Shown: positions 1-38,045 of the stretch, piece by piece
Numbering within the stretch: the first letter of the stretch is position 1
Layout of the letters: every line of letters starts with the position of its first letter
IMG/VR virus record: IMGVR_UViG_2534681663_000013
Span: 1-38,045 of that record
Length of the DNA: 38,045 nucleotides
Direction: 5' to 3' (one strand)
DNA from: a virus
Lineage: Duplodnaviria; Heunggongvirae; Uroviricota; Caudoviricetes
Made by a program: the position numbers and the translations under genes
Notes under the pieces: model-generated
Database searches by the model: none
What the model saw: only the letters and a program-made list of their open reading frames with translations
Told to the model about the DNA's origin: nothing

Positions 1-599
1 CTGAACGCGGAGTGAATGTCGATCACTCCACGATTTACCGCTGGGTTCAGCGTTATGCGCCTGAAATGGAAAAACGGCTGCGCTGGTACTGGCGTAACCC
101 TTCCGATCTTTGCCCGTGGCACATGGATGAAACCTACGTGAAGGTCAATGGCCGCTGGGCGTATCTGTACCGGGCCGTCGACAGCCGGGGCCGCACTGTC
201 GATTTTTATCTCTCCTCCCGTCGTAACAGCAAAGCTGCATACCGGTTTCTGGGTAAAATCCTCAACAACGTGAAGAAGTGGCAGATCCCGCGATTCATCA
301 ACACGGATAAAGCGCCCGCCTATGGTCGCGCGCTTGCTCTGCTCAAACGCGAAGGCCGGTGCCCGTCTGACGTTGAACACCGACAGATTAAGTACCGGAA
401 CAACGTGATTGAATGCGATCATGGCAAACTGAAACGGATAATCGGCGCCACGCTGGGATTTAAATCCATGAAGACGGCTTACGCCACCATCAAAGGTATT
501 GAGGTGATGCGTGCACTACGCAAAGGCCAGGCCTCAGCATTTTATTATGGTGATCCCCTGGGCGAAATGCGCCTGGTAAGCAGAGTTTTTGAAATGTAA
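1..599 (+). CDS. tnpA: IS26 transposase Tnp26, 5'-partial (N-terminal ~39 aa outside window)
   Basis: Reading frame is open from position 3 in the frame of the 12-599 ORF. The protein matches the IS6-family DDE transposase. Confidence 0.9.
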   Translation, partial: ERGVNVDHSTIYRWVQRYAPEMEKRLRWYWRNPSDLCPWHMDETYVKVNGRWAYLYRAVDSRGRTVDFYLSSRRNSKAAYRFLGKILNNVKKWQIPRFINTDKAPAYGRALALLKREGRCPSDVEHRQIKYRNNVIECDHGKLKRIIGATLGFKSMKTAYATIKGIEVMRALRKGQASAFYYGDPLGEMRLVSRVFEM

Positions 600-651
600 G
601 GCCTTTGAATAAGACAAAAGGCTGCCTCATCGCTAACTTTGCAACAGTGCC
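1..651 (+). mobile_element. IS26 (IS6 family), partial; element continues upstream of the window
   Basis: Translation of 12-599 matches the C-terminal ~195 aa of Tnp26 as recalled (DHSTIYRWVQRYAPEMEKRLRWYW...GEMRLVSRVFEM). The reverse complement of the IS26 terminal IR GGCACTGTTGCAAA lies at 638-651. Confidence 0.9.
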
Positions 652-3413
652 TTGTATCCAGGGTTGCTTCCCGACTGAAACTTCAGCCTGATTTATGGCC
701 GGAATATGCATCCAGAGAGCAAACCCGCTGGGAACATCTGACCGAACTTTATCGCTACCTGGAACTATCCCCGTTCAGCCGGTCAATGCAAAAAGACTGT
801 ATCCGTCATCTGCACCCCTATGCCATGCGAACTGACAAAGGATTTATGCTGGCGGAAGAAATGCTCAGCTGGCTACATAACAATAATGTTATTTTCCCTT
901 CTGTTGAAGTGATCGAACGGACGCTTGCCGAAGTCGTCACGCTCGCTAACAGATCGGTATTTTCGACACTTACCGTGCAACTGGAAAAGCAGCATAAATC
1001 AGCACTCGACAGCCTGCTCATATCAGAGGGTGAACAACCTTCCCGTCTGGCATGGCTGCTACAGCCTCCGGGTAAAATAAACGGTAAAAATGTGCTGCAA
1101 CATATCGACCGGCTTAATTCCATCGCTGCGCTGGGGTTGCCTGATGGTATTGCACTTTCCGTTCACCAGAACAGGTTGCTTAAACTGGCGCGTGAGGGCC
1201 GGAAAATGAGCAGCAGAGATCTGGCTAAATTCACCGATGTCAGACGTTACGCTACGCTGGTTTGTGTCATTCAGGAAGCGCGGGCCACACTGACTGATGA
1301 GGTTATCGAACTGCACGAACGTATTCTGGGCACTCTGTTCAGCCAGGCAAAACGCACACAAGCCGAGAGGCTTCAGCTGACGGGGAAACTCATCCAGAGC
1401 AAGTTGAAGCAATATTTTACTGTCGGTCAGGCACTACTGCATGCCAGAGAATCCGGTGAAGATCCCTGGGCAGCGATAGAAGATGTCCTTCCCTGGCAGG
1501 AGTTCATCAACAGCCTGGAAGAAACACGGTTTCTGTCCCGTAAGGGCAATTTCGACCCGCTTCACCTGATCACCGAAAAATACAGTACGCTGCGTAAATA
1601 CGCCCCGCGTATGCTGTCAGCATTGCAGTTCATGGCGACACCTGCGGCGCAGACGCTCAGCGATGCGCTGGACACCATCAGGGAAATGTACCGTAAACAA
1701 CTTCGTAAAGTGCCGCTATCGGCGCCAACAGGATTTATCCCTGAAAGCTGGCGAAAACTGGTACTCACGCCTTCAGGAATCGACCGCAAGTACTACGAGT
1801 TTTGCGTAATGAATGAACTCAAGGGGGCGCTACGTTCCGGTGATATCTGGGTAAAAGGATCGCGCCGCTACAGAAATTTTGATGATTATCTCATCCCGAC
1901 TGCTGAGTTTGAGAAATCCCGCCACAATGACCAGTTACAGTTGGCCGTTCAGACCGATTGCCAGGCATATCTTCAGGCCCGTATGACGCTTCTTGCATCG
2001 CGTCTGGAAGAAGTTAACGCGATGGCGCTTGCCGGTGATTTGCCCGATGTTGATATTTCAGATAAAGGAGTAAAAATCACTCCGCTGGAGAACAGCGTCC
2101 CTTCGGGTGTTTCGCCCTTTGCCGATTTGGTTTATGGCATGCTTCCTCATCCGAAAATTACAGAGATACTGGAAGAAGTGGACAGCTGGACGGGGTTTAC
2201 GCGTCACTTCGCGCACCTCAAAAATAATAACGTCAGACCAAAAGACGGAAGACTGTTGCTGACCACCATTCTGGCCGACGGCATCAATCTGGGGCTGACA
2301 AAAATGGCGGAGTCCTGCCCGGGGGCAACAAAATCGTCACTCGAAGGTATTCAGGCATGGTACATCAGAGATGAAACTTATTCAGCGGCACTGGCCTAGC
2401 TGGTCAACGCTCAGAAAGCGCGGCCTCTGGCCGCATTCTGGGGCGACGGGACAACATCATCGTCAGACGGGCAGAACTTTCGGGTAGGCAGTCACGGACG
2501 TTATGCCGGTCAGGTCAATCTTAAATATGGTCAGGAGCCGGGCGTGCAGATTTATACGCATATCTCAGACCAATACAGCCCGTTCTATGCCAAAGTGATC
2601 AGCCGGGTGCGCGACTCAACCCACGTGCTTGATGGCCTGCTGTACCATGAAAGCGATCTGGAAATTACCGAGCATTACACCGATACCGCAGGCTTCACTG
2701 AACATGTTTTCGCCCTGATGCACCTGCTGGGATTCGCTTTTGCGCCGAGGATCCGGGATCTTCATGACAAGCGGCTGTTTATTCATGGAAAGGCCGAACG
2801 CTATCCGGGGCTTCAGTCCGTCATATCAACAACCAGCCTGAATATCAAAGACATTGAGGCACACTGGGATGAGGTATTGCGCCTGGCAACCTCGATTAAG
2901 CAGGGGACAGTCACCGCATCGCTGATGATGAAAAAGTTAGCCAGTTACCCAAAACAGAATGGACTTGCCAAAGCGCTGAGAGAGATTGGCCGCATTGAGC
3001 GGACACTATTTATGCTGGACTGGTTCCGTGATCCCGGTCTGCGCCGACGCGTACAGGCGGGGCTGAATAAGGGGGAGGCCCGTAATGCCCTTGCGCGAGC
3101 GGTCTTTATGCACCGTCTGGGTGAAATAAGGGATCGTGGGCTGGAGAATCAGAGTTACCGCGCCAGCGGGCTGACGTTACTGACAGCGGCGATCACGTTG
3201 TGGAACACGGTATATATAGAAAGAGCTATTGAGTCACTAAAACGAAAAGGTATCCCGATAAATGAGCAACTGGTATCTCATCTTTCTCCCCTGGGCTGGG
3301 AACATATCAATCTGAGTGGAGATTACGTCTGGCGTAATAATCTTAAGCTGGGATCCGGAAAATACCGCTCATTACGCACAGTCGACACCACATTGTACAA
3401 AAAACAGTCTTAG
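652..3413 (+). pseudogene. tnpA: Tn3-family transposase TnpA, 5'-truncated by IS26 and interrupted by an in-frame TAG at 2397-2399
   Basis: ORFs 639-2399 and 2544-3413 are in the same frame with no other stop between them. The joined translation is collinear with Tn3-type TnpA (C-terminal signature ...[23 protein letters not shown]...). The N-terminus is missing because the IS26 IR ends at 651. Confidence 0.85.
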
Positions 3414-3446
3414 CGTGGGATAATTTCCGTTTTCCAAGCGGACCCC
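3409..3446. repeat. 38-bp Tn3-family terminal inverted repeat (reads GGGGTCCGCTTGGAAAACGGAAATTATCCCACGCTAAG inward)
   Basis: GGGG...ACGCTAAG architecture with an internal AAAACGGAAA core typical of Tn3/Tn21-family IRs, overlapping the tnpA stop. Confidence 0.8.
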
Positions 3447-3683
3447 AAAAAGATCATGCTGGTTATGAGTGATGGGGAGCCATGTGCTACAGGTAGTGGA
3501 TTCCATCAGCATTTACGAACCGTCACCAAAGAAATTGAGACCTTGAGCGACATCGAACTGATGGCTATCGGCATTCTGACCGACGAACCACGGCGTTACT
3601 ACAAAAATTACGCACTGGTTAACAGTGTAGAAGAGTTAGGGCCGTCAGTCGTCACTGAGTTATCTCGTATCATTCTTAGGTAA
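3447..3683 (+). pseudogene. C-terminal remnant of a CobT-like vWA-domain protein, 5' part removed by the transposon insertion
   Basis: Frame is open from the first base after the IR. The LVMSDGEP motif is typical of the vWA/CobT C-terminal region, and the remnant sits immediately upstream of a cobS-like gene. Family assignment is weak. Confidence 0.4.
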
Positions 3684-3778
3684 TATCTTTACCCTTAAAA
3701 ATAAGTAACCACTTACTATATAGCCTAATATATCTATATAAGATATACCCCACAAACGACAAACAGTAAGGAAAACAC

Positions 3779-5014
3779 ATGACCGCTACTGCACTACAGC
3801 AAGAAAAACATTTGCCGGAAGCCATCGTCTGCAAGTGGTGTGGCAAATCCTTTCATTACCTGAAATCCCATATCTCAATGGGCCGTTGTGAGAGCATTCC
3901 TGAGTCCGCGAAAGGTCTGGACGTGGACGAAGTGGTGAAAATGTACACATCTTCGTTTCCGGATGAACCAACGATCTCTCGCACGGCACTGGCCAAACTC
4001 AACGAGAAGCGTGCCGAAAAACATTCATGCGAAGGAAAGGTAGCGGAGATTAGCGCACATCCAGGCTACGCAGGAACAGTCGAATACAAAACCGAACTGG
4101 TGGCTGCGCACGAACTGCTTGGCCTAACGATCAAAGAGCTGGGTACACCACGCGGAAAACCACTACAGGTGACAGTCAACGTCAACACGCCCTATCCGGA
4201 GTTCGTACCTGAAGCGAAGAAAAACTATGTGTATGGCGACTTCGACCTGATCAAGGACATCTTTATGATGCTGGAAATCGGAATCCCGGGTTATCTCTGG
4301 GGCCATGCAGGAACCGGTAAATCTTCTCTTCCTACGCAGCTATGTGCCCTGCTAAATCGACCACTGATCCGCGCCCAGCATACGGCGTCTATGGAGGAAG
4401 CGCACGTTACAGGCCAGATCCTCGCTCGCGATGGTTCCACCTATTTCGAACCGGGTTTACTAGCGCTGGCGATGAAAAATGGTTGGGTTTACCTCGCTGA
4501 TGAATATGACTTCGCGTTCCCGCAGATTCTGGGTGTGTATCAGCCAGTTCTTGAAGGAGAGCCGCTGATCATCAAAGAGGCAACTGCGGACTGGCGCCGC
4601 ATCACCCCGCATAAACGCTTTGCCTTCATTGGCACTGGCAACACTAACGGCTCTGGCGACGAAACAGGTCTCTATCAAGGCACAAACATCCAGAACGCAG
4701 CGAACTTCTCGCGTTTTGGCATTGTTTCAAACGTGAAGTACATGAGTACGAAGGCAGAAGTCAACATGCTGGCTGAAGCAGGCGTCATCCGCGAATACGC
4801 CGAGAAGATGGTGAAGTTCGCGAATCTTATCCGTGAAGGTTATGAAAAGCATCAGATTAGCCAGCCAATCGGGCCTCGTGAGCTTCTGCTGTCCGCCAAA
4901 ATCGGAATGATGCGCGGTGATTTCTCTGCCGGCATCGAAAAGTCGTTTATCAATAAACTTCCATCCACGTCTGCACAGGCAGCGCGTGAAGTGGTTCAGA
5001 AGATCTTTGGTTAA
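3779..5014 (+). CDS. CobS-like / MoxR-type AAA+ ATPase
   Basis: Walker A GHAGTGKSS and Walker B-like VYLADEYDFA motifs. RBS AAGGAAAACAC precedes the ATG. Confidence 0.7.
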   Translation: MTATALQQEKHLPEAIVCKWCGKSFHYLKSHISMGRCESIPESAKGLDVDEVVKMYTSSFPDEPTISRTALAKLNEKRAEKHSCEGKVAEISAHPGYAGTVEYKTELVAAHELLGLTIKELGTPRGKPLQVTVNVNTPYPEFVPEAKKNYVYGDFDLIKDIFMMLEIGIPGYLWGHAGTGKSSLPTQLCALLNRPLIRAQHTASMEEAHVTGQILARDGSTYFEPGLLALAMKNGWVYLADEYDFAFPQILGVYQPVLEGEPLIIKEATADWRRITPHKRFAFIGTGNTNGSGDETGLYQGTNIQNAANFSRFGIVSNVKYMSTKAEVNMLAEAGVIREYAEKMVKFANLIREGYEKHQISQPIGPRELLLSAKIGMMRGDFSAGIEKSFINKLPSTSAQAAREVVQKIFG

Positions 5015-5194
5015 TCGTGCGTAAAGGATGTTTCGGCTCTCTTATCGCAGCGTCTGAAACTGGCAGTGCTTGTTTGGCATGTCCGGATAGACCCGAGTGC
5101 CACCAGTCAGCCAAAGAGGTTGCGATTTCGATGTATGGGAAGTTCGTTGGCTTCCCCAATGACAAAATCAAGAAAACCAGAAAGGTAAAAACAC

Positions 5195-8100
5195 ATGAAG
5201 GCTCTGATGGTCAGAACTGACTTCTCCCTGGGAGAGTCGGCTCTAAAAGCAGAAAACGCGGTGAAAATCGCGAGAGACGCTGGCTACACCGCTGTCATTT
5301 CCGCTGACAGCATGAACATTGCCAGTGTGATCCCCCTGCAGCGTGCCGCTGGCGACGACATGGCGGGTATTTGTGGTGTTAAGCTGAATGTGGTCGACGA
5401 TCCGACATACGAGCACCGCGCCCGCCTTGCGAAAGAGTCAGGAGGATGTATGGAATCATTGGTGCGTGATCGAAGCTACTGCTTCACGGCACTGATAAAG
5501 AATGAGCAAGGTTATCGCGACGTGTGCGAACTGATGACCTTAGCCAACAAGCGCGAGCAATTCTACTTTGTTCCGCGTCTGGCACTTGACCAGCTGGCGG
5601 CCGCATATGCCAAAGGCAACATCATCCTGCTGACGTCCGACATTGGCAGTGTATTCCAGCGCCGGGACTTCGCAAAAATTATCGGGACGCTGGTCACAGC
5701 TGGCGGTCGCGATAACTTCTACAGCGTGGTTTATCCGCACCCTACCCCATTCTACGACCAGATTAACGTCCGGGCGATGAAAGTGGCGAGCGCACTGAAA
5801 ATAGAGCCAGTGGCGTTCTATCCCGCTTATTACGAAGCGATCGACGACGCTGACATTAAAGACATTGCGCACATGGTTACGAACAACATCAAAATCGACC
5901 AGCCGCATCGTCTGCGCATCCCCCACCAGCGAGATAACGCTGTTAATGGTCGTCGCCATCTCCTTGAAGCGCTGAAAGCCTTCTCCGTTCGCATGGGCGT
6001 ACCGGTAACAGCTGCAATGGCCTCAACAACGCAGGACACCATTATTGAAGCCTGCACATGGCGCTGGCATGAACTGCCACCAGCACTGCCCAAGATGGCA
6101 GACGACGAGCCTGCAACGCTGATGAAGCTGGCTGTCGCGGGGCTACGCAAGCGTCTAACTACTAAAGAGTTTGGCTACACACCACCGGCTTCTGAGCACC
6201 GAGTGTATGTTGAGCGACTGAAGTACGAAATGGACACACTGACCCGTCTGGGCTTCTGTGGCTACTTCCTGATGGTACGCGATCTGATGAATCACAGCCG
6301 TGAAACAGGAATACCGGTTGGGCCAGGGCGTGGTTCGTCAGCGGGTTCTCTGGTAGCGTGGTGCATAGGCATAACCAACGTCGATCCTATCCGTCACGGT
6401 CTTCTGTTTGAGCGTTTCATCAACCCTGAACGTCTTGACTTACCGGATGCGGATCTGGACTTCAGCCAGGCACGTCGTCATGAGGTGATCGAGTATCTGA
6501 ATGAACGCTATGGCGAAGATTACGTTGCCGGTATTCCAAACTTCACCTATCTGGGCGCCGCTTCTGCGCTGCGAGACACTGCGCGTATTTACGGTGTCGA
6601 CGCTGCGGATATGGCGGTATCCAAAGAGTTCAAGAATCTGGAAGACGATAGCCTGTCTCTGGAAGAGCTGCGCGAGCAACTGGCCAGCCTGGACAAATAC
6701 GCCACGAAAAACCCGGAAGCGTTCAAAGCGGCGTGTAAGCTGCAAAGCCTAATGCGTGGTTTTGGTCGTCACGCTGCGGGGATGATCGTCGCTGGCGTTC
6801 CATTGATAGAGCGCACGCCCGTCGAGCTGCGTGGCAACGCTCGCTGTATTGCGTTCGATAAACGTTACTGCGAGGCGATGGGGCTGATTAAGCTGGACGT
6901 TCTCGGTCTGGCAACGCTCGATCTGCTGGATAGCGCGAAACGCTACATCAAAGAGAGTACCGGGGAAGACATCAATCTCGATGCTATTCCACTGGACGAT
7001 CGTAAGGTTCTGGATGGGTTCGCTGCAGGGTACACGCAGGGCGTATTCCAGCTGGAGTCCGGCCCCATGCGCAAGCTGCTTAAAGATCTGGGCGGTGGCA
7101 TTGAGCCAATGAGCTTCAAAACCGTTGTCGCCACGACCGCACTCTTCCGACCTGGCCCGATTCAATCAGGCATGTTGGACGACTATGTCTCCGTGGCCAA
7201 AGGCTTCATGGCTCCACATTCAATTCATCCGCGTCTTGAGGAAGTCACCCGGGAGACTAATGGTGTTTTGCTCTATCAGGAACAAATCATGCAAAGTTCC
7301 CGAGTACTTGCCGGGTTCTCTATGGCCGAAGCAGACGCTCTGCGTTCCGCTATCGGTAAAAAGAACATGGATAAGATGAAAGCGATCGGCAGCGATTTTG
7401 TAGAACGAGCACAAGCAGGCTGTGTGACACTGTCACTCAAAAATAGAGGTACTGTAGAGGTTCACAAACACGCAAAACTGGATTGCTCAGACGGTAAGCG
7501 TAGAAGCTACAGCGAGGCTATTAGTGACGGCATAGACTACGTGGAGATCGTCTCTGAACAAGAAGGTCTCAGTAAGGAAAAAGCCCAAGAAATATGGGAC
7601 GCCTTTGAGAAGTTCGGTGGATATGCCTTCAACAAATCACACAGTGTTGCTTATTCTTTAATCAGCTATCAGTCTATGTGGTTAAAGACACATTACCCTG
7701 CTGAGTTCTTCGCTGCTGCGCTCACCATTCTGGGCGAGGATAAGCACCAGGGGCTGGGTAAGGATGCGCTGACCTATGGCATTCGCGTATTGCCACCAGA
7801 CGTTAACGTGTCATCTAACCGAATTGAGATCCGCACGCTGGAAGACGGCAGTCAGGTTCTGTATGCACCATTCTCTGCTGTGAAAGGCTGCTCTGAGAAT
7901 GGTTGTCAGGCCATCATGAGAGCGCGTGAGAAAGTTGGCGGCAAATTCGAGTCACTTGAGCAATTTGAGGAAGCGGTCGAGAAGCGTGCATGTAACAGCC
8001 GGGTACGCGAATCACTGCAAAAAGTAGGTGCGTTCGCATCGATTGAGTCTGGCAGTCTGCCAGCGACAGATCCGGAACGACTGCGCGACCAGGCAGAGTT

Positions 8101-8701
8101 GATGGGCAATCTGGTGATCGACGCTGTAAAAGCCTCTCGACCGTTCGAGATGAACCCTAAGCGCTCTGCCGAGGTGAATGTACTGATGACTCGCATGGCG
8201 GCCGAAATGGGTCTGGGAGACGACCTGATCCGCCCAAGCATTGGCATTAAGCCGAAAATCATGGTCATTCTGGACAACGCGAACGGCAATGATGGGCGTA
8301 CCGGCTACTTCATGGAGAACGGCTACGACGACTTTAAGGCGAAGTTGCTTACTGCAGGCGATCTGCGCATGGGCGATCTCTACGTCACAGGCGTGTGCAA
8401 AAAGGGGAAGGACAAAGAGAAGGACTACACCAAAGACGAGATCGGTCAGTTCACCGACTTTATGCGTGAAGAGATCAATCTGGTGCGTCCGACCTATGTA
8501 CTGACGTGTGGCAGCCGGGCGACGTCGCTCTTCAACAACAAGAGCAAACCATCCGACCTGGTTGGACGCAAAGAGTATCTGCCGGAGCTGGATGCGACCG
8601 TTTTCTACGGATTTAACCCGAATATCCTTTACTTCCGACCGGAAGAAGGAGAGCGACTGGAGGCCATTCTGACTGATATTGCGGAGACGATAAATAAGTA
8701 A
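5195..8701 (+). CDS. dnaE: DNA polymerase III alpha subunit (DnaE-type, C-family polymerase) with C-terminal UDG-like domain
   Basis: 1168 aa with C-family polymerase signatures (GYFLMVRDLMNHSRETGIPVGPGRGSSAGSLVAWCIGITNVDP, LDLPDADLDF, FNKSHSVAYS...HYPAEF). The last ~150 aa resemble a family-4 UDG fold. Confidence 0.9.
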   Translation: MKALMVRTDFSLGESALKAENAVKIARDAGYTAVISADSMNIASVIPLQRAAGDDMAGICGVKLNVVDDPTYEHRARLAKESGGCMESLVRDRSYCFTALIKNEQGYRDVCELMTLANKREQFYFVPRLALDQLAAAYAKGNIILLTSDIGSVFQRRDFAKIIGTLVTAGGRDNFYSVVYPHPTPFYDQINVRAMKVASALKIEPVAFYPAYYEAIDDADIKDIAHMVTNNIKIDQPHRLRIPHQRDNAVNGRRHLLEALKAFSVRMGVPVTAAMASTTQDTIIEACTWRWHELPPALPKMADDEPATLMKLAVAGLRKRLTTKEFGYTPPASEHRVYVERLKYEMDTLTRLGFCGYFLMVRDLMNHSRETGIPVGPGRGSSAGSLVAWCIGITNVDPIRHGLLFERFINPERLDLPDADLDFSQARRHEVIEYLNERYGEDYVAGIPNFTYLGAASALRDTARIYGVDAADMAVSKEFKNLEDDSLSLEELREQLASLDKYATKNPEAFKAACKLQSLMRGFGRHAAGMIVAGVPLIERTPVELRGNARCIAFDKRYCEAMGLIKLDVLGLATLDLLDSAKRYIKESTGEDINLDAIPLDDRKVLDGFAAGYTQGVFQLESGPMRKLLKDLGGGIEPMSFKTVVATTALFRPGPIQSGMLDDYVSVAKGFMAPHSIHPRLEEVTRETNGVLLYQEQIMQSSRVLAGFSMAEADALRSAIGKKNMDKMKAIGSDFVERAQAGCVTLSLKNRGTVEVHKHAKLDCSDGKRRSYSEAISDGIDYVEIVSEQEGLSKEKAQEIWDAFEKFGGYAFNKSHSVAYSLISYQSMWLKTHYPAEFFAAALTILGEDKHQGLGKDALTYGIRVLPPDVNVSSNRIEIRTLEDGSQVLYAPFSAVKGCSENGCQAIMRAREKVGGKFESLEQFEEAVEKRACNSRVRESLQKVGAFASIESGSLPATDPERLRDQAELMGNLVIDAVKASRPFEMNPKRSAEVNVLMTRMAAEMGLGDDLIRPSIGIKPKIMVILDNANGNDGRTGYFMENGYDDFKAKLLTAGDLRMGDLYVTGVCKKGKDKEKDYTKDEIGQFTDFMREEINLVRPTYVLTCGSRATSLFNNKSKPSDLVGRKEYLPELDATVFYGFNPNILYFRPEEGERLEAILTDIAETINK

Positions 8702-8706
8702 TAAAG

Positions 8707-8731
8707 AAAAACCCGCCATTTGGCGGGTTTT
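8707..8731. terminator. Rho-independent terminator (bidirectional hairpin AAAACCCGCCA-TTT-GGCGGGTTTT)
   Basis: Perfect GC-rich stem flanked by A and T runs, between convergent genes dnaE and 8730-9290. Confidence 0.75.
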
Positions 8732-9290
8732 ATGCGCAAATTTTTTCGCAGTCTTGCGAGTGACTGAGTGAGCGAGTAACTCTCTCCACCTCATGAATGT
8801 CGCCCAACGATCTTATACGCAGGGCAAGATTCCACGTACTCAATGTGCGCGCGTTACGCACCAGTTCTTCCCGTGCTTTTTCGTCTTTGCTGTCAAGACG
8901 ACCGCAGTCGTTCAACCATTTAGCGACTTCCGCCCAGTCCCAGAGTGGAGACTGACCGCTGATACGCTGAACAGGGCAAGGAAAATCACCTTTGCCACGT
9001 AATCCGTCTTTAAGCAGAGTAATAGCCTGGCGCGTTAAGCCAGAGAGTTGAGCAATATCGCTCAAGCCTACCAGTGCTGAATCTACCGATTCCACCACTG
9101 CGCCAATGCCTGCTGTTTCAATATCAAGGATTGCCGATTCGATTGCTTCATCTAAAGATTTAGCTTCTCGATCAAATTCTACATACACTGAGTTTCCGTA
9201 GTAGCAAATGAGCGCATCATCGCAACCGTGGCTATACAGAGCATCTGCGACTACGCAGTACTGACTACAGGTTATCAGAATTATCCCCAT
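8730..9290 (-). CDS. Hypothetical protein with predicted HTH segment (LSDIAQLSGLTRQAITLL)
   Basis: 186-aa ORF convergent with dnaE. No confident family assignment. Confidence 0.45.
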   Translation of the reverse strand: MGIILITCSQYCVVADALYSHGCDDALICYYGNSVYVEFDREAKSLDEAIESAILDIETAGIGAVVESVDSALVGLSDIAQLSGLTRQAITLLKDGLRGKGDFPCPVQRISGQSPLWDWAEVAKWLNDCGRLDSKDEKAREELVRNARTLSTWNLALRIRSLGDIHEVERVTRSLSHSQDCEKICA

Positions 9291-9357
9291 TTACATCAGC
9301 TTACCTACGTCAGCCCTCAAGTTCTTCAGCAAGCCAGCTCCACCGCCTGATTCCAAC

Positions 9358-9831
9358 ATGATAAAATTGATATACGAAAATAAGTATACAGATAACATTA
9401 TGAGCACCGATATCTACGAAAAAATCATGTCCGATCTGGAGTTCGACCGCGACAATCTGGAGGAAGTCTGGCGTCAGCAACCGCGTCTGTTGATGGAGTA
9501 TGGCTCTAAGCTGGCACGGGCAGAACGTGAGGTTGCAGATGCAAAACTCTCTCTCGACGCGATCGAGGCAAAAATCTATGACAACGAGCGTAAGAGATTG
9601 AGTATGAATGGAATTAAGTTTAATGAATCCGTACTGGAAGCGAAGGTTAGAACCAACCCGCAATACCTCGCAAAGCGCCAGAAACTCGACGATGCTCGAC
9701 ACATTGCAGACCTGTACAAGCACGCTGTAGCCGCCTTCTCCCACCGCCGCGATATGATTGTCCAGGCGTCGAAGATGGCTATCGTAGAGATAGAGCGTCT
9801 GGGGGCCGAACGATTCCATTTACCCCGTTAA
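9358..9831 (+). CDS. Hypothetical protein (start may be the ATG at 9400)
   Basis: Long ORF with charged coiled-coil-like composition. Start codon uncertain. Confidence 0.5.
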   Translation: MIKLIYENKYTDNIMSTDIYEKIMSDLEFDRDNLEEVWRQQPRLLMEYGSKLARAEREVADAKLSLDAIEAKIYDNERKRLSMNGIKFNESVLEAKVRTNPQYLAKRQKLDDARHIADLYKHAVAAFSHRRDMIVQASKMAIVEIERLGAERFHLPR

Positions 9832-9950
9832 TTTATGCTAGATAGTAAGTAAGTACTGATCTATCATTCTTCTCGCTCGAAAGAGCCACGAACAAACGAA
9901 CGCCCAATGCGCATAGCGCCAATGGCCACAATCACAACAAGGAGAAATAC

Positions 9951-10190
9951 ATGTCTAAGTCATTACTTGATCTGCTTAACAAGACCCGTGGCGATATTGC
10001 TTCCAAACGTGGCAATAACATTGATTTGACCCGTCTGAAAGATGGCAATAACTATCTGCGCATTTTTCCGAACAAGGACGAGCAGGTCGTGAAGATCATC
10101 GCTCGCGTCGCCAAACACCTGAACCACGACGCAATCAAGTTTGACGAAGCCGCTGCTTCGAAGCGAATCAACGAATCAAAAGGAGCCTAA
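9951..10190 (+). CDS. Hypothetical 79-aa protein immediately upstream of recA
   Basis: Good RBS (AAGGAGAAATAC-ATG). Its 3' end carries the recA RBS. Confidence 0.55.
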   Translation: MSKSLLDLLNKTRGDIASKRGNNIDLTRLKDGNNYLRIFPNKDEQVVKIIARVAKHLNHDAIKFDEAAASKRINESKGA

Positions 10191-10192
10191 TC

Positions 10193-12532
10193 ATGGCAAA
10201 AGGCAAATCCGCACTGGCACTGGCGCTGAAAAAGAAAATCGGCAGCAATGACGAGATTCAGAAGGTCTCCCACTGGATTGACTCCGGTTTCCCTCCACTG
10301 AACAAAGCCATTTCCGGACGTTACGACGGTGGTTTTCCGTGTGGGCGTATCGTTGAAGTCTTCGGGCCACCAAGCGCGGGGAAATGTGTTACCGCAGACA
10401 CCATGCTGCTGACGGAGCGTGGAATGGTAACAGTGAAAGAACTGTTTGAGATTGAGGGGCACAAAGCAACATGCACTACTCGCGATGTAGAGCATAACGT
10501 TGGACTCATCAATGAAAATGGCGTGATAGAGAAGACCTCACACCTGACATGGAACAACCGTCGCAAATTCAAGCGCATTAAGCTGGCATCAGGGGGTTAC
10601 ATCGAGGCTACGTTCCGTCACCCAATTCGTGTGGTTGACGACTTAGGCAATATCGTCTGGCGGTATGCTGAAAAAATCAGTGTAGGCGACACGATTCCTT
10701 CAATGGTTGGCACACATCAATTCGGCGATCAGCACTTGGATGCCAATATCGCAAAACTGATGGGCTATTTAATTGCTGACGGATACGTGGCCTCTGAAAA
10801 TTCTGTGCATGTTTCTAACACAGATCCATTCATCAAGGATGAGTACTACCGCCTCATTTCGCTGGTATCAGACAAGATGCCAGTTACGAGAAAACATAAC
10901 GGCTCGGAAGACCATGTGCTGTTTAGCAAAGAGGGGCGTTCGCTGCTTTTTAAAGAATATGGTCTGGAGTATGAGAAAGCTGCTGGCAAGCAGGTTCCGT
11001 TGAGTGTGCGTCGCGCCAATAGCGAGGCTCAAATTGCATTCCTTCGCGGCTACTTTGAGCTGGAATGCCACGTCAATGATGGTCGCTGCATTGAGGTTGT
11101 GAGCGCGAGTGGGCTGCTGCTACAGCAAATTCGCCTCATGCTCCTGAATCTGGGGATTACGTCAACTATCTCTGAAAAACACGTCGCAGGTTATAAAAAC
11201 ATATATTACCGGCTGTCATTCAGTGGCTCTAACTACGACCTTTTCCTGTCAACGATTGGGTTCGAGTCTCCGGCTCGTTTAGCAGTGGCAACCAAACGGG
11301 ACATTAGTTTTGACCGCACTTATTTAGGCTACGTTCCGCACATCAGCGGCTTAGTGAAATCACTCTACGAGTCACTCACCAAGACCTCTCGTAAAGACTA
11401 CGTTCTGGTAGATCACGTTATTGGCCGCGGCGATCGTGTCGGAATAGACAAACTGCGAGAAATCTATGTCTCCTTCATTGGCAGAAAGAATCGTTTTAAC
11501 GAGCATCTGTTTGCACAACTGGCAGCGGTAATTGACTCTAACTTGTTCTACGACGAAGTCGTGGCTATTGAGGAAGGTGAAGCACCAACGTTCGACGTAG
11601 CGATGCCGGAAACACACTCTTTCTGGTCTAACGGGATTATCAGCCACAACACATTCCTCGCGACGGCTGCGATGGTGTCAGCACAAAAACAGGATGGGCT
11701 GGCCGTATTCCTTGACCACGAAAACAGTTTCGACGTTGGTCTGGCGGTAGCGAACGGACTGAACGCCGACGAAGACGACGGTCAGTGGGTCTACAAACAG
11801 CCGGATACCTTCGAAGACTCCGTAGAGCTGATCGGCACAATCCTCAAGCTGGTGCGCGACGAAGAGCTTATTCCGGAAACAGCCCCTATCTGCATCGTAG
11901 CCGACTCTCTGGCGTCGAGGGTTCCGAACTCGAAGGCTGAGAAGTTCGACAAGATGGCAGAAGGCACTGCGAAGGACAAAGATCAGCTGAACATGAACGA
12001 CAACACGGAGCTGGCGCGCGCGACAAGTGCGAACTTCCCTACTCTGGCGCTTTGGGCGCGTAAGTACAACGCGTGCATCATCTTCTTGAACCAGGTGCGT
12101 ACCAAAATTGGTGTGATGTTTGGCGATCCGACTACGTCTCCGGGTGGCGACTCTCCGAAGTTCTACGCGTCGGTGCGCATCCGTCTGGGTGCATCCGTCA
12201 TGAAGGATGGCAAAGAGAAGATCGGACAGGACGTTGGCGCCGAGTGCATTAAAAACAAAGTCGCGCCTCCGTTTGGCAAATGCTCATGGAAATTCTACTT
12301 CGACCCGACTCGCGGGCTGGACGTCGTCGAGTCTCTGGTTGAATACATGCTGGAGGAAGGATACCTGCCCAAGAGCGCCAGCGGGCGTGTGGAAATTGGC
12401 GAGAAGAAATACACCAAATCACAGATCGTCGAGATGTATCGGGAGAAGCCATTAGCTGAAATCATTGCTGCGTTACAGGCAATAGATGACAGGCGCGAGA
12501 AGACATCACCGACAGATGAATTAGAAGATTAA
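10193..12532 (+). CDS. recA: RecA/UvsX-family recombinase precursor containing an intein
   Basis: N-extein ends GPPSAGK, C-extein starts TFLATAAMV and continues with a RecA-like core. The exteins sum to ~357 aa. Confidence 0.85.
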   Translation: MAKGKSALALALKKKIGSNDEIQKVSHWIDSGFPPLNKAISGRYDGGFPCGRIVEVFGPPSAGKCVTADTMLLTERGMVTVKELFEIEGHKATCTTRDVEHNVGLINENGVIEKTSHLTWNNRRKFKRIKLASGGYIEATFRHPIRVVDDLGNIVWRYAEKISVGDTIPSMVGTHQFGDQHLDANIAKLMGYLIADGYVASENSVHVSNTDPFIKDEYYRLISLVSDKMPVTRKHNGSEDHVLFSKEGRSLLFKEYGLEYEKAAGKQVPLSVRRANSEAQIAFLRGYFELECHVNDGRCIEVVSASGLLLQQIRLMLLNLGITSTISEKHVAGYKNIYYRLSFSGSNYDLFLSTIGFESPARLAVATKRDISFDRTYLGYVPHISGLVKSLYESLTKTSRKDYVLVDHVIGRGDRVGIDKLREIYVSFIGRKNRFNEHLFAQLAAVIDSNLFYDEVVAIEEGEAPTFDVAMPETHSFWSNGIISHNTFLATAAMVSAQKQDGLAVFLDHENSFDVGLAVANGLNADEDDGQWVYKQPDTFEDSVELIGTILKLVRDEELIPETAPICIVADSLASRVPNSKAEKFDKMAEGTAKDKDQLNMNDNTELARATSANFPTLALWARKYNACIIFLNQVRTKIGVMFGDPTTSPGGDSPKFYASVRIRLGASVMKDGKEKIGQDVGAECIKNKVAPPFGKCSWKFYFDPTRGLDVVESLVEYMLEEGYLPKSASGRVEIGEKKYTKSQIVEMYREKPLAEIIAALQAIDDRREKTSPTDELED
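10385..11650 (+). other. Intein (422 aa) with LAGLIDADG homing-endonuclease domain, inserted between Lys and Thr of the RecA Walker A motif
   Basis: Begins with Cys (CVTADTML), TxxH block (ATFRHP), LAGLIDADG blocks (LMGYLIADGYV, LRGYFELECHV), ends ...GIISHN followed by Thr. Confidence 0.8.
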
Positions 12533-12538
12533 TTTTCA

Positions 12539-12562
12539 GGCGTCCGAATGGACGCCTTTATA
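12539..12562 (+). terminator. Rho-independent terminator after recA (GGCGTCCGAATGGACGCC + TTTAT)
   Basis: Perfect 7-bp stem hairpin followed by a T-rich tract. Confidence 0.6.
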
Positions 12563-12622
12563 CCTTGAAAATATATAAGCACTTACTTACCATCTACACA
12601 CAATAGCCACATAGGAAAACAC

Positions 12623-12823
12623 ATGATCAAACTCTATCTGATGGCAGTGGCTACAGGTATATCTGTAGTTTTCATCTACTGTTTGCTGGTTCCGTCGCTG
12701 ATCTCGGCTAAAAGCGATATTGCCGTAATGCTTGGAATCATTGTTGCTTTTGGCGCTCCTGTTATCGGCTTTAATGTTGGTCGTAACTTTCTGAAGTCAC
12801 TAATTAATTCGAAGGGGAAGTAA
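12623..12823 (+). CDS. Small hydrophobic (2-TM) membrane protein
   Basis: 66 aa with two hydrophobic stretches. RBS AGGAAAACAC-ATG. Confidence 0.5.
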   Translation: MIKLYLMAVATGISVVFIYCLLVPSLISAKSDIAVMLGIIVAFGAPVIGFNVGRNFLKSLINSKGK

Positions 12824-12826
12824 GTA

Positions 12827-13018
12827 ATGAAGAAAGGTTTACTGGCAGTGATCGTGGCTGCTGTTTGCACAATGGGTCTTACAGGCTGCGATCGTGTTGA
12901 GCCTGGGTACGTTGGCATCAAAGTAAACAAATTGGGTGAAGACAAAGGTATCGGTGAAGTTGTCGGCGTTGGCCGTCAGTGGACTGGTCTGAATACCGAG
13001 CTGTACACCTCTCTTTAA
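12827..13018 (+). CDS. Small lipoprotein (signal peptide + lipobox LTGC); possibly a 3'-truncated gene
   Basis: MKKGLLAVIVAAVCTMGLTGC signal peptide and lipobox. The ORF ends at the edge of the low-GC island. Confidence 0.5.
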   Translation: MKKGLLAVIVAAVCTMGLTGCDRVEPGYVGIKVNKLGEDKGIGEVVGVGRQWTGLNTELYTSL

Positions 13019-13046
13019 GTCATCTTAAATGACTCTGAGGTGTCTG

Positions 13047-13088
13047 TTAAACCTGTGGCGATTCAGTCTATTAAACCTGTGGCGATTC
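13047..13088. repeat. Direct repeat 2 x TAAACCTGTGGCGATTCA separated by 6 bp
   Basis: Two 18-bp copies at 13047-13064 and 13071-13088, at the left edge of the R-M island upstream of hsdM. Confidence 0.7.
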
Positions 13089-13250
13089 ACTTTATGGTGT
13101 CATAAACTTAAATCTAGCGCCGGGTAGAACAAGTTAATCGAACGATGTAGCGGCCATTTAGGCGTTACAGAAAGAACAGAATTTTAAATTTATAGTGAAG
13201 CCGTTGCAGCAACTTTGTGGGGTGCAACCAACACTGAACAGGAAAAGAAA

Positions 13251-15680
13251 ATGGATCATAGTGTACATAACAAGCTCATCTCATTTATATGGAACATTGC
13301 CGACGACTGTTTACGTGATGTGTACGTTCGCGGTAAGTACCGCGATGTGATTTTACCTATGGTGGTATTACGACGTTTAGATACGTTACTTGAACCCACC
13401 AAAGAAGCCGTGCTTGAAGAGGTCAAGTTCCAAAAAGAAGAGATGCAAGCCACGGAGCTTGATGATGAACCATTGAAGGCGGCTAGTGGTTATGTTTTTT
13501 ACAATACATCTAAATGGACCCTGAAATCCCTGTTCAATACCGCAACGAATAACCAACAGATATTACTCGCCAACTTTGAAGAGTACCTGCTTGGCTTTAG
13601 CGATAATGTTAAAGAAATCATTGAATGCTTTAACCTCAAGTCGCAAATTCGTCACATGGCCTCAAAGCAAGTCCTTCTTGATGTCGTCGAAAAGTTTGTT
13701 TCCCCTTACATCAACTTAACTCATGAAACGGTCGAAGACCCAGATGGCAACAAGATGCCAGCCCTTACTAACCTGGGTATGGGGTACGTGTTCGAAGAGT
13801 TGATCCGTAAGTTCAACGAGGAGAATAACGAAGAAGCCGGTGAGCACTTTACACCTAGGGAAGTGATTGAGCTGATGACACACTTGGTTTTTGACCCAGT
13901 GAAAGAGCAGCTACCATTGACCATGACCGTTTACGACCCTGCGTGTGGTAGCGGTGGTATGCTCACTGAATCTCAAAACTTCATTGAAGAGAAATACCCG
14001 AACGACAGCCGAGATATTTACCTTTACGGCAAAGAGATCAATGACGAGACCTACGCGATTTGTAAATCGGACATGATGATCAAAGGTAACAACCCTGAGA
14101 ACATCAAGGTAGGCTCAACCTTGTCTACCGACGAGTTTGCGGCTTCACGCTTTGACTTTATGTTGTCTACCCCGCCATACGGTAAGAGTTGGGCGTCTGA
14201 ACAGAAGTACATTAAAGACGGCAGTGATGTGATTGACCCGCGTTTTAAGGTTAGCCTGAAAGACTATTGGGGAAATCTCGAAGTGGTGGATGCCACGCCA
14301 CGTTCGAGTGATGGCCAGCTGCTTTTCTTAATGGAAATGGTCAACAAGATGAAAGATCCGAGCGTAAGTCCATTAGGCAGCCGGATTGCCTCTGTTCATA
14401 ACGGCTCATCGCTCTTTACCGGTGATGCGGGCGGTGGCGAAAGTAATATTCGTCGCTTCATCATTGAAAACGACATGCTAGATGCCATCGTTCAGTTACC
14501 TAATAACCTGTTCTATAACACTGGCATTACCACTTACATTTGGGTGTTGAGCAACAATAAACCTGAGGCGCGTAAAGGTAAGGTGCAATTAATTGATGCC
14601 AGCTTGCTCTACCGTAAGTTGCGCAAGAACTTAGGTAACAAAAACTGCGAATTTGCGCCTGAGCACATCACGGAAATTACCGATACTTACCTCGCGTGTA
14701 AGGATGTTGAAAGAGCACTGGATGCAAACAATGATCCTGTTGGCATCGCCAGTAAGGTATTCAGCAATGACGATTTTGGCTACTACAAAGTCACTATCGA
14801 GCGCCCAGATCGCCGCAAAGCCAAGTTTACTCAAGATGCCATAGCCCCACTGCGTTTTGATAAGCAACTTAGTGAAGTGATGGAGTACGTGTACGCAGAG
14901 CACGGCGAACGTGTTTACGAAAAAACTGGCTACGGGTCAGATCAGAAAAAGAGCTTCTTAAAATCCATCGAGAAAGACATTATTTCTTGGTGTGAAGATA
15001 ACGACATCAGTCTCAATGCTAAGGCTAAGGCCAAACTGCTTGATGTGAAACACTGGCTGGCGCTAAAAGCATTGCTTGAAACTGCACAAACGCTGATGGC
15101 TGACATCGGTAGCATTGAATTTGATGACTTCAATAGCTTTAAAACCCAAGTTGATAAATCGCTAAAAGCCCATGCTATTAAGCTTTCAGCACCTGAGAAA
15201 AATGCCATTCTTCACGCGGTGAGCTGGTATGACGAAACCGCCAAGAAAGTGGTTAAAAAGGTAGTTAAATTAACAGGTGATAAATTAAACGACCTGCTGG
15301 AGCGCTATGAGTGTGAAGTCGCTGACTTGCCAGATTTTGGTTATTACCCCGTTCCTTCAGCAGAAGGCGGTAAAAAAGGCGAGTATATCACTTACGAGAC
15401 CAATTCAGACCTGCGAGATACAGAATCTGTTCCATTAAAGCAAAGCATTTACCAGTACTTCCTAGATGAAGTGAAGCCTCATGTCGATGAAGCATGGATA
15501 AACCTAGATACGGTAAAAATTGGCTATGAAATCAGCTTCAATAAGTATTTCTACCGTCATAAACCGCTGCGTAGTTTAGAAGAGGTCACAACCGACATTA
15601 TCAACCTAGAACAAAAAGCCGAAGGTCTTATTGCGCAGATATTGGGTGTGAACGTGACGGAAGTTCAGGGAGAAGCCTAA
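13251..15680 (+). CDS. hsdM: Type I restriction-modification methyltransferase subunit HsdM (long form, ~810 aa)
   Basis: AdoMet motif YDPACGSGGML, catalytic TPPYG motif, and the conserved HsdM C-terminal segment (LPNNLFYNTGITTYIWVL). Start taken as ATG 13251 with RBS AGGAAAAGAAA. Confidence 0.85.
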   Translation: MDHSVHNKLISFIWNIADDCLRDVYVRGKYRDVILPMVVLRRLDTLLEPTKEAVLEEVKFQKEEMQATELDDEPLKAASGYVFYNTSKWTLKSLFNTATNNQQILLANFEEYLLGFSDNVKEIIECFNLKSQIRHMASKQVLLDVVEKFVSPYINLTHETVEDPDGNKMPALTNLGMGYVFEELIRKFNEENNEEAGEHFTPREVIELMTHLVFDPVKEQLPLTMTVYDPACGSGGMLTESQNFIEEKYPNDSRDIYLYGKEINDETYAICKSDMMIKGNNPENIKVGSTLSTDEFAASRFDFMLSTPPYGKSWASEQKYIKDGSDVIDPRFKVSLKDYWGNLEVVDATPRSSDGQLLFLMEMVNKMKDPSVSPLGSRIASVHNGSSLFTGDAGGGESNIRRFIIENDMLDAIVQLPNNLFYNTGITTYIWVLSNNKPEARKGKVQLIDASLLYRKLRKNLGNKNCEFAPEHITEITDTYLACKDVERALDANNDPVGIASKVFSNDDFGYYKVTIERPDRRKAKFTQDAIAPLRFDKQLSEVMEYVYAEHGERVYEKTGYGSDQKKSFLKSIEKDIISWCEDNDISLNAKAKAKLLDVKHWLALKALLETAQTLMADIGSIEFDDFNSFKTQVDKSLKAHAIKLSAPEKNAILHAVSWYDETAKKVVKKVVKLTGDKLNDLLERYECEVADLPDFGYYPVPSAEGGKKGEYITYETNSDLRDTESVPLKQSIYQYFLDEVKPHVDEAWINLDTVKIGYEISFNKYFYRHKPLRSLEEVTTDIINLEQKAEGLIAQILGVNVTEVQGEA

Positions 15681-16987
15681 TGGAAAGTTTAGCTTTGATG
15701 CCGAAGTATGAGGCTTATAAAGATTCTCAGGTTCAATGGATAGGTGATATACCAGCCAACTGGCATCTGGAAAAGGCTAAGTGGCTGTTTTATAAAGCAG
15801 ATAGAAAGCCTCTCGTTGATGATGATATCGTCACTTGTTTCCGAGATGGGCAAGTTACGTTGAGAAAAAACAGAAGGACTGAGGGGTTTACTAATGCTTT
15901 AAAAGAGCATGGTTATCAGCGTATTTGTAAAGGGGACTTAGTTATCCATGCAATGGATGCCTTTGCAGGAGCGATAGGTGTCTCTGATTCTGATGGAAAA
16001 TCAACACCAGTATATGCAGCATGCGTCCCAAGAAAGATAGGCAAAGTTAATTCATATTATTATGCCTACTATATGCGTGATTTGGCTCTGTCAGGCTTCA
16101 TTGTGTCGCTTGCGAAAGGAATTAGAGAGCGCTCAACAGATTTTCGGTTTAATGATTTTGCAGAATTATTATTACCGTTTCCGGATTATGAAGAGCAAAC
16201 CCTAATAGCCAACTTCCTCGACAAGAAAACCGCTCTAATCGACGAAGCGATTTCGATCAAAGAGCAGCAAATTAGCCTGCTGAAAGAGCGTAAGCAGATC
16301 ATCATCCAACAGGCGGTGACCCAAGGGCTTGATCCCAATGTGCCAATGAAAGACTCCGGTGTGGATTGGATTGGTAAGATTCCAGCGCATTGGGATATTG
16401 TGCCAGGATTTACAGTATTTAAAGAGGGAAAAGACTCGAACAAAGGGATGATTGAATCACAAGTTTTATCTCTCAGTTATGGAAATGTTATTATAAAACC
16501 AGAGGAGAAATTGGTTGGGCTTGTACCTGAGTCTTTTGAAACGTATCAAATAGCTTTACCTGGCGACATCATAATACGTTGTACAGACTTGCAAAATGAC
16601 AAAACGAGCTTGAGAACGGGGATAGTGCGGAATAAAGGAATTATAACTAGTGCTTACCTTAACTTACGGTTGAAAACGGAACATTCAGCTGAATTTATGC
16701 ATTATTTTCTTCATGTATTAGATATAACTAAAACTATATATCGTTTTGGTTCTGGGCTGAGACAAAACTTGAGTTATAAAGATTTTAAGCATATGAGAAT
16801 ATTGATGCCTCCTAAAGCAGAGCAAATTGAAATAGTAAATTACATCAATAATCAAGTAGAAATGACTGAGTCATCTATTGATCTGATTAAAAATAAAATA
16901 GAAAAACTAAAAGAATATAAAACCACCCTGATCAACAGCGCCGTGACAGGAAAAATAAAAATCACCCCAGAAATGGTTGAGCAATAG
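15680..16987 (+). CDS. hsdS: Type I R-M specificity subunit HsdS (two target-recognition domains)
   Basis: Duplicated conserved HsdS segments (PDYEEQTLIANFLDKKTALIDEAI and PPKAEQIEIVNYINNQVE). Start overlaps the hsdM stop (TAATGG). Confidence 0.85.
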   Translation: MESLALMPKYEAYKDSQVQWIGDIPANWHLEKAKWLFYKADRKPLVDDDIVTCFRDGQVTLRKNRRTEGFTNALKEHGYQRICKGDLVIHAMDAFAGAIGVSDSDGKSTPVYAACVPRKIGKVNSYYYAYYMRDLALSGFIVSLAKGIRERSTDFRFNDFAELLLPFPDYEEQTLIANFLDKKTALIDEAISIKEQQISLLKERKQIIIQQAVTQGLDPNVPMKDSGVDWIGKIPAHWDIVPGFTVFKEGKDSNKGMIESQVLSLSYGNVIIKPEEKLVGLVPESFETYQIALPGDIIIRCTDLQNDKTSLRTGIVRNKGIITSAYLNLRLKTEHSAEFMHYFLHVLDITKTIYRFGSGLRQNLSYKDFKHMRILMPPKAEQIEIVNYINNQVEMTESSIDLIKNKIEKLKEYKTTLINSAVTGKIKITPEMVEQ

Positions 16988-16996
16988 GACGCGAAT

Positions 16997-18160
16997 ATGT
17001 TCACGGTAAATCATCAAACCAACAGGATTAGTCCTGTTAGGACAAAGAAGTTCAGTGAGTTGGGCTTTACTGAGCGCAAGCATCTTCAGGAGTGGTTGGC
17101 ACACGAACCTTCCGCATTGGGTGAAGAGTTGTTGATTATTCAAAAAGAGTTCGATGGCTTTGATGACACCCGTGAACGATTAGATTTACTGGCACTGGAT
17201 AAAGATGGCAACTTGGTCATTATTGAAAATAAGCTGGACGACAGTGGCCGAGATGTGGTGTGGCAGGCCCTTAAATATGCCTCTTACTGTGCCAGTTTAA
17301 CCAAAGCACAAATAGTTGACATTTACCAGCAGTACTTAGACCGCTATGAGCCTGTAACAGCAGAGGTTGACCTGTTAAATGCCCCTGCAAGTGCCTCAGC
17401 TAGAATATGTGAGTTTTTGGATGCGCCCGATCTGGATGAGTTAAAGCTCAACCTGGGTAACAGCCAGCGCATTATGTTAGTTGCGGCAAACTTTCGCAAA
17501 GAAGTGACCAGCACCGCGCTGTGGTTATTGGGTCAAGGAATTAGCATTGCCTGCTTCAAAATCACGCCTTATTCACTGGGTGAACAGCTACTGATTAATA
17601 TTGACCAGATCATCCCAACGCCGGAAGCGAAAGAGTTGATGATCGGCATTAATGCCAAGGAAGCGGAAGAAAAAACCACCGAAGTGGTACTAAAAAACCG
17701 CCATACGGTGCGGCGCGAATACTGGGAGCGTGCCTTAGAGGCGTTTCAGAAAAGCGCTTGCCAACTCTATAACAACATTAGCCCAAGCAAAGATCATTGG
17801 TTATCAGCAGGCTCAGGGTTAAGTGGGTGTCCGTATAACCTGATATTTCTGCAAAAAGAGCTTCGAGTAGAGCTTTGGATCAGCCGTGGGGTTACCGAAG
17901 AGAATAAATACCTTTTTGACTTGTTGAGTCAGTCCAAACAGGACATTGAACATACTTTTGGTGCAGAACTTGAGTGGATGAGGCTGGATGAGAAGAAATC
18001 TTGCCGTATTCAGTTTTCGACCAAAGCTGATGGGTTTAACAAAGATACGTGGCCCCAAGCGGTTGCGTGGCACTTAGAGCAGATGACAAAGTTAGAAAAA
18101 GCCTTAAAAGGACCGCTGCAAAAAGCGGCTGAGGCAATGAAACAGAAGAATTTTGATTAA
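16997..18160 (+). CDS. Hypothetical protein with N-terminal PD-(D/E)xK nuclease-like motif, embedded between hsdS and hsdR
   Basis: 387 aa. Motif ...RERLDLLALDKDGNLVIIENKLDD fits the D-x(n)-ExK pattern. Same strand and tight spacing with the hsd genes. Confidence 0.6.
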   Translation: MFTVNHQTNRISPVRTKKFSELGFTERKHLQEWLAHEPSALGEELLIIQKEFDGFDDTRERLDLLALDKDGNLVIIENKLDDSGRDVVWQALKYASYCASLTKAQIVDIYQQYLDRYEPVTAEVDLLNAPASASARICEFLDAPDLDELKLNLGNSQRIMLVAANFRKEVTSTALWLLGQGISIACFKITPYSLGEQLLINIDQIIPTPEAKELMIGINAKEAEEKTTEVVLKNRHTVRREYWERALEAFQKSACQLYNNISPSKDHWLSAGSGLSGCPYNLIFLQKELRVELWISRGVTEENKYLFDLLSQSKQDIEHTFGAELEWMRLDEKKSCRIQFSTKADGFNKDTWPQAVAWHLEQMTKLEKALKGPLQKAAEAMKQKNFD

Positions 18161-18174
18161 GGGAACTTACAATT

Positions 18175-21100
18175 ATGGTCAGTCAAACCAATGAACAAGC
18201 ATTAGAGTCGGCCATTGAGAAATGTCTGGCTGGGATCAGTACTGAAGAGCTCAAAGAGGGGCTGAGTCAGCAGTCACTGGGTGCTGGATACTTCATTGGT
18301 GCTGCTAGTGACTTTAATATGCAATATGCCATTGATGAACGTTTTTTCTGGCAATTTCTGCAAAAGACACAAGAAGTAGAGTTGGCCAAACTGCAAAAGA
18401 ACAACCCCTCAGATTGGCAGCGTAAGTTACTCGAACGATTTGACCGATTGATTAAGAAGCATGGCATTCTTCATTTACTTAAGAAAGGGCTAAGCGTAGA
18501 CGATGCTCACTTCAATTTGCTCTATCCAGCCCCTTTGGCAAGTAGTAGTGAGAAGGTAAAGCAAAACTTTGCAGATAACGTGTTTAGTTGTACTCGCCAA
18601 GTGCGCTATTCCATGGTAAATCCCCTACAAGAAATCGACATGGTATTGTTTATCAACGGAATACCCTTGATAACGCTGGAGTTGAAGAACGCATGGACCG
18701 GGCAAACAGCACGTTATCACGGCCAAAAGCAGTATCGAGATGATCGGGATGCAACTCAGCCATTGCTGACCTTTGGCCGCTGCCTAGTGCATATGGCGGT
18801 CGATACCGACGAAGTGTATATGACCACCAAGTTATCAGGTAGCAGTACATTCTTCTTGCCGTTCAATAAAGGTCACAATCTTGGACAAGGCAACCCGCCG
18901 AATCCATCTGGCCATAAAACGGCATACCTATGGCAAGAAGTATTCACTAAAGACAGCTTGGCGAATATTATTCAGCATTTTGTGCGTCTGGATGGGTCAA
19001 GCAAAGATCCATTACCAAAGCGAACCCTGTTCTTTCCTCGATACCATCAATTGGATGTGGTGAGAAAATTAGTAGACCATGCCGCCCAGCACGGTGTCGG
19101 TCAGACTTACTTAATTCAACACTCAGCCGGTTCAGGTAAGTCTAACTCGATTACCTGGGCAGCTTATCAGCTAATTGAAACCTATCCTGCTTCGTCTGAT
19201 GTGGCAGGCGGAAAAAGCTTGGAGCAGCCGTTGTTTGACTCTGTGATTGTGGTCACCGATAGACGCCTATTGGACAAGCAGCTGCGGGATAACATTAAAG
19301 AGTTTTCTGAAGTAAAGAACATTATTGCCCCAGCGAATAAGTCTTCTGAGCTTAAGCAGGCGCTGGAGAATGGCAAAAAGATTATTATAACGACGATTCA
19401 GAAATTCCCGTTCATTATTGATGGTATCACCGATCTTAGTGACAAGCGCTTTGCAGTGATCATCGATGAAGCACACAGCTCACAGTCTGGTTCGGCGCAT
19501 GACAATATGAACCGAGCGATGGGCAAGTCTGAAGTCGAAGAGGCAGAAGATGCTCAGGATAAAATCCTTCAGGCGATGAGATCGCGTAAGATGCGCGGGA
19601 ATGCGTCGTACCTGGCATTTACAGCGACACCAAAAAACAGCACTTTGGAGAAATTTGGTCAACGCCAAGAAGATGGCTCTTAAAAGCCGTTTCACTTGTA
19701 TTCGATGAAACAAGCCATTGAAGAAGGCTTCATCTTGGATGTGCTGGCAAATTATACGACGTACAAAAGTTATTATGAGATTGAGAAATCAATTGCTGAT
19801 AACCCTGAGTTTGATACCAAAAAGGCGCAGAAAAAACTCAGAGCTTATGTAGAACGAAGCCAGCAAACAATTGATATCAAGGCAGAGATTATGCTGGAGC
19901 ATTTTGTTCCGCATGTCGTGAATACGAAAAAGCTCAAAGGTAAAGGTAAAGGAATGGTGGTCACTCAAAATATTGAGGCGGCCATTCGATACTACAAAGC
20001 GATAAGGCGAATACTTGAGGAGCAAGGAAACCCGTTTAAAGTTGCCATTGCTTTCTCAGGAACCAAAGAAGTTGATGGTATTGAATATACCGAAGCAGAT
20101 ATTAATGGTTTTGCCGAGTCAGATACCAAAGATATGTTTGATACCGATGAGTATCGACTTTTAGTGGTTGCTAACAAGTATCTGACTGGGTTTGACCAGC
20201 CTAAGCTTTGCGCCATGTATGTAGATAAGAAGCTCGCCAGTGTCTTGTGTGTTCAGGCGCTATCTAGGCTCAATCGCAGTGCACCTAAGCTAGGGAAGAA
20301 AACAGAAGACTTGTTTATCCTGGATTTTTTCAACTCGGTTGAAGATATTCAATCAGCATTCGATCCTTTCTATACAGCAACGTCATTGTCCCAAGCTACA
20401 GATATAAACGTACTGCACGAGTTGAAAGATGAAATGGACGATGTCGGTGTGTACGAGTGGTATGAAGTTGAAGACTTTGTGACGCGTTATTTCAAGAATG
20501 AAGACGCCCAAACACTCAGTCCAATCATTGATATTGCCGCAGCGCGGTTTGACCATGAACTAGATCTTGAAGCTGAAGCTAAAGTGGACTTTAAGATTAA
20601 AGCCAAACAGTTCGTTAAAATCTATGGGCAGATGGCTTCTATCATGCCTTATGAAATGGTCAGCTGGGAAAAACTGTTTTGGTTCCTGAAGTTTTTAATA
20701 CCGAAATTGAAAGTGGAAGATCCCGATGCTGATGCTATTGATGAGCTTCTCGATTCTGTCGATCTGAGTTCATACGGTTTGCAACGTGTGAAGCTTAACC
20801 ACAGCATTAAACTTAGTGACCAAGAAGCGGAGCTTGATCCTCAAAATCCGAACCCACGTGGGGTGCATGGCGGTGAAAAAGAAACTGACCCGCTGGATGA
20901 AATCATTCGCACATTTAATGAGCGATGGTTCCAGGGCTGGAGTGCCACACCTGAAGAGCAAAAGGTTAAGTTCGTGAACATCGCTGAAAGTATCCGCAAT
21001 CACCCTGACTTCGAATCGAAATACAAAAACAACCCAGATCCCCATAATCGAGATTTGGCCTTCGAAAAAATGCTCAAGGAAATCATGCTGCAACGCCGTA

Positions 21101-21192
21101 AAGATGAACTTGAGCTCTACAAGTTGTTCGCAGGAGATTCAGCATTTAAAGCCTCGTGGACGCAAAGTATGCAACGAATGGTGGGTAGGTAG
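18175..21192 (+). pseudogene. hsdR: Type I R-M restriction subunit HsdR interrupted by an in-frame TAA at 19681-19683
   Basis: ORFs 18175-19683 and 19696-21192 share one frame. Helicase motifs I (SAGSGKSNS), II (IIDEAHSS) and III (FTATPKNS) lie before the stop, and the conserved segment KQAIEEGFILDV follows directly after it. Confidence 0.8.
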
Positions 21193-21584
21193 AAAGGAGT
21201 GATGGTTTGCTGAAGGCAGTCTCAGAGTTATTAGGTGGGTCACCAGGCCTGAAAGGACGTCAAATTGCCAAGGAGCTGGGGCTGGTCAGCTGTCAGCAGC
21301 CGACTCACCGGTATAAACGTGGTGGTCATGAACATGTTGCTATCCCTAACTACCTTGAACGGCAGTTCGCCGTGACCGAGCCAAATCAGGTGTGGTGCGG
21401 TGATGTGACCTATATCTGGACGGGTAAGCGCTGGGCGTACCTCGCCGTTGTTCTCGACCTGTTCGCAAGAAAACCAGTGGGCTGGGCCATGTCGTTCTCG
21501 CCGGACAGCAGGCTCACCATGAAAGCGCTGGAAATGGCATGGGAAACCCGTGGTAAGCCCGGCGGGGTGATGTTCCACAGCGAT
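21193..21584 (+). mobile_element. IS3-family (IS911-like) transposase OrfB remnant, truncated after the HSD of the DDE core
   Basis: Translation ...[65 protein letters not shown] matches IS911-type OrfB as recalled. Homology stops at ~21584, with no orfA or downstream orfB. Confidence 0.7.
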
Positions 21585-21589
21585 AGTAA

Positions 21590-23040
21590 TAATGCCGATG
21601 TCAGTCTTTACCACCACTTAGTTTGCCGTTTAACCAGATTGGTGTGATTACTGATGCAGTGAAGACCTTCCCGCATCCTGACTCACACAGCGATCGACCT
21701 TTTGTGTCCTGCCCTGGACCCGTCGGTTGCCGGAAGCGCCTTCATGCGAGGCATCTCCTCACCGATGCGCGTGACTCAAGAAGGGCCTGACGGCTTGTCT
21801 CGTTACTGTCCTGTCCGGGTTATCTGTCTGGAGATTCAACTCTGTTTCCTCACAGGAGCTCTGTCATGGTTGATAAAGTTACCGAAGCTGCCGTTGTGGG
21901 TGGCGTGGATACACATAAAGATTTGCACGTTGCCGCTGTCGTAGATCAGAACAATAAAGTCCTTGGGACTCAGTATTTCTCCACAACACGACAAGGTTAC
22001 CGGCAGATGCTGGCATGGATGACCTCGTTTGGGACATTAAAGCGAATTGGTGTTGAGTGCACAGGTACCTATGGTTCCGGTTTGCTTCGTTATTTTCAGA
22101 ACGCCGGGTTAGAAGTTCTTGAGGTGACTGCTCCAGACCGGATGGAGCGACGCAAACGGGGTAAAAGTGACACAATTGATGCTGAATGTGCCGCTCATGC
22201 AGCATTCTCAGGCATCAGGACAGTTACTCCCAAAACGCGTGATGGCATGATTGAGTCCCTGCGGGTATTAAAAACTTGCCGAAAAACAGCAATATCAGCC
22301 CGCAGAGTCGCTCTCCAGATTATCCATTCAAATATTATCTCTGCCCCGGATGAATTACGTGAACAGCTCAGAAATATGACGCGCATGCAGCTCATCAGGA
22401 CCCTGGGTTCCTGGAGACCTGATGCCAGTGAATACCGCAATGTAACCAACGTTTATCGCATTTCATTAAAGTCCCTTGCCCGACGCTATCTCGAGTTACA
22501 TGACGAAATCGCTGATCTGGATGTCATGATTGCGGCAATTGTCGACGAGTTGGCACCTGAGCTGATTAAACGTAATGCTATCGGATACGAAAGCGCTTCA
22601 CAGTTGCTGATCACTGCCGGAGACAATCCTCAACGGTTAAGATCAGAATCAGGATTTGCGGCACTGTGTGGTGTCAGCCCGGTCCCCGTTTCTTCTGGAA
22701 AAACGAACCGTTACCGACTTAATCGTGGTGGAGATCGTGCTGCAAATAGTGCACTTCACATCATCGCCATCGGACGCTTACGAACTGACGCAAAAACAAA
22801 GGAATATGTCGCCAGGCGTGTAGCCGAAGGACATACAAAAATGGAAGCGATACGCTGTCTAAAGCGATATATCTCCCGCGAAGTTTACACGTTACTGCGC
22901 AATCAAAACAGGCGGATCAACAGTATCCCGATAACAGCTTGACTCTTAGAAGGGCGTCCAGGGCAGTCATTAGGTTCGTTTACAACAAATCGGGTGATGT
23001 ATACGGCGTTCACGCGAAGAACGACAGCTACCTTTTCGAT
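21590..23040 (+). mobile_element. IS110-family insertion sequence (ends approximate)
   Basis: Single DEDD-type transposase gene with ~280 bp of non-coding sequence upstream and ~100 bp downstream. Boundaries inferred from where IS911 homology stops and the next gene starts. Confidence 0.55.
21866..22942 (+). CDS. IS110-family (DEDD) transposase
   Basis: N-terminal RuvC-like motif VVGGVDTHKDLHVAAVVD and the typical C-terminal IS110/IS116/IS902 transposase domain (...SESGFAALCGVSPVPVSSGKTNRYRLNRGGDRAANSALH...). Confidence 0.9.
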   Translation: MVDKVTEAAVVGGVDTHKDLHVAAVVDQNNKVLGTQYFSTTRQGYRQMLAWMTSFGTLKRIGVECTGTYGSGLLRYFQNAGLEVLEVTAPDRMERRKRGKSDTIDAECAAHAAFSGIRTVTPKTRDGMIESLRVLKTCRKTAISARRVALQIIHSNIISAPDELREQLRNMTRMQLIRTLGSWRPDASEYRNVTNVYRISLKSLARRYLELHDEIADLDVMIAAIVDELAPELIKRNAIGYESASQLLITAGDNPQRLRSESGFAALCGVSPVPVSSGKTNRYRLNRGGDRAANSALHIIAIGRLRTDAKTKEYVARRVAEGHTKMEAIRCLKRYISREVYTLLRNQNRRINSIPITA

Positions 23041-23057
23041 GACTGCAAGGAGGTTAG

Positions 23058-23273
23058 TTGATGGCGGTTACACTGACAGGTCTGGAAATCGAAAAAACAA
23101 GCGGCTACTGGCGTGCCAAAGGGTTCAAGCAGTCCGGCGTACTGGAACGACTGGAACGTGAAGATGGGTATATTGTCCACCAGCGACGTGAATGGCACAT
23201 GTACGATCCGGAAACAGGTAAGCTCGCAACGAAGGCCGGGACACTCTGGGGTCTGCTGAAGAAAATCCACTGA
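23058..23273 (+). CDS. Hypothetical 71-aa protein
   Basis: RBS AAGGAGG 7 nt upstream of the ATG. No family assignment. Confidence 0.45.
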   Translation: MMAVTLTGLEIEKTSGYWRAKGFKQSGVLERLEREDGYIVHQRREWHMYDPETGKLATKAGTLWGLLKKIH

Positions 23274-23280
23274 TAACACT

Positions 23281-23880
23281 ATCCACTGCGGTGAGTAGCC
23301 AGCTCACCGCGTGTGAATCCGGCTCATAACCACTGTAGCGAGTAGAACACCCTTCAGGTATGCACCCCAACCACTGTAGTGAGCAAACCCTCTGCCACGA
23401 TATCAACTATCCACTGTAGTGAGTAAATTGGTGATTATCGGGGTCGCTATACACTGTAGTGAGTAAACAGGCGTTCACTGACTACAAACAACCACTATAG
23501 AGAGTGATGGAATGCCCCCTCCAGCGGATATCCACTATGGAGAGTAAATCTTCGCTGTTTTAAACGGATATCCACTCACTACAGTGGATAGAGGTCAAGT
23601 CAGCCAATTCTGCTCTTCACAGTGGATAGTCAACAATGAGGAGAGCGACGATAACCGCTGTAGAGAGTAGACTTAACAGAGATACCCAGTGACCGCTAAC
23701 CTCTCAGCCCTTGTTTTATCTATGTTTGCAACCACTAACATTTACTTCGCGATTTGTGCGCACTGCCTACAGTGGTTATTCTTCGGTTTCTTTTACTCAC
23801 TACAGTGGATATTGCATTTCCGATAAACAAAAAGGCTCACTATCTACTGTAGTGAGCCTTTTTACTCTCTACAGTGGTTG
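23281..23880. repeat. Iteron array (~14 copies of a ~17-19 bp CCACTGTAGTGAGTA-like repeat, both orientations) downstream of repA; incA-like copy-control locus
   Basis: Reiterated degenerate repeats (atccactgtagtgagtaa, aaccactatagagagtga, tccactcactacagtggata, and others) with irregular spacing. Confidence 0.8.
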
Positions 23881-23882
23881 GG

Positions 23883-24938
23883 CTATTTGCGAGCCTTTGC
23901 CTTGCGCAGCTCTTCGAGAATCGCCAGTTCTTCCTTGCTCAACATGACCATTTCCCCGTCTTTTTCTTCAGGGGCAACATCGATAATGTCCTCCGGATCA
24001 TCACCTGGCAAGATATCTTCTGGCTCTTCAGGCGTAGCCATAGATGGCGGCAGTGCCGAACGTAACTTCGGCCGTCTATAGTGGATGACGAAGTAGACCG
24101 AGCTGCCGCGTTTCACTTCAGTGTAATCGAGATAGCCGATCTCTCGCAGCTGCTCCATCGCCTTCCTGACTGTCGCATTCTGGGTAATGGTGCGGCTGGT
24201 TAAGTTAAGTCTGGCGCGTAAGCGAGCCAATGAGATTGGCGCCGGGTCTGGTGGCAAACTTTCAATGAAGGTGTAGAGCGCCTGCGCGGATTCCTTTCTG
24301 GAGAGTTCGTTGATGGCCCGAAGTTGCAAAAGCACCTTTTTGTCGAACTGGTAAAGTTCGAAAATCTTAGGATCGGCCTTCAGTTCGACCGTGTCATTCT
24401 TGGTACTGTACTTTGCCGTCTGCACAAGGTGCGTAACGTAATACTCTTCAGAGCCTTTGCTGCGGAATGAGATGGTGTTTGTGGCGATACGACTTAGAGA
24501 GCTGTCCAGGCGCTTACGTAACTTCGCGGACGATCTGGCTGTTGGTATGCCACAAAGTCTGACGAACTCGACGAACGGCAACGTGACGGTGTCACCAACA
24601 ACCTTGTGCTTGGCGAACGCGTGGATGATGCCCACCCATGTTTTGAAATCGTTATCCATATCAAGACGAAGACCAGCAATCCTTATATCCTCGTACCCTT
24701 CGGCTTTGGCCAGAGACAGCTGTTTGAGTTCAGCGGAGGCGTCCATAGAGACCATTTGCCCCTTTCTACCCCTGGATGTCGATTTCAGCGTCGGAACGAA
24801 GAGACCAAGACGCATCAGAGCAACAGGCTGAACTGTGTTGTTGGTGTTAGGAACTAACGTAACAACTTCGCCGGTCTTTTTGTCTGTTTCGGAAAATGCT
24901 TCGCTTATCGCAATGTTTTTATTGTCGTTTACGCTCAT
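23883..24938 (-). CDS. repA: Plasmid replication initiator RepA (P1 RepA / RepFIB-like)
   Basis: Signature segments [51 protein letters not shown] and LYTFIESLP match P1-type RepA as recalled. Flanked by iterons. Confidence 0.9.
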
Positions 24939-24974
24939 TCCAAATGTCTCTTTTTATTCGACGGCTTGGGTGCC

Positions 24975-25105
24975 TTTACTGATTACAGTGGATAGTAGCA
25001 CCCATCACAGTGGTTATCCTACCGCCTACAGCGGTTTTTCTACTCTCCATAGTGGTTGATTTACTCTCTATAGTGGTTGTTCTTCTCACTATAGTGGATA
25101 TCGAT
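24975..25105. repeat. Origin-proximal iteron cluster (6 direct copies of CTMYAGTGGWTR-like repeat) immediately upstream of repA
   Basis: Same repeat family as 23281-23880, all in one orientation. Position matches the oriR/incC iterons of P1-type replicons. Confidence 0.8.
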
Positions 25106-25147
25106 AACCTCTAAAGCCATGTGGCACAACGGTTTGCAGGGGCCGGG

Positions 25148-25220
25148 GATCTCTTTGGGTCTTTGTGGTTCTCTTTGGTTCTAACAGGGATCTGAATTAC
25201 TGGATCGGGCCTGTGTATAA
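25148..25220. promoter_or_regulatory. Origin-like module 1: 3 GATC sites plus a DnaA-box match (TGTGTATAA, rc TTATACACA)
   Basis: GATC at 25148, 25189 and 25203. DnaA-box consensus TTATNCACA matched at 25212-25220. Confidence 0.5.
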
Positions 25221-25379
25221 AAATCAGATAATTACAAAATCAGGCATCACTCCCCTTCTGGGGATAATGTGTGATCGAAATAAACACGCCGCAACGCAAA
25301 ATTTACAATATTTCCAAGAATATCAGCCATCTGCCGCAGAAAAACAGGCTCGGAGTTATCCAGTTAAAACATTGTCTCC

Positions 25380-25495
25380 TACTCACTACAGTGGATACCG
25401 ACTACTCTCCAGAGAGGTTGTTTTGCTCTTCATAGCGGTTATTATGCTCTCTACAGTGGTTATTTTGCTCCCTATAGTGGATAGTAACCCCTTCT
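25380..25495. repeat. Third iteron cluster (about 5 copies)
   Basis: cactacagtggatac, cttcatagcggttatt, ctctacagtggttatt and cctatagtggatag, same family as the other two clusters. Confidence 0.75.
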
Positions 25496-25523
25496 CAAGC
25501 CAGTAACCGCAAGCGCTGGAGAC

Positions 25524-25595
25524 GATCGGGGATCTCTTTTGATCTTCTGTAGGATCTCTCTGGGGATCTAAATATTGGATCGGGCCTGTGAATAA
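25524..25595. promoter_or_regulatory. Origin-like module 2: 6 GATC sites in 58 bp plus a DnaA-box match (TGTGAATAA, rc TTATTCACA)
   Basis: GATC at 25524, 25531, 25541, 25553, 25565 and 25578. DnaA-box match at 25587-25595. Parallel to module 1 (shared string TGGATCGGGCCTGTG). Confidence 0.6.
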
Positions 25596-25680
25596 AGTGA
25601 ATAAGTAAACAGGCATTTGCAAACTCCGGTGCGCCTTATCCGTTATCGTTGCCCCGGACAAAATTATTTGAACAAGAATT

Positions 25681-26325
25681 ATGGATCTTAAACGCACGCG
25701 CTGGGTTCGCCGTCTTGAAGATGGCTCCTACACCATTGAATCAAACACTAGTCTGAACAAACAGAAGTTGCTCTGCGACCTTTGCGGCATTGCTTCGAAA
25801 TGCCCGATTAACGAAACCCGGCTTAAACTCCACGACGCCGGTGCGCATTTCCACCTAAACAGCTGCATACGTTACGTGCCACTACTAGCATTTCGTAAAC
25901 CGATCATCGGATTGGATGCTCCCTACTTCAACACACTGCGCTCTGGTGTCACTTGGCGAGATCGTGTCGAACCTGGCAAACTCGTTTGTCTGGTTGAAGC
26001 TGATACTGGAAATATCATCCGGTTCGGGAGAGTTGATAAGGTCTACTCAGGCCCGGTGGATGAAATACTGCGGAAACACAGCCGATTTAACCATCTCTGC
26101 ATGGGCGGAGAGAAGATTGAGAAGGTTGGCGAAGTAATTCGCAAATCTTACGGACACTTTCTGAATGATAACAGCCTTCTGACAGCCATTTACATTCGAC
26201 ATGTCGATCGGGAGTTCGACACGGAGTATCACAGTGCTGAAGAGTTGAATCTTGTAGACCCTCGTCCAAAAGCTGGGGTAATAGACATTAGCAGAGCGCG
26301 TCAGAAGCCCTCAGAGACGTTTTAA
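25681..26325 (+). CDS. Hypothetical protein (214 aa)
   Basis: Long ORF directly after the origin region. Weak resemblance of its central beta-rich segment to PUA/ASCH-like domains, not supported. Confidence 0.5.
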   Translation: MDLKRTRWVRRLEDGSYTIESNTSLNKQKLLCDLCGIASKCPINETRLKLHDAGAHFHLNSCIRYVPLLAFRKPIIGLDAPYFNTLRSGVTWRDRVEPGKLVCLVEADTGNIIRFGRVDKVYSGPVDEILRKHSRFNHLCMGGEKIEKVGEVIRKSYGHFLNDNSLLTAIYIRHVDREFDTEYHSAEELNLVDPRPKAGVIDISRARQKPSETF

Positions 26326-26721
26326 AGGCAAACTCATGCTTTTTACCGGGCATAAAATATGGTGTCTTAGAAAGACACTGAGAGCTTTAGGGATTAATGC
26401 ATGAGTGAATTTTATTCAAGAGCAGAAACTGTGGCCGACGGATGCGTTTGAAGACGACGCACGCAAACGCCGTAAATGTCATCTCACAACTTCACCGTCC
26501 GTTCTCCTTTTTCATTTCTTGTCATCAGTAAATGACTGCTCTCATAAAATTGCTTGTGACGTTTAGAAATCGTTGCTGCCCTACCTGATAGGTATTTACT
26601 TACTTATTTTTTTGTCATTATCATGTGCCTTTATATTCTTTTGTGTGCCGTGTTGTCTGGGTTGTACGCCTCTTATGCACGCTTAGAATTTGTATCAAAA
26701 TAACCACAAAGGAAAAGACAC

Positions 26722-27000
26722 ATGACATTGCCATACGGGGTAATATCAGATCCCCATTATCATCGTTGGGATGCTTTTGCGACAACAAACGCTGACGGGC
26801 TTAACTCTCGGCTGGAGATCCAACTGGACGCTACGAAGGAGGCGGCCAAAGCGATGAAAGCTGCTGGCTGTAAGCACATGCTGGTAGCTGGTGATACCTT
26901 CCATGTTCGCGGTGCTATATCACCTTCCGTTCTGCATTTCGTGACCGAAACTTACGAGTGGATCATCAAAGAGTTGGGTCTCAAGGTGGTAAGCTGGTGA
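26722..27000 (+). CDS. Hypothetical 92-aa ORF; may be the 5' part of a frameshifted gene continuing in 27035-27436
   Basis: RBS AAAGGAAAAGACAC-ATG. Motifs VISDPHYH and LVAGDTFHVRG. The downstream frame opens at 26993, 8 nt before this ORF stops. Confidence 0.4.
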   Translation: MTLPYGVISDPHYHRWDAFATTNADGLNSRLEIQLDATKEAAKAMKAAGCKHMLVAGDTFHVRGAISPSVLHFVTETYEWIIKELGLKVVSW

Positions 27001-27034
27001 TACGAAAAAGCAAGTTCGCGTTAACAGTGACGAT

Positions 27035-27436
27035 ATGCGGCGGTTGAACGAGATTTGGCGTGGTATTAAGCCACTGATTGACCAAGTTCATTTAGTGTTC
27101 TGTGAACTGCCAGTAGGCAGTCAATCTGCTAGAGCGATGGTTTCTTATGGTGGTTGTCTTGGCGTACTGGCGTGTGTGGATAAGCCACTGATACAGGTCA
27201 CGCCAAACGAGATTAAGTACTATGTCGGGAATAAGCTGACTACGTCGAAAGAAGAGATCATTCAGTGGGCTACGCAGAAGCAGCCAAACGCCCCGTGGTT
27301 GCGCCGGAAGCAATCGGGCAAGGAAGTGCTGGTGAATAAAAACGAGCACCTTGCGGACGCTGTCGCATCGATTTACACCGGTATGCAAACTGATCAATTC
27401 CGTCAGGTTCGCGATGTTCTTGCTGGAATTTTATAA
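27035..27436 (+). CDS. RuvC-like (RNase H-fold) resolvase-type protein, C-terminal two thirds; no start codon at the beginning of the open frame
   Basis: Aligns by eye to E. coli RuvC residues ~40-145 (KQVRVNSDDMRRLNEIW / VFCELP / HLADAVA matching VDDLPSRLKLIY / FAIEQV / DAADALA). Confidence 0.45.
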   Translation: MRRLNEIWRGIKPLIDQVHLVFCELPVGSQSARAMVSYGGCLGVLACVDKPLIQVTPNEIKYYVGNKLTTSKEEIIQWATQKQPNAPWLRRKQSGKEVLVNKNEHLADAVASIYTGMQTDQFRQVRDVLAGIL

Positions 27437-27474
27437 GTTGATAATTGATAGGTAAGTGCTTATCTATTACCATG

Positions 27475-27500
27475 AGACCACTATATATAGTGGTCTTTTT
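27475..27500 (+). terminator. Hairpin GACCACTATATATAGTGGTC followed by TTTTT
   Basis: Perfect palindromic stem followed by a T-run, downstream of the 27035-27436 ORF. Confidence 0.55.
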
Positions 27501-27674
27501 AATTGGGCTACACATAATAAGCATCGTAAAACGTAACGCCCACCGAGCCGCTGCCAGCTGCATGAAGCGCTGACAAAGTTCGCTGTCGATTGCACTGGCC
27601 CGAGCCAGTTCGAATACCAAACCCACCAGCAATCCCGTACCAACTTCAAAACCCCCGTAGTCGAGTTCAATCCC

Positions 27675-28130
27675 CAGCTCAAAACCGTAAAAGTATTCAG
27701 TGATGGCTCCTGCCTCAAAAATCCGGGCGGGCCGGGCGGTTACGGCATCGTTCTCCAGTATCGAGGCGAAGAGCGCGAGCTTTCTGAGGGCTTCCACAGC
27801 ACGACCAACAATCGGATGGAGATGATGGGCGCCCTGATTGCGCTGGAGCGTCTGAAGTACCCCTGCAACGTGATCCTGCATTCCGACAGCCAGTATCTTA
27901 AAAACGGCATGACGCTCTGGATGAAAGGCTGGAAGCGTAACGGATGGATCACGTCTGAGAAGAAGCCAGTCAAAAACGTGGATCTCTGGAAACGTCTCGA
28001 CGCGGCCGCCAGTCGTCATAATGTCCGCTGGAAGGGGGTTAAAGGCCATGCAGGTCATCGCGAGAACGAAATGTGTGACCGTCTGGCGAAGATCGCCGCC
28101 TATTGTCGAGCGAGTCTCCGCTTTTGTTAA
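27675..28130 (+). CDS. rnhA: RNase HI homologue; catalytic residues intact but no ATG/GTG/TTG at the expected start (CAG at 27675-27677)
   Basis: Translation [23 protein letters not shown]...[11 protein letters not shown]...ILHSDSQY...[13 protein letters not shown]...[17 protein letters not shown] aligns along the whole length of E. coli RNase HI. The frame is open from 27537, and the first canonical start is the ATG at 27816. Confidence 0.7.
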
Positions 28131-28375
28131 GTCCCCGCTGAATAATCCCCTCACCCGCGGTGAGCAGATGGAGCTGGCAAGGTGGTTTCTGCGTATCCAT
28201 GAGCAGATGGAAGTTTTTAAACAGTTGCCGGATCTGCCCATTACAGACGGCCAAATTCAGTGTGCCACTTCAGTACGGTCGACGATGACAACGACGCAAA
28301 CCTGCTTTTCGTCAAATCCGAAATCATAAAGTTGCGCAGGGAGAGAGAGAAATCGACGCAGAGCAGGCCCGCAAT

Positions 28376-28591
28376 ATGTGGGACGAGGCAGAAAACGCTG
28401 ATGACGTAAAAGAAAGTTGCTGCTGTTTCGGTGTCGGTAACGAACTGCTGAGTCTGTTTGGTGACGATCCGTGGTATGCCGGTTGGCCAACGGTGCCAAA
28501 CCCCAGATACCAATACCTGGAACGTATCATGAACGCGGTACGTAATGGGCTGAAAGAGCTTCACAATCAGATGAGAGAAGCAATCGGTTAA
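28376..28591 (+). CDS. Hypothetical 71-aa ORF (weak)
   Basis: ORF with no convincing RBS. Confidence 0.25.
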   Translation: MWDEAENADDVKESCCCFGVGNELLSLFGDDPWYAGWPTVPNPRYQYLERIMNAVRNGLKELHNQMREAIG

Positions 28592-28629
28592 GTGCTATAG
28601 TCAGGCGCTTTTATATTTATGGAGTGAAT

Positions 28630-29328
28630 ATGAAAAATATCCTACTGGCATCATTGTTGGTGGCATCGCCGGCTGTATTTGCAGCCAGCTTTGACTGCCA
28701 AAAGGCTTCGGCAGAAATCGAACACAAAATCTGCGATAACGAACGCCTGTCAAAATTAGACGAACAACTTAGCTCTACCTATTCCAACGCACTCAAAGCA
28801 AACCCGGGGGACGCAGACGCCTTAAAGACGGTTCAGCGTCAATGGGTAAGTATGCGTGGAAAACTCACTGGTGATAAGACTCTGGAGTTGGCTTATCTAA
28901 TCCAAATTAATGGCCTCAAGAGTTTGGATGGTTCGGCCAGCACTGCGGTGGTCAATGAGACACCAAAGCCTGTGCAGAAACAGCCTGAAGTTCAGGAAAA
29001 GACAAGCAAGGCAGACACAAAGCAGGCTGAGAGCGGTAAAAAGCTAACTCTGGAGTCATTCCGAGCTAAGTATATTGAAGTTGACGGTGAATACTACAGC
29101 ACGACATCCCTTCCCAGAGGGAGTTCGTTCTTGTTCACCTGCGCAAGTCGTATCGCAGATGACCAGGTGAATATTTGGAAGAAGGTGGCAGCCAAAGAGG
29201 GCAAGATCGATCTCTTCTTTGAACTTGAGAATCGAATACATACCGCAATGCTGAATGCCAATTTTCAGAAGCTAAATAGTGATTTAACTAAAACAGGCAT
29301 TTGCGATCTGATTACTGCTGTTCCGTAA
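28630..29328 (+). CDS. Secreted protein with LprI-like (DUF1311) N-terminal domain
   Basis: Signal peptide MKNILLASLLVASPAVFA. Motif FDCQKASAEIEHKICDNERLSKLDEQLSSTY...QRQWVSMR matches the LprI/DUF1311 pattern. RBS GGAG 5 nt upstream of ATG 28630. Confidence 0.65.
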   Translation: MKNILLASLLVASPAVFAASFDCQKASAEIEHKICDNERLSKLDEQLSSTYSNALKANPGDADALKTVQRQWVSMRGKLTGDKTLELAYLIQINGLKSLDGSASTAVVNETPKPVQKQPEVQEKTSKADTKQAESGKKLTLESFRAKYIEVDGEYYSTTSLPRGSSFLFTCASRIADDQVNIWKKVAAKEGKIDLFFELENRIHTAMLNANFQKLNSDLTKTGICDLITAVP

Positions 29329-29383
29329 GCCAGATAAGGCCATTATTTGTGGCCTTAAACAATTTGTTTAATTAGTGGTGTAA

Positions 29384-29587
29384 TTATTGGAATCCCAGGC
29401 GAACTAAATCCATTGGGCAGAACAGATCTTCCACACCTTCGATAGACACGCAGTCAGAGCGGCGTAATTGTTCTTCTGATTTGCCTTCTCCGCAGATTTC
29501 CTTGATGACTCCCGTTGCACCATTCGTTGCCACCATCACTCGGCTGCCGGTAGTGATAGTGTTACGGTTGCGATCATAGGTCTTCAT
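29384..29587 (-). CDS. Hypothetical 67-aa protein
   Basis: Strong RBS on the minus strand (GAAAGGAGGAAACG-ATG). Confidence 0.5.
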   Translation of the reverse strand: MKTYDRNRNTITTGSRVMVATNGATGVIKEICGEGKSEEQLRRSDCVSIEGVEDLFCPMDLVRLGFQ

Positions 29588-29775
29588 CGTTTCCTCCTTT
29601 CACATGGGTCAAATCAGGTTTCAAAAATTGCCGTTTTCCATGTAGGTGCGATTTGCAAAATCTCAAGCGCCAAAACAAATTGTTTTCACCATCTTGTTAT
29701 TCAATTAACCCGTAAAGTTGACCAGTACCGTAATAAATACCACTGTTTATATGTGCAGTATTGCGAGGCGAGCAA

Positions 29776-30041
29776 TGGGCAGCAAGAATTCTAAATATGT
29801 GATCGTCTATAGGGGCGAAGCACTCAAGCACCTAATACCCGGACAGTTCGTTTTCTTCCAACGTGAAAAAGAATACGGTGGGGGGTTCTGGCTTGGTAAA
29901 ACGCATGAGGATGGGTTCGAATTTGTGCTGGAGCAACCCACTTCACTAAGTTACGGGCTTGCGTATCTGATCAGATTGTCGAGTGTCGAAGCCAGGTATA
30001 TGGAGTTTGTTGATGACATAGACGACTTCAAACTCACCTAG
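29776..30041 (+). CDS. Hypothetical small protein (start taken at ATG 29776; ORF track starts at 29718)
   Basis: GAGG 6 nt upstream of ATG 29776. Confidence 0.45.
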
Positions 30042-30082
30042 TCATCCCTTAAACATCTTGTTTTCTGCCTTTCGTTATTTGA

Positions 30083-30114
30083 GATAATAATACCAATAAG
30101 AAAACAAATTGTTT
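30083..30114 (+). promoter_or_regulatory. Promoter module A: -10-like GATAAT (30083-30088) followed 13 bp later by palindrome AAACA-AAT-TGTTT (30102-30114), then RBS AAGGAG
   Basis: Same architecture recurs at 32868-32899, 35385-35416 and 35869-35901. Confidence 0.5.
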
Positions 30115-30126
30115 AAGGAGTTAATC

Positions 30127-30363
30127 ATGTTCGGAACCGCGAAAGAAATTATCGAAAAGCTGGAGAACTACCCAGAAGACGAGCCGCTGCTGATGGTGAT
30201 GGGGCACAAGGAAGATGGAGGTGAAGGGCGACCAGACCTGACTGACGAACAGTGCGTTCAGGTTTTGCGAAAAATCAAAGAGTGCCATGACGCCAGCGTC
30301 GGCGTGAATTGGGATGTCATTTCTGACACGGCCAACATTCTGTTTCCAAAGGAGAAGGCATGA
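30127..30363 (+). CDS. Hypothetical small protein
   Basis: RBS AAGGAG at 30114-30119, ATG at 30127. Stop overlaps the next start (ATGA). Confidence 0.55.
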   Translation: MFGTAKEIIEKLENYPEDEPLLMVMGHKEDGGEGRPDLTDEQCVQVLRKIKECHDASVGVNWDVISDTANILFPKEKA

Positions 30364-30680
30364 TGCTGAAAATCACCGAATCGTATAAGACGGCGGTGAT
30401 CAGCACCGCCCACGTCACGGCAGCGGATTCAGAACGGCTACCCATTGCCTGCTTCGACCCACTTACTGATCGCGGGTTGAATTGGGTACACGGTACACAG
30501 TATGGATGGATTGTTCGTGCTGGAATGCGAGGGAATGACTGGAAGGAAGAATTGCGTGATTACGGCATTTCCCAAGAGGCGATCTCTAACATACAGGCCA
30601 TACGGGATGCCGGGTATGATTCGGTACAATTTGACTGTGATGCGGAGCTGGTGGATGGAATGCCAGCATGGGATTGGTAG
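30360..30680 (+). CDS. Hypothetical 106-aa protein, translationally coupled to the preceding ORF
   Basis: ATGA overlap with the upstream gene. Confidence 0.55.
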   Translation: MMLKITESYKTAVISTAHVTAADSERLPIACFDPLTDRGLNWVHGTQYGWIVRAGMRGNDWKEELRDYGISQEAISNIQAIRDAGYDSVQFDCDAELVDGMPAWDW

Positions 30681-30695
30681 ATATAACTACTAGCA

Positions 30696-31322
30696 ATGGC
30701 GGGAATAATTACCTGGAAAGTTGATATCATATACCCGCTTGTATTTCAAAATGGAATGGATGTAATGGAAATCGATACTTTAGAAAAAAAATCAGTTAAA
30801 AACCTCTACGCGTGGCTTATAGCAATACTGCCGTTTGTTGTCAGCGTCCCCCCTGCTGAGTACGACAATTACGTTATGGTGATTTCGTTCGTCATTGGGC
30901 TTGGACTGCTGGTCGCCGATCGCATGAATTTGACTGAGGCAGGCTATGAGCCACCATCATTCTTATGTGGGTTCTTTATCCCCCCTGTGTATCTCTGGAA
31001 ACGAGCGACGGTTCTTGGAAGTAACCGACTGCTGTTTATCGTATGGATTGTTGCCTTTGCTGCATCATTTTTCGTGTATAGCTTCAACGCAGATTCAGCG
31101 CTTGAAGAAGCTGCTTGCCCTATAGTTACCACTATTCTGAAAGAAAATAACGGTTCAGAAGCATCTAAATGCATGAAGGTAACAATTCAGGACAAAGTGA
31201 CGGACAAGTTCTACAAAGCCACGGCTACACTGGATAACGGTAATGACATTAACATCACTATCGAAATGATCGGTGACGAGAATTTCTACGTTCGCGTGCC
31301 TAATTACTACCTAAACGACTAA
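30696..31322 (+). CDS. Hypothetical integral membrane protein (start uncertain, alternatives at 30756 and 30765)
   Basis: Several hydrophobic helices (LYAWLIAILPFVVSV, VMVISFVIGLGLLVA, LLFIVWIVAFAASFFVY). Confidence 0.5.
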   Translation: MAGIITWKVDIIYPLVFQNGMDVMEIDTLEKKSVKNLYAWLIAILPFVVSVPPAEYDNYVMVISFVIGLGLLVADRMNLTEAGYEPPSFLCGFFIPPVYLWKRATVLGSNRLLFIVWIVAFAASFFVYSFNADSALEEAACPIVTTILKENNGSEASKCMKVTIQDKVTDKFYKATATLDNGNDINITIEMIGDENFYVRVPNYYLND

Positions 31323-32931
31323 CGGCTGCAACTCGTTGACATTGGCGGTCACAAATTGAGGATTTCTATAAGAGTCCGTTGATCGCCACTTCCCCCACCT
31401 CTCCAACCTACCCCAGCCCAGGGGTGACAAGGCATTTAAGCCAATTACACCCATAAGAAAACAAATAAATAACACGTCAACGAAAAGTCAACGCTTTCCT
31501 CTGATTTGGTCTAAAAAGTTGACGTTTTCGCAAGCCATCTCTTATACCCAAAATCCTGCGCACCAGAATCCATCTCCCTGCGACCAAAACGTCAAAAACG
31601 ACTCGTGATATCACTCAAAAACAGAAGCGCTCAGAAGCGCTCCCGTTGCGTTATATTGGGCATCTAAACAAGTTGTTTTCAGGCATAAGAAAACAAGTTA
31701 ACAACCCCCACAGGAAACCCAGAGACGCCATTACCCACAATCCCGGAAACACCCACCTCTTCCTGTCAGACTACCGAAAAGACCCACCTCATTGCCCCAG
31801 GCTACAGACCACCCACCTAATATTCCCAGGCAACCGAGAACGCGGTTCGCACGCGCAAACCCCGATACGTCATTACCCAATACACGGAGAAGAACAGCCA
31901 GAACGAAACCCCGGACAAACCCAGACAAGAACAGGAGCCGTCACAATCTCGTTTACCCACCATTACCCCGAAAGAGAGCGCAAATTCCTGAATAGCAGGG
32001 AACGCCATTACTTCATATGCGGAGAACAACTAAAGCGCCCTACTGCCATTACCCACACTTTCATCATTTCACGTAAACGAAGAGAAAAGCGCCCCTGCCA
32101 TTACTCCATACACGGAGAAGAACACTCACCAAAACGACGAGAACAACCCAGACGAAAACACAGAGAAGAACCACCTCAAGAAGAACGAAACCACATATGC
32201 CGGTAGAAAGAACAAACCACCCATTTCACCCAAAGGAATACTCGCCGTATAGAGCGTTATCAGAGGGAAGGTTTATGCCCACATAAGAGAGAAAATTCGT
32301 GGGAGGTATAAGTGGGAAGGGAAGGAGGGGTATCGCCACTTTTTCCGCATAAATTCAAGCCATAGTTTTCATCCCCCGTAACGTCCCTTTCCACCCCTTC
32401 GGTCAGCCTTCGGGCCATCCGGGAAAGCTATGTCCCTTTTCAGGAACGGGAGCGTCGCCGCAGGGAAAAGGCTTGAGGTTTTCAGGGAAACGGTGGGAAT
32501 CCCGCTATACGAACCGGGGAAAGGCTGGCTGCCGGTCGGGAAACGGGTACATCCCGGTACAGAGTGAGGGACGACTGCGGGAGCGGTGCGGGAAATCTTC
32601 GGGAGTGCGCCTTACTCTTCACTCGCCTGAAAATCGCGGGGGAGTGTCATTCCCTCTCGTGCAGCTACTGGACTCCATTCTGCCAGACCATCATTGGGTC
32701 TCAAGCTATTTCAGTAGGTTTTCGGGGAGAAGGATATTCTGCCCACCAGCCCCGTGGCGCGCGTAGAGCAGAATATCGTAAATACTGGCTCCCGTGTCGT
32801 TCCCGGATATTCACTGCCCAGCCTGGCTTTCACGACATAAAATCCTTTTCCGCCTTTGTCTTATTGCGATAATAACACCAACAAGTAAACAACATGTTTA
32901 GACGTTATATAAACGAAGTGAGGATGAAGAG
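31323..32931. repeat. 1.6-kb non-coding, repeat-dense region with strong strand compositional asymmetry
   Basis: No convincing ORF; the only long ORF (31646-32206) is low complexity. Repeats include ACCCACCT x3, a ~27-bp repeat GCCATTACYCMATACACGGAGAAGAAC x2, a GGGAAACGG-type motif at least 6 times, and the palindrome AAACAAGTTGTTT at 31666. Confidence 0.6.
32868..32899 (+). promoter_or_regulatory. Promoter module B: GATAAT (32868-32873) plus palindrome AAACA-ACA-TGTTT (32887-32899)
   Basis: Conserved block GCGATAATAACACCAACAAG shared with modules A, C and D. Confidence 0.5.
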
Positions 32932-33150
32932 ATGATTAAGATGCCTGTGACGGTTGAGGTGTGGGGCGTGGATTCCCTGGCTGAGTGTCTGGATGCAGTG
33001 GGGCCGGAGTTGTACCGCAAGTTGTGGTCGTTCGTCCCGGCAGAAGGGGAATCGCCCAAAGGGAAGGATATCTGGCACCTGCTGAGTGAAGATGAAAAGC
33101 GGGAGCTGGTGGACGCGGTACACAGCGAGTTCCCGGGCGACGAAGATTAA
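32932..33150 (+). CDS. Hypothetical 72-aa acidic protein
   Basis: RBS GAGGATGAAGAG-ATG. Followed by a terminator hairpin. Confidence 0.55.
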   Translation: MIKMPVTVEVWGVDSLAECLDAVGPELYRKLWSFVPAEGESPKGKDIWHLLSEDEKRELVDAVHSEFPGDED

Positions 33151-33157
33151 GAGTGAG

Positions 33158-33180
33158 GCCACCAGCACGGTGGCTTTTGT
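33158..33180 (+). terminator. Rho-independent terminator (GCCACC-agcac-GGTGGC + TTTTGT)
   Basis: Stem-loop followed by a T-run. The same stem family recurs at 35256-35271 and 35722-35745. Confidence 0.6.
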
Positions 33181-33289
33181 CGCTATTAACCTCCGGGGCA
33201 GCGCAGCACCGTAACGATATACTTTGTGGCCGTTTTCTTACTGGTATTGTTTACGCAATTCAGAAAACAACATGTTTAAGGATTGCGTT

Positions 33290-33619
33290 ATGTTTGCAAA
33301 TATCGACATCAACCAAATCAAGAAAATGACTCAAAAAGAGTTTGACCAGTTTTATGAGTTAGAAGGTTGGTCTTCCACGCTGATCAATTCGCGCTGGGTG
33401 CTTGAGCTGATGACTCGTGATGATGCTCCTGCTTTGATTATTTGCGACCTGGGTGATGATGCTGACTTTATGGATATGAGCGAATTTTGTGTGGATACAT
33501 ACAACCGCAGCCAGAAGTACTACTTCACATGCGATAGCGAGAATGACGTGATTTCTAAGCTCTATCTTCACCTTGTCCAGCATTGGGACGTTCAGGAGTT
33601 CCTTGATGTATTCGCGTAA
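33290..33619 (+). CDS. Hypothetical 109-aa acidic protein
   Basis: Palindrome AAACA-ACA-TGTTT at 33265-33277, then AAGGA and ATG 33290. Confidence 0.55.
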   Translation: MFANIDINQIKKMTQKEFDQFYELEGWSSTLINSRWVLELMTRDDAPALIICDLGDDADFMDMSEFCVDTYNRSQKYYFTCDSENDVISKLYLHLVQHWDVQEFLDVFA

Positions 33620-33779
33620 ACCCAACCAAAGCCAGCACCGCCTGCTGGCTTAACTTCTCTGTAGCCGCAGGGAAGAACCACCTTTAGATAATTCATGTGC
33701 CTGAGCAATATGCTTTGTAGCCGTTTTTACACTGGTATTATTTACGCCATTGAGAAAACAATTTGTTTACGGAGTGGTG

Positions 33780-34091
33780 ATGAATACTTCATTGGTGCTG
33801 GGTCTTGCTGAAGGTCAGGAGAGAAAAGAAAAACCAACCTTAATGGGGCATCTCACATTGCTGGATATCGTAGCGAATGGGACTTCTATCCGTCTGTTTC
33901 GTGAAAAAGCCATTACCTTCGACGCGGGCAATTTTACGCGCTATGTGATGGTAGTTCGTCGCCAGCGTGGAAGAGGGTGGATGTCGGTCCAGAAAATGTG
34001 GCCAGAGGACCAGCTTGAACTGGCGCTGATGGAAGCCAACCGTGTCGCCCAACAAGAGATCCAACGAGCGTCTGTTCAGGCGGTAGCTTAA
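33780..34091 (+). CDS. Hypothetical 103-aa protein
   Basis: Palindrome at 33756-33768, GGAG 6 nt upstream of ATG 33780. The upstream 60 bp are near-identical to the region upstream of 33290. Confidence 0.55.
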   Translation: MNTSLVLGLAEGQERKEKPTLMGHLTLLDIVANGTSIRLFREKAITFDAGNFTRYVMVVRRQRGRGWMSVQKMWPEDQLELALMEANRVAQQEIQRASVQAVA

Positions 34092-34125
34092 ACATGTGCA
34101 AGCAGTAGTTAGTCGAATGTACGAC

Positions 34126-34154
34126 AGCCCCGCCAATCCTTCGGGGCTTTTTTG
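34126..34154 (+). terminator. Rho-independent terminator (AGCCCC-loop-GGGGCT + TTTTTT)
   Basis: GC stem followed by a T6 run. Confidence 0.7.
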
Positions 34155-34180
34155 TATTGTAAGTACTTACTTATGATAAT
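34152..34180 (+). promoter_or_regulatory. Sigma70-like promoter: -35 TTGTAT, 17-bp spacer containing perfect palindrome GTAAGTACTTAC (34159-34170), -10 GATAAT
   Basis: Canonical spacing. RBS AAGGAGAG and ATG 34213 follow. Confidence 0.55.
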
Positions 34181-34212
34181 AAAATTAAAAATTAAACACT
34201 AAGGAGAGTGAA

Positions 34213-34608
34213 ATGACCGTTAAACGCGAAAATCTGACCCTGGATATGTATTATGCATCAGAGACGGAAAATGGAGACAAAGTTGCAAAAATTACAATTG
34301 TGCTACGCGATAATGCCTCCGGCGAAGAAGTTCACACCAGTACCTTAACTCGCACCGGCGAGGCCACAAAGGGAAAATATTCGGTGCGTTACCAAAGCAT
34401 CAGTAATGCTTCTGACCCTTTACTGATAAAACTGGAAACTCATTTCCGTGGCGCGGATCAGACGTTGTTTGAAAATTTGATGAAAAAGGTCGATGCGGTT
34501 TATACATCGAGTTTAAATACCAATAGTACCTGGATGGGACAACACGGTCTGCGAATAATCTCCGGCGAAAAGATCGACACCATTGTCCCTGAAAGCGTAT
34601 TCGCTTAA
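34213..34608 (+). CDS. Hypothetical 131-aa protein
   Basis: Strong RBS, with promoter upstream and terminator downstream. Confidence 0.6.
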   Translation: MTVKRENLTLDMYYASETENGDKVAKITIVLRDNASGEEVHTSTLTRTGEATKGKYSVRYQSISNASDPLLIKLETHFRGADQTLFENLMKKVDAVYTSSLNTNSTWMGQHGLRIISGEKIDTIVPESVFA

Positions 34609-34617
34609 TCCTCTTTG

Positions 34618-34646
34618 AATGGCGCGTAAACCGCGCCATTTTCTTA
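34618..34646 (+). terminator. Rho-independent terminator (AATGGCGCG-taaa-CCGCGCCATT + TTCTT)
   Basis: 10-bp stem followed by a T-rich tract. Confidence 0.7.
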
Positions 34647-34725
34647 TTCCCGATAACAATTTGTTTTCTGCCTTATCTGATTTGTGAAAATGATTTCACT
34701 GAAGCAACTTAATAAGGATACCATC

Positions 34726-35100
34726 ATGGGACTTGATATCTATATCGAGACGCAGCCTAAAAACGATCTGAATAACGAGGCATCCAGAAAGCAGGTTGCT
34801 TACTTCCGTAAGTTCAATGCGCTCGTTGGGTGGATGGAGCGCAACGTAGGTGAAGTCGAAAATTGTGAGCTTTTAGAATTAACGATGAATGACATTTGTT
34901 TTCTGAAGGCTCATTTGATGCACATAAACGAAAGTAATTGCGAAGTGTACTTACCTACCCGGGAAGGTTTTTTCTTCGGCAGTCAGGAGTACGATGAAGG
35001 TTACTGGCATGACGTGGATAAGCTGAAAAAACTTGTGGAAGACCTGATCAGGAACCACGACTTTCACAATAACAGACTGACGTTCCGTGCCTGGTGGTAA
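34726..35100 (+). CDS. Hypothetical 124-aa protein (ORF track starts at 34684; ATG 34726 has the better RBS)
   Basis: AAGGA 7 nt upstream of ATG 34726. Confidence 0.55.
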   Translation: MGLDIYIETQPKNDLNNEASRKQVAYFRKFNALVGWMERNVGEVENCELLELTMNDICFLKAHLMHINESNCEVYLPTREGFFFGSQEYDEGYWHDVDKLKKLVEDLIRNHDFHNNRLTFRAWW

Positions 35101-35102
35101 AT

Positions 35103-35246
35103 ATGGGCGATTTCAAGAAACGCCTGAAGGAGAGAGCCGAGATGGTCAGAAAGCGAAACGCCTCTTCTGTCATAAGATACGCAAGGCAGTTTAGTCGCAA
35201 CAACAAATCAGTTGAGGAAAAGATCCTTAGCGTAATCGGGCGATAA
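35103..35246 (+). CDS. Possible 47-aa basic protein (MGDFKKRLKERAEMVRKRNASSVIRYARQFSRNNKSVEEKILSVIGR)
   Basis: Starts 3 nt after the preceding stop and is followed by a hairpin element. Below the ORF-track length cut-off. Confidence 0.3.
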   Translation: MGDFKKRLKERAEMVRKRNASSVIRYARQFSRNNKSVEEKILSVIGR

Positions 35247-35384
35247 TTATTAAGGCCACCAGCATTGGTGGTCTTAAATGACTTTTAATAACCGAAGGTT
35301 AGTTTGAAACCTGGCTATCAACTTCCAGAACCTTTCTTGTGTATTCAGCCTGTATTAACTTCTTTTATGCCTTATCTACACTGC

Positions 35385-35416
35385 GATAATTACACCAACA
35401 AGAAAACAATATGTTT
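35385..35416 (+). promoter_or_regulatory. Promoter module C: GATAAT (35385-35390) plus palindrome AAACA-ATA-TGTTT (35404-35416)
   Basis: Same architecture and shared flanking sequence as modules A, B and D. Confidence 0.5.
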
Positions 35417-35429
35417 ACGCAGTGAGGAT

Positions 35430-35717
35430 ATGCTCATGACTGATTTCACCATTACCCCTAAAGCACAAAATGTATTCCTTGAATCATGGCTGGACTTGCC
35501 GGAAACAGAACAGCAAGAAATGGATCATGTGGAATATGACGAGCAGGTAAGCACGCGATTCTTCCACTTTGAGGGCTGCGTTTACGACATTGCCGACTTC
35601 ATGCGAGATGACCGCTTCCCTGAATGGCACGCAAGCTATCCACTAAACGCCTTCGCCATGCTGATGATCCGTGTGGATGATTCAGGGGATACCATCGACA
35701 TCGGTCTGCTCCACTAA
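35430..35717 (+). CDS. Hypothetical 96-aa acidic protein
   Basis: GAGGAT upstream of ATG 35430. Followed by hairpin AAGGCCACCA-atgc-TGGTGGCCTT. Confidence 0.55.
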   Translation: MLMTDFTITPKAQNVFLESWLDLPETEQQEMDHVEYDEQVSTRFFHFEGCVYDIADFMRDDRFPEWHASYPLNAFAMLMIRVDDSGDTIDIGLLH

Positions 35718-35847
35718 AGAGTAAGGCCACCAATGCTGGTGGCCTTAAATGACCATCCTGTTTCCCGCAGGCTAAAAACACCAACCTCTTACCTCCAGGC
35801 AACCGACAAACCCACCTGTTCCCGTCCGGCTACCGCAACTTTCCACT

Positions 35848-35901
35848 TTGACGCCTTATTCGTACAACGATAATTAACACCAACAAGAAAACAATTTGTT
35901 A
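35848..35901 (+). promoter_or_regulatory. Promoter module D: -35 TTGACG (35848-35853), -10 GATAAT (35869-35874), palindrome AAACA-ATT-TGTTA (35889-35901)
   Basis: 15-bp spacer between the hexamers. RBS AAGGAATTAATC and ATG 35922 follow. Confidence 0.55.
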
Positions 35902-35921
35902 TTTACGATAAGGAATTAATC

Positions 35922-36404
35922 ATGAATTTTATCGCTACTGTAAACGCACCCGCACATGGCAATATCGCTGTAACGTTCTCTGATATTGAAAAACGAGTAC
36001 TTGGTGCATGGCGCGACAATGAGACGGTAGAACTGTCAGCACAAGAAAAATGCATTATTGCACGCGACATCATTTGCAAACGTCGTTACTCACGGGTAAT
36101 TGAGAAAGCGTATGTCGCAAATTCTGGCTTCGGAACATTTGTCTTCCCGGTACGCTCCGGGCGATTCTGCCAGTCCAAGCTGATTGAGTTCGCTACGCAG
36201 ATTTCTGTCTGGATTAAAACTCAATCGTCGTTCAAATTTTCCGACGATGAAGCAGTATCGCAGGGGATGCGGATCGCCAACAATGCAATAAAATGCAAAA
36301 ACATTACGTATGCCGCTGGCGTTGACACATGGAAACTGTTTTGCGCTAACTTTATGCTGAATGTATACGCAAGCAACCGCATCCACATCCTTGATGGCGT
36401 GTAA
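35922..36404 (+). CDS. Hypothetical 160-aa protein
   Basis: Promoter module D upstream and a terminator downstream. Confidence 0.6.
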   Translation: MNFIATVNAPAHGNIAVTFSDIEKRVLGAWRDNETVELSAQEKCIIARDIICKRRYSRVIEKAYVANSGFGTFVFPVRSGRFCQSKLIEFATQISVWIKTQSSFKFSDDEAVSQGMRIANNAIKCKNITYAAGVDTWKLFCANFMLNVYASNRIHILDGV

Positions 36405-36412
36405 CTGAGAAG

Positions 36413-36436
36413 AGGGCCAGAAACGGCCCTTTCTCT
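36413..36436 (+). terminator. Rho-independent terminator (AGGGCC-agaaac-GGCCCT + TTCTCT)
   Basis: GC stem followed by a T-rich tract. Confidence 0.6.
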
Positions 36437-36995
36437 ATAGCCACCAGCTGCCGCAGGGAAATTTTCAGAAACGGCGAGGAACGCATTCATGAGCCGACGG
36501 GAAACGGCCAAGATTTTTTCGGGAAACGGCGGGGGTCGCCTTTATGTAGAAAACTGAGCGGGAGAAACCCGGAATCGCGCCAGAAATTGCGTAGCGGCGC
36601 TGGGGTAGCGCTGGTGGGGGTTTCAGCCCCTGGGCCATCCAGATAGCTTTCGCTATGTGATTATGTGAATCCGTGGGTAAATCACTGTAAGCGCGTACAC
36701 GTTGCCCAACGTGGCAATCATATGCGAGCGGATACAAAACAACACAAAGAGCCGATCCGCGCCGACAAATAAACGCGGATCACATAGCAAGACTAAAAGC
36801 CAATGATTAACCATACTCTATAGCGCAATATAACGCGTTTTAAGCGCGTTAATGTGTTAAGTAATGTGTATGTACTAACAAGGATATAAAAGCGCGTCTA
36901 TGGCGTTATTTTGGTGCTTATTTTTATGTTGTTGGAGCGAGTTAAAGACAATAAAAAACGCGCTAATGATGGCGCGTTATGGTGGGAGTATTGGA

Positions 36996-37025
36996 AACGA
37001 AAAAAGCGCCCATAGTGGGCGCTCG
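36996..37025 (-). terminator. Palindromic hairpin AGCGCCCATAGTGGGCGCT with flanking A and T runs; terminator for the 37029-37259 gene
   Basis: On the minus strand the hairpin is followed by TTTTTTCG. An identical stem recurs at 37279-37299. Confidence 0.6.
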
Positions 37026-37028
37026 ATT

Positions 37029-37259
37029 TTATTTGTGTAAACTAATTTTGAATCCCATTTCTACAAACGCTTTTAACATTAAAAATATATCAGCGTCATT
37101 CACGTCTGCTTTTTTTCGCTCCTGGTCGTTCAATAAGTCAATTTTGCGCGTTGTTTCATTTATAAACTCGACTGCGCGCCCAGCGATCCCAGCGATCCCA
37201 GCGATGCGATTAACATAATATTCATTATGGACGTTAACGCCAGCGATAAGAACAAACAT
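37029..37259 (-). CDS. Hypothetical 76-aa protein containing an (IAG)x3 repeat
   Basis: Strong RBS (AAGGAG, 7 nt) on the minus strand. Encoded by a 9-bp tandem repeat CCCAGCGAT x3 at about 37180-37206. Confidence 0.5.
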   Translation of the reverse strand: MFVLIAGVNVHNEYYVNRIAGIAGIAGRAVEFINETTRKIDLLNDQERKKADVNDADIFLMLKAFVEMGFKISLHK

Positions 37260-37275
37260 GATTAAGCTCCTTAAA

Positions 37276-37300
37276 ACTAGCGCCCATAGTGGGCGCTATA
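37276..37300 (-). terminator. Second copy of hairpin AGCGCCCATAGTGGGCGCT; terminator for the 37310-37813 gene
   Basis: On the minus strand the stem is followed by TTTTAAGG. Confidence 0.55.
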
Positions 37301-37309
37301 TCCATCTAA

Positions 37310-37813
37310 TTACGCTTTGAAAGCATCAGCCAGATAGTTATAAAAATCATTTTTAACGAAGCGATATTGCTGTGATCCGTTTTTCGCTGCACCCATTCCT
37401 TTGATTTTTTCGACCAGTCCCAGACGTTCGCAAAGATTGATAAGCTGGTTGGCTTGAGTGTATCCTGCGTCTAATTTTATTTCGTTGGCTTTTTTCGCTT
37501 TATTCATTAAATCGAAAACAGCGCCATTGGTGAACGTGTCGATCTCGTCGTTAATCATATCGATTAAAGCGAATACACGAGATCCGGACATATCAGCGAC
37601 GGAATAAACACACTTTCCAGCTTTAATAGATTTAACCAGATAAACCAGTTTTTCGAGTGAATAGCTATTGGTCATAGCTTCACGGAAAAACGCTTCAGGT
37701 GCTTGTTTACTTGCTTTAATCGCGTAGTAAAAGATACCAGCTAATTTCTCATCATTAACAGCGTTTAAAACGTTGTTGGTGAAGTATGCTAGTTTGGTAG
37801 ACGCTGCAAGCAT
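37310..37813 (-). CDS. Hypothetical 167-aa protein (AT-rich gene)
   Basis: Long minus-strand ORF in a low-GC segment, with a terminator downstream. Confidence 0.55.
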   Translation of the reverse strand: MLAASTKLAYFTNNVLNAVNDEKLAGIFYYAIKASKQAPEAFFREAMTNSYSLEKLVYLVKSIKAGKCVYSVADMSGSRVFALIDMINDEIDTFTNGAVFDLMNKAKKANEIKLDAGYTQANQLINLCERLGLVEKIKGMGAAKNGSQQYRFVKNDFYNYLADAFKA

Positions 37814-37833
37814 GTTAGCTTTATCCGCTTTTG

Positions 37834-38045
37834 GGTGATGCTGCCAACTTACTGATTTAGTGTATGATGGTGTTTTTGAGGTGCTCCAGTGGCTTCTGTT
37901 TCTATCAGCTGTCCCTCCTGTTCAGCTACTGACGGGGTGGTGCGTAACGGCAAAAGCACTGCCGGACATCAGCGCTATCTCTGCTCTCATTGCCGTAAAA
38001 CATGGCAACTACAGTTCACTTACACCGCCTCTCAGCCCGGTAAGC
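37834..38045 (+). mobile_element. IS1, left end (partial; continues beyond the window)
   Basis: GGTGATGCTGCCAACTTACTGATTTAGTGTATGATGGTGTTTTTGAGGTGCTCCAGTGGCTTCTGTTTCTATCAGC matches the IS1 IRL and insA leader as recalled. Confidence 0.9.
37889..38045 (+). CDS. insA: IS1 InsA, 3'-partial (runs off the window)
   Basis: GTG start, translation (M)[50 protein letters not shown] matches InsA. Confidence 0.85.

Follow-up and report, generated by a model that had tools for sequence, protein, structure and literature searches.

Inteins of RecA-family recombinases have been catalogued by Topilina et al. (2015, NAR 43:6631, PMC4513877), whose Table 1 lists one from Escherichia coli 2865200 (M8W3V2) at a point termed c2, residues 65-486. 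The residues 65-486 are also given for all sister c2 entries, which come from Enterobacter, Salmonella and a further eight E. coli strains (PMC4513877, Table 1), and c2 is the same point as that of the archaeal RadA inteins (PMC4513877). The Pyrococcus horikoshii (Pho) RadA intein (c1; PDB 4E2T) likewise interrupts a RecA/RadA-family recombinase where the P-loop ends, and is a class-1 intein followed by Thr+1, but it is an archaeal mini-intein of 172 residues without an endonuclease. Topilina et al. regarded the E. coli c2 and Pho RadA inteins as independent invasions of one site (PMC4513877). P-loop inteins are also known in proteins unrelated to the recombinases, namely mycobacteriophage terminase (TerL1-a), DnaB-b, MCM-a and RFC-S-a, and these inteins are distantly related to the one discussed here. 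The original prediction, made from the DNA sequence without database searches, had held that the point between Lys and Thr is recurrent in other ATPases, in agreement with its description as a 'classic' P-loop insertion (Kelley et al. 2016, PMC5050341), and that the mycobacterial RecA inteins are located elsewhere, as indeed they are: site a spans 252-691 and site b about 206-570 (PMC4513877, Table 1). Mature RecA needs splicing in Mycobacterium tuberculosis (PI-MtuI, site a) and Mycobacterium leprae (site b) as well; however, sites a and b are at the monomer-monomer interface rather than in the P-loop.

The DNA analysed here, the window, is a 38,045-nucleotide contig of E. coli 2865200. Its junction, GPPSAGK/C...HN/T, is that of a c2 intein, and both strain and coordinates equal the Table 1 entry; the element is identical. 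The intein, its site and its strain are therefore already known, and the finding is correct but ordinary. The novelty implied by the original prediction is lost, and with the intein, site and strain already published and the name 'intein-containing recombinase RecA' already used by RefSeq, the observation carries little weight as a discovery. Topilina et al. catalogued and modelled this intein only (PMC4513877), and no splicing or cleavage experiment on it was found in the literature. The additions made here are the phage-plasmid host, the occupancy counts, a signature of homing and a neighbouring private deletion of 2 kb. The best explanation of the locus is very probably a class-1 LAGLIDADG intein at the Lys/Thr point (c2) of Walker A in the recombinase of an SSU5/pHCM2-like E. 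coli phage-plasmid, for which splicing and homing are inferred.

Insertion point and host gene

A RecA-family protein of 779 amino acids is encoded by the ORF at 10193..12532 (+ strand; ORF list and translation). The insert occupies precursor residues 65-486, exactly the 1266 nt or 422 amino acids that had been claimed (Table). GPPSAGK closes with Lys64, the codons of Cys65 to Asn486 run from nt 10385 to nt 11650, and Thr487 comes next, which confirms to the base that Walker A is split between Lys and Thr. The proposed comparison with intein-free homologues gave the same boundaries. In the protein alignment with SSU5_060 of phage SSU5 (exteins 96% identical, N-extein identical to its N-terminus) the gap comprises exactly residues 65-486 and SSU5_060 reads across the junction as an unbroken GPPSAGK-TFLATAAM. 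Four further intein-free alleles showed the same exact gap and a continuous GPPSAGK-T, so Walker A rejoins at this junction in all five. Both the anatomy of this in-frame insert and its junction are thus observed directly.

Table. Features of the intein-containing recombinase gene and its upstream flank in the window.
Feature	Positions	Strand	Basis
Remnant fusion ORF from private 2,046-bp deletion	9951..10190	+	blastn vs pB379_2, junction sequence, PHROG matches
N-extein, aa 1-64, ending in GPPSAGK (first seven Walker A residues)	10193..10384	+	ORF, translation
Upstream conversion tract, GCG GGG AAA in 7/7 intein-containing alleles	10376..10384	+	junction alignments
Intein, 422 aa, HINT splicing domain split by two-motif LAGLIDADG endonuclease domain	10385..11650	+	PF14890, PF14528, TIGR01445, TIGR01443, AlphaFold model
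Block A, CVTADTMLLTERG, Cys1 as first nucleophile	10385..10423	+	sequence
Block B, GGYIEATFRHPIRV, with T76-x-x-H79	10592..10633	+	kept in relatives' alignment
LAGLIDADG motif 1, LMGYLIADGYV, residues 125-135, Asp132 at catalytic position	10757..10789	+	sequence
LAGLIDADG motif 2, FLRGYFELECHV, residues 219-230, Glu227 acidic	11039..11074	+	sequence
Blocks F and G, PTFDVAMPETHSFWSNG-IISHN: Asp404 (F), penultimate His421, terminal Asn422	11585..11650	+	sequence, TIGR01443
Downstream conversion marker, Thr+1 codon	11651..11653	+	junction alignments
C-extein, aa 487-779 plus stop, Thr+1 first, completing GPPSAGKT	11651..12532	+	PF00154

Removal of the insert leaves a product of 357 amino acids which Pfam RecA (PF00154) matches in one unbroken stretch (E 5e-42), whereas the unspliced precursor is matched in two pieces. 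Walker B (ICIVAD), NQVR and the RecA core TTSPGG...KFYASVRIRL are all present in the C-extein, whose alignments to structures of E. coli RecA have E values of about 1e-31 to 1e-34. The split P-loop can be restored solely by splicing, as had been predicted. A free-standing homing-endonuclease gene and a gene fusion disrupting recA were both rejected because the insert is in frame, contains all splicing blocks and has exact boundaries.

The description of the host as RecA stood in part. The gene does encode a RecA-family recombinase (PF00154, 144.5 bits against a cut-off of 27; phrog_97, 'UvsX-like recombinase') but it is not the cell's own recA, as the spliced product reached only 153.6 bits with the RecA equivalog TIGR02012, whose cut-off is 325.3. 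A search of 5426 complete E. coli genomes found the intein in 120, at 121 places, every one of them on a plasmid and none chromosomal, and the chromosomal recA was rejected as host gene on that count. The region is syntenic with phage SSU5, phage Cyrano, Yersinia pestis pMT1 and non-mobilizable IncFIB plasmids of about 110 kb. The host gene thus belongs to an SSU5/pHCM2-like phage-plasmid and encodes its RecA-family recombinase, and where the c2 entry names the strain, the host is here seen to be a recombinase that is never chromosomal. Occupancy is patchy: in PLSDB the intein has matches in 248 plasmids and the C-extein in 842, so that about 70% of the homologous phage-plasmids lack the intein, which must therefore be dispensable.

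Membership of the mycobacterial RecA-intein family was rejected, since the corresponding model, NCBIfam NF007072, reached 93 bits where 1024 are required. Over the exteins, the match to this model continues to about profile position 253, the start of the mycobacterial intein, which corresponds to about residue 691 of the window protein and not to residue 64. The hosts of the mycobacterial inteins are moreover chromosomal recA genes of Actinobacteria, unlike the phage-plasmid gene here. No paper tying this intein to phage-plasmids, SSU5 or pHCM2 was found in the literature; PMC8914359 was considered as such a link and rejected, being a reference-list entry only. Database names for the protein vary ('LAGLIDADG family homing endonuclease', 'recombinase RecA', 'hint domain-containing protein', 'intein-containing recombinase RecA'), and PHROGs places the precursor in phrog_9666, a family of unknown function. 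With a phage-plasmid as host, an 'E. coli RecA intein' takes on another meaning in surveys of where inteins occur, and a mesophilic system based on E. coli suggests itself for direct tests of P-loop intein homing.

State of the copy in the window

The copy in E. coli 2865200 has a damaged neighbourhood. The private deletion in the Table took away the genes of a gp32-like SSB and a 5'-3' exonuclease as well as the first part of a small ORF, which together normally sit upstream of the recombinase gene, and the remnant ORF matches the N-terminus of the SSB and the C-terminus of phrog_2207. Downstream, hsdR contains an in-frame stop that pB379_2 lacks, and the region is bordered by IS and Tn3 fragments. 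Four private non-synonymous changes, F207V and V248G in the intein and M576R and A606E in the extein, all fall at positions that do not vary among the proteins of SSU5, Cyrano and pB379_2. The private substitutions together with the loss of partner genes mean that this copy may be non-functional, or that the draft sequence may hold errors. All of this would fit decay of the whole recombination module in this contig, leaving an intact ORF but no active recombinase, in which case the requirement for splicing would be moot. We hold this to be possible but rather doubtful. The ORF is complete, with all intein catalytic residues and RecA motifs intact, and T-to-G changes account for four of the seven nucleotide differences and may be sequencing errors of a draft assembly of the 2013 era. 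Decay would in any case leave the identity of the element unchanged.

Splicing and endonuclease domains

Every motif named in the original prediction (Cys1, TxxH, two LAGLIDADG blocks, the terminal HN and Thr+1) was found. The class-1 catalytic set is complete, comprising C1, T76/H79, D404, H421, N422 and T+1; the block A pattern C[VLI]xxDT is kept in all relatives in the alignment, and blocks F and G form the best-conserved stretch among them. Intein profiles matched above their curated cut-offs: Pfam Intein_splicing (PF14890) with 47 bits against 35.8, TIGR01445 (intein_Nterm) with 36.4 against 24.5 and TIGR01443 (intein_Cterm) with 17.1-17.9 against 15.6. Weak hits were also obtained for the N-terminal region with profile models of RFC and IF-2 P-loop inteins and with a terminase PHROG.

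An AlphaFold model of the intein (pLDDT 84.3, pTM 0.87) was compared with the PDB using Foldseek. The best match was the endonuclease-associated TliVMA intein 7qss (E 3.7e-24, TM 0.75), followed by PI-PfuI, PI-PkoII and PI-SceI. The mini-inteins of GyrA, TFIIB and Pho RadA matched over the splicing domain, so that a HINT fold is predicted. TliVMA (7qss), PI-PfuI (1dq3), PI-PkoII (2cw7) and PI-SceI share the predicted architecture of a HINT domain with a two-motif LAGLIDADG endonuclease, but the archaeal endonuclease inteins and PI-SceI are only 10-21% identical to this intein and differ in host protein and target site. A sequence search with the intein gave no detectable relationship to the Pho RadA intein and the structural match of the latter to the model is partial, covering the HINT domain only (TMq 0.22); close kinship was rejected for want of sequence support.

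The intact catalytic residues suggest that the precursor splices. Translation would yield a precursor with a calculated mass of 86.6 kDa and a split P-loop, in which a thioester would form between Cys1 and Lys64. Attack of Thr+1 on the thioester would give a branched ester, and cyclisation of Asn422, aided by His421, would release the intein of 47.6 kDa. An O-to-N shift would then leave a native Lys-Thr peptide bond in a recombinase of 39.1 kDa with an intact GPPSAGKT. Threonine at +1 is a weaker nucleophile than cysteine or serine, and this weighs against the splicing explanation.

The endonuclease domain matched LAGLIDADG_3 (PF14528) with 67.7 bits (cut-off 22.5, E 1e-18), and this match together with D132 and E227 places it in the two-motif LAGLIDADG family. 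In alignment with PI-PkoII and the V-ATPase intein 7qsu, motif 1 coincides with the corresponding motif of each, and Glu227 of motif 2 falls opposite their catalytic Asp. The ELEC form of motif 2 is atypical, and its acidic position is taken by Gly in some relatives, which counts against an active endonuclease. The endonuclease core, however, has a pN/pS of 0.09-0.11 in three pairwise comparisons, and a value of about 0.1 would be hard to explain for a dead domain.

Distribution and probable movement of the intein

Junctions were examined in seven intein-containing and five intein-free alleles, the junction and identity alignments being made with the inteins excised. At the upstream tract the five intein-free alleles read GCC, GCT or GCA and then GGT or GGG. 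For Thr+1, every intein-containing allele uses ACA and every intein-free allele ACC or ACG, and the conversion tracts are 3-10 nt long. Across alleles the inteins are 96.8-99.8% identical while the exteins are about 82-86% identical; this mismatch in divergence is observed directly, as in the K. pneumoniae allele, which is 99.7% identical to the window in the intein and 84.0% in the exteins. One intein clade (99.7-99.8%) is present in extein lineages that are 84% identical (Kp+ against the window, EcB379 and Ehor+). Between two compared intein clades pS is about 0.08 in the intein and about 0.6 in the exteins, or about 7-fold lower. The lineage-matched pairs Ec2+/Ec2- and Ehor+/Ehor- (each 98.5%) differ mainly at the junction codons. 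More distant intein relatives, of 27-44% identity, are all at the same GK/T point of other RecA proteins.

The mismatch, the tracts of 3-10 nt and the pN/pS of about 0.1 are the signature of recent homing, and from these population data we infer that the intein homes. If intein-containing and intein-free phage-plasmids met in one cell, the freed endonuclease would cut the intein-free P-loop coding sequence, and repair off the occupied allele would copy the intein with merely 3-10 nt of flank. An example of an intein-free site, which is the predicted cleavage target, is GGGCCACCAAGCGCCGGTAAA/ACCTTTTTGGCGACGGCT. The extein genes are mosaic, for example in the N-extein of Kg-, so general recombination must also move segments of the recombinase gene, and this weighs against an account by homing only. 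On balance we lean slightly towards the view that the 'first E. coli intein' belongs to phage-plasmids and is at present homing among diverged SSU5-like elements of Escherichia, Klebsiella, Enterobacter and related genera, with co-residence as the arena. If so, it would offer a natural and genetically tractable system for the study of intein homing in E. coli itself, and possibly also of incompatibility or competition between phage-plasmids.

The same intein might instead be an immobile fossil, competent in splicing but with a dead endonuclease, inherited vertically only and made patchy by losses. Within E. coli 'Ec2' the intein clade does follow the lineage of the exteins (identity between Cyrano and Ec2+ is 99.5% for the intein and 97.5% for the exteins), and the non-canonical motif 2 would suit this reading. 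Nevertheless a single clade of nearly identical inteins spans strongly diverged exteins, the intein pS is far below that of the exteins, the endonuclease core has a low pN/pS and precise loss would have had to restore different synonymous junction codons in each intein-free allele. An immobile fossil is thus unlikely, and recent homing remains the preferred reading.

Co-option of the intein as a post-translational switch, with the recombinase inactive until an ssDNA, redox or temperature signal permits splicing, is suggested by analogy with the Pho RadA intein at the same point, for which two reports describe conditional splicing controlled by the exteins and ssDNA (PMC4513877; PMC5238726), and the four cysteines of the present intein (1, 30, 228 and 235) could in principle form a redox trap; but the intein is dispensable, its sequence is unrelated to that of the Pho mini-intein, the structural match is partial and the Pho-type inhibitory orientation of intein and extein is sterically impossible in the precursor model of Topilina et al. 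(PMC4513877), making such a switch very unlikely.

Truncated copies of the intein in two plasmids were considered as mini-intein derivatives and rejected; they are IS-flanked remnants.

Anatomy of the intein and its predicted splicing

The sole long ORF over the interval in the ORF listing of the window runs from 10193 to 12532 (+) and encodes 779 aa. On translation, recombinase residues 58–64 read GPPSAGK, and are followed by an insert of 1266 nt or 422 aa from Cys65 (first nt 10385) to Asn486 (last nt 11650), after which comes Thr. The original prediction, that an intein at 10385–11650 splits GPPSAGK/T between Lys and Thr, was thus exact to the base. Every residue that it named was found, namely Cys1, T76xxH79, two LAGLIDADG blocks (125–135 and 219–230), the terminal His421-Asn422 and Thr+1; block F was present as well. 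The insert scored 47 bits against Pfam Intein_splicing (curated cut-off 35.8) and 67.7 bits against LAGLIDADG_3 (cut-off 22.5), and it exceeded the cut-offs of NCBIfam intein_Nterm and intein_Cterm. When the exteins were joined (357 aa), an unbroken Pfam RecA match was obtained (E 5e-42), which lies in two pieces in the precursor. Alignment with the intein-free recombinase of Salmonella phage SSU5, to which the exteins are 96% identical at the protein level, gave a single gap at exactly residues 65–486, the SSU5 protein reading GPPSAGK-TFLATAAM without interruption. Four more intein-free alleles (Klebsiella grimontii, a second E. coli lineage, Enterobacter hormaechei and Yersinia pestis pMT1) were likewise continuous. 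The intein in the Walker A motif is confirmed and the interpretation first placed on it is supported.

An AlphaFold model of the insert (pLDDT 84.3, pTM 0.87) gave the endonuclease-associated TliVMA intein 7qss as its top PDB match (E 3.7e-24, TM 0.75), followed by PI-PfuI, PI-PkoII and PI-SceI. The modelled splicing domain by itself also matches mini-inteins, and the inserted domain matches I-DmoI.

The intact class-1 residue set suggests that the intein splices. The route would be an N-S shift at Cys1, transesterification onto Thr+1, cyclisation of Asn422 aided by His421 and an O-N shift giving the native Lys64-Thr bond. Computed masses are 86.6 kDa for the precursor, 39.1 kDa for the spliced recombinase and 47.6 kDa for the free intein. 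As Walker A would be whole only in the spliced 39.1-kDa form, the proposed dependence of ATPase activity on splicing is supported by the sequence. Our literature search found no paper reporting measured splicing or cleavage for this intein.

A phage-plasmid recombinase and the published record

The identical 779-aa protein is in NCBI (EMV85374.1 / WP_001711107.1, Escherichia coli 2865200) as ‘intein-containing recombinase RecA’. RefSeq naming of it varies, the other names being LAGLIDADG family homing endonuclease, recombinase RecA and hint domain-containing protein. The region is syntenic with phages SSU5 and Cyrano, Y. pestis pMT1 and hundreds of non-mobilizable IncFIB plasmids (∼110 kb), the common gene order being DNA polymerase III alpha, regulator, gp32-like SSB, 5′-3′ exonuclease, small ORF, recombinase and small membrane protein. 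Intein DNA was found in 120 of 5,426 complete E. coli genomes at 121 sites, every one of them plasmid-borne and none chromosomal. This, with the synteny, rules out the cell's own recA as the host gene.

The predicted spliced protein clearly belongs to the RecA family, matching E. coli RecA structures with E ∼1e-31 to 1e-34 and a phage UvsX structure with 3e-8, and with 153.6 bits it stays below the RecA equivalog cut-off of 325.3. The intein-free form falls in PHROGs phrog_97, ‘UvsX-like recombinase’. The PHROGs v4 family phrog_9666 (779 positions, ‘unknown function’), matched by window 10193–12529, is the intein-containing precursor.

Among P-loop ATPases, the K/T junction within Walker A is the ‘classic’ site of intein insertion (Kelley et al. 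2016, PMC5050341; Novikova et al. 2016, PMC4760082), in agreement with the prediction that it recurs in other ATPases. In RecA and RadA, inteins insert at five points, named a to e by Topilina et al. 2015 (PMC4513877). Point c, the P-loop end, holds inteins both in archaeal RadA (c1, among them the well-studied Pho RadA mini-intein) and in bacterial RecA (c2), and the mycobacterial RecA inteins lie elsewhere, as predicted, at sites a and b. The E. coli 2865200 recombinase differs from the latter also in scoring 93 bits against their NCBIfam model, far below its cut-off of 1024. Comparison with published inteins found this one at identical coordinates: Table 1 of PMC4513877 has the entry ‘E. 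coli 2865200 (M8W3V2) c2 (65-486)’ and also records residues 65–486 for eight further E. coli strains, two Enterobacter and one Salmonella. The finding is therefore already published, and the intein is new neither as a class nor as an instance. The word ‘phage’ is absent from that paper, and our literature search found no paper tying this intein to SSU5, pHCM2 or phage-plasmids. What remains of interest is the phage-plasmid host, together with a clean signature of what appears to be recent homing between lineages and genera, a modest addition to the record.

Population pattern and probable mobility

In the plasmid database PLSDB the intein matched 248 plasmids (240 near full length) and the C-extein 842, with uneven intein/C-extein counts by genus (Escherichia 123/234, Klebsiella 71/347, Enterobacter 41/92, Salmonella 1/49, Yersinia 0/63); occupancy is therefore patchy. 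Between the K. pneumoniae allele and the window the intein is 99.7% identical and the exteins 84.0%, and synonymous divergence between the two intein clades compared is ∼0.08, against ∼0.6 for their exteins. Judged from these alignments, divergence of the intein is far below that of its host gene. The flanking codons GCG-GGG-AAA / ACA are common to all seven intein-containing alleles examined, and other synonymous codons are present at the junction in five of five intein-free alleles; past 3–10 nt from the junction every allele has its own lineage's sequence. Double-strand-break repair in which short tracts are co-converted would be expected to leave such a pattern; vertical descent or random recombination end-points would not. 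These population data point to a mobile intein. Since pN/pS in the endonuclease core (residues 111–295) is 0.09–0.11 in three pairwise intein-clade comparisons, the endonuclease seems to be maintained by selection.

The remoter intein relatives (27–44% identity) are all at the same GK/T point in other RecA proteins, and the endonuclease domain is degenerate or deleted in some, indicating a lineage that is faithful to a single target site. Two distant relatives (∼32–38% identity) are at comparison loci L015 (6001–8217) and L017 (6001–8166). One lies in the RecA of a phage-like contig (102 kb) that also encodes DNA polymerase A, methylases, a sigma factor and an integrase. The other, on a 550-kb contig, lies in a RecA with canonical GPESSGK/TT and the C-terminal domain RecA_C; its neighbouring ORFs have no Pfam matches and its first LAGLIDADG motif is lost.

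The recombinase gene is itself mosaic. In the extein alignment (first ∼400 nt; loci L004 versus L005) the N-terminal third of the intein-free K. grimontii allele is nearly identical to the SSU5/E. coli lineage and the rest to the K. pneumoniae lineage; ordinary recombination between phage-plasmid lineages is therefore also frequent here. E. albertii p3RM15113 (L011, 1309–∼3150) carries a third, more diverged intein clade (92–94% nucleotide identity) at the same site; the plasmid is shortened (62 kb), and its C-extein is cut off beyond residue ∼590. Intein 3′-terminal fragments at L008 (2501–2883) and L009 (2501–3084), 30% and 46% of full length and 99.8–100% identical, are joined to C-extein and adjoin IS3/IS30 remnants; they were rejected as mini-inteins and regarded as rearrangement debris.

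The copy in the window and its neighbours

A stretch of 2,046 bp directly upstream of the recombinase gene is present in the closest relative, pB379_2 (99.5–99.8% identical), and missing from the window. The SSB and 5′-3′ exonuclease are removed, leaving an in-frame fusion in which 43 codons from the start of the gp32-like SSB precede the final 36 codons of the small ORF. The deletion is private to the window, being absent from all close relatives among the matches listed. Between the window and pB379_2 the recombinase-intein ORF differs at seven nucleotides; four of these differences are non-synonymous and fall on residues that do not vary among the SSU5, Cyrano and pB379_2 proteins. Sequencing error is a live alternative to decay for these substitutions because four of the seven differences have G in the window, a draft assembly, where pB379_2 has T.

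Features of the window around the recombinase gene
Feature	Position	Remarks
IS6/IS26-type DDE transposase	12–599	
Tn3-family transposase	639–2399 and 2544–3413	two pieces
Fusion ORF	9951–10190	junction near 10081, 2-nt microhomology (GA)
Non-synonymous changes, intein	10811, 10935	F207V, V248G
Non-synonymous changes, C-extein	11919, 12009	M576R, A606E
hsdM	13215–15680	looks intact
hsdS	15680–16987	looks intact
DUF4268 gene	16997–18160	looks intact
hsdR, type I restriction subunit	18175–21192	two ORFs, 502 + 498 aa; in-frame TAA at 19681–19683
IS3 integrase-core fragment	21207–21647	
IS110-family transposase	21866–22942	
Rep3-type replication initiator	23883–24938 (-)	

The hsdR homologue of pB379_2 is a single intact gene of 1005 aa. 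In SSU5 and pMT1 an SPFH/band-7 gene is found at that position in place of the restriction-modification island. Mobile-element debris flanks the phage-plasmid genes at 12–3413 and 21207–22942.

Follow-up and report, generated by a model that had tools for sequence, protein, structure and literature searches.

The window, that is, the whole stretch of 38,045 nucleotides that was analysed, contains between positions 13090 and 21285 a core of native island DNA organised as one operon, hsdM-hsdS-X-hsdR, in which X is a nuclease gene embedded between the specificity and the restriction genes; the block is a Type I restriction-modification (R-M) system of known kind, it was acquired horizontally, and the debris of insertion sequences (IS) lies at its edges. 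The features of the region are the following (comparison loci in other replicons carry numbers beginning with L).

12827 to 13005, plus strand: 5' remnant (codons 1-60) of an SPFH-domain lipoprotein gene, alignable to the intact 276-aa gene of L001 as far as 13005/13006.
13006 to 13089, minus strand: left-end remnant, inverted, of a second IS3-family IS (terminal inverted repeat and leader, to 4 nt before the orfA ATG).
13090 to 13250, plus strand: native leader of hsdM (blastn against the Vibrio copy L004, homology from 13088).
13251 to 15680, plus strand: hsdM, 809 aa, long subfamily, with its ATG at 13251 (Pfam, PADLOC and PDB matches).
15680 to 16987, plus strand: hsdS, 435 aa, with two target-recognition domains (PADLOC Specificity_I over the full length, E 6e-102).
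16997 to 18160, plus strand: X, 387 aa, NucS-like PD-(D/E)XK domain and C-terminal DUF4268 (PADLOC candidate PDC-S11).
18175 to 21192, plus strand: hsdR, 1005 codons, with an in-frame TAA at 19681-19683 (open reading frames; Pfam HSDR_N, ResIII and T1R_D3-like).
21207 to 21285, plus strand: first 26 codons of a truncated downstream HTH-ATPase gene, complete (361 aa) in the Vibrio copy.
21286 to 21584, plus strand: internal fragment of an IS911-like, IS3-family orfB (Pfam rve; junction sequences).
21585 to 22958, plus strand: IS110-family element with its transposase at 21866-22942 (Pfam, NCBIfam), sitting inside the IS911-like fragment.
22959 to 22973, no strand assigned: 14-bp tail of the IS911-like orfB (22959-22972), which resumes past the IS110 element, then the deletion junction.

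The backbone in which these features are set is that of an SSU5-like phage-plasmid of E. coli: it is 86.7% identical to phage SSU5 over 44% of the window positions 24000-38045 and about 90% identical to E. coli SSU5-like phages, and repA with iterons lies in the window; the assignment is made on backbone similarity and replication genes only, the phage structural genes falling outside the window. The related replicons are IncFIB plasmids of about 110 kb, non-mobilizable. Taken together, positions 13006-22972 can be regarded with good confidence as an acquired, IS-associated accessory region on this phage-plasmid, the R-M system of which is most likely dead. A search of the whole window with Rfam at gathering thresholds gave no match, so that the island contains no known RNA element and the IS110 leader no described RNA; a scan of 12500-22000 for sigma-70 promoters and terminators returned 9 promoter-like sites, fewer than the 16.7 of shuffled controls, with no convincing promoter upstream of hsdM.

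In HsdM, an HsdM_N domain (residues 10-149, E 7.6e-23) is followed by an N6_Mtase domain (residues 177-487, E 1.3e-58) with the AdoMet-binding motif I of N6-adenine methyltransferases (DPACGSG, residue 229), and a further 322 aa lie beyond the catalytic domain. The sequence-only reading had estimated the protein at about 810 aa, above the classical size, and the estimate is borne out, solved classical HsdM chains measuring 499-544 aa; the use of this length as a sign of acquisition has to be abandoned, since the long form is a common, already modelled subfamily and is uninformative on that point. Indeed, HsdM matches PADLOC MTase_I PDLC03029 over its full length (E 4.5e-267), its extension has 859 homologues, and the extra module, of 250-290 aa, has a confident predicted fold with no solved relative. 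HsdM falls below the cut-off of NCBIfam TIGR00497 (104.7 vs 242.75), as do the two halves of HsdR below that of TIGR00348 (119.4 and 80.7 vs 284.55); these models describe classical subfamilies, from which the long-HsdM lineage is divergent. HsdS has both target-recognition domains (TRDs), with Pfam Methylase_S on TRD2; among the relatives TRD1 is variable and the central and C-terminal regions are conserved, and the TRD1 allele of the window (about 15728-16187), absent from all complete E. coli genomes searched, resembles TRD2 of the Vibrio copy. In HsdR, the PD-(D/E)XK nuclease motif (D...ELK171) is accompanied by the SF2 helicase motifs GSGKS, DEAH and TATP.

X is intact, free of private changes, and retains the catalytic residues of a PD-(D/E)XK nuclease (E26, E51, D63, E77-x-K79, Q90 and Y94); it matches PDC-S11 over the full length (PDLC04913, E 7.9e-183, residues 1-383), and its DUF4268 scores 135.7 bits against a Pfam gathering score of 27. 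Single-sequence search found no relative of solved structure, NucS being reached only by profile search. The protein is 98-100% identical in amino-acid sequence across E. coli, Vibrio, Alteromonas, Salmonella, Morganella and others. X would most likely act alone, as an extra nuclease that is modification-dependent and Type IV-like.

Its place in the operon is that of PrrC in EcoprrI (hsdM-hsdS-prrC-hsdR), where an anticodon nuclease is kept latent by the Type I enzyme, and X could by analogy be a partner of the R-M system, namely a latent nuclease, held or regulated by HsdM, HsdS and HsdR and set free once phage anti-restriction proteins act against the R-M enzyme. Gaps of just 9 nt and 14 nt separate X from its neighbours, and in 38 of 61 well-flanked loci, drawn from distinct species, a homologue of X is flanked on the same strand by hsdM upstream and hsdR downstream; these 38 are divided between the long-HsdM lineage (14) and a classical-length lineage (24), HsdM identity between the two being only 24-29%, and such recurrence in two divergent lineages is more than would be expected of a purely opportunistic passenger, so that some functional coupling is conceivable. 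In L064 and L044, stop and start codons overlap at the slot. On the other side, 17 of the 61 loci have no Type I gene within 10 kb (two such loci are found, one in a conjugative element and the other beside a Schlafen/AlbA_2 gene), and many long-HsdM systems are without X: the slot is empty in L016, holds a 68-aa open reading frame in L010-12 and is occupied in the sister plasmid pLAO4 by a GmrSD-like pair (DUF262 and DUF262-HNH), so that X is dispensable for long-HsdM systems. Moreover, unrelated defence genes are commonly embedded in Type I operons (PMC5100572), and DUF4268 nucleases protect as single cloned genes, MdgA and MdgB each defending against T4 and MdgA also against Mu (PMC12366544). 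On this evidence a PrrC-like latent nuclease is unlikely, and it is somewhat more doubtful still that X (PDC-S11) is a dedicated Type I partner in the PrrC slot, controlled by or sensing the R-M complex. Were it so, X could serve, for example, as a back-up nuclease that phage anti-restriction sets free, or as one aimed at modified DNA that Type I enzymes cannot cut; in the island it would also be the one defence gene still active, having stayed 100% conserved during the decay of hsdM and hsdR.

In Type I systems, the M2S complex methylates a bipartite target set by the two recognition domains of HsdS and, joined by HsdR, translocates and cuts unmethylated incoming DNA; an intact copy of the present block would be expected to do the same, methylating via M2S and restricting unmethylated DNA via M2S plus HsdR. 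In the window, two single-base substitutions, both private to it, affect the two catalytic subunits. The first changes motif IV of HsdM, which in the family as a whole conforms to (D/N/S)PP(Y/F), from NPPY to TPPY (Asn307Thr, codon 14169-14171, A to C at 14170); NPPY is found in 6 of 6 relatives and 19 of 19 distant homologues, and the window allele in none of 60 E. coli genomes. The second converts Tyr503 of HsdR to the stop codon TAA (C to A at 19683), where the relatives have TAC or TTC and none of 58 E. coli genomes has A; all the domains are still encoded, and the frame is broken at codon 503, past helicase motif III (TATP, residue 483) and ahead of the second RecA-like domain, while the relatives keep a single polypeptide of 1005 aa. 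Replacement of motif IV by APPA is known to abolish methylation by Type I methyltransferases (PMC5100572). Judged from these two substitutions, the R-M system of the present copy is most likely non-functional; hsdS, with a TRD1 that the other complete E. coli genomes lack, and X are both intact.

There is a small chance that R-M is nevertheless functional, the two changes being sequencing or assembly errors, or else being tolerated through residual methylation by the Thr variant and reassembly of a split HsdR. Each change is a single base with one sequence as its support, just 10 private substitutions (4 of them synonymous) are found outside TRD1, with no overall signature of decay, and hsdS and X are unbroken; however, the Asn of motif IV is invariant in the 6 close and 19 distant homologues, and the hsdR stop separates the two motor domains, with a downstream open reading frame that begins at TTG. 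An error-prone assembly is also argued against by the long open reading frames of the backbone, which are unbroken (dnaE, 1168 aa; intein-containing RecA, 779 aa). Finally, since a state deficient in modification and proficient in restriction would be self-destructive, the double hit makes up a coherent dead state.

As to the edges of the island, the lipoprotein gene said in the sequence-only reading to end abruptly on the left is indeed cut short: what is left are the first 60 codons of a 276-aa SPFH gene, intact in L001, and the frame continues past the remnant into foreign DNA as far as a stop at 13016-13018, giving an open reading frame of 63 codons (12827-13018). The adjoining remnant belongs to an element classed no finer than "IS3 family transposase", and the 24 bp at its outer end form a tandem duplication (13042-13065 and 13066-13089, 1 mismatch). 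The pair of 18-bp direct repeats that had been noted at 13047-13088 is present and non-random, an exact repeat of 19 bp being found at 13047-13065 and 13071-13089 and two matches in none of 100 shuffles; it is really part of the 24-bp tandem (13042-13089), a duplicated IS terminus. It is no signature of an insertion junction, as it consists of a duplicated terminal inverted repeat and not of an att site or a target duplication. In 1,195 of 5,426 E. coli genomes, this 60-bp IS3-family end is found at 1,650 places in all, beside a truncated IS3-family orfA; the duplicated form occurs only in 57 records, in which the match runs on into island sequence.

It is accordingly very improbable that the repeats at 13047-13089 represent the site-specific integration junction of a discrete R-M element, be it an att site, a transposon end with transposase-binding repeats or a target-site duplication. 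They do sit exactly at the island edge in all E. coli copies of the island, and Tn7-like genes adjoin the Vibrio copy; yet one of the two repeat copies belongs to a common IS3-family element as its outer end, met at those 1,650 places without the island, no other copy is found in the window, direct or inverted, when 3 mismatches are allowed, the Vibrio homology starts only past the repeats, and the window is without tns genes or integrase. The 19-bp repeats were also considered as Tn7-type transposase-binding sites and rejected, lying as they do outside the Vibrio homology and at the terminus of a common IS3-family element; the segment 13020-13067 was rejected as an IS911 right inverted repeat (IRR), the IS911 IRR of L009 ending immediately before it.

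The right edge abuts an IS911 remnant and an IS110-family IS, as had been recognised from the sequence. The rve fragment (21286-21584) is 98% identical to the orfB of the IS located upstream of hsdM in L003 and L009, and the IS110 transposase (21866-22942) has DEDD_Tnp_IS110 and Transposase_20 domains above their cut-offs and scores 195.2 bits with NCBIfam NF033542 (cut-off 140). The IS110 element is polymorphic at its insertion point, present in L005 and absent in L002 and L006, and about 1.2 kb of backbone found in L005 and L006 is deleted here at the right junction. The region does not have the structure of a composite transposon: an 84-bp IS3-family end on the left faces an internal IS911-like fragment on the right, and no target-site duplication was identified. 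Given that the window holds neither such a duplication nor a complete flanking IS pair, the insertion mechanism is unreadable from the present copy.

The base composition of the island, which had appeared AT-richer than its flanks by eye, is so by calculation: GC is 0.435 in the island (13090-21285), 0.509 in the left backbone (1-13005) and 0.469 in the right backbone (22971-38045). The island is distinguishable from its flanks both in GC (500-bp windows; Mann-Whitney p=1.4e-5 with the whole backbone as reference, p=0.002 with just the right flank) and in codon usage, GC3 being 0.46 in the island and 0.55 in backbone genes, and the heterogeneity of synonymous codons giving chi2=216 (df 41), compared with 105 in a left-versus-right backbone control. 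The contrast is genuine, but far more marked towards the left flank than towards the right, and heterogeneity exists within the backbone too; composition is the weaker evidence on the right side, where the flank is also fairly AT-rich (GC 0.469). In the Vibrio copy, the R-M block (GC 0.44) and its flanks (0.436) are alike, and the composition of the island matches the Vibrio context.

Of 5,426 complete E. coli genomes, 58-60 carry the block, with 38 chromosomal and 20 plasmid placements; it is also found on a 353-kb mcr-1 plasmid. On one E. coli chromosome (L009), it is found between two direct copies of IS911, both interrupted, the IRR of one abutting the island at L009:12002 and the left inverted repeat (IRL) of the other beginning at L009:20313. 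On a Vibrio gigantis plasmid (L004), the block, at 92-95% identity, adjoins Tn7-like tnsD and tnsE, with CBASS-type genes downstream. Alignment with island-free replicons, the check that had been proposed for the acquisition, revealed an uninterrupted site in 145 related plasmids, where the SPFH gene is whole and the small genes downstream are present, so that by no means all relatives carry the island; about 35 related plasmids have it at the identical junction, and an identical left junction is common to L002, L005, L006 and L014, L002 having lost most of the island by deletion. Horizontal acquisition is therefore supported by four independent lines, namely the empty sites, the unrelated contexts, the composition and the IS remnants at both edges. 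The earlier description of the island as horizontally acquired defence cargo stands on these four lines as far as acquisition is concerned, and does not stand for the R-M part of the cargo, which is most likely non-functional here. That the island is ancestral to the plasmid family and was lost from the plasmids lacking it is scarcely credible: the deletion in L002 shows that loss happens, but the island-free plasmids keep an intact SPFH gene and extra downstream genes missing from the island-bearing ones, which no deletion could precisely restore, and the composition of the block is unlike that of the backbone and the block recurs in unrelated replicons and genera.

The history that the acquisition suggests may be put as follows. 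Most likely the block came into the plasmid lineage a single time, in place of the 3' part of the SPFH lipoprotein gene and of a neighbouring gene, and travelled with IS3-family elements, from a donor pool that, to judge by composition, may have been Vibrio- or Alteromonas-like; it was afterwards eroded through truncation of the downstream ATPase gene, insertion of IS110 and a further 1.2-kb deletion. The anatomy, the junctions, the distribution and the two mutations are directly observed; the loss of activity, the role of X and the donor pool are inferred.

In itself this is a routine case of defence genes carried by a phage-plasmid and shuffled by insertion sequences; its value lies in the exact junctions and in the stepwise history they convey, made up of IS-associated entry, a swap of recognition domain, IS110 insertion, deletions and point inactivation. 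Judged by gene content, the block would be annotated as a complete Type I system, as it has been in the nearest RefSeq relatives; yet each of its catalytic subunits has a private disabling substitution, so that tallies of "complete defence systems" on mobile elements can overstate what is functional. That X, near-identical across genera, turns up repeatedly between hsdS and hsdR in Type I systems unrelated to one another is a pattern worth notice for a possible coupling, as with PrrC.

Among the known systems, EcoprrI-PrrC has in common with X the slot between hsdS and hsdR and the tight packing of the operon, and for X the use of this slot recurs across divergent Type I lineages; unlike PrrC, X has no ABC-ATPase or anticodon-nuclease domain (no Pfam, NCBIfam or PADLOC match). 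GmrSD proteins are known to have DUF4268 as an accessory domain (PMC4619093), and the pair in the slot of pLAO4 is similar to Type IV enzymes of the GmrSD/BrxU type, whereas X itself is without DUF262 or DUF1524/HNH. Like MdgA and MdgB, which are modification-dependent nucleases, X contains DUF4268, and its nuclease domain has a catalytic Glu at position 77; the activity of MdgA depends on a catalytic residue of the same number, E77A being inactive (PMC12366544). The known likeness of X to MdgA consists in DUF4268 and in the residue number E77, and the number may be a coincidence. For SSU5-group elements of E. coli and Shigella, R-M, PrrC, PD-T4-3 and PD-T7-5 have been reported (bioRxiv 10.1101/2025.09.12.675607), and from SSU5-group phage-plasmids with defence or resistance cargo the present one does not differ in essence, apart from the decay of its cargo. 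With the classical Type I systems EcoKI and EcoR124I, the block shares the three-subunit operon, the HsdM_N and N6_Mtase domains of HsdM, the two variable TRDs and conserved spacers of HsdS, the PD-(D/E)XK and SF2 domains of HsdR and, likewise, the shuffling of recognition domains among near-identical copies.

The DNA of the window comes from an E. coli plasmid, one of the SSU5 group of phage-plasmids; the right part of the window shares 86.7% identity with Salmonella phage SSU5 and ~90% with Escherichia phages Cyrano and PhiR41_1, and the nearest relatives of the plasmid are non-mobilizable IncFIB plasmids of ~110 kb. R-M cargo has been reported on SSU5-group phage-plasmids (bioRxiv 10.1101/2025.09.12.675607). 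Here hsdM, hsdS, X (the gene embedded between hsdS and hsdR) and hsdR, closely spaced and all on the plus strand, lie between backbone genes:

5195-8701, dnaE, backbone
10193-12532, plus strand, RecA-like gene with a LAGLIDADG intein, backbone
13251-15680, plus strand, hsdM (809 aa)
15680-16987, plus strand, hsdS (435 aa)
16997-18160, plus strand, X (387 aa)
18175-21192, plus strand, hsdR
23883-24938, minus strand, repA, backbone

The intein of the RecA-like gene sits in the P-loop (GPPSAGK/C...HN/T), Pfam Intein_splicing covering residues 73-486 of the product and LAGLIDADG_3 residues 279-356; related plasmids have this arrangement too, under the annotation 'LAGLIDADG family homing endonuclease'. 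Upstream of repA, two 21-bp repeat arrays (25026-25097 and 25405-25480, with 3.4 and 3.6 copies) are probably iterons. The stretch 31000-32500 has a strongly negative GC skew (-0.20) and a high AT skew (up to 0.30), and contains an A/C-rich 24-bp tandem repeat at 32110-32171.

The sequence-only reading had described the R-M block as an AT-richer island acquired horizontally, and both statements are upheld. The GC content is 0.435 in the island (13090-21285) versus 0.509 in the left and 0.469 in the right backbone (Mann-Whitney on 500-bp windows, p=1.4e-5 against all backbone and p=0.002 against the right flank alone); GC3 is 0.46 in island genes versus 0.55 in backbone genes, and synonymous codon usage differs between the two sets (chi2 216, df 41). 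The AT-richness is real, but the backbone is heterogeneous, the left and right gene sets compared as a control giving a chi2 of 105, about half the island value, and the contrast is chiefly against the left flank. As to acquisition, 13006-22972 stands in place of ~2 kb of an uninterrupted site (the rest of an SPFH gene and three small genes) found in 145 plasmids of the collection (coverage of at least 80%); the R-M genes occur at the same site in ~35 plasmids, and the block is also found on unrelated replicons and in other genera.

At the left edge, the lipoprotein gene does end abruptly: ORF 12827-13018 retains codons 1-60 of an SPFH-domain lipoprotein gene that is intact, with 276 aa, in NZ_CP081792, and backbone homology to the uninterrupted site stops at 13005/13006. 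The following 60 bp (13006-13065) are the inverted beginning of a second IS3-family element, comprising its terminal inverted repeat and leader and reaching four bases before the orfA ATG; this end, adjoining a truncated IS3-family orfA, recurs 1,650 times across 1,195 of the 5,426 complete E. coli genomes. The direct repeat pair noticed here exists and is not random (19 bases exact at 13047 and 13071, two matches being obtained in no shuffle; 24-bp x2 array at 13042-13089 by Tandem Repeats Finder), but the meaning given to it is to be replaced, the pair being the outer 24 bp of the IS3-family end, tandemly duplicated in island-linked copies. Homology with the Vibrio copy of the operon begins at 13088, right after the repeats, so that native island DNA starts at ~13090.

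At the right edge, Vibrio homology stops at 21285, and 21207-21285 hold codons 1-26 of a gene for an HTH-ATPase, present at full length in Vibrio. This fragment is joined at 21286 to a piece from inside the orfB of an IS911-like element, within which an IS110-family element (21585-22958) is inserted, followed by fourteen more orfB bases; the IS remnant and the IS110-family IS expected downstream of hsdR are recovered as an rve-domain fragment and a transposase, in this order. Beyond the IS911-like tail lies a deletion junction, with ~1.2 kb of backbone gone that is retained in plasmids pNT1F34-108k and pEc1675. The transposase of the IS110-family element (NCBIfam name 'IS110 family RNA-guided transposase') is preceded by a non-coding leader of 281 bp (21585-21865, plus strand), where a guide (bridge) RNA would be expected; an Rfam search of the whole window gave no match.

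The left junction is identical in all island-bearing plasmids examined (p1585m1_B, pNT1F34-108k, pEc1675 and pLAO4), which suggests that the island was acquired once and diversified afterwards. Some relatives have acquired group II introns, some carry the IS110 insertion, TRD1 alleles of HsdS differ, pLAO4 has a GmrSD-like gene pair in place of X, and p1585m1_B (NZ_CP086388) has lost the island almost wholly; what remains in the latter, at ~5340-6270 of its locus, is the 5'-most 1.1 kb of hsdM and an IS911-like fragment. Among the 5,426 complete E. coli genomes, 58 contain the same hsdR, at 38 places on chromosomes and 20 on plasmids. Two IS911 copies in direct orientation flank the block in the chromosome of E. 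coli EF5-18-41 and on an mcr-1 plasmid of 353 kb, an arrangement resembling a composite transposon: the left copy contains a group II intron, with the IRR of this copy ending directly before the equivalent of window position 13022, while the right copy, interrupted by IS30, starts 40 bp past the equivalent of 21285. A group II intron (ltrA) in IS911 upstream of the island is seen at 8505-11995 of the EF5-18-41 locus and in several chromosomal and plasmid copies.

Plasmid p1 of Vibrio gigantis carries a copy of the operon with 92-95% identity to that of the window, lying downstream of tnsD, tnsE (Tn7-like) and a WYL gene and followed by the HTH-ATPase gene, an HTH gene and CBASS-type genes (SAVED and nucleotidyltransferase); the neighbourhood spans 3715-21534 of this locus, with a DndB gene upstream. 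The GC content of the operon there (0.44) is the same as in the DNA around it (0.436), and the X protein is 98-100% identical across E. coli, many Vibrio species, Alteromonas, Salmonella, Morganella, Cellvibrio, Citrobacter, Edwardsiella and Providencia. The variety of contexts and the GC match in Vibrio thus mark the block as a module that has moved widely and whose composition fits marine gammaproteobacteria, which we infer to be the donor pool.

HsdM is indeed longer than its classical counterparts (809 aa versus 499-544 aa in solved chains), its N6_Mtase domain ending at residue 487; its length, however, is not the sign of acquisition it had been taken for. The 322 residues that follow the catalytic domain have conserved counterparts in 859 database proteins, which span several phyla, a PADLOC Type I methyltransferase model matches HsdM end to end (E 4.5e-267) and several further PADLOC MTase_I models have 800-930 positions, so that the length is a trait of the family rather than of this locus. 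The AlphaFold model of the C-terminal region is confident (pLDDT 87.8, pTM 0.73) and comprises a helical bundle, a mixed alpha/beta part and a long final helix; the latter, judged from the model, would be the counterpart of the HsdS-binding C-terminal helix of classical HsdM, in which case the net addition would be ~250-290 aa.

The functional state of the genes, overlooked by the sequence-only reading, is the most informative feature of the window copy. By gene content, domains and motifs the locus is a Type I family member (the long-HsdM family scores under NCBIfam cut-offs, which were built on classical subfamilies), and the window copy fails in two defining features of the type, motif IV and an intact HsdR. 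Codon 503 of hsdR is TAA, being TAC in five relatives and TTC in the Vibrio copy; the 61-mer around it differs from 58/58 E. coli genomes carrying the gene, and the stop falls past helicase motif III, ahead of the second motor domain. Codon 307 of hsdM is ACC (Thr), giving TPPY instead of NPPY in motif IV; this residue is Asn in 6/6 relatives and in 19/19 more distant homologues covering the position, and the window allele is found in 0/60 E. coli genomes. The first residue of the (D/N/S)PP(Y/F) motif belongs to the catalytic site. Type I methyltransferases lose methylation altogether when motif IV is changed to APPA (PMC5100572), and by analogy Thr307 specifically would be predicted to inactivate HsdM.

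The simplest reading of these substitutions is that of a remnant, apparently both R-deficient and M-deficient. Since both rest on one sequence they may instead be errors, against which stand the intact long ORFs of the backbone. Further window-private changes outside TRD1 amount to four synonymous and four conservative missense ones, with none in X. The TRD1 allele of the window (15728-16187) is absent from all complete E. coli genomes searched and is similar to TRD2 in the HsdS of Vibrio gigantis; five near-identical systems have five different TRD1 alleles. It may be speculated that, on the way to such a remnant, a change in HsdS specificity exposed unmethylated chromosomal sites, that this exposure would have selected for hsdR loss, and that hsdM would then have been free to decay.

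The long HsdM and X (as PDC-S11) are already modelled in PADLOC, and the same genes are annotated in dozens of RefSeq records; the one point that merits further work is that a NucS-like/DUF4268 nuclease is found time and again within Type I operons. In a profile scan for X (one genome per species, Type I genes placed by tblastn), 61 loci had at least 4 kb on both sides of X: 14 have the order hsdM(long)-hsdS-X-hsdR, in 24 X lies between an upstream classical-length hsdM (24-29% identity) and a downstream hsdR, 6 are arranged otherwise, and in 17 no Type I gene was detected near X by tblastn. Classical-length examples are a Ruegeria locus (535-aa HsdM, 422-aa HsdS, DUF6615 ORF, X, 1027-aa HsdR) and a Vibrio locus (523-aa HsdM, 414-aa HsdS, 382-aa X, 1085-aa HsdR), in both of which the coding regions overlap or adjoin. 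An extra small gene is often present in such operons, in Ruegeria the DUF6615 gene between hsdS and X (9258-10001 of the locus), and at several loci X and hsdR are ~440 bp apart.

The hsdM-X-hsdR order shared by these 14 and 24 loci would suit a PrrC-like coupling of X to the R-M machine, a minority possibility; against an obligatory link stand other long-HsdM systems, in which the slot is empty or holds a 68-aa ORF, a Fic gene or a GmrSD pair, and X homologues adjoining conjugation genes or a Schlafen/AlbA_2 gene. In pLAO4 (NZ_OP242218) the slot, at 7055-10377 of the locus, is occupied by two genes, one with DUF262 and one with DUF262-HNH (GmrSD-like), next to an hsdM with 3 amino-acid differences from that of the window. 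Most likely, X is an autonomous nuclease with a preference for the hsdS-hsdR slot.

X carries Pfam DUF4268 at residues 238-372 (E 1.4e-39), matches over its full length the PADLOC phage-defence candidate PDC-S11 (E 7.9e-183) and belongs to a large family (5,527 representatives at 50% clustering). Among 53 sequences, with identity down to 29%, E26, D63, K79, Q90 and Y94 are invariant and E51 and E77 nearly so; the catalytic motif aligns with that of NucS in a profile alignment, and AlphaFold predicts the structure of X with very high confidence (pLDDT 94.6). DUF4268 is an accessory domain known from GmrSD Type IV enzymes (PMC4619093). The DUF4268-containing nucleases MdgA and MdgB protect E. 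coli from T4 but not from T4-GT7, MdgA also defending against Mu and being inactive as MdgA-E77A (PMC12366544); a catalytic Glu at position 77 in X too, compared by residue number, offers a lead towards a likeness with MdgA.

What the first reader, a model, noticed from the sequence alone, without database searches (positions are those of the whole stretch)
16997..18160. Unassigned PD-(D/E)xK-motif gene in the prrC position of a Type I R-M operon
A 387-aa ORF sits between hsdS and hsdR on the same strand with short gaps. In the classical prr locus this slot holds the anticodon nuclease PrrC, but this protein has no Walker A motif and instead carries an N-terminal ...ERLDLLALDKDGNLVIIENKLDD motif fitting the PD-(D/E)xK pattern, plus an unassigned ~300-aa C-terminal region. 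R-M operons often carry a second defence effector in this slot, so this is a candidate new R-M-linked defence or abortive-infection gene.
Basis: partly seen in the sequence, partly recalled or inferred. Interest (0 to 1): 0.7.

Follow-up and report, generated by a model that had tools for sequence, protein, structure and literature searches.

The report
Known candidate defence nuclease inside R-M operon
The gene between hsdS and hsdR is a real, intact nuclease gene, but it belongs to a family (Pfam DUF4268, PADLOC candidate PDC-S11) that others had already flagged as a probable anti-phage gene because it sits inside restriction operons. It is therefore a sensible but not a new finding.

Summary
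A 387-aa ORF (16997-18160, +) lies 9 nt after hsdS and 14 nt before hsdR. It has no Walker A motif and carries a D63/E77/K79 motif.

The motif is a genuine active site:
- E26, D63, E77, K79, Q90 and Y94 are invariant or nearly so in 103 full-length relatives.
- They align to the catalytic residues of NucS.
- A confident AlphaFold model finds NucS/EndoMS as its best solved match.

The C-terminus is not unassigned. It is Pfam DUF4268.

The whole protein matches PADLOC candidate PDC-S11 (E 8e-183). About 44 of 80 species-level loci show the order M-S-gene-R, in two distantly related type I families. Other copies sit beside Zorya, type III R-M or Abi genes, or stand alone, so the gene is probably autonomous.

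The best mechanism is a stand-alone, type IV-like nuclease that depends on DNA modification. This rests on analogy with MdgA, a nuclease-plus-DUF4268 protein that is inactivated by E77A and cuts T4 DNA but not unmodified T4-GT7 DNA. That step is inferred, because the MdgA sequence could not be obtained.

The host replicon is an SSU5-like E. coli phage-plasmid. Its hsdR carries a private nonsense codon.

Novelty and interest are both low.

The parts
16997..18160 (+). The gene in question: 387-aa protein with a NucS-like PD-(D/E)xK nuclease domain plus DUF4268 (PADLOC PDC-S11 family)
   Evidence: ORF and translation. PDC-S11 model PDLC04913 matches aa 1-383 at E 7.9e-183. AF2 model has pLDDT 94.6.
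16997..17617 (+). N-terminal nuclease domain, aa 1-207 (alpha-beta-beta-beta-alpha-beta core plus extension)
   Evidence: Secondary structure. Top Foldseek PDB matches are NucS 2vld and EndoMS 5gke, followed by SduA 8ps5. NCBIfam NucS models hit aa 15-102 at E 2.6e-5. The family profile hits NucS 2vld residues 159-192.
17072..17278 (+). Catalytic motif codons: E26 (17072-17074), D63 (17183-17185), E77 (17225-17227), K79 (17231-17233), Q90 (17264-17266), Y94 (17276-17278)
   Evidence: Invariant or at least 99% conserved in 103 full-length representatives. The 34-residue profile alignment to P. abyssi NucS residues 159-192 pairs D63, E77, K79, Q90 and Y94 with identical residues. Codons checked.
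17621..17749 (+). Long linker helix, aa 209-251, joining the two domains
   Evidence: DSSP on the AF2 model.
17708..18112 (+). DUF4268 domain (Pfam PF14088), aa 238-372: alpha-beta-beta-beta-alpha-alpha-beta-beta-alpha fold. Presumed DNA or modification recognition module.
   Evidence: Pfam E 1.4e-39. Domain model has pLDDT 97.3. It has only borderline fold similarity to YbjN and type III secretion chaperones (TM about 0.5, E about 0.02). W243, W327 and W352 are nearly invariant.
13251..15680 (+). hsdM, the type I methyltransferase. The listed ORF opens at TTG 13215; the ATG at 13251 matches the RefSeq start.
   Evidence: Pfam HsdM_N and N6_Mtase. PADLOC MTase_I at E 4.7e-267. RefSeq annotation of the closest plasmid. 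Start checked.
15680..16987 (+). hsdS, the specificity subunit
   Evidence: Pfam Methylase_S. PADLOC Specificity_I at E 6e-102.
18175..21192 (+). hsdR, the restriction subunit, interrupted by an in-frame TAA at 19681-19683 (Y503*)
   Evidence: HSDR_N, ResIII and T1R_D3 domains are split over two same-frame ORFs. Compared with the intact 1005-aa HsdR of NZ_CP040928. No other record carries the stop.
13011..22970 (.). Roughly 10-kb accessory insertion in the SSU5-like phage-plasmid backbone: the hsdM-hsdS-gene-hsdR cassette plus an IS3 rve fragment (21207-21647) and an IS110 transposase (21866-22942)
   Evidence: Homology to phage SSU5 stops at 13010 and resumes at 22971. IS domains. The M-S-gene-R genes have 43.5% GC against 50.9% in the left backbone.

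Best explanation
The gene encodes a self-contained defence endonuclease of the PDC-S11 / DUF4268-nuclease family.

The N-terminal domain is a Mg2+-dependent PD-(D/E)xK DNA nuclease of the NucS/RecB type, with active site E26-D63-E77-K79-Q90-Y94. The C-terminal DUF4268 domain, held on a long helix, selects the target.

The most likely target is hypermodified phage DNA, such as glucosyl-hydroxymethylcytosine or Mom-type adenine modification. That would make the protein a type IV-like, modification-dependent restriction enzyme. Co-transcribed inside the type I operon, it would cover the phages that escape type I restriction by modifying their bases. This is the same logic as the E. coli K-12 hsd-mrr-mcrBC immigration control region (from established knowledge).

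Shown here: the ORF, the fold, the conserved active site, family membership, and the embedding in R-M operons and other defence loci.

Inferred: nuclease activity, the defence role, and above all modification dependence.
For: Active site and fold:
- Active-site residues are invariant or nearly so in 103 full-length representatives.
- The family profile aligns to the core of NucS, P. abyssi 2vld residues 159-192.
- The AF2 model (pLDDT 94.6) has NucS/EndoMS as its best PDB matches.

Family and context:
- The full-length PDC-S11 hit has E 7.9e-183. PDCs were derived from genes embedded in BREX, DISARM and type I R-M systems.
- About 44 of 80 loci, one per species, have the order M-S-gene-R on one strand. 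These fall in two type I families whose HsdM and HsdR are only about 25% identical.
- Other copies sit next to Zorya I, type III R-M, an OLD-family ATPase, Abi_2, NERD or a Cap4-like nuclease. In an SXT/R391-type ICE the cassette lies between a BrxR regulator and a CBASS system.

Modification dependence:
- MdgA and MdgB both contain DUF4268 plus a nuclease. They protect E. coli from T4 but not from T4-GT7. Purified MdgA degrades T4 DNA much better than GT7 DNA, and E77A abolishes activity (PMC12366544).
- In this protein the ExK glutamate is E77. In 66 of 103 family representatives it is also at own-position 77.
- DUF4268 is also fused to GmrSD type IV enzymes (PMC4619093 and PMC5714182).
Against: - No experiment exists on this protein or, to my knowledge, on any confirmed PDC-S11 member.
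- MdgA's sequence could not be obtained, so family identity with MdgA rests on shared domain content and the E77 coincidence.
- That paper scanned the PADLOC v2.0 profiles yet its main text never mentions a PDC hit, which slightly argues against MdgA being PDC-S11.
- The DUF4268 model resembles no solved modified-base reader. Its best matches are borderline ones to YbjN and secretion-chaperone folds.
- Some homologues lie among housekeeping genes (gyrA, hisS, P450).
- NucS itself recognises mismatches or branched DNA, not modifications.
Confidence: 0.5

Rival explanations
1. A DNA-structure-sensing or DNA-end-sensing defence nuclease, like Shedu or NucS. The nuclease would attack phage replication or recombination intermediates, free ends or mismatched/branched DNA rather than modified bases. 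DUF4268 would serve for oligomerisation or autoinhibition.
For: The closest solved folds are NucS/EndoMS, which cleave mismatched or branched DNA, and the Shedu nuclease SduA is also among the top matches (8ps5, E 0.013). The long helices could mediate oligomerisation. DUF4268 resembles protein-binding chaperone folds more than any known DNA reader.
Against: There is no Shedu hit in PADLOC. The NucS N-terminal DNA-binding domain is absent. The experimentally tested DUF4268 nucleases were modification-dependent.
Confidence: 0.17
2. A PrrC-like guard wired to the type I enzyme. The nuclease would be held inactive by HsdR or HsdM and released when a phage anti-restriction protein disables the R-M complex, causing abortive infection.
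For: The gene sits in the same slot as prrC, with 9-nt and 14-nt intergenic gaps. The S-gene-R order is kept in two type I families that are only about 25% identical. Identity of the gene's protein tracks that of HsdM and HsdR (r = 0.93-0.94).
Against: 27 of 80 loci have no detected hsd gene within 10 kb, and others sit next to unrelated defence systems or housekeeping genes. In several loci 1-6 kb of other genes separate the gene from S or R. MdgA and MdgB each worked when expressed as a single ORF in E. coli. The identity correlation is dominated by two clusters and is explained by cassette co-inheritance.
Confidence: 0.1
3. An accessory nuclease or regulatory subunit of the type I R-M complex itself, for example processing DNA after HsdR cleavage or controlling restriction alleviation. 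It would have no independent defence activity.
For: Operon embedding and apparent co-transcription. No internal + strand promoter or terminator stands out above the shuffled expectation.
Against: The gene occurs frequently without hsd genes. Classical type I enzymes need no such subunit (established knowledge). In this window hsdR is broken yet the gene is intact.
Confidence: 0.06
4. A housekeeping NucS-type mismatch-repair endonuclease, or a passenger gene with no function.
For: Weak NucS hits. Some copies lie in housekeeping neighbourhoods.
Against: The NucS match is 23 bits against a cutoff of 216 and covers only the catalytic core. The gene is carried on phage-plasmids, ICEs and islands at 98-100% identity across genera. 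The ORF is intact, with an invariant active site, across the full-length representatives aligned.
Confidence: 0.03

Closest known systems
PADLOC phage defence candidate PDC-S11 (Payne et al. 2024, bioRxiv 10.1101/2024.01.29.577857)
   Same: Full-length profile match (PDLC04913, E 7.9e-183, aa 1-383 of 387) plus seven further PDC-S11 profiles. It is a single-gene candidate found embedded in type I R-M, BREX or DISARM systems, which is the situation here.
   Different: Nothing structural differs. PDC-S11 is only a computational candidate: I found no experimental test and no described mechanism.
MdgA / MdgB modification-dependent defence nucleases (Cell Host Microbe 2025, PMC12366544)
   Same: A nuclease domain plus DUF4268. 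A catalytic glutamate numbered E77. Single-gene defence. Widespread across phyla.
   Different: Sequence relatedness could not be tested. The type of MdgA's nuclease domain is not stated in the text held. MdgA came from a metagenomic insert, not from an R-M operon.
NucS / EndoMS mismatch endonuclease (PDB 2vld, 5gke)
   Same: The catalytic PD-(D/E)xK core with the D, ExK and QxxxY motifs. It is the best structural and profile match.
   Different: This protein lacks the NucS N-terminal DNA-binding and dimerisation domain. It scores far below the NucS family cutoff (23 against 216 bits). It carries DUF4268 instead and lies on mobile defence islands.
PrrC anticodon nuclease of the prr locus
   Same: The same genomic slot between hsdS and hsdR of a type I operon.
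   Different: No Walker A or ABC ATPase domain and no PrrC profile hit. It is a DNA-type PD-(D/E)xK nuclease rather than an RNase. Payne et al. [quoted passage not shown]
GmrSD-family type IV restriction enzymes with a C-terminal DUF4268
   Same: They share the DUF4268 accessory domain. They are stand-alone nucleases against modified phage DNA.
   Different: Their catalytic modules are DUF262 (ParB-like) and DUF1524 (His-Me), neither of which is present here.
Shedu (SduA)
   Same: A single-protein defence nuclease with a PD-(D/E)xK fold. There is a weak structural match (8ps5, E 0.013).
   Different: No Shedu/DUF4263 profile hit and a different accessory domain.

Membership tests
PADLOC PDC-S11 | Full-length match to a PDC-S11 profile HMM | tested here: met
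   PDLC04913 at E 7.9e-183, aa 1-383 against profile positions 1-373 of 375. Seven more PDC-S11 profiles hit at E 6e-67 to 2e-30.
PADLOC PDC-S11 | Found embedded in known multi-gene defence systems (type I R-M, BREX, DISARM) | tested here: met
   It lies between hsdS and hsdR in the window. About 44 of 80 related loci show M-S-gene-R.
Pfam DUF4268 (PF14088) | Domain match above the gathering score | tested here: met
   135.7 bits against a cutoff of 27, covering aa 238-372.
PD-(D/E)xK nuclease superfamily (NucS/RecB-like branch) | Conserved D...(D/E)xK, plus the upstream E and QxxxY, on an alpha-beta-beta-beta-alpha-beta core | tested here: met
   E26, D63, E77, K79, Q90 and Y94 are invariant or 99% conserved. 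They aligned with the NucS core. Fold match to 2vld and 5gke.
NucS / EndoMS orthologue | Score above the NCBIfam equivalog cutoff, and presence of the N-terminal DNA-binding domain | tested here: not met
   23.4 bits against a cutoff of 216. Only profile positions 117-202 of 250 (the catalytic domain) are matched.
PrrC | N-terminal ABC-type ATPase with a Walker A motif, and a PrrC profile match | tested here: not met
   No Walker A. No PrrC model appears among PADLOC hits at E up to 0.1.
MdgA | Nuclease domain plus DUF4268, with an essential Glu at position 77 | tested here: met
   The domain content is present. The ExK glutamate is E77. This is circumstantial only.
MdgA | Significant sequence similarity to the published MdgA protein | not testable with these tools
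   The sequence is only in Table S7, BioProject PRJNA1262520 and Zenodo 15758252. No supplements are held.
MdgA / type IV restriction | Cleavage or restriction that depends on DNA modification (T4 against T4-GT7) | not testable with these tools
   Needs phage challenge and in vitro cleavage assays.
GmrSD type IV enzymes | DUF262 and/or DUF1524 catalytic domains | tested here: not met
   Pfam finds only DUF4268.
Shedu | SduA/DUF4263 profile match | tested here: not met
   No hit in Pfam or PADLOC. There is only a weak Foldseek match (E 0.013).

The most novel reading that the evidence does not exclude
The conserved S-gene-R position in two type I families that are only about 25% identical may reflect a functional coupling rather than cassette inheritance. 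DUF4268, whose fold resembles protein-binding YbjN and secretion-chaperone domains, would dock on the type I complex. The nuclease would fire when phage anti-restriction proteins disable that complex. This would be a DNA-cutting analogue of the PrrC guard.

A milder novel reading is that DUF4268 is a new structural class of modified-base reader.
Probability: 0.12. Interest if true: 0.65.

Novelty: already known. Interest (0 to 1): 0.27.

Why it matters
If the proposed mechanism holds, many enterobacterial phage-plasmids, SXT/R391-type ICEs and genomic islands would carry a two-layer restriction cassette. The type I layer would act against unmodified foreign DNA and the type IV-like layer against hypermodified phage DNA. 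That is relevant to phage-therapy host range, because the same cassette occurs at 98-100% protein identity in E. coli, Vibrio, Salmonella, Proteus and marine bacteria.

It would also give PDC-S11, so far only a computational candidate, a mechanism. The E. coli origin makes the test easy.

The idea that this gene is a defence candidate because it is embedded in type I R-M is already published, so the finding adds an instance rather than a concept.

Tried and rejected
- **Single-sequence PDB search:** no hit. Only the family profile reached NucS.
- **MdgA sequence:** I tried the supplements of PMC12366544 and PMC11888456, but none are held. The text gives only repository identifiers.
- **Literature on 'PDC-S11', 'DUF4268', 'MdgA' and 'NucS-like':** no functional study of this family was found. 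One 2026 bioRxiv paper that mentions a NucS-like gene and phage defence could not be opened.
- **Promoter and terminator scan of the operon:** counts were at or below the shuffled expectation, so it was uninformative.
- **DUF4268-only model against the PDB:** only borderline matches to YbjN and secretion chaperones, and no known DNA or modified-base reader.
- **PrrC analogy:** rejected, because there is no ATPase and no profile hit.
- **NucS orthology:** rejected, because the score is far below the cutoff and the N-terminal domain is missing.
- **Shedu and GmrSD membership:** rejected, because there are no profile hits.
- **SXT ICE hotspot-5 paper:** it tested hsdR and other restriction genes but not this gene. 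I could not tie its ICEs to this cassette.

Full report
**Observation**

The window has an ATG-initiated ORF of 387 codons at 16997-18160 on the + strand. An AGGA lies 7 nt upstream of the start. The genes run in one direction:
- hsdM (13215/13251-15680; HsdM_N and N6_Mtase domains)
- hsdS (15680-16987)
- the ORF
- hsdR (18175-21192; HSDR_N, ResIII and T1R_D3 domains)

The gaps on either side of the ORF are 9 and 14 nt. The quoted motif is there (D63, E77, K79) and the protein has no Walker A motif. The description is therefore correct.

Two details need correcting. The C-terminal region is Pfam DUF4268 (aa 238-372, E 1.4e-39), so it is not unassigned. And hsdR is broken in this window by an in-frame TAA at 19681-19683. 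That codon is Tyr503 in the closest plasmid and in every one of 58 E. coli genome records and 35 plasmid records that hold the stretch. The stop is a private mutation or a sequencing error.

**What the protein is**

An exhaustive HMMER search of 1.84 billion cluster representatives found 5527 relatives at E ≤ 1e-3 and 471 at E ≤ 1e-30. Most are about 370 aa and align end to end.

In 103 full-length representatives, E26, D63, K79 and Y94 are invariant, and E77 and Q90 are 99% conserved. A profile of the family hits P. abyssi NucS. The alignment covers NucS residues 159-192 and pairs D63, E77, K79, Q90 and Y94 with identical NucS residues. NCBIfam NucS models hit aa 15-102, but at 23 bits against a cutoff of 216 and only over the catalytic half of NucS.

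An AlphaFold2 model built on 56 diverse sequences is confident (mean pLDDT 94.6). It shows three parts:
- an alpha-beta-beta-beta-alpha-beta nuclease domain (about aa 1-207)
- a long helix (aa 209-251)
- a compact alpha/beta domain, which is DUF4268

Foldseek against the PDB ranks NucS (2vld) and EndoMS (5gke) first, with the Shedu nuclease SduA a little lower. Modelled alone (pLDDT 97.3), DUF4268 has only borderline similarity to YbjN and type III secretion chaperone folds (TM about 0.5, E about 0.02). It resembles no solved DNA reader or modified-base reader.

The N-terminal PD-(D/E)xK assignment is therefore well supported. The role of DUF4268 is not shown by structure.

**Already catalogued**

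The whole protein matches PADLOC-DB profile PDLC04913 of 'PDC-S11' at E 7.9e-183 (aa 1-383), plus seven other PDC-S11 profiles. PDCs are 'phage defence candidates' that Payne et al. derived from genes embedded in BREX, DISARM and type I R-M systems (bioRxiv 10.1101/2024.01.29.577857).

The protein itself is 100% identical to database entries named 'DUF4268 domain-containing protein' from E. coli. It is 98-99% identical to entries from Vibrio, Salmonella, Alteromonas, Shewanella, Morganella, Proteus and others.

I found no paper that tests PDC-S11. The mentions found are census-type or correlative.

**Linkage to hsd genes**

I fetched the 80 best loci from one-genome-per-species contigs (protein identity 50-99%). 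I then searched their ORFs with iterated profiles seeded from the window's HsdM, HsdS and HsdR.

| Pattern | Loci |
|---|---|
| M-S-gene-R on one strand | about 44 of 80 |
| Same pattern, cut by a contig end | 2 more |
| Gene beside, not inside, a type I operon (after hsdR, or next to a divergently oriented operon) | 3 |
| No hsd gene detected within 10 kb | 27 (about 10 of these on contigs with under 1.5 kb on one side) |

The embedded copies fall into two groups. In loci where the gene's product is ≥ 73% identical to the window protein, HsdM and HsdR are about 80% identical to the window's. In loci where it is 51-65% identical, HsdM (about 510-590 aa) and HsdR are only 23-29% identical to the window's. 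So the slot between S and R is used in two distantly related type I families. In several loci, 1-6 kb of additional genes share the slot.

I examined 15 of the loci without detected hsd genes. The gene abuts:
- a Zorya type I system (L033)
- type III R-M (L054, L050)
- an OLD-family ATPase-TOPRIM gene (L064)
- Abi_2 (L015)
- a NERD protein (L056)
- a Cap4-like nuclease-ATPase (L078)

In others the neighbours are gyrA, hisS, a phosphoglycerate mutase or a P450. The gene thus behaves as a mobile, self-contained module that prefers defence loci but does not require a type I partner.

**Where this copy sits**

The flanks are 89-94% identical to Salmonella phage SSU5 (dnaE, cobT-like, SSB, exonuclease, RecA-like, repA). 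The closest records are 100-160-kb E. coli plasmids, so the window comes from an SSU5-like phage-plasmid.

SSU5 homology stops at 13010 and resumes at 22971. The stretch between holds the M-S-gene-R cassette plus an IS3 fragment and an IS110 transposase. The M-S-gene-R genes have 43.5% GC against 50.9% in the left backbone.

The same cassette occurs elsewhere:
- in an E. coli chromosomal island next to a tRNA-Ile gene, flanked by IS debris
- in an Alteromonas genome and marine metagenome contigs, where it lies between rumAB-like genes and a TraI_2 relaxase. This is an SXT/R391-type ICE variable region by my reading. There it is preceded by a BrxR (WYL) regulator and followed by a CBASS system.

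**Mechanism**

A Mg2+-dependent DNA endonuclease is the straightforward inference from the conserved NucS/RecB-type site.

For target choice, the best available evidence is external. Forsberg and colleagues recovered two single-gene defences, MdgA and MdgB, each with a nuclease domain and a DUF4268 domain. Their findings (PMC12366544):
- Both block T4 but not the unmodified mutant T4-GT7.
- MdgA also blocks Mu.
- Purified MdgA degrades T4 DNA far better than GT7 DNA.
- MdgA E77A is inactive.

In the window protein the ExK glutamate is residue 77, as it is in 66 of 103 family representatives. That makes it plausible, but not proven, that MdgA belongs to this family. DUF4268 is also a recurrent C-terminal addition to GmrSD type IV enzymes, and one server-based prediction gave it a 98% probability of binding DNA (PMC4619093, PMC5714182).

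I therefore favour a type IV-like, modification-dependent nuclease that complements the adjacent type I system (confidence about 0.5).

The rivals are:
- a Shedu/NucS-like sensor of DNA structures or ends (0.17)
- a PrrC-like guard coupled to the R-M complex (0.10)
- an accessory subunit of the type I enzyme (0.06)
- a repair or passenger gene (0.03)

The frequent hsd-independent contexts, and the fact that MdgA and MdgB work as single ORFs, argue against the coupled models. They are not excluded.

**Limits**

- MdgA's sequence could not be retrieved.
- The MdgA paper scanned PADLOC v2.0 profiles, yet its main text never mentions a PDC hit. That mildly counts against MdgA being PDC-S11.
- The context survey covers only homologues of at least 50% identity. 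My hsd detection used home-made profiles, so 'no hsd' loci could hide divergent systems.
- No model coordinates were available to check whether the conserved tryptophans (W243, W327, W352) form a pocket.

**Verdict**

The defence-candidate idea is reasonable but already published as PDC-S11, and the protein is a known database entry. It is not a PrrC analogue in mechanism. I rate novelty as 'already known' and interest as low to moderate. The main residual value is that this is an easy E. coli test case for an uncharacterised candidate family.

Noticed in passing
window 19681-19683 (within hsdR, 18175-21192): hsdR carries an in-frame TAA in place of Tyr503. All 58 E. coli genome records and 35 plasmid records containing this 61-nt stretch differ at one base, and in the closest plasmid that base restores Tyr503. 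The restriction arm of this copy is either inactivated or mis-sequenced, while hsdM, hsdS and the DUF4268 gene are intact.
   Followed up: yes
window 10193-12532 (insert about 10385-11659): The phage-plasmid's RecA-like recombinase gene contains a roughly 1.27-kb LAGLIDADG intein (Intein_splicing and LAGLIDADG_3 domains). It is absent from the 1077-nt homologue in phage SSU5.
   Followed up: partly
window 1-13010 and 22971-38045: The backbone is an SSU5-like phage-plasmid (dnaE, cobT-like, SSB, exonuclease, repA), 89-94% identical to Salmonella phage SSU5. The R-M cassette replaces the SSU5_062-064 region.
   Followed up: yes
window 21207-21647 and 21866-22942: An IS3-family integrase-core fragment and an intact-looking IS110-family transposase form the right end of the inserted cassette. 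The closest plasmid has the IS3 fragment in the same place.
   Followed up: partly
L084-L089 (e.g. Alteromonas CP013930, locus coordinates 5212-18781): A cassette whose DUF4268 protein is 99% identical to the window's (same M-S-gene-R gene order) sits in what looks like an SXT/R391-type ICE variable region between rumAB-like genes and traI. It is preceded by a BrxR/WYL regulator and followed by a CBASS system (SAVED-HNH effector plus CD-NTase). The phage-plasmid copy lacks the BrxR gene.
   Followed up: partly
L018-L080: Homologues 51-65% identical to the window protein are embedded between hsdS and hsdR of a different type I family (HsdM about 510-590 aa, 25-29% identical to the window's). 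Often 1-6 kb of extra genes share the slot.
   Followed up: partly
proteins P0174, P0209, P0225: Some relatives carry three to five tandem DUF4268 domains. At least two of them have the first copy starting near residue 213, where a nuclease domain would fit.
   Followed up: no
window 15680-16987 (hsdS): HsdS is only 72% identical to that of the closest plasmid, while HsdM, HsdR and the DUF4268 protein are about 99% identical. This copy therefore probably has a different recognition specificity.
   Followed up: no
BFVD entry G3MBC4 (Bacillus phage G gp54): This is the only strong viral structural match to the full-length model (Foldseek E 4e-9, 349 aligned columns). PHROG phrog_27742 matches the DUF4268 part (E 5e-17).
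   Followed up: no

Follow-up and report, generated by a model that had tools for sequence, protein, structure and literature searches.

Phage P1, pO157-type RepFIB and IncFIB(K), all related to the replicon considered here, carry a single origin module. In P1 (IncY), DnaA boxes, GATC heptamers, a spacer and five phased iterons are followed by repA and then by a second iteron array. The RepFIB replicons of F, P307 and pO157 are built on an upstream-origin, downstream-control plan, with iterons BCDD′D″ upstream of the initiator gene and control iterons E-K downstream; the pO157 type has one upstream module consisting of a DnaA box, five GATC sites and five iterons, and IncFIB(K) also has one origin module. 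We analyzed a 38,045-nucleotide stretch of DNA from a Caudoviricetes virus record (IMGVR_UViG_2534681663_000013), referred to below as the window. Its repA region has the same order of parts as P1 and the same overall plan as RepFIB, but unlike P1, pO157-type RepFIB and IncFIB(K) it carries two paralogous origin modules in tandem, 375-383 bp apart.

The repA gene and its relatives

The repA open reading frame (23883-24938, minus strand) encodes a 351-aa initiator of the Rep_3 family that is homologous to P1 RepA. Comparison with Pfam gave a Rep3_N match above the cut-off (E = 2.4e-11) and a weak Rep3_C match just below it, and RepA had no matches among NCBIfam and PDB sequences. The protein is 46% identical to P1 RepA over their shared length, P1 RepA lacking the C-terminal extension found in the window protein, 53% identical to IncFIB(K) RepA, 60-63% identical to the RepFIB RepA proteins of F, P307 and pO157, and 78% identical to a Rahnella RepA. 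Plasmids that are 99.8% identical over the replicon carry a RepA annotation for the same gene.

Downstream of the gene, a likely intrinsic repA terminator (23829-23863, minus strand) is formed by the hairpin GGCUCACUA...UAGUGAGCC followed by UUUUUGUUU. The hairpin is an iteron-like inverted repeat, and RNA folding gave a centroid energy of -20 kcal/mol (z = -3.9 relative to shuffles). Upstream of the gene, a promoter-like TTTAGA-16-TATAGT (25115-25088, minus strand) is a consensus match only, at 9/12 positions; no site in the repA promoter scan exceeded 9/12, and the total of five such matches was not above chance (3.1±1.6 in shuffles).

The 2.5-kb replicon shares 89-99.8% nucleotide identity throughout with those of SSU5, Y. 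pestis pMT1 and E. coli pLF82-type phage-plasmids, including 99.8% with E. coli p1585m1_B and 89% over 100% of the query with SSU5; identity to phage Cyrano is 79%. The SSU5, pMT1 and pLF82-type replicons contain all three iteron clusters and both modules as found in the window, from which they differ only by point substitutions and in the number of downstream 41-bp units. The neighboring genes, a Cra-like and an ASCH-domain open reading frame, are also conserved in SSU5-type relatives, and close relatives are typed as IncFIB by MOB-suite. Judged by sequence, the region serves for plasmid maintenance in an SSU5/pMT1/pHCM2-type phage-plasmid and is an iteron replicon of the P1 RepA/RepFIB kind. 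The S. Typhi plasmid pHCM2 presumably belongs to the same replicon group, going by its published description. In the literature covered on RepFIB, SSU5, pMT1, pHCM2, Pantoea and P1 iterons and origins, we found neither a description of a two-module origin nor a functional study of an SSU5/pMT1-type replicon; a preprint about heteroresistance in phage-plasmids (bioRxiv, 2026) reportedly mentions SSU5, pHCM2, pMT1, repA and copy number. An Rfam search yielded only a chance-level match (RsaJ, 24.7 bits; gathering score, 100).

Two paralogous origin modules and a downstream iteron array

Iterons are strongly concentrated around repA. With up to three mismatches allowed, the iteron core CTCWCTAYAGTGGWTA matched 26 times in the window, where 1.04 matches were expected, and none of 100 shuffles reached 26; 24 of the 26 fall within 23280-25483, one of these 24 lying inside repA. 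Pattern and PWM scans delimited an array downstream of repA (23280-23880), resembling P1 incA and RepFIB E-K, with 14 strong iterons and one weak iteron in mixed orientation at a spacing of ~40-41 bp. P1 has nine iterons in this position, and its iteron sequence differs from that of the window. Among plasmids that are at least 99% identical, the number of downstream 41-bp units varies (14-19 PWM matches), whereas the length of the upstream region is constant, at 743 bp, in near-identical plasmids whose downstream array differs by whole units. The iteron consensus changes from lineage to lineage, and the distal, proximal and downstream arrays share these changes; because the three vary together, a single RepA is predicted to bind them all.

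The proximal module (module 1) begins with six direct iterons in a 21-22-bp register (24975-25105), located at 24979, 25001, 25022 (a degenerate copy read from the sequence), 25043, 25064 and 25085. As in P1 and RepFIB, these phased iterons lie directly upstream of repA (24979-25100, 37 bp from the ATG). They are separated by a GC-rich spacer (25106-25139), which is paralogous to 25486-25519 and equivalent in position to the gap between iterons and Dam sites in the annotated P1 oriR, from a heptamer region (25140-25211, minus strand) whose six heptamers read, in the direction of repA, CGATCC, AGATCC, AGAACC, AGAACC, AGACCC and AGATCC. Three of them contain GATC (25148, 25189 and 25203), and the three that do not are kept in SSU5, pMT1, Cyrano and pAMPD1. 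The module ends in a DnaA box, TTATACACA (25212-25220, minus strand), an exact fit to TTWTNCACA, for which Cyrano and pAMPD1 have TTATCCACA as the homologue.

The distal module (module 2) repeats this anatomy. Its five direct iterons (25378-25485), at 25382, 25405 (weak), 25426, 25447 and 25468, keep a 21-23-bp register and are followed by a GC-rich spacer (25486-25519) in which GCGGTTACTGG is invariant in the family alignment. The heptamer region (25520-25586, minus strand) holds six GATC sites, at 25524, 25531, 25541, 25553, 25565 and 25578, all of them invariant in five family members. The background is 4.4 GATC per kb, and nowhere else in the window do five or more GATC sites fall within 70 bp; the AGATCC-type heptamers of this region are shared with P1. 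An exact TTWTNCACA box, TTATTCACA (25587-25595, minus strand), is followed in tandem by a weaker second box, TTATTCACT (25596-25604, minus strand), a layout that module 2 shares with the tandem boxes TTATCCACT and TTATCCACA of P1. Heptamers with GATC and one or more DnaA boxes beyond the origin iterons thus occur twice upstream of repA, at 25140-25220 and at 25520-25604. TTWTNCACA occurs in the window at about chance level (four found, 3.85 expected), and the DnaA boxes carry weight because they occupy homologous positions in both modules and are conserved in relatives.

The two modules are true paralogues. Local alignment of 24940-25300 with 25330-25680 gave 72% identity over 253 columns and a score of 124, compared with 18.6±2.5 for shuffles, and an independent repeat search recovered repeat families offset by 363-403 bp. 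Both copies share the P1 oriR anatomy of DnaA box, AGATCC heptamers, GC-rich spacer and five to six iterons phased at 21 bp. With a paralogue identity of only 72%, the duplication is old. The original prediction of a P1-type RepA/iteron replicon is borne out by the Rep3_N match, the identity to P1 RepA and the P1 oriR/incC/incA order of parts; the ~14 mixed-orientation iterons that it placed 3′ of repA, the iterons, three or six GATC sites and DnaA box that it assigned to each module, and the tandem duplication itself were all recovered as well, at the positions it gave.

We used the alignment with Cyrano to ask how these segments evolve, taking the four-fold degenerate sites of repA (62.7% identity) as a neutral reference. 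In module 1, identity was 85.9% for the iterons and 84.6% for the heptamers and DnaA box that make up the core, and in module 2 it was 83.3% for the iterons and 74.4% for the core; the inter-module spacer, at 61.2%, matched the neutral reference. Both modules evolve more slowly than neutral and are under purifying selection, in contrast to the neutrally evolving spacer that separates them. Because its core outscores the module 2 core in this comparison, module 1 is not a decaying relic. We found no conserved feature in the spacer (25231-25377), and a hidden gene there (ORF 25165-25506, hypothetical in one record) was rejected on account of the neutral rate and 1-bp indels in Cyrano. Duplex stability is lowest immediately beyond each DnaA box and within the inter-module spacer, and neither GC/AT profiles nor nearest-neighbor duplex stability discriminated between the two modules.

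The two-module layout is widespread. Both modules recur, with unchanged spacing, in SSU5, Y. pestis pMT1, phage Cyrano and pAMPD1. An 801-bp upstream query is matched over at least 80% of its length by 334 PLSDB records, and two modules are present at 55 of 84 surveyed RepA loci, which form a single clade in a RepA neighbor-joining tree. The survey took in Kluyvera, Buttiauxella, Yersinia, Rahnella, Erwinia, Pantoea, Franconibacter, Phytobacter, Xenorhabdus and Tolumonas, and the offset between the iteron clusters of the two modules ranges from ~244 to 398 bp across the clade. The arrangement had been called unusual, which holds against P1, pO157-type RepFIB and IncFIB(K), with one module each, but not within the replicon's own family, where comparison of relatives makes two modules the norm, an outcome named beforehand as one that would refute the claim. 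The whole origin module appears to have been duplicated in an ancestor of this RepA clade of enterobacterial plasmids, with both copies retained. The single module of P1 is all that might speak instead for a recent duplication confined to this element, for an error of assembly or for short motifs that cluster by chance. We regard this as extremely improbable: independent assemblies by the hundred share the layout, as do distant genera, the divergence of the paralogues speaks for an old duplication, and motif counts far exceed those of shuffled controls.

Several loci depart from the two-module state. Three RepFIB-related loci (L068, L071 and L072) have one module followed by a leader of ~230 nt, whose similarity to either module is marginal (z = 0.7-3.7, against 22.4 for their module compared with module 2). 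We considered whether the leader of the RepFIB-like loci L069 and L072 is a relic of a lost proximal module and rejected the idea, as the similarity is marginal at most (z = 0.7-3.7). Within the 55 two-module loci, the distal module has five to seven GATC sites at 54 and a DnaA box with at most one mismatch at 51, whereas at ten loci the proximal module has no more than one GATC site and still keeps its iterons. The reverse case, a complete proximal and a decayed distal module, is found in a Buttiauxella MAG (L056). In many Pantoea and Rahnella plasmids, each of the two modules has four to five GATC sites along with a good DnaA box. Since non-phage plasmids with other neighbors keep module 2, we rejected it as a regulator of the neighboring ASCH gene and as a lytic origin.

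Proposed assignment of the origin

We propose, at about an even chance of being correct, that the distal module is the principal origin, that the proximal module is a repA operator with origin-like features, and that handcuffing by the downstream array controls copy number. In the distal module (25378-25604), RepA bound to the five iterons and DnaA bound to the tandem boxes would together open the heptamer region, and after firing SeqA would sequester the six hemimethylated GATC sites, as in P1. RepA on the six iterons of the proximal module (24975-25220), directly upstream of the repA start codon, would repress repA, this iteron zone being the presumed operator/promoter region of the gene; through its conserved DnaA box and half-methylatable heptamers, the same module may also act in an origin-like way, as an auxiliary or back-up. 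The 14-15 downstream iterons would titrate RepA and handcuff the upstream iterons, and would set incompatibility and copy number in the manner of P1 incA and RepFIB E-K. What makes this array look like a control element is that it varies by whole units here and that, in RepFIB experiments, the downstream iterons alone displaced a plasmid and the upstream block did not (PMC11983097).

Three observations argue for the distal module as the main origin. It is nearly always complete, whereas the proximal module often loses its GATC/DnaA core yet keeps its iterons. In addition, its core is closer to known single origin cores and retains P1-like tandem DnaA boxes: 25497-25605, which takes in the heptamers with the adjoining DnaA boxes and GC-rich spacer, and its module 1 counterpart matched the origin cores of P1, IncFIB(K) and a Klebsiella phage-plasmid at 55 and 27, 90 and 35, and 72 and 38, respectively, making the module 2 core about twice as similar as the module 1 core to single origin cores, including those of single-module Pantoea plasmids.

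Other findings count against the distal module. In the converse assignment, the proximal module would be the origin and the distal module a negative control or titration locus, whose extra iterons, DnaA boxes and SeqA sites would handcuff or sequester the true origin and lower copy number. The module adjoining repA is the origin in P1 and, going by anatomy, in pO157-type RepFIB, and between the window and Cyrano, within the SSU5 group, the core of module 1 is the better conserved of the two. A precedent for such a control locus is the oriV of RK2, where removal of an accessory iteron (iteron 10) raises copy number (PMC11983097). On the other hand, the distal module is still complete in the ten lineages that have lost the proximal GATC/DnaA core; its full DnaA box, heptamers and GC-rich spacer stay intact at 54 of 55 loci, more than a pure control element should require; and it is the module 2 core that resembles known single origins. 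We consider the converse assignment quite unlikely.

It is possible, though on the unlikely side, that both modules are competent P1-type origins and redundant, either of them firing, with module 1 less dependent on Dam and less subject to sequestration by SeqA, and with use in a broader range of hosts or conditions. Every part of P1 oriR is present in each module, purifying selection acts on both, even the non-GATC heptamers of module 1 are conserved, and the Pantoea and Rahnella plasmids often keep a well-equipped core in both positions. Loss of the proximal core at ten loci or of the distal module in L056 would be expected if either copy sufficed as origin, and the proximal-only L056, which indicates that either copy can serve as sole origin, also counts against a principal distal origin. 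Yet the losses are strongly asymmetric, ten proximal against one distal, and the module 1 iterons would also be needed for repA autoregulation, which could interfere with firing. The more specific claim of two functional tandem origins that differ in their response to Dam methylation and SeqA, one fully methylatable (six GATC) and the other half so (three GATC plus three AGAACC/AGACCC), strikes us as improbable. If it were true, the plasmids would have their own means of choosing where to initiate, depending on host, growth rate or methylation state, and this would hold across the clade, from Y. pestis pMT1 and SSU5-type phage-plasmids to large Pantoea and Erwinia plasmids.

Significance and comparison with other iteron systems

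Among the elements maintained by the SSU5/pMT1-type replicon are pMT1, a virulence plasmid of Y. pestis, and SSU5-type phage-plasmids from E. coli, Salmonella and Enterobacter; diverged forms of it maintain large plasmids of Pantoea, Erwinia and Rahnella. Work on FIB replicons found the choice of iteron block to be critical for plasmid-curing cassettes (PMC11983097). The identity of the origin module and of the incompatibility DNA matters for the design of such cassettes and for replicon typing, and their assignment also matters for copy-number shifts of phage-plasmids carrying resistance genes. The clade further offers a natural experiment in the duplication and division of labor of an entire origin, in which lineages have lost one half or the other.

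In R6K (alpha/beta/gamma) and in V. cholerae chromosome II (ori plus incII), extra RepA-binding clusters beyond the minimal origin serve in copy-number control, and RK2 oriV, with its 5+3+1 iterons, likewise has more iteron clusters than a minimal origin needs. The accessory clusters of RK2, R6K and V. cholerae chromosome II consist of iterons only, whereas in the replicon described here the DnaA box, the heptamers and the GC-rich spacer are duplicated along with the iterons.

The plasmid-state replicon and its surroundings

The repA gene (24938..23883, minus strand) encodes a 351-aa protein that matched the Pfam family Rep3_N (E = 2.4e-11) and, weakly, Rep3_C, and that is 46% identical to P1 RepA, 53% to IncFIB(K) RepA and 78% to the RepA of a Rahnella plasmid. 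The 2.5-kb replicon region as a whole is 99.8% identical to ~95-115 kb E. coli plasmids typed IncFIB and ~90% to Y. pestis pMT1-type plasmids; its identity is 89% with Salmonella phage SSU5, across the entire region, and 79% with Escherichia phage Cyrano. In the closest plasmid there are genes for a phage terminase, a DnaB-like helicase and the like. These identities and phage genes mark the region as the replicon that serves an SSU5-type phage-plasmid in its plasmid state.

Directly left of the replicon lies an IS110-family transposase gene (21866-22942; Pfam DEDD_Tnp_IS110 and Transposase_20); an ORF at 21207-21647, also on this side, has the appearance of a putative transposase fragment. 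Collinearity with plasmid p1585m1_B begins only at 22971, so that the small ORF preceding the Cra-like gene appears to be cut to its last ~40 codons. According to the annotations of matching plasmids, a type I restriction-modification gene set (13215-21192) adjoins the replicon, and the adjacent ORFs 18175-19683 and 19696-21192 may both represent the R-subunit gene, which could then be split.

Two paralogous origin-like modules and a variable downstream array

With up to three mismatches allowed, the 16-nt iteron core CTCWCTAYAGTGGWTA has 26 matches in the 38-kb window (1.04 expected), 24 of which fall in 23280-25483. Module 1, next to the repA start, contains six iterons (24979-25100) in a 21-22 bp register, with a degenerate copy at 25022; the distal module 2 contains five (25382-25483) in a 21-23 bp register, with a weak copy at 25405. 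The six GATC sites of 25524-25581 form the sole cluster in the window with at least five such sites in 70 bp. Each module also has a minus-strand DnaA box that fits TTWTNCACA exactly (TTATACACA at 25212-25220 and TTATTCACA at 25587-25595). Because this motif is no more frequent than by chance across the window, the case for the two boxes rests on position and conservation. The iteron clusters, GATC sites and DnaA boxes of the original prediction are thus all present, the GATC sites exactly where it had placed them. About half of all iterons (e.g., 25382-25397) have CAGTGGATA at their end; the reverse complement of this, TATCCACTG, is similar to the DnaA box TTATCCACA, and relaxed DnaA-box scans consequently catch iterons in several loci.

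Local alignment of 24940-25300 with 25330-25680 revealed that the modules are paralogous (72% identity over 253 columns; score 124 versus 18.6±2.5 for shuffles), and an independent repeat search detected repeat families at offsets of 363-403 bp. Read in the direction of repA, each module consists of one or more DnaA boxes, AGATCC-type heptamers, a GC-rich spacer and phased iterons. Module 1 has kept its heptamers, three of the six reading AGAACC, AGAACC and AGACCC and hence lacking a Dam site.

The downstream array, 3′ of repA (23280-23880), comprises 14 strong and one weak iteron match in mixed orientation, spaced ~40-41 bp. In a comparison of E. coli plasmids of ≥99% identity (including loci L090-L093), all length differences of the replicon lie in this array and occur in steps of ~41 bp (-40, +41, +83 and +164 bp), with 14-19 PWM matches and 5 to 10 units in the same-orientation run (23280-23560 in the window). 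In these plasmids the upstream two-module region is constant in length, the next gene always lying 743 bp from repA. In RepFIB, the downstream iteron block is by itself able to displace the plasmid, unlike the upstream block, which is consistent with handcuffing (PMC11983097). Whole-unit plasticity of the downstream array fits a putative role in setting copy number.

A hairpin formed by an iteron-like inverted repeat at 23829-23863 is likely the repA terminator; since T-runs flank it on both sides, termination may be bidirectional. The iteron match in this region (23841) has minus-strand orientation in the window, but its counterpart in p1585m1_B has plus-strand orientation. Towards its 3′ end, repA itself contains another iteron-like site, which covers the VIHYRR codons (24072-24087; PWM score 16.4, three mismatches to the core). 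The core recurs at the equivalent position in SSU5, Cyrano, pMT1, pAMPD1 and the Rahnella plasmid; protein conservation alone may account for its retention.

Spread and conservation of the two-module layout

The original prediction regarded the tandem layout as unusual because P1-type origins normally have a single unit. In this family it is the norm, which by the prediction's own standard refutes the label 'unusual'. Both modules occur at equal distances in SSU5, pMT1, Cyrano and pAMPD1, and 334 PLSDB records, including essentially all of the 324 at ≥80% identity, match the 801-bp upstream query over ≥80% of its length. We scanned 80 species-representative loci whose RepA proteins are 61-95% identical (84 loci with references) with the iteron PWM and found two upstream clusters in 55 of the 84, from Kluyvera, Buttiauxella, Yersinia, Rahnella, Erwinia, Pantoea, Franconibacter, Phytobacter, Xenorhabdus and Tolumonas. 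Several of these loci show clear paralogy between their proximal and distal halves (z = 9-33), and a Pantoea agglomerans plasmid has two textbook copies. In a neighbour-joining tree of RepA, every two-module locus falls in a single clade; one-module replicons branch outside it, namely P1, IncFIB(K), a Klebsiella phage-plasmid, RepFIB-like loci and a second group of Pantoea plasmids (L073-L089). The simplest reading of these comparisons is one old duplication, retained since.

Four RepFIB-like loci (L068, L071, L072 and L069; RepA ~61-63% identical) have one complete module, separated from the rep start by a leader of ~230 nt that is only marginally similar to either window module. Expanded proximal arrays of 8-9 irregularly spaced iterons occur in L045 (a Tolumonas MAG) and L014 (Franconibacter), in mixed orientation in the latter; L045 has a third small iteron cluster between its modules.

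As a neutral yardstick, we used four-fold degenerate repA sites, which are 62.7% identical between the window and Cyrano. The inter-module spacer is neutral by this measure (61.2%), and the functional blocks of both modules exceed it: iterons and DnaA box plus heptamers are 85.9% and 84.6% identical in module 1, and iterons and DnaA boxes plus heptamers 83.3% and 74.4% in module 2, where all six GATC are invariant. Conservation extends to the module 1 heptamers that lack GATC. A 113-aa ORF (25165-25506) reaching from the core of module 1 to the iterons of module 2, for which plasmid CP044300 has a hypothetical-protein annotation, lies mostly on the neutral spacer; as this spacer has 1-bp indels in Cyrano, the ORF is probably not a gene. 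Across the clade the offset between iteron clusters varies from ~244 to 398 bp, so no fixed inter-module geometry is needed. Where a lineage has changes of its own in the iteron consensus, these appear jointly in the arrays of both modules and in the downstream array, which argues for one RepA reading all three.

Proposed roles of the modules and comparison with P1

The distal module retains 5-7 GATC in 54 of the 55 two-cluster loci, and in 51 of them its DnaA box has no more than one mismatch. The proximal module has 0 to 6 GATC; ten loci have at most one, and in these the heptamers have decayed and the iterons near the repA start are kept. The module 2 core also scores higher than that of module 1 in resemblance to the single origins of P1 (55 versus 27), IncFIB(K) (90 versus 35) and the Klebsiella phage-plasmid (72 versus 38). 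On these purely comparative grounds the principal origin would be the distal module, and we give about an even chance to a division of labour in which the proximal iterons would serve as the repA operator. Module 1 is unlikely to be a simple relic, as its core is well conserved in the SSU5 group, the Buttiauxella MAG locus L056 shows the reverse pattern (proximal complete, distal decayed), and the origin abuts repA in P1 and, by anatomy, in pO157-type RepFIB. On balance, a true dual origin using both modules is conceivable, if rather doubtful, and a proximal origin with a distal control locus is improbable. Of these readings, the distal principal origin with a proximal operator is the one we prefer.

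The sequence is common in databases, and the P1/RepFIB kind of replicon is well known. The searchable literature yielded no description of a conserved tandem duplication of a complete origin cassette; an earlier report may exist, for instance in the older pMT1 and RepFIB papers or a 2026 preprint. The order of parts in each module follows the annotated P1 oriR, in which a DnaA site, five Dam sites and five incC iterons with PrepA precede repA and nine incA iterons. Module 2 carries six GATC heptamers, and its DnaA boxes form a tandem pair as in P1. In the pO157-type RepFIB, on which experiments have been done, one DnaA box, five GATC and five iterons make up the only module.

Follow-up and report, generated by a model that had tools for sequence, protein, structure and literature searches.

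A probable 4.6-kb deletion in an SSU5-type phage-plasmid leaves the front of an SbcD-like gene joined to the back of a RuvC-like gene

Introduction

Two reading frames lie against each other in a 38,045-nt stretch of viral DNA (IMG/VR record IMGVR_UViG_2534681663_000013, positions 1 to 38,045; hereafter the window), and the question is whether they are one broken gene, two genes, or something else. The upstream ORF (26722–27000, plus strand) ends at a TGA, while the next frame opens at 26993 and has its first start codon, an ATG, at 27035. These positions, given in the initial annotation, are confirmed in the sequence, and its arithmetic that a one-base correction would yield about 237 codons also holds. 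From these observations it had proposed a single frameshifted gene with a RuvC-like C-terminal part. Comparison with intact relatives points elsewhere: the two frames do not adjoin by chance, and 26993 is the exact breakpoint of a deletion. With a probability of roughly 0.9, we interpret the locus as a deletion scar that joins an SbcD-like front to a RuvC-like back in an SSU5-type phage-plasmid, that is, as ordinary gene decay.

Results

Source of the window and gene order in its relatives

The window locus shares 88–90% DNA identity with the Salmonella phage-plasmid SSU5, and the window matches many E. coli IncFIB(pHCM2-type) plasmids at 98.6–99.2% identity over about 21 kb; the similarity to both is extended and colinear. 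Among complete E. coli genomes, all 267 of the 267 matching places sit on plasmids, and the E. coli plasmid relatives are typed as IncFIB and non-mobilizable. Taken together, these matches identify the window as part of an SSU5/pHCM2-like phage-plasmid of E. coli type.

The genes around the locus follow the same order in SSU5, Klebsiella phage ST13-OXA48phi12.3, and the plasmids p.CT29-P1 and pNT1F34-108k, namely an SbcD-like gene, a small ORF, an SbcC-like gene, one or two hypothetical genes, and a RuvC-like gene. In annotated relatives, the SbcD-like metallophosphoesterase has 361 aa, the AAA/SbcC-like ATPase 638 aa, and the RuvC-like protein 189 aa, the last being labelled “RNase H-like”, “RuvC family”, or hypothetical. 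The block from SbcD to RuvC is generally conserved among the relatives. At megablast sensitivity, at least 80% of it is covered in 247 of the 478 matching plasmids, including those of Y. pestis and Salmonella, and most of the plasmids below this coverage simply carry divergent sequence; a few others have IS3 insertions or truncations in the block. Homologous blocks belong to the SbcD/SbcC module of SSU5 (SSU5_073, metallophosphoesterase; SSU5_075, exonuclease) and are found in pHCM2-type Salmonella and pMT1-type Yersinia pestis plasmids. The window and the SSU5-like module also have their upstream neighbor in common, a 214-aa hypothetical gene at 25681–26325.

Outside the locus, the annotation of relatives for the counterparts of window positions 1–25000 lists dnaE (DNA polymerase III alpha), type I restriction-modification genes, and a LAGLIDADG homing endonuclease. 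A group II intron (ltrA) splits the alignment of some relatives to this part into extra pieces. An Rfam scan of the whole window gave neither a group II intron nor any other RNA family, and an ARAGORN scan of the whole window gave no tRNA genes.

A 4,571-bp segment is missing at the junction of the two frames

We compared the locus with the intact copy of p.CT29-P1 (L003 in the coordinates below) by local BLAST and three-way alignments. The left part of the window locus is 99.4% identical to p.CT29-P1 up to L003 position 1431, which lies within the 361-aa SbcD-like CDS (1161–2246). From 26993 onward, the window is 100% identical to L003 6003–6446 and beyond, up to window position 27618, and codon 43 of the RuvC-like CDS (5877–6446) begins at L003 6003. 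The breakpoint is thus sharp, between 26992 and 26993. Its two sides match the intact relative almost perfectly, but at positions that are not neighbors there, and the 4,571 bp of p.CT29-P1 between them (L003 1432–6002) are absent. The missing segment covers the remainder of the SbcD-like gene, the gene for the SbcC-like ATPase, three hypothetical genes (the small ORF and two hypotheticals), and codons 1–42 of the RuvC-like gene. In its intact homologue, the deleted ATPase carries AAA_23, SMC_N, and SbcC_Walker_B domains.

The sequence common to both parents at the breakpoint is the dinucleotide AA at 26991–26992, which sits inside an imperfect AAtGCTGG/AAaGCTGG match, and the join is out of frame (+1). 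It leaves 271 nt of the SbcD-like CDS, i.e., 90 codons and one base, on the 5' side, after which the SbcD frame reads two new codons, Ser and Trp, and then TGA. The join itself also creates the TAA at 26990–26992, with the T contributed by a GTA codon and followed by AA. This junction-built TAA and the join at codon 43 therefore explain why the RuvC frame “opens” exactly at 26993 and lacks a start of its own. A plausible mechanism is an illegitimate recombination at the level of microhomology (2-bp AA) that would have removed the 4,571 bp, bringing codon 90 plus one base of the SbcD-like gene out of frame against codon 43 of the RuvC-like gene, and its expected outcome is two non-functional remnants, a 92-aa SbcD' ORF and a RuvC-like tail without a translation start.

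We also considered a 12-bp direct repeat, AGCTGGTGATAC (26888–26899 and 26992–27003), as a recombination substrate and rejected it: although it touches the junction, it is not the site of recombination. The repeat is a chance likeness between SbcD motif II (V-AGDT-F) and RuvC-like codons 43–46 (AGDT).

The upstream ORF retains the first 90 codons of an SbcD-like gene

The ORF at 26722–27000 (plus strand) runs from ATG to TGA and encodes 92 aa (MTLPYGVISDPHYH...VAGDTFHVRG...LGLKVVSW), of which the first 90 codons are native. In its DNA it shares 99.4% identity with the copies on E. coli plasmids and 88% with SSU5. It contains VISDPHYH and VAGDTFHVRG, and for the motifs SDPHYH and GDTFHVRG in them the initial annotation had left two options, an RNase H-fold beta1 strand or a phosphoesterase, and the second is borne out. 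The 92-aa remnant matches phrog_100 (“SbcD-like subunit”) with an E-value of 2.3e-24, and the intact homologue falls within the calcineurin-like metallophosphoesterase and SbcD-Mre11 profiles (Pfam PF00149 Metallophos, 37.9 bits versus a cut-off of 21.5; phrog_100, E 2.5e-95), while the remnant by itself has no Pfam hit. The other option fails, as the real beta1 strand, VAGLDPSLSNFG, is encoded in the 42 deleted codons of the RuvC-like gene.

Out of the complete metal-binding set of these enzymes (DxH, GDxxD/H, GNH[D/E], and later His motifs), the remnant holds motif I (DPH) and motif II (GDTFH) only. Motif III (GNHD, L003 codons 94–97) lies just past the breakpoint and was deleted with all that follows. 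Compared with the intact SSU5-like module, the window thus lacks everything from motif III onward and the whole SbcC-like partner. We regard SbcD' as a remnant because two metal-binding motifs are all that it has and its SbcC partner is gone.

The native start and the upstream region are kept, with an AGGA Shine-Dalgarno match 8 nt 5' of the ATG at 26722, and the ORF may still yield a 92-aa peptide. Two overlapping sigma-70-like promoter matches lie upstream on the plus strand (26595–26639; 9/12 each). These are weak consensus matches, and the four promoter-like sites found are not clearly above the 2.2 ± 1.9 expected from shuffled sequence.

The downstream frame is the 3' part of a RuvC-like gene

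The initial annotation had called the downstream frame RuvC-like, and profile and fold comparisons bear this out. The frame at 26993–27436 (plus strand) contains codons 43–189 and the stop (TAA, 27434–27436) of the RuvC-like gene, codons 1–42 being absent. It matches phrog_159 (“RuvC-like Holliday junction resolvase”) with an E-value of 2.7e-42 over profile positions 122–259, compared with 84–259 for the intact protein. Another profile, phrog_18320 (137 positions), aligns with no more than the last 137 residues, starting near residue 52 of the RuvC-like protein; in some cases the phage records behind it apparently had an internal start called or hold truncated copies.

Other sequence searches were weak or negative. 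Pfam RuvC (PF02075) matches neither the E. coli protein nor the window remnant, and it recognizes a single one of the 37 family members (E 8.1e-06). Against NCBIfam, RuvC scored 17.3 bits versus a cut-off of 163, with PdeM and SbcD also below threshold, and Pfam returned nothing useful for the two window remnants (TrbE at E 0.09, no other hits). Searching PDB sequences with the intact protein by phmmer gave noise only; the family profile gave one weak RuvC match (E 0.19) over the beta1 motif, in which VAGLDPSLSNFG aligns with MRVLGIDPGLANLGL of D. radiodurans RuvC. The intact protein was therefore modelled and compared at the level of fold. The AF2 model of the intact E. coli 189-aa protein, built with a 37-sequence alignment, has a mean pLDDT of 93.7 and a pTM of 0.90. 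In a Foldseek search of the PDB with this model, the top 12 matches are all bacterial RuvC (E down to 1.1e-09, TM up to 0.76), followed by a chloroplast resolvase, Lactococcus phage 67 RuvC, and poxvirus resolvases. By its predicted structure, the intact family is RuvC-like at the fold level. In the model, the 189-aa member shares the RuvC fold with phage RuvC-like resolvases (PHROG 159), bacterial RuvC (PDB 7xhj, 4ep4, 6lw3, 1hjr), and Lactococcus phage 67 RuvC (4ktw), while the family is too distant for the Pfam RuvC model.

Four residues, D11, E80, H161, and D164, are invariant in the 37-sequence alignment. The active-site residues of RuvC are well established, and by analogy, with the weak beta1 and E80 alignments, these four are the likely catalytic residues of the family. 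E80 presumably corresponds to E66 of E. coli RuvC, a weak alignment that we treat as a lead only (hhalign, E 0.047, probability 1%).

In the window copy, the lost codons 1–42 hold the predicted strands beta1–beta3 (residues 4–11, 16–25, and 31–40 in the AF2 model of the intact protein) and, by the family alignment, the invariant residues D11, N16, G18, and L38. The RuvC frame has no ATG, GTG, or TTG between 26993 and the ATG at 27035, and its longest start-bearing ORF (27035–27436, plus strand) runs from Met57 to the end and encodes 133 aa. Starting there would also drop the invariant K48, R51, N53, S54, and D56. Of the four-residue catalytic set (a beta1 Asp, a beta4 Glu, and a His/Asp and an Asp of the C-terminal helix), the 133-aa ORF keeps three, E80, H161, and D164, and lacks D11. 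No Shine-Dalgarno match precedes the ATG at 27035. By what is known of RNase H-fold nucleases, a product started at Met57 would be expected neither to form the five-stranded sheet nor to complete the active site. Compared with RuvC resolvases, the window copy, which lacks residues 1–42 and any start before Met57, is a remnant and not a resolvase gene. A terminator-like hairpin with a T-run at 27474–27497 (plus strand), the native 3' end of the RuvC-like gene, is kept inside the 100%-identical segment.

From the missing residues and strands, both ORFs are most likely non-functional remnants. It is very unlikely that one of them has acquired a new role, with the 133-aa RuvC-like product or the 92-aa SbcD' acting as a DNA-binding or dominant-negative factor, or that the two are linked by a +1 ribosomal frameshift at TGG-TGA. 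The intact translation start region of SbcD', the three catalytic-type residues and the terminator kept by the RuvC tail, and the persistence of the scar in three slightly diverged copies (described below) would all be in keeping with such a role, as would an SD-like AAGGTGGT located 4 nt 5' of TGG-TGA for the frameshift. However, the truncated RuvC-like product would, according to the model of the intact protein, lack three strands of the central sheet as well as D11, it has no ribosome-binding match at 27035, and the arrangement was born from the deletion and occurs in none of the relatives, which leaves no conservation to point to selection; the 5–8 SNPs among the copies are too few for a test of purifying selection. 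Programmed +1 frameshifting was rejected for the same lack of conservation, for the deletion-born arrangement, and for want of a slippery codon that allows re-pairing, since a tRNA-Trp paired with UGG is unable to pair again with GGU after a +1 shift.

Two further junctions follow within 1.2 kb

The RuvC-like tail and its terminator-like hairpin form a retained island between junctions, of which the window has three within 1.2 kb. At junction 2 (27618/27619), the p.CT29-P1-type identity ends and RNase HI-type sequence starts, with ATACC common to both parents. The sequence that follows (27619–28102, plus strand) is a 484-bp internal fragment of an RNase HI-like gene, with a G+C content of about 0.56, above that of its neighbors, and it comes closest to an RNase HI-like gene of Klebsiella phage vB_KpnS_p4727 (87% identity). 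Neither the start codon nor the 5' extension of the gene remains, and other sequence takes the place of its 3' end. The RNase HI-like frame stays open over 27619–28130 (plus strand), and it contains no ATG, GTG, or TTG before the ATG at 27816, which falls 3' of the FSDGSC motif.

At junction 3 (about 28103, within 28103–28105), the RNase HI-derived sequence meets a gene for a 79-aa protein (MNDLLVERVSAF...), whose first 4–5 codons are lost. A 102-aa ORF spans this point (28021–28329, plus strand), and its C-terminal ~75 aa correspond to the 79-aa hypothetical protein of pRHB27-C18_3. It opens at an ATG in the RNase HI-derived sequence, in another frame, the native start having been lost at junction 3, and its start is possibly chimeric.

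Relatives have far more DNA than the window between the RuvC-like gene and the junction 3 point, about 2.4 kb in pRHB27-C18_3 and, judged from match coordinates only, about 14.7 kb in NZ_CP110979.1. In p.CT29-P1, the genes directly 3' of the RuvC-like gene encode a phosphoribosyl-ATP pyrophosphohydrolase, a thymidylate synthase, a DHFR, a 3'-5' exonuclease, and others.

The junctions recur in other assemblies

An exact 36-mer across junction 1 matches the IMG/VR contig IMGVR_UViG_3300029577_000167, and a 27-mer across it matches the ENA contig ERZ772897 NODE_3231. Relative to the window, the former has 7 mismatches over 10,435 bp and the latter 8 over 12,452 bp, both without gaps, and between the two contigs there are 5 mismatches. 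All three junctions are identical in the three assemblies, so that the junction is reproduced in assembled contigs beyond a single assembly. The sightings comprise three metagenome assemblies, one with a contig of ~2.8x coverage as given in its name. None of the PLSDB plasmids, complete E. coli genomes, and GTDB species representatives carries junction 1, and scans of the GTDB species representatives for the exact junction likewise returned nothing.

Two finished E. coli plasmids have lost other parts of the same module. In pJH51-3 (CP095457.1), L003 1563–4632 (3,070 bp) is absent, with the left breakpoint at SbcD-like codon 134, and in the 52-kb pRHB27-C18_3 (CP057419.1), L003 1336–4763 (3,428 bp) is absent, with the left breakpoint at codon 58. 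Each of these deletions has a 2-bp TA microhomology, and they are independent events.

That three slightly different sequences share the same three junctions argues for a deletion passed down within a lineage in circulation, and speaks against both a sequencing error and a collapse during assembly. An assembly chimera, with the 4.6 kb dropped by the assembler although the actual molecule has it, would fit with junctions seen only in assemblies of uncertain provenance, one of them a low-coverage contig, and never in a finished isolate plasmid. We nevertheless consider it very unlikely, as separate assemblies 5–8 SNPs apart agree at every junction without gaps over 10–12 kb, assembler collapse needs repeats of k-mer length and the microhomology here is 2 bp only, and the analogous deletions in pJH51-3 and pRHB27-C18_3 show that such losses occur in real molecules. 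With the identical junction in two other independent assemblies, resequencing would not repair the locus.

The single ~237-aa gene of the initial annotation, broken by a real or erroneous one-base frameshift, accounts for frames that abut within 8 bp and for a downstream frame without a start before 27035, but we dismiss it as extremely improbable: its halves match no continuous homologous gene. In relatives they are separately annotated genes of 361 aa and 189 aa, each starting on its own, with four genes between them and, in p.CT29-P1, 4,571 bp; SSU5 and the Klebsiella phage have the same order. This is the very arrangement that the initial annotation had named as refuting its proposal. The halves also fall into different families, SbcD-like and RuvC-like, most listed homologues of the RuvC-like part are 183–204 aa long with none of ~237 aa among the 120 listed, and the junction is the same base for base in the two other assemblies.

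Discussion

The initial annotation was right that the locus is disrupted, and the disruption takes the form of a deletion. On the deletion-scar reading, it would be wrong to call either ORF a gene or to “repair” the pair as a frameshift, and we propose to annotate them as SbcD-like and RuvC-like gene remnants flanking a 4.6-kb deletion. Within the 38 kb of the element seen, the SSU5-like lineage found in three samples would have lost its SbcCD-like nuclease and its RuvC-like resolvase, and would thus be without this recombination module. The neighboring junctions also cost the lineage the block between the RuvC-like and DUF1311-type genes, where relatives have nucleotide-metabolism genes.

For P1-like phage-plasmids, gene loss has been described as a route to derivatives that are defective or live only as plasmids (Pfeifer and Rocha 2024, PMC10879196). 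Like the defective P1-like derivatives, the window carries several internal deletions in phage-type DNA-metabolism genes; unlike them, it belongs to the SSU5-like family and is known here from 38 kb of the element. The locus is an SSU5-family case of the same ordinary gene-loss process, an event of a well-known kind. It fits the known decay of phage-plasmids and adds one small data point on modules that are dispensable for plasmid maintenance.

In the window lineage, pJH51-3, and pRHB27-C18_3 alike, the deletion begins within the first 134 codons of the SbcD-like gene and has a 2-bp microhomology. One might suppose that SSU5-like phage-plasmids of E. coli lose the SbcCD-like module, here together with the RuvC-like gene, repeatedly and under selection, which we regard as unlikely on the three cases at hand. 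If true, module loss could mark a slide from phage-plasmid to plasmid-only life, or an escape from a nuclease-triggered cost or host response.

The surroundings of the module vary among relatives as well. pNT1F34-108k (NZ_CP075488.1) lacks the 258-aa hypothetical gene found at L003 5256–5816. In this plasmid, an inserted TnpB/InsQ RNA-guided endonuclease gene (1260–2468 of its locus) separates the 214-aa hypothetical gene from the SbcD-like gene, and SSU5 has an acetyltransferase gene and a hypothetical gene at the same spot; the intergenic spot 5' of the SbcD-like gene is therefore a variable site.

Follow-up and report, generated by a model that had tools for sequence, protein, structure and literature searches.

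How does a reading frame that encodes an intact RNase HI active site come to be without a start codon? The question is posed by positions 27537-28130 (plus strand) of the window, that is, of the whole 38,045-nucleotide stretch of DNA that was analyzed here (IMG/VR record IMGVR_UViG_2534681663_000013). Read directly from the sequence, the frame opens after a TAA at 27534-27536, runs for 197 sense codons, and closes with a TAA at 28128-28130. Its first ATG, GTG, or TTG is the ATG at 27816, which is also the sole canonical start in the frame. This was as the first-pass annotation of the locus had described it, and three explanations had been offered there: a very recent pseudogene, a non-canonical initiation event, or a sequencing error.

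When the translation was searched with phmmer against all PDB chains, residues 48-189 aligned with residues 2-142 of E. coli RNase HI (E of about 1e-59), and residue 47, encoded by the in-frame CAG at 27675-27677, therefore lies opposite Met1, as had been claimed. Residue-level alignment to the E. coli RNase HI chains bore out the conservation of the D, E, D, H, and D catalytic residues: Asp10, Glu48, Asp70, His124, and Asp134 are all kept, within the motifs FSDGS, NNRME, HSDSQ, KGHAGH, and EMCDRLA. The Pfam RNase_H profile (PF00075) was matched with 149.8 bits against a cut-off of 25.8, over profile positions 3-140 of 141. Since the Asp10 codon occupies 27702-27704, upstream of the ATG at 27816, it was also correct that a product begun at that ATG would lack the first catalytic Asp. 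The alignment had been called full length; it stops short at E. coli residue 142 (of 155), as the tail encoded at 28105-28130 is of unrelated origin.

On its nucleotide matches, the window is assigned to SSU5/pHCM2-type phage-plasmid DNA. A megablast search with positions 27300-28400 matched 37 E. coli plasmids, 336 PLSDB plasmids (including those of Enterobacter, Yersinia, Klebsiella, Escherichia, and Salmonella), and phage SSU5. Each matched record aligned only at 27614-28104, a segment annotated as rnhA, and none covered the whole query. Over a larger region, the closest relative is the E. coli plasmid pYUXYEH3934-1 (NZ_CP110979.1). Collinear blocks were obtained by local megablast of the window against this plasmid, and the junctions were then inspected base by base. 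The blocks are listed below.

Window 22971-26997: collinear with pYUXYEH3934-1 73393-77420
Window 26991-27618: collinear with pYUXYEH3934-1 81983-82610
Window 27614-28104: collinear with pYUXYEH3934-1 90271-90761; rnhA, 491 bp, 99.8% identity
Window 28103-37837: collinear with pYUXYEH3934-1 97374-107098

Compared with pYUXYEH3934-1, DNA is missing from the window at the following junctions.

J1, 26991-26992: microhomology AA, 4,570 bp missing
J2, 27614-27618: microhomology ATACC, 7,665 bp missing
J3, 28103-28104: microhomology TT, 6,614 bp missing
J4, 10080-10081: microhomology GA, 2,048 bp missing

The four deletions thus span 2.0-7.7 kb, with a microhomology of 2-5 bp at each. J1 to J3 are collinear, and the blocks retained between them measure just about 0.6 and 0.5 kb; the pattern could have arisen by serial deletions or by one multi-junction template-switching event. 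The J4 deletion also removed the region of a 5'-3' exonuclease (H3TH) gene.

Two of these junctions bound the RNase HI match, and the features of the frame can be described relative to them.

27537-27613, plus strand: apparent N-terminal extension; intergenic in relatives, upstream of a MazG-like (phosphoribosyl-ATP pyrophosphohydrolase) gene
27614-28104, plus strand: rnhA remnant, supported by the megablast, PDB, and Pfam matches; entire catalytic core kept
27675-27677, plus strand: CAG (Gln) codon opposite Met1; the same CAG in SSU5 and pYUXYEH3934-1; ancestral
27816-27818, plus strand: first in-frame canonical start, the Met47-equivalent; no Shine-Dalgarno; 104-aa product without Asp10
28105-28130, plus strand: new tail CRASLRFC (8 codons) and stop; out-of-frame read of the 5' part of an ORI33_RS23090 homologue

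Of the 202 codons of the SSU5-type RNase HI gene, the remnant keeps 21 to 183, which occupy 27615-28103, and at each end a single base of the adjoining codon. It is truncated relative to intact close orthologues, and its flanks map non-adjacently, 7.7 kb and 6.6 kb away, as is found for a gene remnant. The DNA missing at J2 contains rnhA codons 1-20, the Shine-Dalgarno sequence, and an upstream intergenic region of about 520 bp, together with at least seven genes (a MazG-like gene, thymidylate synthase, dfrA51, an AAA ATPase, a 3'-5' exonuclease, an N6-adenine methyltransferase, and hypotheticals). The DNA missing at J3 contains the last 19 rnhA codons and downstream genes. The native neighborhood of the gene (methyltransferase, small hypothetical, rnhA, and two hypotheticals) has accordingly been deleted on both sides. 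Neither the two deletions nor the 3' truncation at J3 had been noticed in the first-pass annotation.

On the upstream side, the counterpart of window 26991-27618 in pYUXYEH3934-1 lies between ORI33_RS22995 and ORI33_RS23000, and the DNA joined at J2 is intergenic in relatives, at a point 84 nt before the ATG of the MazG-like gene. Many plasmids match the flank upstream of J2 at 100% identity, and all of these matches stop at 27618. In pYUXYEH3934-1, the frame of the extension meets a TAA immediately beyond the J2-equivalent position, and a stop-free run as long as the 26 codons of 27537-27613 has a probability of about 0.29 by chance. Judged by these comparisons, positions 27537-27613 read as non-coding DNA in which the rnhA frame is free of stops by coincidence. 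On the downstream side, the C-terminal tail of the SSU5-type enzyme (SAAD.PHK.D.GF...) is absent, and CRASLRFC from unrelated DNA stands in its place. The next gene downstream of rnhA, the ORI33_RS23090 homologue, was also cut at J3, where its start and first 4 codons are missing. A chimeric 102-codon open reading frame is present at 28021-28329 (plus strand); its ATG lies within the rnhA remnant, in the +1 frame, and it crosses J3 into the frame of the ORI33_RS23090 homologue.

The position of the missing start is set by the intact relatives. SSU5-type phage-plasmid RNases HI are 196-202 aa long and start with MTTKTP, 41-48 codons 5' of the Met1-equivalent. Homology to the window sets in 59 nt downstream of the MTTKTP ATG, which is preceded by a GGAG Shine-Dalgarno sequence with a duplex energy of -5.6 kcal/mol, versus a mean of -2.2 kcal/mol for the window background. 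PGAP calls a protein of 202 aa in Enterobacter pD-CRECL423 (WP_308982303.1) and one of 196 aa in an E. coli O112ab plasmid (WP_195717851.1), both beginning MTTKTP, and in pYUXYEH3934-1 the conserved ATG opens an uninterrupted frame of 202 codons. Among the 7,992 proteins retrieved in a search for homologues, members of the phage-plasmid clade were 196-202 aa long; lengths of 214-216 aa were seen where the annotation used an alternative start further upstream. Nineteen sequences picked from this survey were aligned, and the MTTKTP start was common to the phage-plasmid clade. The window has lost the first 20 codons, and with them MTTKTP; of the basic extension, which is about 40 residues long in the intact enzymes, about the last 26 residues are left.

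The same alignment disposed of the expectation that the gene once started at the Met1-equivalent and that this codon had mutated to CAG. Fourteen of the aligned relatives reach the column opposite E. coli Met1, and there each of them has Q, H, R, K, or N; none has Met. The CAG itself is identical in SSU5 and pYUXYEH3934-1. It is therefore the ancestral codon of SSU5-type genes, by which a point-mutated start at 27675 is ruled out, and the real ATG stands 41-48 codons further upstream. The proteins that do begin at the Met1 column are of the chromosomal type only (e.g., Kluyvera, 155 aa); the E. coli protein had been taken as the start template, and the earlier reading of Met1 was therefore misled. 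A start at the Val codon of some 157-aa database entries (MKIFSDG, from a GTG in O112ab-type relatives) was also rejected, as the window has GTA at 27687 and 27693.

The N-terminal extension of SSU5-type RNase HI (41-48 residues) is rich in Lys and Arg, varies in length, and has no counterpart in chromosomal RNase HI. RNase_H is the sole Pfam domain of the intact proteins of 196 and 202 aa, and the Pfam search of these proteins found no known domain, such as a hybrid-binding domain, in the extension. Its role, for which nucleic acid binding and partner recruitment may be considered, appears uncharacterized. Public annotations of the gene conflict with each other. SSU5_090 is annotated as 254 aa from an upstream GTG, and PGAP flags the rnhA copies in pYUXYEH3934-1 and p1919D62-2 as "frameshifted." Since the pYUXYEH3934-1 frame is intact over its 202 codons, the flag there concerns only an over-extended upstream model, and such flags probably reflect over-extended reference models.

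The truncated structure is not confined to the window. The J2 junction sequence was found in one IMG/VR contig (UViG_3300029577_000167) and in one ENA metagenome contig (ERZ772897 NODE-3231). The former is collinear with window 25205-35639 (7 mismatches, 0 gaps) and the latter with window 24034-36485 (8 mismatches, 0 gaps). Both contigs span J1, J2, and J3 base for base, come from different projects, and carry SNPs of their own, so that the structure has been observed independently three times. No GTDB representative genome contained the J2 junction, and no record of the E. coli complete-genome, PLSDB, or phage collections covered it. Intermediates with only one or two of the junctions were not found in IMG/VR, where the J1 and J3 sequences occurred only in UViG_3300029577_000167. 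Among the three copies, the remnant differs by one substitution.

28035, plus strand: T to G, changing TGG (Trp, the E. coli Trp120-equivalent) to GGG (Gly); in the window only, both contigs having T

This single event is non-synonymous and falls at a residue that is Trp in each of the 16 aligned relatives still in frame at that column. The change is consistent with relaxed constraint, although one SNP is not enough to demonstrate it.

Taken together, these results led us to put the probability at about 0.93 that the rnhA remnant is a recent deletion pseudogene, a kind of thing that is already known. The upstream deletion (7,665 bp, ATACC) would have taken the promoter region, the GGAG Shine-Dalgarno sequence, the ATG, and codons 1-20, and codon 21 would thereby have been joined to intergenic DNA that, in this frame, has no stop after the one at 27534. 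At the other end, the deletion of 6,614 bp (TT) would have taken the last 19 codons and supplied the 8-codon tail. Both would be microhomology-mediated events of illegitimate recombination that stranded the middle 163 codons, whose active-site codons would have survived simply because decay has not yet had the time to reach them. We infer by parsimony that the window lineage holds the derived, deleted state. Deletion here is favored over insertion in the relatives because hundreds of relatives have the complete gene, and this lineage alone has it truncated. The first of the three options originally offered, a very recent pseudogene, therefore appears to be the right one: identity to intact relatives is 99.8%, and neither an internal stop nor a frameshift interrupts the remnant. 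That same integrity is a counterpoint, as it would be compatible with some use of the remnant.

Any such use would require expression, and the signals at the locus point the other way. A terminator-like structure lies between the upstream gene fragment and the remnant.

27474-27497, plus strand: terminator-like hairpin with a T-run, conserved in the relative

No promoter-like site was found between this hairpin and the remnant. Promoter-like sites do occur upstream of rnhA in the relative, but in a region that has been deleted here. Within 26500-28700, no Rfam family of structured RNA was detected at threshold. An in-frame fusion with the preceding open reading frame (27035-27436) was considered and rejected: that frame is a different one, the TAA at 27534 closes the rnhA frame, and the terminator-like hairpin lies between. 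Given the lack of a start codon, of a ribosome-binding site, and of an identifiable promoter, and the position after a terminator-like hairpin, the remnant is most likely untranslated.

The other explanations have to be weighed against this reading. Sequencing or assembly error, with the start really at or near 27675 or with the junctions as chimeric artifacts, is almost certainly not the answer. The Trp-to-Gly change at 28035, seen only in the window, could itself be a base-call error, and nothing else speaks specifically for error. Against it, the missing start results from a 7.7-kb deletion and not from a base change, CAG is the normal codon in intact relatives, and J1 to J3 are identical in two contigs that were assembled independently in different projects; it is on this sharing that an error is excluded. 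Non-canonical initiation fared little better. It would begin at the CTG at 27558 or 27570 in the captured intergenic DNA and yield an active RNase HI with a new N and C terminus, and in its favor the frame is open from 27537, two CTG codons are in frame, and all catalytic residues follow. The only in-frame near-cognates 5' of the Asp10 codon are these two and the AAG at 27576, all of them in former intergenic DNA. Their Shine-Dalgarno duplex energies (-2.2, +0.4, and -0.2 kcal/mol, respectively) are no better than the background mean and fall far from the value at the true start of the relatives. The segment is non-coding in relatives, no promoter-like site accompanies it, a terminator-like hairpin is immediately upstream, its 26-codon openness is expected by chance (P of about 0.29), and replacement of an invariant core Trp argues against constraint. 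We therefore regard initiation at these codons as very unlikely.

A second way of making protein from the locus would be initiation at the internal ATG at 27816, giving a 104-aa C-terminal fragment with a non-catalytic role such as hybrid binding or interference. This ATG is the sole canonical start in frame, and its product still matches Pfam RNase_H positions 45-140. However, it has no Shine-Dalgarno sequence (+0.4 kcal/mol), and the product would lack Asp10 and the first three beta-strands and is therefore unlikely to adopt the RNase H fold. Nor do homologues begin at the equivalent position, as might have been expected had it been the real start; in every aligned relative, this ATG simply encodes an internal Met. 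A functional fragment of this kind is thus highly improbable. Equally slim is the chance that a truncated RNase H domain is still made, from a near-cognate CTG or from read-through transcripts, and is active without the basic N-terminal extension. If that were true, the deletion would have created a new gene start from non-coding DNA instead of killing the gene.

Decay of the same kind is seen around the remnant, which further supports the pseudogene reading. J1 fuses the first 90 or so codons of a metallophosphoesterase gene (ORF 26722-27000) to a 5'-truncated ORI33_RS22995 homologue (ORF 27035-27436). Elsewhere in the window, an IS6/IS240-family transposase is located at 12-599, and a Tn3-family transposase is split into ORFs 639-2399 and 2544-3413. 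A CobT-related gene, whose homology begins at 3446, is truncated by the Tn3-family part. An IS110-family transposase (21866-22942) adjoins an IS3-type integrase-core fragment (21207-21647). In the type I restriction-modification locus, the S-subunit stretch (15759-16890) shows only patchy similarity to the closest relative (94% at 16179-16404, flanked by gaps), which suggests different target-recognition domains.

The remnant is of little importance in itself, being a textbook case of a young pseudogene on a mobile element in decay. The locus as a whole is a clean example of an SSU5-type phage-plasmid that sheds a nucleotide-metabolism and replication-accessory module by short-microhomology deletions. 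The module includes dfrA51, the trimethoprim resistance gene of the SSU5 backbone (PMC12217456). With the J2 loss of dfrA51, thymidylate synthase, and the MazG-like gene, the whole nucleotide-metabolism module was lost in this lineage. Two practical lessons follow. Where an intact active site lacks a start codon, truncation should first be looked for by comparison with close relatives, and for the phage-plasmid RNase HI clade, with its N-terminal extension, the start should not be modeled on the E. coli protein. The second is that public annotations of SSU5-type rnhA are inconsistent.

Among known systems, alignment shows the remnant to be a homologue of type 1 RNase H whose specific counterpart is the RNase HI of SSU5-type phage-plasmids (SSU5_090; WP_308982303.1; WP_195717851.1). 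Its nucleotide identity is 99.8% over 491 bp to pYUXYEH3934-1 and 98% to SSU5, and it has the same catalytic core and basic "handle" region as these enzymes. In contrast to them, it has lost both ends of the gene, namely codons 1-20, with the ATG and most of the basic extension, and the final 19 codons, and it has neither the ribosome-binding site nor the original upstream DNA. It also lies outside the native neighborhood and has Gly for the invariant Trp120-equivalent. Without a start, a ribosome-binding site, native termini, or native neighbors, it would not qualify as a functional member of the group. The chromosomal RNase HI of E. coli (rnhA; PDB 2RN2/1RNH) belongs to the same fold family and has the catalytic residues in common. 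Unlike the phage-plasmid clade, with its N-terminal extension of 41-48 residues and a different C-terminal tail, it starts at the Met that corresponds to Gln in the remnant. Gene loss that turns phage-plasmids into defective elements or plain plasmids has been documented (Pfeifer and Rocha, Nat Commun 2024, PMC10879196). The process described there concerns P1-like elements, whereas the backbone here is of the SSU5 type and is known from the 38-kb window only; those defective phage-plasmids likewise carry multiple internal deletions, IS/Tn insertions, and truncated genes on a phage-plasmid backbone.

What the first reader, a model, noticed from the sequence alone, without database searches (positions are those of the whole stretch)
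29350..36440. Array of small unknown genes driven by a reiterated promoter with an AAACA-N3-TGTTT palindrome (10 sites)
About a dozen small plus-strand ORFs (60-210 aa), all without assignable function, each have their own promoter and most have their own terminator. The palindrome AAACA-N3-TGTTT occurs at 29357, 29673, 30102, 31666, 32887, 33265, 33756, 34655, 35404 and 35889, almost always just 5' of the RBS. In four modules it lies 13-14 bp downstream of GATAAT inside a shared block GCGATAATnACACCAACAAGAAAACAAnnTGTTTA. Terminator hairpins are also reiterated (GGCCACCA...TGGTGGCC at 33158, 35256 and 35722). This looks like one regulon, built by module duplication, controlled by a single DNA-binding protein. 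Such arrays in phages and plasmids often encode anti-defence or host-takeover functions.
Basis: seen in the sequence. Interest (0 to 1): 0.7.

Follow-up and report, generated by a model that had tools for sequence, protein, structure and literature searches.

The report
Replicon-wide operator palindrome in phage-plasmid
The repeated 13-bp palindrome is real and is most likely the operator of a still unidentified repressor that silences lytic and accessory promoters across the whole SSU5 family of phage-plasmids, not only this array of small orphan genes.

Summary
The window is a degenerate SSU5-like phage-plasmid of E. coli. The true motif is a 6-1-6 palindrome, AAACAAnTTGTTT, with a free centre base. 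It has 11 sites with at most one mismatch, against 0.13 expected, all between 29357 and 35901. The sites fall into two fixed positions around extended -10 sigma-70 promoters. One lies 13-14 nt downstream of the -10 (centre about +14). The other lies 19 nt upstream (centre about -38). When both are present they are exactly 51 bp apart.

The motif is not specific to the array. SSU5 and Cyrano each carry about 18-21 sites, nearly all intergenic. They sit ahead of terS, parA, dnaB, nrdB, ant, a methylase-like gene and the small-gene array. In 54 orthologous promoters the -10 and both arms are invariant while the centre base varies. Published RNA-seq of a Cyrano lysogen shows the genes behind these promoters at background.

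The best reading is a dispersed repressor-operator regulon, like L5 stoperators, P1 C1 or RK2 KorA/KorB. The regulator is unidentified. The array proteins are mostly acidic orphans, and an anti-defence role is untested. This is a new member of a known kind, of moderate interest.

The parts
29357..29369 (+). Palindrome site AAACAATTTGTTT. It is an orphan or class II-like site directly after hairpin 29336-29356, between the convergent LprI-like gene and ydfZ.
29673..29685 (+). Palindrome site AAACAAATTGTTT in the divergent region between ydfZ (-) and the 88-aa gene. No clear -10 lies at the standard distance.
30051..30063 (+). Class II site (AAACATCTTGTTT + TCTGCCTT), 19 nt upstream of the -10.
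30080..30088 (+). Extended -10 element TGAGATAAT of the DUF1380 operon promoter.
30102..30114 (+). Class I site, 13 nt after GATAAT and 12 nt before the start codon.
29775..30041 (+). 88-aa orphan gene (phrog_2100, unknown function).
30127..31322 (+). Three-gene unit: a 78-aa gene annotated DUF1380 (30127-30363), a 106-aa DUF5983 gene (30360-30680), and a 208-aa gene with hydrophobic stretches (30696-31322).
31666..31678 (+). Palindrome site at the left edge of the conserved non-coding stretch, followed by a half-site copy at 31690-31702.
31330..32870 (.). 1.5-kb non-coding region conserved across the family. It has a C-rich, G-poor half with 30-nt tandem repeats, then a G-rich half with GGGAAACGG repeats. 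Its function is unknown.
32865..32899 (+). Promoter-operator cassette: TGCGATAAT, a 13-nt leader ACACCAACAAGT, then the class I site at 32887-32899.
32932..33150 (+). 72-aa acidic orphan gene (pI 4.4).
33157..33174 (+). Hairpin GGCCACCAGCACGGTGGC followed by TTTTG. It looks like an intrinsic terminator.
33242..33277 (+). Cassette: TGGTATTGT, a 14-nt leader, then the class I site at 33265-33277. The leader can pair with the Shine-Dalgarno region.
33290..33619 (+). 109-aa acidic orphan gene (pI 4.2).
33733..33768 (+). Cassette: TGGTATTAT, a 14-nt leader, then the class I site at 33756-33768.
33780..34091 (+). 103-aa basic orphan gene (pI 9.8), with terminator hairpin 34127-34147 followed by TTTTTTG.
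34213..34608 (+). 131-aa orphan gene. Its promoter (TTGTAA-17-TAAAAT / TATGATAAT at 34172-34180) has no palindrome. Terminator at 34621-34637.
34654..34666 (+). Class II site TAACAATTTGTTT (one mismatch) + TCTGCCTT, 19 nt upstream of TGTGAAAAT (34683-34691).
34726..35246 (+). A 124-aa gene (34726-35100) plus a 47-aa very basic ORF (35103-35246). The Cyrano orthologue of the 47-aa ORF is expressed in the lysogen.
35254..35273 (+). GGCCACC hairpin without a T-run.
35382..35416 (+). Cassette: TGCGATAAT, leader TACACCAACAAGA, then the class I site at 35404-35416.
35436..35717 (+). 93-aa acidic orphan gene (pI 4.1), followed by hairpin 35725-35744.
35779..35840 (+). C-rich 30-nt repeats (CACCnACCT...CCAGGCnACCGA) upstream of the last promoter. 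They are conserved in orthologues.
35845..35901 (+). Promoter of the 160-aa gene: -35 TTGACG, -10 GATAAT (35869-35874), and a degenerate class I site at 35889-35901 (right arm TTGTTA).
35922..36404 (+). 160-aa basic gene conserved in the whole family, with a confident model but an orphan fold. Terminator at 36414-36429.

Best explanation
The 13-bp palindrome AAACAAnTTGTTT is a DNA operator for a dimeric, element-encoded transcriptional repressor of the SSU5 phage-plasmid family. The promoters it sits on are strong host sigma-70 promoters of the extended -10 type (TGnGATAAT, some with a TTGAC -35).

One operator lies at about +7 to +19. There a bound protein would block open-complex formation or promoter escape, and would also act as a roadblock to read-through from the upstream module. 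A second operator, in inverted flank orientation, can lie at about -44 to -32, over the -35 region. When both are present they are 51 bp apart (about five helical turns, same face) and bracket the -10. This allows cooperative binding.

In the plasmid-prophage state the repressor keeps the regulon off. The regulon comprises replication and nucleotide-metabolism genes, ant, the head of the late operon and the mosaic array of small genes. On induction or fresh infection all of these fire at once from host RNA polymerase.

Shown: the motif, its positions, its replicon-wide and family-wide distribution, its conservation, and the silence of the downstream genes in a lysogen. Inferred: that a protein binds it, that it represses, and which protein it is. 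The array genes are then early accessory genes. Their function remains unknown.
For: - Enrichment: there are 11 sites against 0.13 expected in the window, and 15 against 0.21 in SSU5 50-100 kb.
- Symmetry: both arms carry about 1.4-1.7 bits per position and the centre base 0.0 bits. This is the signature of a dimer on DNA. A 6-bp stem with a 1-nt loop cannot form in RNA.
- Fixed register to the promoter: in 74 family sequences a -10-like hexamer lies 12-14 nt upstream in 51 cases and 18-19 nt downstream in 38. All six close pairs are exactly 51 bp apart.
- Variable register to the gene: the distance to the start codon ranges from 11 to 150 nt.
- Class II sites lie upstream of the transcription start and after terminators, so they are unlikely to act as RNA.
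- Phylogenetic footprint over 54 distinct orthologous promoters (proteins 66-100% identical): -10 identity 1.00, arms 1.00 and 0.93, centre 0.41, spacer 0.78, downstream leader 0.66.
- Whole-replicon regulon: sites lie ahead of terS, parA, dnaB, nrdB, ant, the DUF4942 gene, an HD hydrolase gene and the array in SSU5 and Cyrano.
- Published RNA-seq of the Cyrano lysogen (PMC9928086, S1 Table): median background is 9.8. Thirteen of sixteen genes behind these promoters read 5.7-12.9. The orthologue with the degenerate operator (CYRAN_111) is leaky at 25.5.
- One-mismatch variants never show compensatory changes.
Against: - No regulator was identified.
- No candidate regulator gene has the palindrome in its own promoter.
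- parA (49.8) and the helicase gene (21) are expressed in the lysogen despite a site.
- Nearly all lytic genes are at background in the lysogen, so the silence is not specific to genes with the motif.
- Part of the fixed -10-to-operator spacing may only reflect common descent of duplicated cassettes. Several sites outside the array lack a clear -10 at that distance.
- SSU5 was isolated as a plaque-forming phage, yet it keeps all its sites.
Confidence: 0.6

Rival explanations
1. The motif acts in the mRNA leader. It is a translational operator just 5' of the Shine-Dalgarno sequence, bound by an RNA-binding repressor. The obvious candidate is the FljA-family protein encoded just beyond the array in SSU5, Cyrano and related plasmids. 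Salmonella FljA blocks translation of fliC mRNA.
For: - SSU5_121 and its E. coli homologues match Pfam Flag1_repress at 3e-81, and they are present in all 39 family loci checked.
- FljA is reported to prevent translation of fliC mRNA (PMC2652032).
- Six class I sites lie 11-32 nt before start codons.
- The fliC leader of Salmonella and Citrobacter contains ACATCAAGTTGTAATTG, which shares CAAGTTGT with the motif.
- Two modules have an outer stem that pairs the leader with the Shine-Dalgarno region, with the palindrome at the tip and compensating differences between the two paralogues.
Against: - Class II and orphan sites are not in leaders.
- The spacing is fixed relative to the -10, not to the start codon.
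- The hairpin itself is marginal. Four of six leaders fold no better than shuffles.
- Variants are never compensatory.
- The FljA-like gene is barely expressed in the lysogen (18, against a background of 9.8). It rises in conditions where several array genes also rise.
- The fliC resemblance is a post hoc match of 7 specified bases.
Confidence: 0.12
2. The palindrome is the binding site of an activator or RNA-polymerase-appropriating factor made early in lytic growth. Alternatively it is the site of a conserved host protein. In both cases the promoters are silent in lysogens for lack of the factor, not because of a repressor.
For: - The site at about -38 is where class II-type activators sit.
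- The motif also heads the late operon, with two sites before terS.
- No lysogeny-expressed DNA-binding protein could be tied to it.
- All hosts are Enterobacterales.
Against: - Most sites lie downstream of the -10, which is an unusual place for an activator.
- The promoters already have TGn plus a near-consensus -10, and some have a TTGAC -35, so they should fire unaided.
- From my own knowledge, the motif matches no E. coli or Salmonella transcription factor consensus. KdgR is nearest, with AAACA-N1-TGTTT, which has different spacing. The LexA box CTGT-N8-ACAG is absent.
Confidence: 0.12
3. The conserved promoter and terminator boundary sequences mainly serve as homology 'linkers' for shuffling gene cassettes in a mosaic accessory region. 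The palindrome is carried along by duplication and has no dedicated binding protein.
For: - The cassettes are paralogous, at 72-79% identity over 43-64 nt.
- The array is strongly mosaic. Only 21 of 774 plasmid records cover at least 80% of it, and phage records cover 15-46%.
Against: - Within the conserved cassettes the palindrome arms are invariant while the centre base and neighbouring bases drift.
- The motif also occurs at non-paralogous promoters with different leaders, such as dnaB, nrdB, terS and parA.
Confidence: 0.08

Closest known systems
Stoperators and operators of Cluster A mycobacteriophages (L5 gp71, Bxb1 gp69)
   Same: There are tens of copies of a 13-bp repressor site spread through the genome in short intergenic regions. 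They silence lytic genes in the lysogen, partly by blocking elongation (PMC9283540 abstract). Lytic derivatives keep the sites.
   Different: Stoperators are asymmetric, orientation-dependent and bound by a monomer. Here the site is a perfect 6-1-6 palindrome placed in register with the -10, often as a 51-bp pair. The host clade, the sequence and (presumably) the protein are unrelated.
Phage-plasmid P1 C1 repressor with dispersed operators
   Same: A plasmid-prophage has one repressor that controls many operators scattered around the replicon, in front of replication, antirepressor and accessory genes (my own knowledge).
   Different: P1 operators are asymmetric 17-mers (ATTGCTCTAATAAATTT) overlapping the promoter hexamers. 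No C1 homologue was noticed here, and no test was made.
RK2/IncP KorA (12-bp) and KorB (13-bp) palindromic operators
   Same: These are short perfect palindromes repeated at many promoters of one replicon. They have defined position classes relative to the promoter and show cooperative repression (my own knowledge).
   Different: The sequences differ (GTTTAGCTAAAC and TTTAGCSGCTAAA). KorB is a ParB protein, whereas the ParB-like genes of Cyrano are silent in the lysogen (5.0 and 9.5), which argues against them as the repressor.
FljA / fliC mRNA translational repression
   Same: An FljA homologue is encoded next to the array. The sites are close to Shine-Dalgarno sequences. The CAAGTTGT core is shared with the fliC leader.
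   Different: Many sites are not in leaders. There is no evidence that the protein binds them. See the first rival explanation.

Membership tests
Sigma-70 extended -10 promoter | TGn immediately upstream of a -10 hexamer with A at position 2 and T at position 6 | tested here: met
   TGAGATAAT, TGCGATAAT (twice), TGGTATTGT, TGGTATTAT and TGTGAAAAT are present. 35866 has AACGATAAT without TG, but has a TTGACG -35. Transcription starts were not mapped.
Dispersed repressor-operator regulon (L5, P1 or RK2 type) | The same short site is repeated at many promoters or intergenic regions across the replicon, far above chance | tested here: met
   11 sites against 0.13 expected in the window. SSU5 and Cyrano carry 18-21 sites each, nearly all intergenic. 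There are 163 exact sites in 726 kb of family DNA.
Dispersed repressor-operator regulon (L5, P1 or RK2 type) | The sites overlap the RNA polymerase footprint or lie between the promoter and the gene | tested here: met
   Sites lie 11-14 nt after the -10 or 18-19 nt before it. This is by sequence only.
Dispersed repressor-operator regulon (L5, P1 or RK2 type) | A cognate repressor encoded by the element and expressed in the lysogen | tested here: inconclusive
   Candidates are listed. The 92-aa SSU5_123/CYRAN_117 protein is expressed at about 12 times background, but a DNA-binding fold is not supported. All candidates co-occur with the motif.
Dispersed repressor-operator regulon (L5, P1 or RK2 type) | Target genes are off in the lysogen and derepressed on induction | tested here: inconclusive
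   Targets are at background in Cyrano lysogen RNA-seq. The same is true of nearly all lytic genes, and no induction time course is available.
LexA/SOS box | CTGT-N8-ACAG | tested here: not met
   The motif is AAACAA-N1-TTGTTT.
Structured cis-regulatory RNA (Rfam family or stable leader hairpin) | A match to a curated family, or folding better than shuffles with compensatory changes | tested here: not met
   No Rfam match reaches a gathering score. Four of six leaders fold no better than shuffles. Variants are never compensatory.
Intrinsic terminators | A GC-rich hairpin directly followed by a T-run | tested here: met
   This is met at 33157-33174, 34127-34147, 34621-34637 and 36414-36429. It is not met for the GGCCACC hairpins at 35254 and 35725 or for 29336-29356.
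Known anti-defence protein families (Ocr, ArdA, ArdB/KlcA and others) | Sequence or fold similarity to a characterised member | tested here: not met
   Ten array ORFs scanned against Pfam and PHROGs, plus the 160-aa ORF against Pfam only, gave only DUF5983 and 'unknown function'. The 160-aa model has no PDB or BFVD neighbour. The other proteins were not modelled.
Ribbon-helix-helix repressor (for SSU5_123) | An N-terminal beta-strand followed by two helices, with profile or fold similarity to Arc, CopG, ParG or omega | tested here: not met
   AF2 pLDDT is 64, with residues 1-12 unstructured. Foldseek finds nothing. hhalign probability is 0.45%. Only a pattern seen by eye remains.

The most novel reading that the evidence does not exclude
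The palindrome core (CAAnUUG with A/U-rich flanks) is read in mRNA leaders by the FljA-family protein encoded next to the array. Salmonella's flagellar phase-variation repressor FljA would then belong to, or derive from, a family of phage-plasmid global post-transcriptional repressors. The phage-plasmid copy could in turn silence host flagellin.
Probability: 0.07. Interest if true: 0.8.

Novelty: new member of a known kind. Interest (0 to 1): 0.5.

Why it matters
SSU5-like phage-plasmids are common in clinical Enterobacterales; 774 plasmid records matched this array alone. They are reported to carry resistance genes (PMC9600943, PMC12217456). I found no description of their regulatory circuit in the searchable literature.

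A single invariant operator at essentially every early promoter gives a direct experimental handle. It can be used to fish out the master regulator by pull-down. It defines the early regulon from sequence alone. It could be used to build reporters for induction. It also marks the small-gene array as co-regulated early cargo worth screening against defence systems.

Tried and rejected
- Literature: eight searches (SSU5, pHCM2, phage-plasmid, repressor, operator, palindrome, DUF1380, stoperator) found no description of this motif. The primary FljA papers are not held.
- Rfam: no family matched.
- RNA hairpin: it is weak and shows no covariation.
- Exact 16-specified-base (17-mer) scan of viral contigs: 71 of 120 loci are SSU5-related and carry nearly all multi-site cases. 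The rest are single, apparently chance hits.
- XRE repressor CYRAN_45 as the binder: rejected. Its own switch region lacks the palindrome and has GGTAAGnnCTTACC instead. The gene is also absent from SSU5.
- HicB-like HTH protein (window 8730-9290): it is the antitoxin of a HicAB pair in Cyrano, and there is no palindrome nearby.
- ParB-like proteins: they are silent in the lysogen.
- SSU5_123 as a ribbon-helix-helix protein: not supported.
- 160-aa protein as an autoregulated repressor: the model is confident, but it has an orphan fold with no DNA-binding resemblance.
- Co-occurrence profiling of candidates: all are universal in the family, so the test is uninformative.
- Autoregulation test: no palindrome lies in the promoter regions of the minus-strand candidate genes.

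Full report
**What the window is.** The stretch 29350-36440 matches SSU5-like phage-plasmids. The best phage records are Escherichia phages PhiR41_1 and Cyrano and Salmonella phage SSU5, at 88-91% identity but only 36-46% coverage. There are 774 plasmid records from Klebsiella, Escherichia, Enterobacter, Yersinia and Salmonella. The best reaches 98.8%, and only 21 records cover at least 80% of the stretch. The array is therefore a mosaic region of a widespread family.

The window itself is a degenerate derivative. It carries the family's CobS-like and DNA polymerase genes, a Rep3 initiator, a type I R-M system, fragments of Tn3, IS3 and IS110, and an IS1 end at its right edge.

**Checking the observation.** AAACA-N3-TGTTT occurs nine times exactly against 0.04 expected. 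A matrix built from 32 sites of the window and SSU5 shows that the real motif is a 6-1-6 palindrome, AAACAAnTTGTTT. Each arm position carries 1.0-1.7 bits (most 1.4-1.7) and the centre base carries none. There is a weaker asymmetric flank, aAGA on one side. With this motif and at most one mismatch the window has exactly 11 sites against 0.13 expected. All lie within 29357-35901 and none elsewhere.

The shared block after GATAAT, the reiterated GGCCACC hairpins and the paralogy of the cassettes are confirmed. The ORFs have no Pfam or PHROG function, apart from DUF5983 and an annotated DUF1380. They form about eight or nine transcription units rather than one per gene.

**Anatomy.** Sites occupy two positions.

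- Class I sites (30102, 32887, 33265, 33756, 35404, 35889) follow an extended -10 (TGnGATAAT or TGGTATTrT) by 13-14 nt. They are centred near +14 if transcription starts about 7 nt after the -10.
- Class II sites (30051, 34654) read AAACAAnTTGTTTTCTGCCTT and lie 19 nt upstream of the -10, centred near -38, usually just after the upstream terminator.

The AGA/TCT flank always faces the -10, so a pair forms an inverted arrangement bracketing the -10.

Across 74 family sequences (726 kb, 163 exact sites), a -10-like hexamer lies 12-14 nt upstream in 51 cases and 18-19 nt downstream in 38. All six pairs closer than 200 bp are exactly 51 bp apart. The same holds in relatives only about 70% identical. 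By contrast, the distance from a class I site to the start codon ranges from 11 to 150 nt.

**Scope.** The motif is not specific to the array. SSU5 has 14 exact and about 7 one-mismatch sites with the extended consensus (15 against 0.21 expected in its 50-100 kb half). All lie between annotated genes. They sit ahead of terS (two sites), parA, dnaB, the CobT-like gene, SSU5_063, nrdB, ant, SSU5_094, the DUF4942 gene, an HD hydrolase gene and the small-gene array.

Cyrano shows the same pattern with 18 sites (annotation). So does the 52-kb plasmid pRHB27-C18_3. In an exact 17-mer scan of viral contigs, 71 of 120 loci were SSU5-related and held nearly all multi-site cases.

**Conservation.** For the promoter of the 160-aa gene I aligned 54 distinct upstream regions from 77 upstream regions (76 loci plus the window), whose proteins are 66-100% identical. 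Mean column identity is 1.00 for the -10 and 1.00 and 0.93 for the two arms. It is 0.41 for the centre base, 0.78 for the spacer and 0.66 for the stretch between the operator and the ATG. In the window's clade the right arm of this particular site is degenerate (TTGTTA plus a 6-nt insertion).

**DNA or RNA.** Several points argue for recognition of double-stranded DNA by a symmetric dimer.

- The centre base is free and both inner arm bases are conserved. As RNA this would require an impossible 1-nt loop.
- Class II and orphan sites lie outside leaders.
- The register is kept to the -10, not to the start codon.
- One-mismatch variants are never compensatory.
- Four of six leaders fold no better than shuffled sequence.

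The two TGGTATT modules do have an extra outer stem that pairs the leader with the Shine-Dalgarno region, with compensating differences between the paralogues. An added RNA-level layer in those two modules is possible. No Rfam family matches.

**Expression evidence.** The S1 Table of PMC9928086 gives RNA-seq of the Cyrano lysogen in LB, with a median background of 9.8. Values for genes directly behind palindrome promoters are as follows.

| Gene | Value |
|---|---|
| terS | 7.1 |
| CYRAN_47 | 7.8 |
| CYRAN_58 | 5.7 |
| nrdB | 12.9 |
| CYRAN_85 | 7.0 |
| CYRAN_87 | 7.1 |
| CYRAN_93 | 6.3 |
| CYRAN_101 | 7.5 |
| CYRAN_105 | 12.8 |
| CYRAN_106 | 12.2 |
| CYRAN_108 | 5.7 |
| CYRAN_110 | 6.7 |

The exceptions are parA (49.8), the helicase gene (21) and CYRAN_111 (25.5). 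CYRAN_111 is the orthologue of the 160-aa gene, and its operator is the degenerate one.

Near-consensus sigma-70 promoters that are silent in the lysogen fit repression. The caveat is that almost all lytic genes are silent there.

**The regulator.** I could not identify it.

- The XRE repressor that the Cyrano authors flagged (CYRAN_45) sits in an integrase island absent from SSU5. Its switch region has a different palindrome.
- The HicB-like HTH protein of the window belongs to a toxin-antitoxin pair.
- The ParB-like genes are silent in the lysogen.
- The FljA-family protein (Pfam 3e-81) is barely expressed in the lysogen.
- The conserved minus-strand operon next to the array encodes a 92-aa protein (SSU5_123/CYRAN_117), expressed about 12-fold above background. 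Its family is restricted to these elements. By eye it resembles a ribbon-helix-helix protein, but this failed testing: AF2 pLDDT is 64, Foldseek finds no match, and hhalign probability is 0.45%.
- SSU5_120 and SSU5_130 look like winged-helix proteins by eye only. The window's 37310-37813 ORF looks by eye like an IS1-truncated copy of SSU5_120.
- All candidates co-occur with the motif in all 39 full-length loci.
- None has the palindrome in its own promoter region.

**The array proteins.** Seven of the eleven translated correctly have pI 4.1-5.3; the twelfth, the 47-aa ORF, is very basic (pI 11.3 for its Cyrano orthologue). The 160-aa protein gives a confident model (pLDDT 88) with no neighbour in PDB or BFVD. 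Nothing links any of them to a known anti-defence family. The idea remains a reasonable but untested guess. It is supported only by their acidity, their early-type promoters and the mosaic nature of the region.

**Comparison with known systems.** The closest analogues in logic are the following.

- The operators and stoperators of Cluster A mycobacteriophages: 13-bp sites in tens of copies that silence the lytic genome (PMC9283540).
- The dispersed C1 operators of phage-plasmid P1 (my own knowledge).
- The KorA and KorB palindromes of RK2 (my own knowledge).

This case differs in sequence, in being a perfect palindrome locked in register with an extended -10, in the 51-bp bracketing pair, and in having no recognisable regulator.

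**Verdict.** This is a real, strongly non-random and conserved regulatory element. The mechanism most likely is transcriptional repression at DNA operators (about 0.6). The regulator's identity and the function of the array genes remain open. It is a new member of a known kind, of moderate interest.

Noticed in passing
window 31330-32870: A 1.5-kb stretch inside the array has no convincing ORF, yet is conserved at 66-93% over its full length (81% in SSU5) in Salmonella, E. coli and Klebsiella relatives. The first half is C-rich and G-poor (GC skew about -0.2), with three tandem 30-nt repeats (31750-31840) and three copies of CATTACnCnATACACGGAGAAGAACA. The second half is G-rich, with GGGAAACGG repeats that recur at 36499-36529. 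It could be an origin, a Rho-loading or R-loop region, or a long non-coding RNA. It is unexplained.
   Followed up: partly
window 35779-35840 and orthologous loci L127-L202: Tandem C-rich 30-nt repeats (CACCCACCTCTTACCGCCAGGCTACCGAA) lie between the upstream hairpin and the promoter of the 160-aa gene. They are conserved across the family (mean identity 0.86). G-poor RNA of this kind would suit Rho loading, but this was not tested.
   Followed up: partly
L004:46897-47343 (-) (SSU5_121); L002:11896-12420 (-): An FljA-family protein (repressor of phase-1 flagellin, Pfam 3e-81) is encoded just beyond the array in every family member checked. It might silence host flagellin in lysogens. The Salmonella and Citrobacter fliC leader contains CAAGTTGT, the core of the palindrome (L260-L269).
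   Followed up: partly
window 35103-35246; Cyrano CYRAN_109: The Cyrano orthologue of a 47-aa very basic ORF (pI 11.3) that follows the 124-aa gene is expressed 6-fold above background in the lysogen. The gene just upstream of it is silent. This suggests its own promoter or a stable 3' RNA fragment ending at the GGCCACC hairpin.
   Followed up: no
window 10193-12532: A RecA-like gene is interrupted by an intein with a LAGLIDADG homing endonuclease domain (Pfam RecA 7e-36, LAGLIDADG_3 6e-18, Intein_splicing 2e-11).
   Followed up: no
window 13215-21192: A low-GC type I restriction-modification cargo holds hsdM, hsdS, a DUF4268 gene and hsdR. hsdR is split into two ORFs (18175-19683 and 19696-21192), whereas it is one 3018-nt gene in pRHB27-C18_3. 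The restriction subunit is probably inactivated here.
   Followed up: partly
window 37836-38045 and 37310-37813: The window ends in what I recognise from memory as an IS1 terminal sequence (no search was run). By eye, the IS cuts off the N-terminus of the SSU5_120 homologue. The FljA-like gene, the 92-aa gene and the helicase gene that follow in relatives are therefore outside the window.
   Followed up: partly
window 639-2399, 21207-21647, 21866-22942: A Tn3-family transposase fragment, an rve integrase-core fragment and an IS110-family transposase show that this is a rearranged, probably defective, phage-plasmid derivative. No structural genes lie in the window.
   Followed up: no
Cyrano L203:42574-42826: The switch region between the XRE repressor CYRAN_45 and CYRAN_46 contains a different palindrome, GGTAAGTGCTTACC, plus related half-sites. 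This is likely the operator of that integrase-linked module.
   Followed up: no
Cyrano CYRAN_43 (L203:40268-40822, -): This gene is expressed about 720-fold above background in the lysogen (7084 normalised reads). It encodes an acidic 184-aa protein without Pfam hits, next to the tRNA cluster. It has no counterpart in SSU5 at that position.
   Followed up: no
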